29,807 nt of DNA, from NCBI GenBank assembly GCA_002269645.1, contig NIVC01004970.1:1-29807 (forward strand), written 5' to 3'. The translations under genes and the position numbers were made by a program. The first letter of the stretch is position 1. Every line of letters begins with the position of its first letter. Positions 1 to 29,807 of the stretch are shown here, one piece after another. This DNA is from Macrostomum lignano. Its lineage: Eukaryota. Below the pieces are notes generated by a model that saw only the letters and a program-made list of their open reading frames with translations, was not told the origin of the DNA and ran no database searches.

Positions 1-544
1 CCGAGCTCACCGAGGCGTCAGTGTAGCAGTAGACAGGACTGATGTTGCCCAGCCTCAGGAACTCCGCTCGTCGAAGATATTCGTTGTTCGGCGTCGCGAT
101 GGGCTGGCAGATAAATCTTTTGTCGCGAATTCGCGGGTCTGTCTCGCAAGCCCGCCTTGGTGACACCTACAAAGTCATCGTCATTCGAATCACTGTTCGG
201 CAAGCCAGACTTCCAGTCGCTGTCATCCAAAGTCGGAAACAGCGAGCCGTTGGCGAATCTCCAGCCGCTGCGAGACCTGCCCGCCTCAACCAGGAGGTCC
301 GTCACTCCGATGTAGTAAAAATCAAGCTCGTGATTGACGGCTCGGATGGCAGTCAGGTCCATCAGCAGCTCTCCGCGATGCCCAGGCACAGTCTGGCTGC
401 GTCGCACCAGCTGGAAACGCTGGGGTTGTTGCCGATGAAGACGCAGCTGCCCAGCCTGTCGATGAACGGAGCGACGCAGGCGGCAGAGGCGATGGCTGCC
501 AGCCCCGCAAACAGCGTCAGCTTGAGCAGCTGCTTCGGTGGCAT
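1..544 (-). pseudogene. C-type lectin-like + PAN/Apple secreted protein, copy 1; two 1-nt frameshifts; 3' end runs off the window start
   Basis: ATG at 544 gives MPPKQLLKLTLFAGLAAIASAACVAPF, nearly identical to copies 2 and 3. One C is missing at ~376 (ctccgcgatg vs ctccgccgatg) and one A is extra at ~128-129. Repaired, it reads GELLMDLTAIRAVNHELDFYYIGVTD...KRFICQPIATPNNEYLRRAEFLRLGNISPVYCYTDASVSS. The indels may be assembly errors. Confidence 0.85.
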
Positions 545-673
545 CAGCGAGTCTCAAGTCGGTCAGCTTGGAGCAGCTTAATTTGTGAGCAATTTGAAAT
601 ATTCTTGGTTGCAAACTAGTGGTATTCTGCAAAATGTGAGGTTAAATCTACAGTCAGTCTGTACGCTCGCGCA

Positions 674-750
674 TTTATAGAGAGCTGCAGCCAATGACTC
701 GTAGCCAACCAATCGTCCAGTGCAGCAGCGCCGACTTTGGAGACTGGCTT
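674..750 (-). promoter_or_regulatory. Core promoter of lectin copy 1 (TATA box + two CCAAT boxes)
   Basis: TATAAA on the minus strand at 674-679; CCAAT at 691-695 and 709-713. The block is conserved upstream of all three paralogues while surrounding DNA diverges. Confidence 0.6.
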
Positions 751-982
751 TGAAAGGCGCCCAATAGGTTTCACAGCATTCTCGTATCTACACGTAGCTG
801 TGAAGCAAGTAAAGAAATTGAATTCTGTATTTTATTGAGTTAGAAATTTTGTAGGACGCAAGTCCTAAAAGTGGGAACTAGAAAAATGCTCAACAACAGT
901 CGAAACTGCTACCCTTCAAGCAAATCGGCATATTTCGCACTTCTCTCTGCGAGTGACGCAACTTACAGCACGCTGAAGTCAA

Positions 983-1190
983 TACGAGCACACCCTCCAT
1001 TGGCACTCTACGAGCACACCCTCCATTGGCACTCTACGAGCACACCCTCCATTGGCACTCTACGAGCACACCCTCCATTGGCACTCTACGAACACACCCT
1101 CCATTGGCACTCTACGAGCACACCCTCCATTGGCACTCTACGAGCACACCCTCCATTGGCACTCTACGAGCGTACCCTCCATTCGCACTC
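983..1190. repeat. 26-bp minisatellite, 8 copies (TACGAGCACACCCTCCATTGGCACTC)
   Basis: Direct reading; it explains ORFs 871..1233 and 1026..1220. Confidence 0.97.
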
Positions 1191-1619
1191 CATGAACTGT
1201 TGTGTTTTTCGCTTCTTTGATGAACCAAATTGAATTCGTGAAGACAAAAACTACTGCGAGTTGGAAAACTCAATATGAGAGCTCTTGGCTCTCTAGTGCG
1301 CTTGTATATTTTCACCTAACGATCGCTGGTTTAAAGCCCCATTGCCTGTATCGTGCGACTCCTCAGCATGTCCATGCGAAATATCTTGCAACAATACAAT
1401 GCATTTTAGCTATCAGTGCCAAAACACCTCCCTCCCTCCTTGAATGGGATGAGTGTGCTGACTGTCAAAAATCACTGCTTCTATGTACTCATAGTGCTGA
1501 TGCCTTGTTGAGGGGAGCCGATTGAGCCATAGACGAATCAGCACATCCGTTTCCCTGCTGCCGATACTCGGAAGTTGCAGTTGCAGTTGCCATAGAACCT
1601 TTTCGTGCACTTCCGGGTT

Positions 1620-2165
1620 GTCTTGTGAACCTGCTGCCAATGTTTCACCAGACTGACCGGATCCGCTCGATTCCACATCCGCTCCTGTGGATTCAGTTGC
1701 ACCTTGGTTGCACGAACGAAATCGCTGGACACAGACACAGCTCTCTCTCTGAGGCAGGCTCCTTGGCAGCACGACCCTGCAGAGTCCTCGCAGAAAGCGA
1801 TTTCCCTGAGTTGTCATTTCATTCGAAATCGCTTTATGGCTGCGGTTTCGGCTGTCACGAAATTGACCAATTCGGATTTGCGTTCTTTAATAATTTGATT
1901 TCTTCGCTGGACCTCGAACTTGCAAATATATCTGCTTGCTTCAAGAGCGTCCCTTCTGAAAACTGAACAACGCCAATCTCGCACGTCTCTGTTGACGTAG
2001 CCGTGTCCATCAGCCTTGACAAAGCATCCAACTTCATAGCAGCTGATTTCCTAGAGGCGATTGTGTAGTTGTATCCCGACAAGATGATCGCCCATCTCTG
2101 GGGTCTAGCTGATATGCGCTCTGGAAGTTGCTTTGACTGCCCGAAAATGAACCAAAGCCGAAACG
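1620..2165 (-). mobile_element. Degenerate Ty3/Gypsy LTR-retrotransposon pol fragment (RNase H C-terminus, connection region, start of integrase zinc-binding region)
   Basis: Minus translation FIFGQSKQLPERISARPQRWAIILSGYNYTIASRKSAAMKLDALSRL matches the Gypsy RNase H end (ARLQRWA..LS.Y.Y.I...DALSRL). After a stop/frameshift come EMTTQGNRFLRGLCRVVLPRSL (cf. GCLL.G.RVVIP.SL) and a degraded H2C2-region segment. Confidence 0.75.
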
Positions 2166-2373
2166 ACTTAAGGACTATTTAATTCCTTGATAATAAACTA
2201 TCTAGCTAATGATTTGCACAACTTGTTTCTGGTTTCATCTAAGGTTTAAGGTCTGGGGGCCGTTTCGTATCCCGAGTTAAATCAAAAGCAGAATTTCAAC
2301 TATTGGTACGACAAATTAAGGCATAACATAATCAAGTGCAAATTTGACTGATTCGAACACGTAATGCTTGTAA

Positions 2374-4660
2374 TGTCTGCACAGTGTTCAGTGAGGTGTC
2401 TGCACAGTGCTCAGTGAGGTGTCTGCACAGTGTTCAGTGAGGTGTCTGCACGGTGCTCAGTGAGGTGTCTGCACTGGGGTTCAGTGAGGTGTCTGCACTG
2501 GGGTTCAGTGAGGTGTCTGCACTGGGGTTCAGTGAGGTGTCTGCACTGGGGTTCAGTGAGGTGTCTGCACAGTGTTCAGTGAGGTGTCTGCACAGTGTTC
2601 AGTGAGGTGTCTGCACTGGGGTTCAGTGAGGTGTCTGCACAGTGCTCAGTGAGGTGTCTGCACTGGGGTTTCAGTGAGGTGCCTGCACTGAGGTTCAGTG
2701 AGGTGTCTGCACAGTGTTCAGTGAGGTGCCTGCACTGGGGTTTCAGTGAGATGCCTGCACTGGGGTTCAGTGAGGTGCCTGCACTGAGGTTCAGTGAGGT
2801 GTCTGCACAGTGTTCAGTGAGGTGTCTGCACTGGGGTTCAGTGAGGTGCCTGCACTGGGGTTTCAGTGAGATGCCTGCACTGGGGTTCAGTGAGGTGCCT
2901 GCACTGAGGTTCAGTGAGGTGTCTGCACAGTGTTCAGTGAGGTGTCTGCACTGGGGTTCAGTGAGGTGCCTGCACTGGGGTTTCAGTGAGATGCCTGCAC
3001 TGGGGTTCAGTGAGGTGTCTGCACTGGGGTTCAGTGAGGTGCCTGCACTGGGGTTTCAGTGAGATGCCTGCACTGAGGTTCAGTGAGGTGTCTGCACTGG
3101 GTTTCAGTGAGGTGCCTGCACTGGGGTTCAGTGAGGTGCCTGCACTGGGGTTCAGTTGTGTCTGCACTGGGGTTCAGTGAGGTGTCTGCACTGGGATTCA
3201 GTGAGGTGTCTGCACTGGGGTTCAGTGAGGTATCTGCATTGGGGTTCAGTGAGGTATCTGCATTGGGGTTCAGTGAGGTGCCTGCACTGGGGTTCAGTGA
3301 GGTGTCTGCATTGGGGTTCAGTGAGGTGTCTGCACTGGGGTTCAGTGAGGTGTCTGCACTGGGTTCAGTGAGGTGTCTGCACTGGGTTCAGTGAGGTGTC
3401 TGCACTGGGGTTCAGTGGTGCCTGCACTGGGTTCAGTGAGGTATCTGCATTGGGGTTCAGTGAGGTATCTGCATTGGGGTTCAGTGAGGTGCCTGCACTG
3501 AGGTTCAGTGAGGTGTCTGCACAGTGTTCAGTGAGGTGCCTGCACTGGGGTTTCAGTGAGATGCCTGCACTGGGGTTCAGTGAGGTGCCTGCACTGAGGT
3601 TCAGTGAGGTGTCTGCACAGTGTTCAGTGAGGTGTCTGCACTGGGGTTCAGTGAGGTGCCTGCACTGGGGTTTCAGTGAGATGCCTGCACTGGGGTTCAG
3701 TGAGGTGCCTGCACTGAGGTTCAGTGAGGTGTCTGCACAGTGTTCAGTGAGGTGTCTGCACTGGGGTTCAGTGAGGTGCCTGCACTGGGGTTTCAGTGAG
3801 ATGCCTGCACTGGGGTTCAGTGAGGTGTCTGCACTGGGGTTCAGTGAGGTGCCTGCACTGGGGTTTCAGTGAGATGCCTGCACTGGGGTTCAGTGAGGTG
3901 TCTGCACTGGGGTTTCAGTGAGGTGCCTGCACTGGGGTTTCAGTGAGATGCCTGCACTGAGGTTCAGTGAGGTGTCTGCACTGGGTTTCAGTGAGGTGCC
4001 TGCACTGGGGTTCAGTGAGGTGCCTGCACTGGGGTTCAGTTGTGTCTGCACTGGGGTTCAGTGAGGTGTCTGCACTGGGATTCAGTGAGGTGTCTGCACT
4101 GGGGTTCAGTGAGGTATCTGCATTGGGGTTCAGTGAGGTATCTGCATTGGGGTTCAGTGAGGTGCCTGCACTGGGGTTCAGTGAGGTGTCTGCATTGGGG
4201 TTCAGTGAGGTGTCTGCACTGGGGTTCAGTGAGGTGTCTGCACTGGGTTCAGTGAGGTGTCTGCACTGGGTTCAGTGAGGTGTCTGCACTGGGGTTCAGT
4301 GGTGCCTGCACTGGGGTTCAGTGAGGTATCTGCATTGGGGTTCAGTGAGGTATCTGCATTGGGGTTCAGTGAGGTGCCTGCACTGGGGTTCAGTGAGGTG
4401 ACTGCATTGGGGTTCAGTGGTGTCTGCATTGGGGTTCAGTGAGGTGCCTGCACTGGGGTTCAGCGAGTTGTCTGCACTGGGGTTCAGTGAGGTGTCTGCA
4501 CTGGGGTTTCAGTGAGGTGCCTGCACTGGGGTTCAGTGAGGTGTCTGCACTGGGGTTCAGTGAGGTGCCTGCACTGGGTTTCAGTGAGGTGTCTGCACTG
4601 GGGTTCAGTGAGGTGCCTGCACTGAGGTTCAGTCAAGTGTCAATCAAGGACTGTATGCAC
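2374..4660. repeat. 24-bp satellite array A (CTGCACTGGGGTTCAGTGAGGTGT), ~95 copies with 23/25-bp variants and an internal ~0.8-0.9 kb higher-order duplication
   Basis: Direct reading. Identical repeat-derived ORFs recur at an 884-bp offset (3083/3967; 3156/4040) and ORF ends recur at an 810-bp offset (3062/3872). Confidence 0.97.
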
Positions 4661-5199
4661 TTTTTCACGCTTTGTGCCCGCCACAGCAGCTTGCGTGAAT
4701 CTTTTTGAGCGTAGCGTGGCGTTGGCTCATTTTTCTGTTGATATCTTTGGGCAAAGTAGGCAGTGTTGCAGCGTTTTACTTAACAGTTTTTCGTGTTCTT
4801 CTTTGTCTAGTGAGGCGCCTTCTCTTATTTAGATTAATTAGGCCTCGCATAGGAGAGCACGAGTTGCTAAGCACTCGCTTTGCTGGGCTAAGCAACGAGA
4901 GAGGCTGAGTGGCTGGGGAGCCTCAGCTACTAAGAGTAGAAATTGTGATGCGCGACGAACTAATAGCCAACAGTTCCGGGCGGCATGGACTCCCTCAGTG
5001 CCAGAGGACTATTGAGGTCATCCGGGCCTGATCACGATGCTGCACCGAGGCACCGCCGAACTGTTGGCTGCGTGCAGAGCCTGTAGGTGTTCGAAGCCGC
5101 TGGTCTTGCAGCATACAACCGCATCTGATCATCTTATTGCCGCGTGAAAGGTCACCCGCCAGCTTTGAATCTCGCCAGCGTCAGAACCCACTGCAGAAA

Positions 5200-5385
5200 A
5201 ATTTCCCGAGTAGCGGAATCCTCCACAGCTTATACAAATTAGAAACAACATGCAAATGTTTTAATTGCCGATTAATGTAATTAGCCAAAGTTTGCCGGGA
5301 CGAGTGGCTTCGGTTCTTTAAACGAGAGATAAAGTGGTGTTGGCTGGCTGAGTGACACGAAAAACTTCAACTTTAACTTCAACTT
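5200..5385. repeat. Partial third copy of the sequence flanking the lectin 3' end
   Basis: gagtagcggaat ... gagtggcttcggttctttaaacgaga ... gtgacacgaaaaacttcaactttaacttc matches 7400-7600 and 13460-13660. Confidence 0.7.
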
Positions 5386-5457
5386 TTCTTTGAACTTCAA
5401 CTTCAACTTTCAAACTTCAACAAAGGTTATTCTTTTGTTAGAATGCTCTCTGTCTTG

Positions 5458-6172
5458 GCTGCAATGTGTCCAGTTATCGGGTTGCAATGTGTCCAGTTAT
5501 CGGGTTGCAATGTGTCCAGTTATCGGGTTGCAATGTGTCCAGTTATCGGGTTGCAATGTGTCCAGTTATCGGGTTGCAATGTTTCCAGTTATCGGGTTGC
5601 AATGTGTCCAGTTATCGGGTTGCAATGTGTCCAGTTATCGGGTTGCAATGTGTCCAGTTATCGGGTTGCAATGTGTCCAGTTATCGGGTTGCAATGTGTC
5701 CAGTTATCGGGTTGCAATGTGTCCAGTTATCGGGTTGCAATGTCCAGTCTTCGGGTTGCAATGTGTCCAGTCATCGGGTTGCAATGTGTCCAGTCATCAA
5801 GTTGCAATGTGTCCAGTCATCAAGTTGCAATGTGTCCAGTCATCAAGTTGCAATGTGTCCAGTTATCGGGTTGCAATGTGTCCAGTCATCGAGTTGCAAT
5901 GTGTCCAGTCATCGAGTTGCAATGTGTCCAGCTATCGGGTTGCAATGTGTCCAGTTATCGGGTTGCAATGTGTCCAGTCATCGGGTTGCAATGTGTCCAG
6001 TTATCGGGTTGCAATGTGTCCAGTCATCGAGTTGCAATGTGTCCAGCTATCGAGTTGCAATGTGTCCAATCATCGGGTTGCAATGTGTCCAGTCATCGGG
6101 TTGCAATGTGTCCAGTCATCGGGTTGCAATGTGTCCAGCTATCGGGTTGCAATGTGTCCAGTCATAGGGTTG
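5458..6172. repeat. 23-bp minisatellite, ~31 copies (GTTGCAATGTGTCCAGTTATCGG)
   Basis: Direct reading; the stop-free unit produces Cys-rich ORFs in all three plus frames. Confidence 0.97.
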
Positions 6173-6947
6173 AAGTGAGCCCTATTTTCTAGCTTCCTAA
6201 GTCGAATTTCTCCAAGTTTAGTGAGTCTCTTCAGTCAGACCTTCTCCAGAGATACAGAAAATTGCATGGCCATTTCAATACTTCTATCCTACCACAGACA
6301 CCAATAGTTGCGACATAATTGTAGTTACTGGCTTTACCAATAGCTACACTTCCACAGTTTTACTGGTTTTAAACATGAATTCTTTAGGTTAACTTCTGAG
6401 CACGAGTCTGTCTAAGTATTTCTTAATGCCTGACTTAGATTTCGATTTTCGTTGCTGTTGATGGGGTGGATACAAACAGGCATGGTCAGCAAAGGCAGGG
6501 TTTTTTTAGTAACTATAATCGTAGAAAACACATATTTGCTTCAATCCATTAAACTAGTATTGTTGCTACGGGGTCGGAGGGTGGACTACTTGGTGTCAGT
6601 CATGGTGGAAGTCCCAATCGCTCTCTAACTCAACCAAGGCAAGGCAATGGCTTTGAGTCTTTTTCCCTCTCTTTCGTGCGCATCGGTCCGCAGGTCCACC
6701 CTCCCCCCCTGGTTGCTACGCTCCTCGGGGTTGGCCGTAGGTCTTCCCGGCCCGGCCATGTCAACCGCATCGCCTTTGTCTTCTGTCTAGAATGGAAGAT
6801 TGGCTGCTCTGTCAGCCACCCCTTCTGTTTTGCCACGCTTCGTTGCTTTCGACTGTAGGCCTCCATTGTTTTACTTCTTTACTTCATCTTTCTTCTTGCT
6901 TTTAACTTTTAACTTTTCTTTTGCTGCATAGCCCATTTCTTATGCAT

Positions 6948-7100
6948 TTCTAGAGAGGAGAAGAAAGGGCAGATGAAGGGATAGATGAGAGACGGAAGAG
7001 GAGAGGGGAGAGGTGGGGATTGACGAGAGAGGCGAGATGAGAGATGAGAGGGGAGATAAGGGGAGAGGAGAGAAGGGAGATGAGACCCGGAGGAGGGGAG
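6948..7100. repeat. Purine-rich (GA) low-complexity tract
   Basis: gagaggagaagaaagggcagatgaagggatagatgagagacggaagaggagagggg... Confidence 0.8.
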
Positions 7101-7129
7101 AGAGGATTGCTATTGTGAAGTTTCAAAGG

Positions 7130-7200
7130 ACCCGAGGCCCGCGGATAGAGAGGCTTCGCGGGCGGCATGTGACCCGAGGGCCGGAGTTTTCCGACCACTG
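7130..7200. mobile_element. Probable solo terminus of a hAT (Charlie-type) MITE
   Basis: gcgggcggcatgtgacccgagggccggagttttccgaccactg resembles the GCGGGCCGCATG(T/C)GGCCCGCGGGCCG...CCCCTG right end of Charlie-like elements. I found no matching left end in the window. Confidence 0.45.
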
Positions 7201-7724
7201 ATCTACCTGAAACTGACAGCTAAAAGACTCAAGATGTCAGGTCGGTTCCCTAGTTCGAAATCCGATTCCTTCGAAAGAGCTGGTTTGGGTTAGGACCTTA
7301 GCTGCTCGTCACACATCTTCGCTACCTTGGGGGCTGGCCATTCCCATCAGCTACTTACTCAATCTCGCTCTGCTGTTCATTCTGGATGCGTCTTATTCTG
7401 AGTAGCGCAATATTCTAAAGAAAAACACGTGGAGACTTTTTTGCTTGCCGATGGCTTTCTGCCAATGTAATTAGAGAAACTCTTCAGTGATACGCTTAGA
7501 CGAGACAAGTGGCTTCAGTTCTTTAAACGAGAAATAAGGCGGTAGAGCTCGGTATTGCAGTGCTGGCTATGGTGACACGACAAACTTCAACTTTAACTTC
7601 TAGAGTAAGTAAAAAGAACAAAGAGCAAAGTGAGCAAAGTGCATGTGCAGTCTTAAAACTTCTAAAATTCTTAATTTTTACTGTCTGATTTTTTCGTAGG
7701 ATTCAAGAAGCCATTTACGTCGCA

Positions 7725-8429
7725 TCAGTACACCTTGACGAACTTGGTCCAGTTTGGGTCGGTCTCGATGGCGTCGCCGACGCTCGAGTCAGCGAAGTCC
7801 AGCATGCGGCAGGCGCCGCTGGCCCGGTTGAACAGGACGGCCCGGCACTCCCAGCGCTGCACGCAGAGCCACAGGCAGTAAAGCTCCGAGCTCACCGAGG
7901 CGTCAGTGTAGCAGTAGACAGGACTGATGTTGCCCAGCCTCAGGAACTCAACTGGCTCCAGGTATTCGCTGTTCGGCGTCGCGATTGGCTGGCAGACGAA
8001 TGTTTTGTCATGTTTCCCGGGTCTGTCTCGTAAACCAGCAATGCTGACCGCTACAAAGTCATCGTCATTTGAACCCCTGTTCGGCAAGCCAGACATCCAG
8101 TCGCTGTCATCCAAAGTCGGAAACAGCGAGCCGTTGGCGAATCTCCAGCCGCTGCGGGACGTGCCCGCCTCAACCAGGAGGTCCGTCACTCCGATGTAGT
8201 AAAAGTCAATCCAGTGATTGACGGCTCGGATGGCAGTCAGGTTCATCAGCAGCTCTCCGCCGATGCCCAGGCACAGTCTGGCTGCGTCGCACCAGCTGGA
8301 AACGCTGGGGTTGTTGCCGATGAAGACGCAGCTGCCCAGCCTGTCGATGAACGGAGCGACGCAGGTGGCAGAGGCGATGGCTGCCAGCCCCGCAAACAGC
8401 GTCAGCTTGAGCAGCTGCTTCGGTGGCAT
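7725..8429 (-). CDS. Secreted C-type lectin-like domain + PAN/Apple domain protein, copy 2 (234 aa, intronless)
   Basis: Signal peptide MPPKQLLKLTLFAGLAAIASA. CTLD motifs WCDAARLC, YYIGVTD, GWRF, W.SGLPN, FVCQ. PAN/Apple pattern C-x3-C (CLWLC)...CRAVLFN...CRML. The start at 8429 matches the other copies; the ORF-track ATG at 8495 lies only ~23 nt below the TATA-like box. Confidence 0.9.
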   Translation of the reverse strand: MPPKQLLKLTLFAGLAAIASATCVAPFIDRLGSCVFIGNNPSVSSWCDAARLCLGIGGELLMNLTAIRAVNHWIDFYYIGVTDLLVEAGTSRSGWRFANGSLFPTLDDSDWMSGLPNRGSNDDDFVAVSIAGLRDRPGKHDKTFVCQPIATPNSEYLEPVEFLRLGNISPVYCYTDASVSSELYCLWLCVQRWECRAVLFNRASGACRMLDFADSSVGDAIETDPNWTKFVKVY

Positions 8430-8517
8430 CAGTGAGTCGAATTTGTGCGGCTTGGCTGTCAACTGGTTGTTTTTCTGAGAAATTAGAGTCCCCATCTAGT
8501 GAGTCTGTGCGCTTGCA

Positions 8518-8596
8518 TTCATAGAGAGCTACAGCCAATGACTTTTAGCCAACCAATCGAGCCCGTTGCAGCAGTGCCGACTTGGAGACTGGCTTT
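8518..8596 (-). promoter_or_regulatory. Core promoter of lectin copy 2 (TATGAA variant TATA + two CCAAT boxes)
   Basis: TATGAA on the minus strand at 8518-8523; CCAAT at 8535-8539 and 8553-8557; aligns with 674-750. Confidence 0.55.
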
Positions 8597-9329
8597 CAAT
8601 GATGCTAAAAAACTTTTGCAGCATCCTCGACTCGACACATAGCTTTTGAACAAGAAAATAAAATAATTTTTTTGATTTAATTGAGCCCGGAATTTCGTTG
8701 AAGACTGATAAAATACGAAGTGAAGCAAGTCCAGAAAAGTGTGAACGACTAAAAACAAAACTTGCAAAGTGGGGCAGCGGTCCAGGTTCGATTCCAAGTG
8801 CACCAATGCAGTCACATTAATTTGGGGCTAAATTGGAATCTCTGCTTGGGTCTGCTCGTGCAATTAACGGCCTGGAGGACCAACTCCCAAGGCACAGTGA
8901 AGTGTACAAACCTAACGATAAATAAAGTTAGGGCCGATGTACACTCCTGTGAGTGTGTGCCTGTGCGTATGACTGCGTACGTATCCGCGCGCCTGTGTGC
9001 TGCTCAGGGGAGTCGGCGGAATGGGCAGCAATGCCTCTCGCCGGTTGTGTGACAATGTCGCTTAAAGTGCGCCAGGGTGCACACAGGTCCCCTGACTCCA
9101 ATAAAAGATTACGCAAGGGACGAGAACATGACATTATGTTTTCCAACTCTCAGTCGGACGCACTGCAGGGTCCGGTGTTGCGGTTTTCAGTTGTTGCTGA
9201 GAAAGATGAACAATAATGTTGATTACGTCACACACTTTGCAATGACTCTGGACTCATCCCGCTGGATTAGTTAGTCTAAACTCATTCGAAAGGACATGAT
9301 GGGCAAATACCCAGCAACATCGCAAAGTC

Positions 9330-10260
9330 GCCATCACAGAAGATTGCGTCTGTGGTCGCCACTATTGAGAGTGCAGGTCTATAAAGTCTCTCAATCTTGC
9401 GAGTGACGCAACTTAGCTACGCCGCGGCAGACTTCTTTTTCGAGGATATTGGCATCAAATTGGGCGCCATGCTAGCGCATTCATGAATGAAAAAATAGTT
9501 TTCATTAAGGCACTCTATAGTTTGCATTGCGTTGCAAGTTCAGCAGCTGGGATCAGGTGCACAGAAGTGCAGCGTCAATTTCGCAATAAACATTGCCTCC
9601 TCAATTGTTTCAGCTTCATTGCAAGCAGCTGCACACAAATTAATTTGTCACTTGCGCCTACTGTGAATTGGTAAGTAAAAGTATACTCAGCAACAGCCGA
9701 GCCCCTCAGATTGCCCCTCAAGAATGTGTCTTTTTCGAAGCTCTCATTCAACAGAGTTCTTCGATTGGACTTGAGTTCTCTCTCAGTATTCGAGAAACGA
9801 GAGAGATGCAAAGAAACTGAGGAGTTTTCTCTACGAAGTCGATCGTCACTCGTCGACCAGCTGCGGAGCAGATAAGAAAGCACTCGACAAGAAGTCTCTT
9901 CACTTTCTTGTCTCTTGCCACAATGCCTATAGCTTAAGTTGTTCAGAATATGGAAACTTTCTAAAAAATTAGCTGGCAAACAGCAGTGAGTTGATGCCAA
10001 TCAATCCAGTTCATGCAGTCAGTTTGTTTTTGTCTCGCTCAGTCAACTGAAAGTCTTTTCGACACTCAACATTGAAACCAACTCCTACTAGTATGACAAG
10101 AGGCAAGCCTCTCTGCTTGCTTTGTAAAAGCAATCGAAGTAGCTTTCCCAGAGTCCAGACACTGATCAATTCAGCTTTTGGGACAGAGTGGTTCAAACTT
10201 TCCATTTTCGACAAGACTGTTGGTCCGTGTGCAGTGTTGTTTGACACTTTTACCCTTTGC
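9330..10260 (-). mobile_element. Heavily decayed hAT (ZMYM1/THAP12-type) transposase remnant
   Basis: Minus-strand fragments across stops and frameshifts: KFEPLCPKS* (cf. LKPLCPTRW), TGLIGINSLLFAS..SEQL..ALWQET..DFLSSA (cf. SEQLS..LQ...DL.SA), and RLYRPALSIVATT (cf. dimerisation-domain L.IP.TT). A homologous copy lies at 14705-15165. Confidence 0.5.
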
Positions 10261-10301
10261 CTCACTCACGCCTAAACTACCTTTCCTGGATGTCAATCAT
10301 T

Positions 10302-10337
10302 TAGGGGTTGTCGCCATGGATCTCGAGGGGGGGGGGG
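10302..10337 (+). mobile_element. G-run-containing putative DNA-transposon terminus, shared with 15169-15204
   Basis: TAGGGGTTGTCGCCATGGA...GGGGGGGGGGG vs TAGGGCGTCGTCATGGA...GGGGGGGGGG; resembles G-rich ends of some metazoan hAT-like elements. Confidence 0.4.
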
Positions 10338-10404
10338 TACTTGCTATTTGAGAGAGAGCGGTACTAGCTACATGTATCTACATGTATGGGATTCTTTCTA
10401 TCCA

Positions 10405-10740
10405 GGGATGCTTGCTATCTGCAGGATGCTTGCTATCTGGGGGATGCTTGCTATCTGGGGGATGCTTGCTATCTGGGGGATGCTTGCTATCTGCAGAATG
10501 CTTGCTATCTGGGGGATGCTCGCTATCTGCAGGATGCTTGCTATCTGGGGGATGCTCGCTATCTGCAGGATGCTTGCTATCTGGGGGATGCTCGCTATCT
10601 GCAGGATGCTTGCTATCTAGGGGATGATTGCTATGTGGGGGGATGCTTGCTATTTGGGGGGGTGCTTGCTATCTGTGGATGATTGCTATGTGGGGGGATG
10701 CTTGCTACCTGGGGAGATGCTTGCTTTCCTGGGGATGTTT
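10405..10740. repeat. 18-bp minisatellite, ~18 copies (GGATGCTTGCTATCTGSR)
   Basis: Direct reading; it explains the MLAIWG/MLAICR ORFs. Confidence 0.95.
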
Positions 10741-11651
10741 TCTATTTAAGGGAAAGTCTGTTATCTTTGTAAAAACTTTTTTGTCGTCTTTGTAAATTTT
10801 AGAAAAAAAGATATTCATAGGAAGCATCTTTGTCCATGAAAATTTTACTCGAATAAGGTGATTTATAAAACTGAAGAAGGAATTGGTTCTTAAGAAAATT
10901 GTCTTTTTAATGGATTTGCATGAATAATTTTCGCTCCCTGCTTCGGGCGCCCCGAATGGGGCACTGGATTGCTAGTCTACAAAACTAAATTACTACATGT
11001 AAAATACTTTGAGAATTGGTTACTAGCCCTCATTTTGGCGCCGCTGGCATTTATTGTGGCGCAGAAAGCACTATATTTTGGCGCCCCGAAGCAAAATTAT
11101 TGATTTCCATAACGGATCACAGGGTGGAGCGAGGGGACAAAGCACTGGCATGTCCGACCATAGCTTTTACAGGTTGCCTGCGTCACGACTCGCAACTGCA
11201 TTAAGTACATATATAATATGCATTTGTAGTGACCAATTGCGACCACCAACCTACTTGGGTTCAGAAACCGTTCAATAAGGGTTTACGAGCTTTCGGCGAA
11301 CAACTGAGACGAGTCCTTGCATGGTCACATGATCATCTGGATCTGATGGTGTGAGACGAACCTCTGAAAGCATCCCAAGAGACCAAATGCGCATTGAGAA
11401 AAGCCATCAGGAGCTACCTGAAATGTTAGAAATTTGCTAAGTTAAAAGGCCAACGAAGGCATCTTAGATTCACTGCAAAACCTAATTTAAAAAATTACAT
11501 TCTATGCGCAGTTTACTACTTACGAGTAAAGATAGTCGTGTGCACGTGTAAATTTTTACTTTACCTAAAGTTGACAGCTAAAATATGTTACTTTACTACT
11601 GGGCTCGTTCTTGGCCCCACCACATGCAATTACTGTGCGCGAGTCATCACA

Positions 11652-12570
11652 ATGGCGTCGCACCTCTCGGATGCAGACCGCGCCTCAACCTGGCTAAAAG
11701 TCTTCAAAGCTCTTGCTCGCTCGAAGAAGTGGAAAGATTCAGAATCCTCTAAAACGATTACTGATAACTTTCCGACCTTGTGTGGACTGGACACACTTGA
11801 GAAGCTAACTCATATTGTTGCATCGCCGAGCTGTATATCACTCACCGGCTGATATAGCTGCTGTTACTGGCCATAAGGACAGCCGCTCCGTCGTGCGGTA
11901 TCCGAAGAATTCTAAGCGGGCTTATTGCAAGACGGTAGAGATGTCCAAGAGCTTGGTACAATATATGGGTGAGCGCAGCGAGATTCCAGGTGAGTCAGAG
12001 AGAAGCGCTAAAGAGGGGCGGTTCGTCATAGAGTCTGAGCAAGTCAATCTAAAGGAAGGATCAGAAGAAAAGCGAGTGAAGAACGGTGGACAATTCTATT
12101 TTTCAAGCTGCTCGGTGCACTTTCATTAATTTCTTCTTGTTATCCTAGAAAGACTATTACGGCTATTGAATTAATTAATATCGAAGACCTTTATTCGTGT
12201 GTGTTGACCGATTATTTTTTACTGATCGTTGATTGTTATAATGATGTTAACATAATCAATAACTGACATAACCTATAAAATAAAAGGTCAGTAATTTGCT
12301 ATTTCTTTTTTCTAATACTGTTGCTATTATTGTTTGTAATCGTACGTAAAAACTTTTCCGTGCAATATACCAATATTGACGGGCTGCAGAGGGCAGAAAC
12401 CAGCTATAACGCCGAAGCGCGTAGCGCCGTGTTAGCTCGTTTCTGACTGATGCGGCCCATCCATATTAGTGTTATAGTTATCGGGCGTGAAACCGCGTAT
12501 CACGAACCGTTGAGACTGTCTATGGTAAAATCCCATTTACTCCAATGCATTCGGTTGGTTTCACGGCCCG
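11652..12570 (+). mobile_element. Internally deleted Crypton-like (tyrosine-recombinase / DUF3504-type) element remnant
   Basis: PADIAAVTGHKDSRSVVRY matches the YR C-terminal I...TGH.S..S...Y motif. The ORF ends GGQFYFSSCSVHFH*, a tail typical of Crypton/DUF3504 ORFs. The N-terminal DRASTWLKVFKALARSK resembles the Crypton N-terminal helix. No R or HxxR catalytic motifs are seen. An inverted repeat CGGGCGTGAAACC / GGTTTCACGGCCCG lies at 12482-12570. Confidence 0.6.
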
Positions 12571-13358
12571 CTGAAAATGTCTATGGCAAAGTTAAAAGAA
12601 AGCAGGGTCAAGGGAGCCCCCACATTTGCACACCAGCACTCTAGACAAAGAAAGAAAGAACGAAATCTAAAAACTTGTCTATGGCCAAAACTCCTTATCT
12701 AACGAATTGAAAAAAGTAACTGATACTAAGCATTATTTAGCGGTATTAAGCTTTACTTTGAAAATCTACAAGTTTTAGAAGCTTTAACTAGATACTTAAA
12801 TGCATACGAGGTTTTTTACTTATGGAAGTCGGCCATAGATTGTTGCAGCGGGTGGGATGCCGTGCGTTTCTCCCCGTTTCAACACGCCTAGACTAACTAT
12901 AAAAATGCCATTCTTATTTGATCCAGCGTGCAAGAATGCTTTGGAAGTCGCCATATGCGTGCAGAAATGCAAGTGTCTATGGTAAAAGCACCTTGAATTT
13001 ACATGTGCACTCCATGCAGGAATGTCAATCGTGCAAGAATGTAATGCGCAATGTTTCTATATTTAGCATATCAGCCATAGACTACAAGCATAATCTTCTT
13101 TCCATCGTGCAAGAATTTTCAGACTAGCTCGCGCATGTTCTGTCTATGGTTCAAGTCTAACTCCACACCCCCAGCTCCACCCTTGTCTACTTTAGCCACA
13201 CATGTTGGATCAAATAAGAATGGGAATCAAGCACTTTGACTTGTGCGTCTATGGCAAAAATCCTCGTGCGCTACGCACTCGTGTTTCAGCCATTGACGCA
13301 CTCGTCAGCGTGCTAGATTCCTCCATTGCTGCACGGCATTGATGCACGGGCCATAGAC
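12518..13358. repeat. Dispersed cluster of the motif GTCTATGG/CCATAGAC
   Basis: Exact hits start at 12518, 12579, 12677, 12975, 13075 (rev), 13142, 13247 and 13351 (rev), with a one-mismatch hit at 12833 (rev). Confidence 0.9.
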
Positions 13359-13819
13359 AAACAATGGGATCCTTGACGTTCACTCATGCGTGAAGGACAT
13401 CGTGCAACTCGTGACTTTGCAGGATACTTCATAGTCTTACATCCTGGATGCATATTATTCTGAGTAGCGGAATATTCCAAAGAAAATGACAAGGTGAATA
13501 TTTAGCTTGCCGATGGTTTTCTGCCAATATAATTAGAGAAACTCTTAGGTGAAACTCTTTGCTTAGACGAGGCGAGTAGCTTCAATTCTTTAAACGATAA
13601 ATAAGGCGGTAGAATTCAATATTCCATTGTTGGCTATTGTGACTCGATAAACGTCAAGAGTAATTAAAAAAGAAACAAGCGGAAACTAAGTAAAACAAAG
13701 AGTTGCGTAAGCAAAGTGCATGTGCAGTCTTAAAACTTATGTACTGTCTGACGCTTCTAAAATTCTTAATTTTTACTGTCTGATTTCCTCGTAGGATTCA
13801 AGAAGCCATTTATGTCGCT

Positions 13820-14524
13820 TCAATACACCTTGACAAACTTGGCCCAGCTCGGGTCGGTCTCGATGGCGTCGCCGACGCTTGAGTCAGCGAAGTCCAGCAT
13901 GCGGCAGGCGCCGCTGGCCCGGTTGAACAGGACAGCCCGGCACTCCCAGCGCTGCACGCAGAGCCACAGGCAGTAAAGCTCCGAGCTCACCGAGGCGTCA
14001 GTGTAGCAGTAGACAGGACTGATGTTGCCCAGCCTCAGGAACTCCGCTCGCTCCAGGTATTTGCTGTTCGGGGTCGCTATCGGCTGGCAGACAAATTTTT
14101 TGTCCTGATTCGGGGGTCTGTCTACCAAGCCCGCTTTGCTGACCCCTACAAAGTCATCGTCTTCCGAAAGGCGGTTCGGCAAGCCAGACTTCCAGTTGCT
14201 GTCATCCAAAGTCGGAAACAGCGAGCCGTTGGCGAATCTCCAGCCGGTGCGAGACCTGCTCGCCTCAACCAGGAGGTCCGTCACTCCGATGAAGTAATAA
14301 TCAATCCAGTGATTGACAGCTCGGATGGCAGTCAGGTCCATCAGCAGCTCTCCGCCGATGCCCAGGCACAGTCTGGCTGCGTCGCACCAGCTGGAAACGC
14401 TGGGGTTGTCGCCGATGTAGACGCAGCTGCCCAGCCTGTCGATGAACGGAGCGACGCAGGCGGCAGAGACGATGGCTGCCAGCCCCGCAAACAGCGTCAG
14501 CTTGAGCAGCTGCTTCGGTAGCAT
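13820..14524 (-). CDS. Secreted C-type lectin-like domain + PAN/Apple domain protein, copy 3 (234 aa, intronless)
   Basis: Intact ORF MLPKQLLKLTLFAGLAAIVSA...FVKVY with the same architecture as copy 2. Confidence 0.92.
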   Translation of the reverse strand: MLPKQLLKLTLFAGLAAIVSAACVAPFIDRLGSCVYIGDNPSVSSWCDAARLCLGIGGELLMDLTAIRAVNHWIDYYFIGVTDLLVEASRSRTGWRFANGSLFPTLDDSNWKSGLPNRLSEDDDFVGVSKAGLVDRPPNQDKKFVCQPIATPNSKYLERAEFLRLGNISPVYCYTDASVSSELYCLWLCVQRWECRAVLFNRASGACRMLDFADSSVGDAIETDPSWAKFVKVY

Positions 14525-14628
14525 CAGCGAGTCTCAAGTCGGTCAATTTGGAGCGGCGTAACTTGTGAGCAATTTGAAATTTGCTTGGTTGCCAACTAGT
14601 GGTTTAATTTCTCGTCCGTACGCTTGCA

Positions 14629-14692
14629 TTTATAGACAGCTGCAGCCAATGGCTTGTAGCCAACCAACCATCCAGTGCAGCAGCGTCGACTT
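14629..14692 (-). promoter_or_regulatory. Core promoter of lectin copy 3 (TATA + CCAAT)
   Basis: TATAAA on the minus strand at 14629-14634; CCAAT at 14646-14650; the second CCAAT is degenerate. Confidence 0.6.
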
Positions 14693-14704
14693 CAGGGGTT
14701 GAAT

Positions 14705-15165
14705 TGTGAAACAAGAAAGACGTAAAGAAACTGAAGAATTTTCCCTCAGGCGTCGATCATCAGCTAAACAACTGGTTTGCTTATATAGATAAAACAGCAT
14801 TTGACAATAAAATATCTGGTAACTTTCTCAGTCGGTTTTAATTGATTGGCACTTAATAACATAATGAAACAATTGAAGGAATAATTTTTTTTCGCAAATA
14901 GAGAGAGTTAAAGTCAATCAATCGATCTCGAACAGCCTTTGTCTTCTTGCTTTTGTCCCGATCAAGTCTACTGAGAGTCGTGTCAACATTGCCGAGTTGA
15001 AACCAGCTCCACTTAGTCTTACAAGACAGAAGCTTTTCTGCTTGCTTTGCTGAACCAACCAAAGTGGTTTACCAGACTCTATTCAGCCTTTTGTGTCAGA
15101 CTGGTTCAAACTTGACATTTTCGACAGGACTTATCAGTCTGTTAGCAGTTTTGTGACCTAGCTTT
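14705..15165 (-). mobile_element. Second copy of the decayed hAT transposase remnant, co-duplicated with the lectin gene
   Basis: Alignable by eye to ~9800-10260 (e.g. ggttcaaactt..cattttcgaca.gact; ttgaaacca.ctcc). Confidence 0.5.
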
Positions 15166-16352
15166 AGCTAGGGCGTCGTCATGGATTTTATTGTGGGGGG
15201 GGGGTAAAGCCAAGAGTTGTTCTATATGACTAGAAATTCAGCTGTTTGAGACGCAGCTGAGGCCTGCAGCTGACAGATAGCCGCCTTGCCCACATGATAC
15301 TGCACCCTGACTTTTTCCTCGTACGTAAAGCGATTTTAAACTGCTGCGGAAGCTGACTGACGCTTTTGATGAAGCACTGGAGGGAGCCTTGCATGATCAT
15401 CAAGGAGCTAGGGATCTTATGGTGCGTAGGGATCAAGCCTAAAAGGATCAAGAATATTTTGGACAATCTTCACTAACTTTTGTACCGATCTTGTCAGTCT
15501 ACACCACTGCTATTAGTTTGAGAGGATGAGGCGATGTGCCTTTTAATTAATAAATAATTATCTATTAAATATTAGCTGAGTTACAAGGCTAAAGAAGGCA
15601 TCTTAAATTCGCTATCAAAGCCTAATTTCTATAATTAAATTCTATGCGCAGTTTACTACTTATGAGTAGAACTGGTGGAGTGCAGTGTAATCTACGAGCG
15701 TTTGGTCACAGCTAAATTACGTGGGTATATTGACCGAAGATCTGAGCTGTGCATTTGCGTCCATATGGTATGAAAGCGTTAATTCTTTAGCCCTTTACTC
15801 AAACCATTTCACACTCATACCAGTCATTCTTCTTTTTGTACACGATCTGATACTGTCGTCTCCTGAGCAGAAAGCTGGAATGAAGTTGAGTCCAATTTTA
15901 TGCGATAGAGAATTACACTCATAAATACCCTGCCGCGCTGCCAATGCTTATCTGTGGCAAAGAAAAATAATTCTTTTTCTACAAAGCAAAGTACATTTCT
16001 CTTCGTCTATAGAGCACATTATTAAAGTTAGAGGGACTGAAGTTAGAGAAAATACCCTGAGACCGTAGTTCATTATTTCGTTCCACAGTATAAAGTCTTT
16101 CTTGAAGTTTTTAACATACACGTTAGGCGTGAGCATTGGGAAAGATCAGGATTTTATGATTTTATGATAAGCGGTTAAAAAAGTGGTATTAACAACCAAC
16201 GCTACTGATGTTGAAGTGGTGCTCCACCAAATGTTTTATAGTTAGACAGCTAAAGCACTGACGTTTTAGTGAATAAATTCCGAAAATTAGGAATCGATAA
16301 GCTTTAATAGTGCCGGTCAACTCTGCTGTCAAAATCTTCAGAAACTAGGACA

Positions 16353-19300
16353 CTAGCTATCTGAACCACTGGCCTTAACCAGCATTTCAATCTTCAGCTG
16401 TAGCCAATCGGGCACATCATCAAGCACTCTTGTGATTCGCCTGCGCAACAGTCGCAGCAGCTGCAGATCATCTCCGCAGATCGATGCAGCCACCACCAGT
16501 TCCTGTTGGTCCGCATCCGTTCTCATTGCAACATCCCGGACCCACTGCTGCCCTACGGCATCAGTTTTGCCAGCCAATTCAAAGTGAATGGCCTGCAGCA
16601 GGGCATCGAAGTTCATGTAATAAAAGTTGGCATAGTTCTCCAGCGTCAGAGGAAACAGATTGTCGACATAATTGGTTAAAAATGAGAAGCTCAGTTTCTC
16701 GTAGAATAGAAAACAGTATTGCCAAGCGGAGTCTCGGCTCGTCAGGTGTTGCCAAACAAAGTCGGTCGTTGCTTCACTCGCCGAAGCCCCAGAGGGCCAG
16801 TCGATGCCTCTACTCACACCGATTGCTCTGCAGTCTCTCACAACTTGAGTAGCAGCCTCTCGATCGCCTGACCTGATGAGGGCCATAGCTCGGAGCGACT
16901 CTCTAGTCGATCTAGCGCAGTCTGGCAGCTTGTCAATCAGTTCATCAAGGTATTCTTGCGCCTCCGAGTTGTAGTATTCATCAGAGAGGCAAACCAAAGC
17001 CGCTTTGACGACATCGTAGATCTCGTGAAACTCACACTCGACAGTCTCAGATTCTTCAGATGCTTCTGAAGAGCTTTCCAATAGACTGGGAAGCACGAGG
17101 AACGGATGGAAGTGAAATCGGCCCGAGTCAGTGACGGGTTGCAGATTGTCAATGAACTGCACAAGAAGCTGAGGCAGATTCGACATGGTGTCTCTCAGAG
17201 CATCGGCTGCGGCATTCAAGGATTCGCCAACCTTCTCGGATGAGCTGATGTCAACGCCTCGCAGGTACACTGAACCATCGCTCAGAAAGAAGTGGTCCAT
17301 GATTCGACCGTCAGTACTGTCCAATTGGTGGGCGCTCTCAACACAGTCAATTAGCATTTGCAGTGAGCGTCTTGTGAGAGTCACGAGGTTCGTCTGATCC
17401 CATTCTTCCGGTGGTGTCTCCTCCACCATTCGAAATGTAAGCGTCTTGGCGTGATAAGACTTAAAGCCATTGTGACGGACGGCCTTTTTTAATAGCCACT
17501 TGAGAATGACAAACAATTGGCCCTGCAGAGTACTGAGACTCCGCAGTAGCCGTTTCTCCAGGAAGCTGGTGCTTACACGGAGCTGCTCCCCGCCTTTCCG
17601 GGAGGAGCTGCGTGCACCACGTGACAAGGTGACGAATCCGAAGTTAGGTCCTGCTGGAGCAACTTCAGCACGGGCTCAGCGATGTTAGACTTGAAGACTC
17701 GGTCTTTGTGCAGCGGCGCGATAGGCGGATAGCAACACAGAAGGCGGGCGAGGACTTCGTCGAAAGCTGGTCTTAGCGTGGAGCCGAGCCACGCGGTCGA
17801 TGGACTCGACGCTGCAATTTTTTCAGGCCAATGAGCGCTATTCATGAAAATTAAACGGGCTAGCAACAAATCGTTAATTTTAGGACTAAATGCTGTCTTA
17901 CCGAATCCAGGGCTCAAAACGTGGCCGTTTTTATATTCCACAGTCTGCACGGCGCCGCACTCGCACAGACCTGTTGGATGCAGCAGCGGTCCTTGCACCA
18001 ACTGCATCATGTCAATATCTGACTCGGTGTCAGTTTTACCGTTTAGAGTTTTCAGACTGTTGCCCCAGCCTTCGGAGAAGCTGCCTACCACGAAGTATCC
18101 GTCGTGAGTCTGCCTTCTGCGTAGAATGTCTTGCAGAACGTCAGCCACAGCGCTCTGCAATGCGGCTCTGGAGTCTACGAACCCAGATTGAGAGAGCGCA
18201 GAGTGCAGCTGTTGGCTCAGTTCTGAGTCGCAAGTTGCCGGTCTTCTGAAAGACGAACGAAGCAATATCGAGTTCACAATAAATATTAAATCATGGGCAA
18301 GCACGCTAACCTTTGTGCGATTGAGCCGTTATCGGCTGGCAAAGAATCGCCAATACTAAGCGCTAGCTGGAGCAAATTGACCACGCGGCTGTTGCCGAAT
18401 TCCTGAGCACATCGTAGAGCAGTTTGGATCGAGTCCAGCTTGCACTGGAGAATGGACTCACGGACTAGCAACTCAGCCACTTCGTAGCGGCCGTTTTGCG
18501 ATGCAATGTAGAGAGGCGTCTTGCCTGTCTTAGCTTGAACATTGATGTCAGCTAGCGCTTTAATAAGTAATTCGACAGTCTTCAGGTGGCCACGGCACGA
18601 TGCGATGTAGACAGGCGTGCGACCATCGGCTTGCTGATGATTGACATCGACTCGAGCTCTAAGCAGCGATTCGAGCACTCCGGGATGGCCTTGCTGCGAC
18701 GCGATGTACAGCGGCGACTCGCCACCGAATTTTCTAATCGCGACATCGGCCTGGGCTTTAAGTAGCGAGTTCACAATCTTATGGTGCCCCCCATTTGAGG
18801 CTACGTAGAGAGGCGCTCGGCCACTTTGTTGCTGGAGATCAACGTTGGCTTGCGCTTTGATGAGCAGGTCAACCACCGATTGATGGCCCTCTAGCGATGC
18901 GATATAGAGAGGCGTCTCGCCCGAGTTCCGTTGAATATCAATGCTGGCTTGCGCTTGTAGAAGTGAATTAACAACTTTTGCATGGCCGTTGCTCGCTGCA
19001 ATGTAGAGCGGCGAGTATCCATCCTCATCTTTAAAGTTGATATCCACCAGAGTCTGCACAAGAAAGTCTACCACTTTGTGATGCCCGTTATGAGAAGCAG
19101 CGTACAGAGGCGAGGTTCCGTCATCTGCAAGAATATTAACGTCGGCTTGCGCTTCGATGAGTAAACGAACAACCTTGTGGTGACCGTTTTGCGATGCGAT
19201 GTATACGGATGAGCAGCCGTCTTGTAGTTCTTGTAGATTGACGTCAGCTCCTGCTTTGAGTAGCAAATCGACAACCTCGTAGTGGTCGTTCTGTGATGCA

Positions 19301-19854
19301 ATATAGAGTGGCGATTCGCCTGTGTTCCTTGGAAGGTTGACATCGGCTCGGGCATCGATGAGTGAGCTCACCACACGGAGGTGTCCTTCCTGAGATGCTA
19401 TGTAGAGAGGGGAGCAGCCAAGGACCGGCTCGCGAGCATTGACATCGGCCTGCGCTTTGATAAGCGACTTGACCACCTTGTCATGTCCGTTTAGACACGC
19501 TATGTAGAGAGGGGAGCAGCCATTTCCTTCCAGAAGATTGACATCGGCTCCAGCTTCGATAAGTGAATCGACAATCTCGTGATGGCCTTGATGCGATGCG
19601 AGGCAAATCGCACTATCGCCTGCCTGATTTTGCCTATTGATTTCTACTTTGGCTTGAATTAGCAGCAAAACAATGCCCTTGCTTCCGTAGTAGGAGGCCA
19701 CCATTGCTGGGGTTGCTTTAGCAGACAACGCATCGAAATCGATGACATCCTCGGCAAGACTTCTCTTGGTGGCTAAAATTCCCTGGAACGCTTTGGTATC
19801 GTCGCCTTGAATGGCCGCTAGCAGCTGTTCGTCAGTGGGCGCAAGGGAGCTCAT
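16353..19854 (-). CDS. Ankyrin-repeat (~14) + Mab-21/cGAS-like (cGLR) nucleotidyltransferase + helical C-terminal domain; exons 19854-18311, 18245-17902, 17811-16353; one 1-nt frameshift at 17588-17591; ~1115 aa
   Basis: Ankyrin consensus [ST]PLYIAS..GH..VV..LL...ADVN repeated. NTase motifs GSFSEG...SDID...RPAFD(EV). Mab-21 C-lobe motifs HVV, LRVSTSFLEKRLL, ILKWLLK, FKSYHAKT, EETPPEEW, MDHFF. Both predicted GT-AG introns preserve the frame. Confidence 0.88.
17812..17901 (-). other. 90-nt stop-free, in-frame intron inside the cGLR domain
   Basis: Donor TTCG|GTAAGA; acceptor AATTGCAG|CG; AT-rich interior. Splicing gives SPGF-A-SSPSTAWLGSTLRPAFD. Confidence 0.7.
18246..18310 (-). other. 65-nt intron joining the ankyrin ORF to the cGLR ORF
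   Basis: Donor CAAAG|GTTAGC; acceptor TTCGTTCGTCTTTCAG|AAGA. The phase-2 junction gives ...SIAQ-R-RPATCDSEL in frame and removes the ankyrin ORF stop codon. Confidence 0.85.
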
Positions 19855-21432
19855 GAATAAAAATTCTCTCTAGAGTGAACAATATTCTTTACACGAACTT
19901 TCAAGAAGTTTTTAGAAGGCTTCTATTTTGCATAGCCTTTAATTATAGCAACTCTGGCTTTCTCGTAGGGCGATTTTCATTGGCGCTTAATTACCAAGTT
20001 CTTTAACAATGCAATAATATAAGGTTTCGTCCTGACGTGCAAAATAATGCTATGCTACTCTCAGTAACTTCTAACGCTTCAAGATTGAGTCTTCGAAAAG
20101 AAGTATTGATAAATGTATTATGCATACAAACAAATACAGACCATCAGAGCATGACAAGTTTCATAGTGCGGTGATGGCAACACCAAAGTTTCACTAAAGC
20201 AATTGGATCTTATAAGATTTTTTTCCGGTCAAATAGCGAAATAGCAAACTCGAGTGCAAATCAAGGACGACTCTCCTTGAGTAAGTCTTCTCCTTGCTCG
20301 CGTACATGCGTACATATCAGTCGCTGCTTGTCCCCAGCGTATATCCTGGCTTGTGTGGCAGTCATTTTTCCTCAAGAACATTAAAAATGTGAGGGGTGAG
20401 GAGGGATTGGGAAGAGCTGAGGGCAAAGATTGGATTAATTGAAGGGCTTCCGCCCGGTGTTCATTGTTTTCTCAAGCATTTTTTTAAATATCCAAATGGT
20501 TGGTTAGGTGATAGATGCTGGTCGAAAGACACTGCATGCTCACTGGGTCTGGGGCAAAGGGTGGCGACTTTTCGATGTTGCTGAGTATAACTGTTGAGTT
20601 GGCTTTGTTGGATTTAGAAGCGCTCCAACTGGCTAATTCATATCAGATACTTGATTTTATGCACTTACGAGCCCGTAAGATAGCTATGGAGTTGGATAGT
20701 ATGCTACTTGACCAGAAAATCTATAATACACCTTTTCACTTTCAGTTTTAAAAAATACCTGCAACAAATATTAATTTTCAGGCATCCGATTCTGACAATT
20801 TTTGGTTGTGACAGCTTCGGGTTTCAACCAAGTTGCGACTGAGAATCGACATTTTGCATACACTTTCGACAAAAAGTCAAACAGTTCTAACAACTGCCAA
20901 CTTATTCAGTCAAGTGAAGTACACTTGAATAGTCATTTTTGGACACTCCAATATGAGCAGCCCGAGATTATATTACCTGAACAGATGGTTAAGATGTTCT
21001 TTAACTCTGGCTAACCCAGACTTGGCTGAGGGCTTTAACGATCGAAGAGTAAGGTTTTAACTCTCTTTACAGAAAATTTGTAAAAGAACAAAATATAAAT
21101 GCTCAATTGAGCAAAGGTCAAATATATTAATTATTGAAAAAGACTGCAGCAACACAGGACCTAGCATGGCGTGAGAACGACTGCCTCAGTTTGCTTCCCT
21201 GAAAGGTGAAATTATGCAAAATGACATGAATAAATGCTTCGTTGCGTGACAAAGAATCGTCGAAAAATATGAAAAAGTAAAAAAAAACTCTAAAAAAACA
21301 GGAAAAGGCATTGCAGAAATACGAAATTTCTGTCGGATATGATAAAAAACACAATAAAATATTTTTGGGCACTTTTAGCGCTTGAGGCTACAATATTCAT
21401 TGAATTTAACGTATTTTAATGAGACTTCATGA

Positions 21433-22262
21433 CTGTCAGCACTGGGGTTCAGTGAGTTGTTAATCAAGGGCCGTCTGCACTGGGGTTCAGTGAGGTGTCA
21501 ATCAAGGGCTGTCTGCACTGGGGTTCTGTGAGGTGTCAATCAAGGGCTGTCTGCACTGGGGTTCAGTGAGATGTCAATCTAGGGCTGTCTGCAATGGGGT
21601 TCAGTGAGGTGCCTGCACTGAGGTTTCAGTGAGGTGTCTGCATTAGGGTTCAGTGAGGTGCCTGCACTGGGGTCCCAGTTAGGTGTCTGCACTGGGGTTT
21701 CAGTGAGGTGCCTGCATTAGGGTTCAGTGAGGTGTCTGCACTGGGGTTTCAGTGAGGTGTCTGCATTCGGGTTCAGTGAGGTGTCTGCACTGGGGTTCAG
21801 TGAGGTGCCTGCACTAGGGTTTCAGTGAGGTGTCTGCATTAGGGTTCAGTGAGGTGCCTGCACTGGGGTTCAGTGAGGTGCCTGCACTGGGGTTTCAGTG
21901 AGGTGTCTGCATTAGGGTTCAGTGAGGTGTCTGCACTGAGGTTCAGTGAGGTGTCTACACTGGGGTTTCAGTGAGGTGCCTGCACTGGGGTTCAGTGAGG
22001 TGTCTACACTGGGGTTCAGTGAGGTGTCTACACTGGGGTTTCAGTGAGGTGTCTGCACTGGGGTTCAGTGAGGTGGCTGCACTGGGGTTCAGTGGTGTCT
22101 GCACTGGGGTTCAGTGAGGTGTCTGCACTGGGGTTCAGTGAGGTGTCTGCACTGGGGTTCAGTGAGGTGTCTGCACTGGGGTTCAGTGAGGTGTCTGCAC
22201 TGGGGTTCAGTGAGGTGTCTGCATTAGGGTTCTGAAGGTGTTTTGAGGGTTCTGAGGTGTCT
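21433..22262. repeat. 24-bp satellite array B, same family and orientation as 2374-4660, ~33 copies
   Basis: Unit CTGCACTGGGGTTCAGTGAGGTGT; the first units carry a 14-bp insert CAATCAAGGGCTGT. Confidence 0.97.
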
Positions 22263-22912
22263 GAATTAGCTTTTTGGTACTTTCTGAATTTGGGCTTAAA
22301 AGTGTATCAATGACTCTGTATTGCGTATCGAGAGCCAGGATAACTGTAAGACAAATAAATATACAGTCTCTTAATCAGCTTTCCAATCCGATCCATTGTT
22401 ATTAGACAAATTTATTGAAGTCATGGCAAATCCCCCATTAACCAGTCACAAACAACAAAAGTTAGTAAGCATTAAAATATGAAAACTATAACGGAGGCAG
22501 CTCTTGCCTAGACTAAGCTACAAAAGACTTATTAAATTTGTTGGAAATAAAATAATTGTTTTTGGCTTCGACGACCCTAAAACAATGTAAGATGTTAAAA
22601 TCAGTATTGAAGTGCATCAGGCTGCTGAATTATATACATAAAATGTGAAAAAGCTTGTAAAAGAACAATATAGGTAGTCGAGTGCATATAGAGTCACGCA
22701 TCGCATATGATTTCTTAACAATGACAGACTAGTAGTCAGTGGAAAAGCAAGGCGTGCATAATTATAGGTATTACACCTGCTGATCCAAATACACCGTTGA
22801 GTGTTTTCCTATTCCGAAAATACTGCCTGCAGGTGATTAAAGAGCTCAACAGCTGTACACTTCCTAGAGTCGAACACGAAGCATCTTATTGCTGCGTAAA
22901 TACGAGTCCACT

Positions 22913-23935
22913 TAGATCCCTACTTTTTGATCCCTATTCACTCACTATGATCCTTACTCTGTCACTATGATCCCTACTCACTCACTATGATCCCTACTCA
23001 CTCACTATGATCCCTACTCTGTCACTATGATCCCTACTCACTCACTATGATCCCTACTCACTCACTATGATCCCTACTCACTCACTATGATCCCTACTCT
23101 GTCACTATGATCCCTACTCACTCACTATGATCCCTACTCTGTCACTATGATCCCTACTCACTCACTATGATCCCTACTCACTCACTATGATCCCTACTCT
23201 GTCACTATGATCCCTACTCACTCACTATGATCCCTACTCACTCACTATGATCCCTACTCTGTCACTATGATCCCTACTCTGTCACTATGATCCCTACTCA
23301 CTCACTATGATCCCTACTCACTCACTATGATCCCTACTCTGTCACTATGATCCCTACTCTGTCACTATGATCCCTACTCACTCACTATGATCCCTACTCA
23401 CTCACTATGATCCCTACTCACTCACTATGATCCCTACTCACTCACTATGATCCCTACTCACTCAATATGATCCCTACTCACTCACTATGATCCCCTACTC
23501 ACTCACTATGATCCCCTACTCATTCACTATGATCCCTACTCACTCACTATGATCCCTACTCACTCACTATGATCCCCTACTCATTCAATATGATCCCTAC
23601 TCACTCACTATGATCCCCTACTCACTCACTATGATCCCCTACTCATTCACTATGATCCCTACTCACTCACTATGATCCCTACTCACTCACTATGATCCCT
23701 ATTCACTCACTATGATCCTTACTCTGTCACTATGATCCCTACTCACTCACTATGATCCCTATTCACTCACTATGATCCTTACTCTGTCACTATGATCCCT
23801 ACTCACTCACTATGATCCCTACTCACTCACTATGATCCCCTACTCATTCAATATGATCCCTACTCACCCACTATGATCCCTACTCACCCACTATGATCCC
23901 TACTCACTCACTATGATCCCTTAAACCTTACTATG
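22913..23935. repeat. 20-bp minisatellite, ~50 copies (TCACTATGATCCCTACTCAC / ...CTCTG)
   Basis: Direct reading; it begins ~25 nt downstream of the oxidoreductase stop codon. Confidence 0.97.
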
Positions 23936-23958
23936 ACCCCAGATTAACCAGGATCCCA

Positions 23959-26900
23959 TCACTCTCCATCCCCAGTCCCGTCCTTGGCGCCATCGGCAGT
24001 GCCCAGCCTTGGCCGAAACGGTTCAGCGTCCATAAACGAACAGGCTCCATCCAACAGCAGGTCGGCCAGCATGAGGCCAGTGGCCGGGCCGTTCAATATG
24101 CCCCAGCAGCTGTGCCCGGCGCCTACGAATCCGTTAGCCAGGCCAGGCAGTTGGCCAATCATAGGCAGTCCAGTGCGCGACACGGGCAGGTAGCAGGCCT
24201 GCCCGGCAACCACAGAATCGGCCGACAGTCGATCCGACACAGACTCGGCAAATTTTGCTAGCCGACGCAGCTTGTTAGAGTCGGCAACTACGTCGGCAGT
24301 TGACGCCGGCAGCGGGGCATCGTCTGCCAGGCCGCAGATGTAGATGGTGCCGTCTGGCCTGGGATAGAGCTCGGGCGACTCCCCGCCCTCCTGCTCGGTG
24401 TACAGAGCGTGCGGACTAAGCTGTCCGGCCGGGGCAGACAGTACAACCGAATGGGCCCGATGCCCGAACACGGCGTCGGAGCCTCCGGCAAGATTTAGCC
24501 AATTGCCCAGAGCTGTGGAAGTCCACGGGCCCATGGCGAATACGATTTTAGCTGAGCGGCAGTCTATTGTAGTTGTAGCAGCAGCAGTGTCGGTTTTATC
24601 GGTTGATGACGAAGCAGTTGTCGCAGTTGAAACGGCTGCATCGGCGACGTCCTCCACTGTCAGGCTGACAATGCGACCGTCTGCTACCTGAGCACCGGTG
24701 ACTCGGGCGCGGCGGACCCGGCTGCCGGCCAGAGCGGCGGCTCGGGCGACCAGGCCGGTGGTCAGTTTGTACGGGTGCACCTGGTTGGGATGGGGGAGAG
24801 CGTAGAGTAAGATGTAGAGTAAATGGAAGGGTGAGATGTAGAGTGGACAGTGGGTGAGATGCAGTGTGTACAGTAGAGTGAGATGTAGAGAGTGGAATAG
24901 TAGGGTGAGATGTAGAGTGGATAGTAGGGTGCGATGTAGGGTGGATAGAAGGGTGAGATATAGGGTAGATAATAGGGCGAGATGTAAGGTGGATAGTAGG
25001 TGGATAGTAGGGTGGATAGTAGGGTGAGATGTAGGGTGGATAGTAGGGTGAGATGTAGGGTGGATAGTAGGGTGAGATGTAGGGTGGATAGTAGGGTGAG
25101 ATGTAGAGTGGATAGAGGGTGAGATATATAGTGTATGAAAGAATGAGATAGACAGCAATACAGAGTCTACAAGCTTGCAGACATTTGAACAGTGCTCACT
25201 AAAAGAAAGGAACTCAGAGAGAAGTTTCTTTCCCAACAGGCAGGGATGAACATGTACAGAGCGGACAGTGTTCGAATAATCTATGCAGAGGATTAGACCA
25301 GAAAGCAGGAGCGCAGCAAAGCTGATTGATTTTTATCCTCTTACAATCCGGAAAAATCCCCCAACCCTAGCTCTCGAAGTCCTTCCCCGTGCTGCCATCC
25401 CATCTCCCTGCCCTAGCCGCATTTCCCTACTCGAAACTTCGAGCAGAATCGATGGGGCGGCACAGACTATCGAAAGATACATCAACGGAGGAAAAATTGG
25501 ATGGGAGCTTACACTGCTGGCCTAGACTCAAAGGAATTAGGTCGATGGGAGGAGATGGACGGCTTAAGCAAGCGATGTGTTGGGTTAGAAACTTTTTTAT
25601 TAGCTGCTCAGATCGGCCAGACAGTTGGCTACAAAAACAACTGAAATTTCTCTCTAAGGATGGAATCCGCAAGCTGCCTGCACCGAATTTTAACATGCTT
25701 TGCTTTAAAGAAATTCACACAGACTGAAGTAGGCTAAGACCGCATCAATTAGACAAATTAGTTGAAAGTTATTTACTTCCTGAAAATTTCAACCATTTGC
25801 AAATACGTAGACCAGATTGTTCATTAAATAGTTTCAGAGACAGACCACAGGCAGATAAGACACAAAGACCAGGGATAGATGAAGACACAAAGACCAGAGA
25901 CAAGTCAAGACACAAAGACCAGAGACAAGTCAAGACACAAAGATGAAGACACAAAGACCAGAGACAAATCAAGACACAAAGACCAGAGACAAATCAAAAC
26001 ACAAAGACCAAAGACAAGACAAATCAAGACACAAAGACCAGAGACAAGACAAATCAAGACACAAAGACCAGGGACAAGACAAATCAAAACACAAAGACCA
26101 GAGACAAGACAAATCAAGACACATAGACCAGGGACAAGACAAATCAAAACACAAAGACCAGAGACAAGACAAATCAAGACACAAAGACCAGGGACAAGAC
26201 AAATCAAAACACAAAGACCAGAGACAAGACAAATCAAGACACAAAGACCAGAGACAAGACAAATCAAGACACAAAGACCAGGGACAAGACAAATCAAAAC
26301 ACAAAGACCAGAGACAAGACAAATCAAGACACAAAGACCAGGGACAAGACAAATCAAAACACAAAGACCAGAGACAAGACAAATCAAGACACAAAGACCA
26401 GAGACAAGACAAATCAAGACACAAAGACCAGGGACAAGACAAATCAAAACACAAAGACCAGGGACAAGACAAATCAAAACACAAAGACCAGAGACAAGAC
26501 AAATCAAGACACAAAGACCAGGGACAAGACAAATCAAGACACAAAGACCAGAGACAAGACAAATCAAAACACAAAGACCAGAGACAAGACAAATCAAGAC
26601 ACAAAGACCAGGGACAAGACAAATCAAGACACAAAGACCAGAGACAAGACAAATCAAAACACAAAGACCAGAGACAAGACAAATCAAGACACAAAGACCA
26701 GGGACAAGACAAATCAAAACACAAAGACCAGAGACAAGACAAATCAAGACACAAAGACCAGGGACAAGACAAATCAAAACACAAAGACCAGGGACAAGAC
26801 AAATCAAAACACAAAGACCAGAGACAAGACAAATCAAGACACAAAGACCAGAGACAAGACAAATCAAGACACAAAGACCAGGGACAAGACAAATCAAGAC

Positions 26901-27517
26901 ACAAAGACAGGGACAAGACAAATCAAAACACAAAGACCAGAGACAAGACAAATCAAGACACAAAGACCAGGGACAAGACAAATCAAAACACAAAGACCAG
27001 AGACAAGACAAATCAAGACACAAAGACCAGGGACAAGACAAATCAAGACACAAAGACCACACAGATGGAGCCAAAAGCTAGAAAAGTGCCGCACCTGGGC
27101 GGTATTGTTGGGATCTCCCAGCCTGCAGGCCCTAGTAACCTCGGCCGTGACCCAGTCCGGACAGCCGGTAATGGGTCGGCCGCATCGAGGCTGCCCGCCA
27201 ACCCGCAGCCGCAGCGACAGAGTGTCCAAGCGTCGATAATCCAATGACTGGCCAAGTTCGCTTTCCAATTCCGAGTGCAAGCGGAAGCTCTCCCAGGCCA
27301 GCTGGGCAAGGGGCCCGCCGGCTCCGCCGCCGCACCAGTCCCGAGCCAGAAACCCGCCAGCCTTGCCGCTGGCGCCGCTAGCAACTCCGACGCTCTCCAG
27401 CAGTAGGCTCCGTACGCCTCGCTTAGCCAGATAATAGGCCGTCGATGAGCCAATTATTCCGCCGCCGACAATGATCACTGGCGGCGTGTCGTTGCCGCTG
27501 TCGCCACTATCAGCCAT
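23959..27517 (-). CDS. TDA3: TDA3/C1F5.03c-like FAD-dependent oxidoreductase (DAO family), 2 exons: 27517-27095 and 24780-23959; 414 aa
   Basis: Rossmann VIIVGGGIIG; ASGASGKAGGFLARDW; the family motif TAQ|VHP is split by a phase-0 GT-AG intron (CAG|GTGCGG ... AACCAG|GTG); YPRPDGTIYICG; ACYLP; GAGHSCWGILNGPATG. Confidence 0.92.
24795..25130. repeat. G-rich 12/24-bp minisatellite in the oxidoreductase intron (GTAGGGTGAGATGTAGGGTGGATA)
   Basis: Direct reading; it produces the false HPTIHPTS extension of ORF 23959..25236. Confidence 0.9.
25850..27065. repeat. 30-bp minisatellite in the oxidoreductase intron (AGACACAAAGACCAGRGACAAGACAAATCA), >35 copies
   Basis: Direct reading; it explains the IKTQRPETRQ and DKSRHKDQ ORFs. 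Confidence 0.97.
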
Positions 27518-27721
27518 GGCTAAACAGCAGGAATGATTGACAAGTGTTCATATTATTATAGTTTGCTAATTCTAATTAAGCTATTATCATATGTACTACT
27601 AGCACTATATGTAACGGTAAAAGAAGTGAGACTGCAGAACACCTGTTAACAATATTATGATAAAAGATTCAATTGGCAGCCAAATAATTGTATTTATTAT
27701 TATACCTTTATTAAGTTCAGA

Positions 27722-28495
27722 CAGACACAAAGACCACAGACAGGTCAAGACACAAAGACCAGACAGGTCAAGACACAAGGACCAAAAGACCACAGATAGG
27801 TCAAGACACAAAGACCACAGACAGGTCAAGACACAAAGACCACAGACAGATCAAGACACAAAGACCAGACAGGTCAAGACACAAGGACCAAAAGACCACA
27901 GATAGGTCAAGACACAAAGACCACAGACAGGTCAAGACACAAAGACCAGACAGGTCAAGACACAAGGACCAAAAGACCACAGATAGGTCAAGACACAAAG
28001 ACCACAGACAGATCAAGACACAAAGACCAGACAGGTCAAGACACAAGGACCAAAAGACCACAGATAGGTCAAGACACAAAGACCACAGACAGGTCAAGAC
28101 ACAAAGACCAGACAGGTCAAGACACAAGGACCAAAAGACCACAGATAGGTCAAGACACAAAGACCACAGACAGGTCAAGACACAAAGACCACAGACAGAT
28201 CAAGACACAAAGACCAGAGGCAGGTCAAGACACAAAGACCATAGACAGATCAAGACACAAAGACCACAGACAGGTCAAGACACAAAGACCACAGACAGAT
28301 CAAGACACAAAGACCACAGATAGGTCAAGACACAAAGACCACAGACAGGTCAAGACACAAAGACCACAGACAGATCAAGACACAAAGACCAGAGGCAGGT
28401 CAAGACACAAAGACCAGAGGCAGGTCAAGACACAAAGACCATAGACATAGGTCAAGACACAAAGACCATAGACATAGGTCAAGACACAAAGACCA
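27722..28495. repeat. GACACAAAGACC-family minisatellite with 25/23/33-bp monomers forming an 81-bp higher-order repeat
   Basis: Monomers GACACAAAGACCACAGACAGGTCAA, GACACAAAGACCAGACAGGTCAA and GACACAAGGACCAAAAGACCACAGATAGGTCAA; a 27-aa periodicity is visible in ORF 27801..28178. Confidence 0.95.
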
Positions 28496-28692
28496 ACTCT
28501 GATAATATTATTAAAACAAGTTAGTTAGCCACATAGCAAAAACTGAATAATTAGACAGACACCCTGTGTTGCTTTAATAAAGAAACATACAAACTGGGAT
28601 TCAGCTTATATAGTCCTACTCAAAAGCTAGTATTGTTGTCAGTTAATAACGGGTTTATGTTCCAACAGTGAAGCAGGGTTATTATAAGCCAA

Positions 28693-29143
28693 TCACTCGG
28701 TATAGTGCTTGACCAGCTTGGCCACCGACCAGTCGCTCTGCAGGAAATGCGGACCGGACACCTGAGCCGGCTTAGCAACTGGCACATTAGCCAATTGGTA
28801 CTGGTTGTAGGCCCGGCAGTCTCGGTAATACAGCACCCGAAGGCAAGCTTCTAAAGCGCTAGTGGCGGTCTCCTCAGTCAGGCCGGCGTAACGCCAGCGG
28901 CATCCAAGGCTTCGCGGAGCAGCCCGAGGCACAGGTGGCTGCCGAATCCGGTTGCTAAGCAGTCTTCTTTAAACGCTACGCCTAGCATGTTCACGTAGCC
29001 TAGAAAAGGCTGCCCAGCCTCTGTCCCGGCCACTATATAAGTGTTCCACAGCGGGTTGATCCTGCTTCGCCGATTGTACATCACCCGGGTTAGCCAGCTG
29101 TGCAGCGAGGCGGGCGAATAAGCGATGCCGTGCTCGTGAATCT
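28693..29143 (-). CDS. PSMB4: Proteasome subunit beta type-4 (beta7), last coding exon; 1-nt frameshift near 28880-28915; earlier exons not seen in the window
   Basis: Acceptor CCCTGTTCCGCGCAG|AG, then IHEHGIAYSPASLHSWLTRVMYNRRSRINPLWNT...LGYVNMLGVAF...ATGFG...LLREAL and, in the next frame, LEACLRVLYYRDCRAYN...SDWSVA. These are diagnostic PSMB4 motifs. Confidence 0.95.
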
Positions 29144-29257
29144 CTGCGCGGAACAGGGGGGGGGGTACTAAGATTGAGCAGGTATGGGATTGGATGCTGT
29201 CCGCTCTGCAACCTGTATATGCTGAATGCAGCCACTTAGCAAATAGAAGAACTTGCC

Positions 29258-29645
29258 TCAGCTTCCCTGCATCCGCCGGTGCCCTAAAATCCTTACCTCC
29301 TCTGCATATCCTAACTTCCGCTGCATCCGCCCCCTGTCCCTACTTCCGCTGCATCCGCCCCCTGTCTCTACTTCCGCTGCATCCGCCCCTGTCCTTACCT
29401 CCGCTGCATCCGCCCCCTGTCCCTACTTCCGCTGCATCCGCCCCCAGTCCTACTTCCGCTGCATCCGCCTCCTGTCCCTACTTCCGCTGCGTCACACCCC
29501 TGTCCCTACTTCCGCTGCATCCACCCCTGTCCCTCCTTCCGCTGCATCCGCTCCTGTCCCTACTTCCGCTGCATCCGCCCCCTGTCCTTACCTCCGCTGC
29601 ATCCGCCCCCAGTCCCTGCCCCCGCTGCATCCGCTCCCAGTCCCT
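29258..29645. repeat. 27/28-bp C-rich minisatellite in the presumed PSMB4 intron (CTTCCGCTGCATCCGCCCCTGTCCCTA)
   Basis: Direct reading; it explains ORF 29253..29735. Confidence 0.92.
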
Positions 29646-29807
29646 GCCTCCTCACATTTCCAGTTCCTACATCCGCGCTCTCTTTCTCATATTTCATGTC
29701 TTCGCTCCGTCCCTCAATTTCCCGGCCCTAAGTGACTCTCAGACACACGATAGCCTCTTCTTCGCCATCTTGTTCCATTACTCTGCCGCTTTCCGCGCAA
29801 GAGGATT

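Follow-up and report, generated by a model that had tools for sequence, protein, structure and literature searches.

The DNA analysed here, hereafter the window, is the entire contig NIVC01004970.1 of Macrostomum lignano (29,807 nt) and carries on its minus strand the locus Mlig009111, a gene in which about 14 ankyrin repeats are fused in frame to a cGAS-like enzyme. In the six-frame ORF listing, the gene appears as three separate minus-strand ORFs (19854..18286, 18304..17573 and 17627..16353), just as a first-pass annotation of the window had described. The intact product comprises 1,115 aa, its corrected translation being identical to PAA48938.1 ("hypothetical protein"), which is encoded on the sister contig NIVC01004011.1. 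The gene and its parts are laid out as follows:

16353..19854, minus strand: Ank–cGLR gene, whole coding span, from the ATG (19854..19852) to the TAG (16355..16353)
18311..19854, minus strand: exon 1 (1,544 nt), N-terminus and ankyrin array
18246..18310, minus strand: intron 1 (65 nt, phase 2, GTTAGC...TTTCAG), linking the ankyrin array to the cGLR domain
17902..18245, minus strand: exon 2 (344 nt), spine helices and NTase N-lobe
18085..18080, minus strand: G54-S55, in exon 2 (GSFSEG)
18019..18011, minus strand: D76-I-D78, in exon 2 (SDID)
17812..17901, minus strand: intron 2 (90 nt, phase 1, GTAAGA...TTGCAG), in frame and free of stop codons
16353..17811, minus strand: exon 3, with D132, the remaining NTase core, the Mab-21_C lobe, the helical tail and the stop codon
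17761..17759, minus strand: D132, third catalytic Asp, in exon 3 (RPAFD)
17588..17591, minus strand: G-run one base short and source of the frameshift, with four Gs (G4) where the sister contig has five (G5), the length that all homologues imply
17573..17575, minus strand: premature TAA that the shifted frame runs into, ending the 708-aa product before the Mab-21 C-lobe
~17510..17319, minus strand: Mab-21_C helical lobe, in exon 3
17120..16356, minus strand: helical tail of 255 aa, family-specific, in exon 3
16303..16308, minus strand: candidate polyadenylation signal ATTAAA, read from the sequence, ~45 nt past the stop codon

A DAO gene with a 100% match to M. lignano is the neighbour of the Ank–cGLR gene; this match and the recovery of the contig itself speak against an origin in another Macrostomum species, to which a best protein match of only 58% identity might have pointed. 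The flatworm source presumed in the first-pass annotation was right. An exact-protein look-up of a PAN-domain ORF returned no match.

How do three ORFs yield a single protein? Excision of intron 1, with its exact GT..AG boundaries (18310..18246), is needed to reproduce both recorded products, of 708 and 1,115 aa, and in the paralogue P0003 a phase-2 intron falls at most one residue away. The earlier proposal of a 65-nt intron that splices the ankyrin ORF in frame onto the Mab-21/cGAS-like second ORF was thus accurate, while the gene model built around it was incomplete, having missed both intron 2 (17901..17812) and the break in frame between the second and third ORFs. Since intron 2 is in frame and lacks a stop codon, the second ORF runs straight through it and gains 30 spurious residues (GKTAFSPKIND...EKIA) that are absent from all homologues; M. 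lignano paralogues carry an intron at the same codon, with lengths of 114 nt and ~1.1 kb. Mlig009111 is a three-exon gene, and the fusion it encodes is in frame. From the separate ORFs of the raw six-frame listing, one might still suppose that the ankyrin and Mab-21 ORFs belong to two distinct genes or transcripts that merely adjoin. Against this stand the in-frame phase-2 intron, which is conserved in paralogues, the existence of dozens of collinear full-length paralogues such as P0036, and the GenBank gene models of the M. lignano assembly, which derive from a genome-guided transcriptome of RNA-seq data (PMC5730564) and call one product of 1,115 aa. Together, these observations effectively refute the two-gene reading.

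Is the copy in the window broken, or merely its assembled sequence? The second and third ORFs lie in different frames, with GKAG-EQLRVSTSF as the expected reading across the break. A tiny intron joining the two was considered, for which there are only GT..AG candidates of 13 and 26 nt, and a 1-nt deletion is preferred. The missing G is the sole difference over 3,503 nt between the gene copies on the two contigs, with zero substitutions; over 15.8 kb, NIVC01004970.1 and NIVC01004011.1 are 99.905% identical, with one substitution and 14 indels, each of which (14/14) is a single-base homopolymer difference. Given a single G in 3,503 nt and indels that are all of the homopolymer type, the frameshift in the NIVC01004970.1 copy is, on this comparison of sequences, most likely an assembly error. 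The deposited record lists a 708-aa product for this contig and one of 1,115 aa for its sister, and the shorter annotation is probably an artefact of the intact gene. The M. lignano assembly is known to be redundant (PMC5730564). In the animal, the gene would then be unbroken, the frameshift being a PacBio consensus error. That the run of four Gs is real, and the copy truly a pseudogene or null allele of very recent origin, expressing only a 708-aa fragment of ankyrin repeats and half an NTase, appears quite improbable to us. The assembled sequence is frameshifted, the record does annotate the shorter product, and redundant loci could decay freely in the DV1 line with its extra chromosome copies (PMC5730564). 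Yet a decaying copy sits poorly with the lack of any substitution relative to the intact one, with the 424 codons that are still open downstream of the frameshift, and with indels that bear the signature of long-read consensus error.

The intact protein begins with 13 clear ankyrin repeats of 33–34 aa each (aa 46–476; 19719..18427), flanked by N- and C-terminal capping repeats and matched in Pfam by Ank_2 (3e-108) and Ank (8e-90), in agreement with the array of ~14 repeats first noted. Its N-terminus is collinear from aa 2 with that of the paralogue P0036, a protein of 1,117 aa that is 54% identical from end to end. With intron 1 in frame and the 1,115-aa product deposited, ankyrin repeats and a cGLR domain lie on one polypeptide, as expected of an ANK-cGLR, and the proposed single chain of ankyrin array, cGAS-like NTase and helical tail is supported. 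The tail, initially put at ~250 aa, spans ~255 aa and is mostly helical. For this region, the PDB gave no sequence match, and none of the fold matches was significant, with at best (E 0.17) a weak resemblance of TPR-like kind to NprR and Rap.

What supports the assignment of the central domain? The Pfam profile Mab-21_C scores 25.0–25.4 bits, above its cut-off of 24.1, and passes this threshold in 10/10 family members. PF03281, the Pfam profile for the Mab-21 NTase, has no match at E≤1 in the window protein and nine paralogues. The profile search envisaged in the first-pass annotation therefore succeeded for Mab-21_C and Ank and gave no direct match for Mab-21 itself, so that we turned to profile-profile and fold evidence instead. 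When the family was aligned by hhalign with 26 distant representatives, among whose named members is a bivalve (an annelid protein being a nearby match), the two were related with a probability of 99.9% (E 1e-31) over residues 4–333, GS pairing with GS, SDID with SDxD and PAxDxVxA with DxVxA. As 24/26 of these representatives match PF03281, the link of the window protein to this profile is transitive only. The hhalign comparison with five mollusc cGLRs (Table S3 of Li et al.) covered residues 130–322 only, and no significant link to four coral cGLRs emerged (probability 1.7%). A sequence-profile search of the PDB matched cGAS at E 1e-6, through the C-lobe only. The AF2 model (pLDDT 82, pTM 0.85) resembles cGLRs: its best Foldseek matches, each at probability 1.00, are Sp-cGLR1 (8gjy), MAB21L1 (5eom) and MB21D2 (7lt1), followed by the bacterial CD-NTase CdnG (7ljn; 0.96–0.98) and MiD51 (0.99), with TM scores of 0.36–0.49 on target length for 8gjy, 5eom, 7lt1 and 7ljn. 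The modelled protein thus has the predicted fold of a cGLR, and sequence profiles (hhalign, Mab-21_C) and predicted structural homology both place it among the cGLRs.

The catalytic residues point the same way. GSFSEG, SDID and RPAFD, which had been picked out from the start, are all present and invariant across paralogues: G[SG]-X20-[DE]h[DE]h-X51-58-h[DE] is found in 10/10 aligned paralogues, down to 30% identity, and G54, S55, D76, D78 and D132 are the same in all ten. In the AF2 model, the first of these elements follows strand 1, the second opens strand 2 and the third opens the central strand. Exon 2 additionally encodes a conserved H-x4-C-x-C-x11-H motif. Two published cGLR motifs, as given in Li et al. 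2023 (PMC9980059), allow comparison. The relaxed one (G[S/G] plus [E/D]h[E/D]-X50-90-[E/D]) is present as G54-S55, X20, D76-I-D78-M, X51 and F-D132. Of the strict one (h[QT]GS-X8-20-[DE]h[DE]h-X50-90-h[DE]h), the window protein departs in having Val, rather than Q/T, before GS and Glu after D132, and its GS-DxD spacer of 20 residues lies at the upper limit. A protein of the developmental MAB21L1/2 type would be expected to lack the catalytic acidic residues or GS loop and to stand alone at ~360 aa; here, the catalytic set is kept within a multidomain protein of 1,115 aa.

Neither the architecture nor the protein is new. Li et al. 2023 already give ANK-cGLR fusions a class name of their own (PMC9980059; Fig 1C, Table S2), M. 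lignano ANK-cGLRs figure in Table S2 of that study, and the protein had already been deposited as PAA48938.1, which takes away the novelty that the first-pass annotation implied. PAA48938.1 was not found among the entries listed in the supplement, but five other M. lignano paralogues were cloned for the biochemical screen of that study (PAA86972.1, PAA45980.1, PAA57558.1, PAA93208.1 and PAA68676.1; PMC9980059). These come from the same species and family and share with the window protein the N-terminal Ank_2 repeats, the signature GS-x20-DxD...PAxD...LRVSTSF...SYHAKT and tail motifs such as LPDCA. With the architecture published and five paralogues cloned, we regard Mlig009111 as a further member of the known ANK-cGLRs. 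Its nearest paralogues among the matches listed are 54–61% identical to it. As judged by sequence clustering, the protein belongs to a very large, Macrostomum-specific expansion: at least 90 representative clusters (50% identity) are recovered at E≤1e-30, every named one from M. lignano, and the ankyrin regions at the N-terminus differ greatly in size, from ~240 to >2,000 aa.

Beyond Macrostomum, the closest relatives in sequence are lophotrochozoan (bivalve and annelid) Mab-21/cGLR proteins such as KAL3855470.1 of Sinanodonta woodiana. These likewise have long helical C-terminal extensions (TPR-like tails), but the tails do not align with that of Macrostomum, the alignment ending at residue ~333; moreover, Pfam found no ankyrin repeats in them, and they match PF03281 directly, whereas the window protein does not. 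The best structural match, Sp-cGLR1 of Stylophora pistillata (8gjy; Foldseek E 1e-4, probability 1.0), shares with the window protein, as do other characterised cGLRs including cGAS, a bilobed NTase with helical bundle and the G-S / DxD / D set, at a sequence identity of ~16%. Sp-cGLR1, however, is a stand-alone, dsRNA-activated enzyme (PMC9980059), unlike the window protein with its ankyrin array, 255-aa tail, 20-residue GS-DxD loop and acidic core. MAB21L1/2 and MB21D2 (5eom, 7lt1) have the same fold (probability 1.0) and the same Mab-21_C domain and lack repeat domains; in contrast to MAB21L1/2/3, which according to Li et al. have no predicted functional active site (PMC9980059), the window protein retains the full set.

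What, then, might the protein do? Taken as a whole, the explanation we favour, with some reserve, is that the window holds one copy of Mlig009111 and that this gene encodes an intact Ank–cGLR–tail enzyme with a role in innate immunity. Its product would be a cytosolic protein of 1,115 aa with 13–14 ankyrin repeats, a cGLR/Mab-21 nucleotidyltransferase and a helical tail of ~255 aa, which may serve as a pattern-recognition enzyme that stays inactive until the ankyrin array and/or the tail engages a ligand or partner. Once active, it would convert NTPs into a cyclic di- or oligonucleotide second messenger through its predicted Mg-binding Asp triad. Because this paralogue is acidic (pI of 5.9 for the core and 5.3 for the whole protein), the activating ligand would more likely be a protein or other non-nucleic-acid molecule recognised by the repeats than dsDNA or dsRNA bound by the NTase. 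A different role, rather unlikely in our view, would be that of a non-enzymatic scaffold or adaptor, whose Mab-21 fold binds a nucleotide cofactor or nothing, like MAB21L1 and MiD51, and which acts through protein-protein contacts of its ankyrin repeats. Such a role could draw on the presence of these very proteins among the best structural matches, on the missing direct match to PF03281 and on the departures from the strict motif (h[QT]GS unmatched, spacer at its limit). It might likewise draw on a recent study in shrimp that describes Mab21 proteins whose action lies beyond the paradigm of nucleic-acid sensing (PMC12928593) and on the published screen, where 140 enzymes were assayed and 15 are described as active in the text, none of them named as one of the five M. 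lignano paralogues (PMC9980059). The same study states that many cGLRs appear inactive in vitro for want of their ligand (PMC9980059). Its treatment of M. lignano family members as cGLRs whose active sites are complete (PMC9980059) counts against a mere scaffold. So does the invariance of G54, S55, D76, D78 and D132 in paralogues down to 30% identity, a pattern that is hard to explain other than by catalytic constraint.

Why would an enzyme of this kind carry ankyrin repeats? OAS and RNase L pair an NTase-fold second-messenger synthase with an ankyrin module able to bind a nucleotide messenger, in mammals on separate proteins. The comparison, drawn in the first-pass annotation, is one of functional analogy only. 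Nucleotide binding by the ankyrin repeats of Mlig009111 is speculative, and so is the idea that the array senses a ligand, holds the enzyme inactive or binds its product in the manner of RNase L. A bolder conjecture, to which we would give only a minor chance, is that the Ank–cGLR–tail family forms a diversified, NLR-like repertoire, wherein the repeats rather than the NTase surface sense protein or other non-nucleic-acid ligands and thereby release an autoinhibited cyclase, whose product acts via a receptor other than canonical STING. The 30-kb window itself contains no gene for STING or another cyclic-nucleotide receptor, and for cestodes, the entries listed in Table S5 of Li et al. give 0 cGLR and 0 STING genes (PMC9980059); M. 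lignano does not appear among these entries.

The value of the Mlig009111 locus itself is the smaller one, consisting of a corrected three-exon gene model and of the recognition that its truncated annotation is probably artefactual. The wider interest lies with the family. Among the roughly 3,000 cGLRs catalogued, those fused to ankyrin repeats account for a small share, and we know of none whose ligand, product or repeat function has been established. To our knowledge, immune cGLRs have been reported absent from most flatworms, while M. lignano is a flatworm amenable to transgenesis and RNAi. If the idea of an NLR-like repertoire were true, it would reveal a logic of ligand recognition not yet shown for any cGLR, and this in a phylum from which cGLR signalling has otherwise been reported as largely lost. 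With its very large ANK-cGLR expansion amid flatworms that mostly lack cGLRs, M. lignano may therefore offer a practical system in which to study sensing by repeat-fused cGLRs.

How is this gene (Mlig009111, 19854..16353 on the minus strand) put together? In the six-frame listing it is spread over three ORFs:

19854..18286, minus strand: ORF1, ankyrin-repeat-rich, 522 aa
18304..17573, minus strand: ORF2, 243 aa
17627..16353, minus strand: ORF3, 424 aa

The central observation of the first-pass annotation, that a 65-nt intron fuses the ankyrin ORF in frame to ORF2, is correct: intron 1 (18310..18246, minus strand) is exactly 65 nt long with GT..AG junctions (CAAAG/GTTAGC...TTTCAG/AAGACC) and, because exon 1 measures 1,544 nt, is of phase 2, placing the following exon in the ORF2 frame. 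A paralogue (P0003) carries a counterpart of the same phase within one residue of this position. A second intron and a frameshift between ORF2 and ORF3 had been overlooked. Thirty ORF2 residues missing from every homologue (GKTAFSPKIND...PEKIA) are an in-frame, stop-free intron of 90 nt (GTAAGA...TTGCAG, 17901..17812), whose codon is also interrupted in M. lignano paralogues, by an intron of 114 nt at locus L001 and of about 1.1 kb at locus L002. Removing both introns and restoring one G yields a model of 1,115 aa. The fusion is real; the gene model is here corrected.

The window is the whole of GenBank contig NIVC01004970.1 (29,807 bp, assembly GCA_002269645.1). As assembled, the spliced CDS ends at a TAA (17575..17573), since ORF2 and ORF3 lie in different frames. 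Homologues read without a break across this site (...HAAPPGKAGEQLRVSTSF...); against GCC GGT GAG or similar in paralogues, the window reads GCG GGG AGC, and the G-run at 17591..17588 is short by one base. The deposited gene call on NIVC01004970.1 (19854..17573) is a 708-aa product, exactly our spliced model ended by the frameshift stop, while on the sister contig NIVC01004011.1 the call for the same gene is 1,115 aa long. A single additional G in the run is the sole difference between the two copies across 3,503 nt, and the sister copy, translated with our exon structure, matches the corrected model exactly (PAA48938.1, BOX15_Mlig009111g3, "hypothetical protein"). The two contigs share 99.905% identity across 15.8 kb, with one substitution and 14 indels, all 14 being single-base homopolymer-length differences.

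The frameshift is thus most likely a consensus error, and it is rather improbable that the window copy, with its premature stop, represents a genuine recent null allele. At least 15.8 kb of the window (13959-29807) is duplicated on the sister contig at 99.9% identity, the copies differing almost only by homopolymer indels, which is evidence of assembly redundancy and leftover indel errors; the authors of this PacBio/Canu, Pilon-polished assembly themselves describe substantial redundancy (PMC5730564). The GenBank models for its genes were built from a genome-guided RNA-seq transcriptome (PMC5730564), and the Ank–cGLR fusion transcript is already supported by this expression-derived annotation. 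Two separate transcripts for the Ank and cGLR parts, as the split ORFs would have it, are effectively excluded.

Ankyrin models cover the first 515 aa with overwhelming scores (Pfam Ank_2, 3e-108), and 13 clear repeats plus caps can be counted there. Of the domain searches proposed in the first pass, those for ankyrin and Mab-21_C gave matches. In the cGLR domain Mab-21_C is the one Pfam model detected, just above its threshold, in all 10 relatives tested; the Mab-21 NTase model gave no direct match. Compared with the PDB, the family profile retrieves cGAS at E about 1e-6 via the C-lobe only. An AlphaFold model from a 10-sequence family alignment (pLDDT 82, pTM 0.85) is structurally closest to Sp-cGLR1 (8gjy), MAB21L1 (5eom) and MB21D2 (7lt1), each at probability 1.00, followed by the bacterial CD-NTase CdnG (0.96-0.98) and MiD51 (0.99). 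Searching 1.84 billion representatives with the profile returned 1,107 relatives. Of 26 distant ones that were aligned, 24 are recognised by Pfam Mab-21 NTase, and TPRs occur in some; the named members include a bivalve, and an annelid protein is a nearby match. The family profile aligns with this 26-sequence alignment over residues 4-333 (probability 99.9%, E 1e-31), pairing GS with GS, SDID with SDxD, and PAxDxVxA with DxVxA.

Is the domain equipped for catalysis? The GS, the DxD pair and a plausible third acidic residue were said to be retained, and this is borne out by G54, S55, D76, D78 and D132 (residue 1 being the first of the cGLR part), which are invariant among paralogues as low as 30% identity. 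All 10 paralogues carry the relaxed published cGLR motif; Val precedes GS in place of the strict h[QT]GS, and the GS-DxD spacer of 20 residues is at the motif's upper limit. The predicted structure puts the three motif elements where cGAS has them: the first follows strand 1, the second opens strand 2 and the third opens the central strand. That the protein is a non-catalytic scaffold of the MAB21L1 or MiD51 type, both among the structural matches, is unlikely. The N-lobe also has, after strand 2 and before the strands that follow it, an H-x4-C-x-C-x11-H pattern (H89, C94, C96, H108; window 18050-17920, minus strand), invariant or nearly so family-wide, which could form a small zinc site; the zinc thumb of cGAS occupies another position.

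The last 255 aa form a tail conserved inside the family and predicted to be mostly helical (pLDDT 80). It found no significant sequence or fold match (best E 0.17, a weak TPR-like resemblance), nor did profile comparison align it with the tails of mollusc relatives.

M. lignano is the source of all 34 close homologues. At E<=1e-30 the relatives form 90 clusters (50% identity), and named clusters are M. lignano throughout down to about 1e-17; an annelid protein comes in at about 1e-19 and a bivalve protein at about 1e-14. One paralogue (P0036, 1,117 aa) is collinear over its full length, with 54% identity end to end, and the part preceding the cGLR domain varies in length among paralogues between about 240 and more than 2,000 aa. 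With a pI of 5.3 for the whole protein and 5.9 for its core, the window protein is acidic; the cores of the family span pI 5.9 to 9.0. Family members are tandemly clustered elsewhere in the genome, since L002 (NIVC01001606.1) holds two tandem Ank-cGLR copies (about 6001-11161 and 19935-25442) and a further partial copy on the opposite strand (775-1704). The 871-aa deposited model P0001 (6001-25445) covers both tandem copies and seems to be a chimera that joins the Ank exon of the first to the cGLR exons of the second.

The remainder of the window holds the following:

18-632, 7725-8495 and 13820-14524, minus strand: three paralogous small-protein ORFs, 204-256 aa, with long identical stretches in common
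23959-27517, minus strand: FAD-dependent oxidoreductase gene, DAO family, TDA3-like, 100% identity to BOX15_Mlig007197g1
28878-29144, minus strand: 88-aa called fragment in the deposited record, weak Proteasome-domain match
2374-4641, 5460-6172, 21433-22232, 22928-23921, 27723-28495 and 29314-29645: among many satellite arrays with 20-30-nt units

A hydrophobic stretch at the N-terminus is present in two of the three small proteins, and a PAN/apple match just over the Pfam threshold in two; lying upstream of the cGLR gene, the three resemble a tandem family of secreted PAN-domain proteins. The adjoining oxidoreductase exon is identical to an M. lignano protein, and a 30-nt tandem array (25882-27059) between both DAO-matching ORFs gives rise, on either strand, to long repeat ORFs that are spurious. 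Either the contig end or repeats truncate the proteasome gene, since the sister contig holds a full 254-aa subunit gene at the corresponding place. Two separate arrays flanking the cGLR gene share a 24-nt unit (TGTCTGCACTGGGGTTCAGTGAGG), and the arrays are consistent with the reported ~15% of simple and tandem repeats in the genome. A ~320-bp non-coding segment (8775-9086), 82.6% identical to L001 1475-1770, which lies close to an unrelated Ank-cGLR paralogue locus, probably represents a dispersed repeat.

Both criteria applied here, motif and fold, are those by which cGLRs were defined (Li et al. 2023, PMC9980059). In that survey 87% of cGLRs are stand-alone enzymes and some have TPRs or ankyrin repeats as added modules (Fig 1C, S2A); several M. 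lignano proteins are listed there with Ank_2 domains (Table S2). Its 140-enzyme screen included five cloned members of the M. lignano family (Table S3); the text names none of them among the 15 active enzymes, and its authors note that many cGLRs look inactive as their ligand is unknown. The architecture and the flatworm family were thus already catalogued there, and the novelty is modest. Very probably, the locus is an intact, expressed Ank–cGLR–tail gene, an uncharacterised member of this published class. The functional reading offered in the first pass is plausible as a proposal; its RNase-L-like product feedback via the ankyrin repeats has no support beyond analogy. Tentatively, and with rather less confidence than we place in the gene itself, the repeat modules may recognise a ligand or keep the enzyme inactive, and upon activation the Asp triad would make a nucleotide second messenger.
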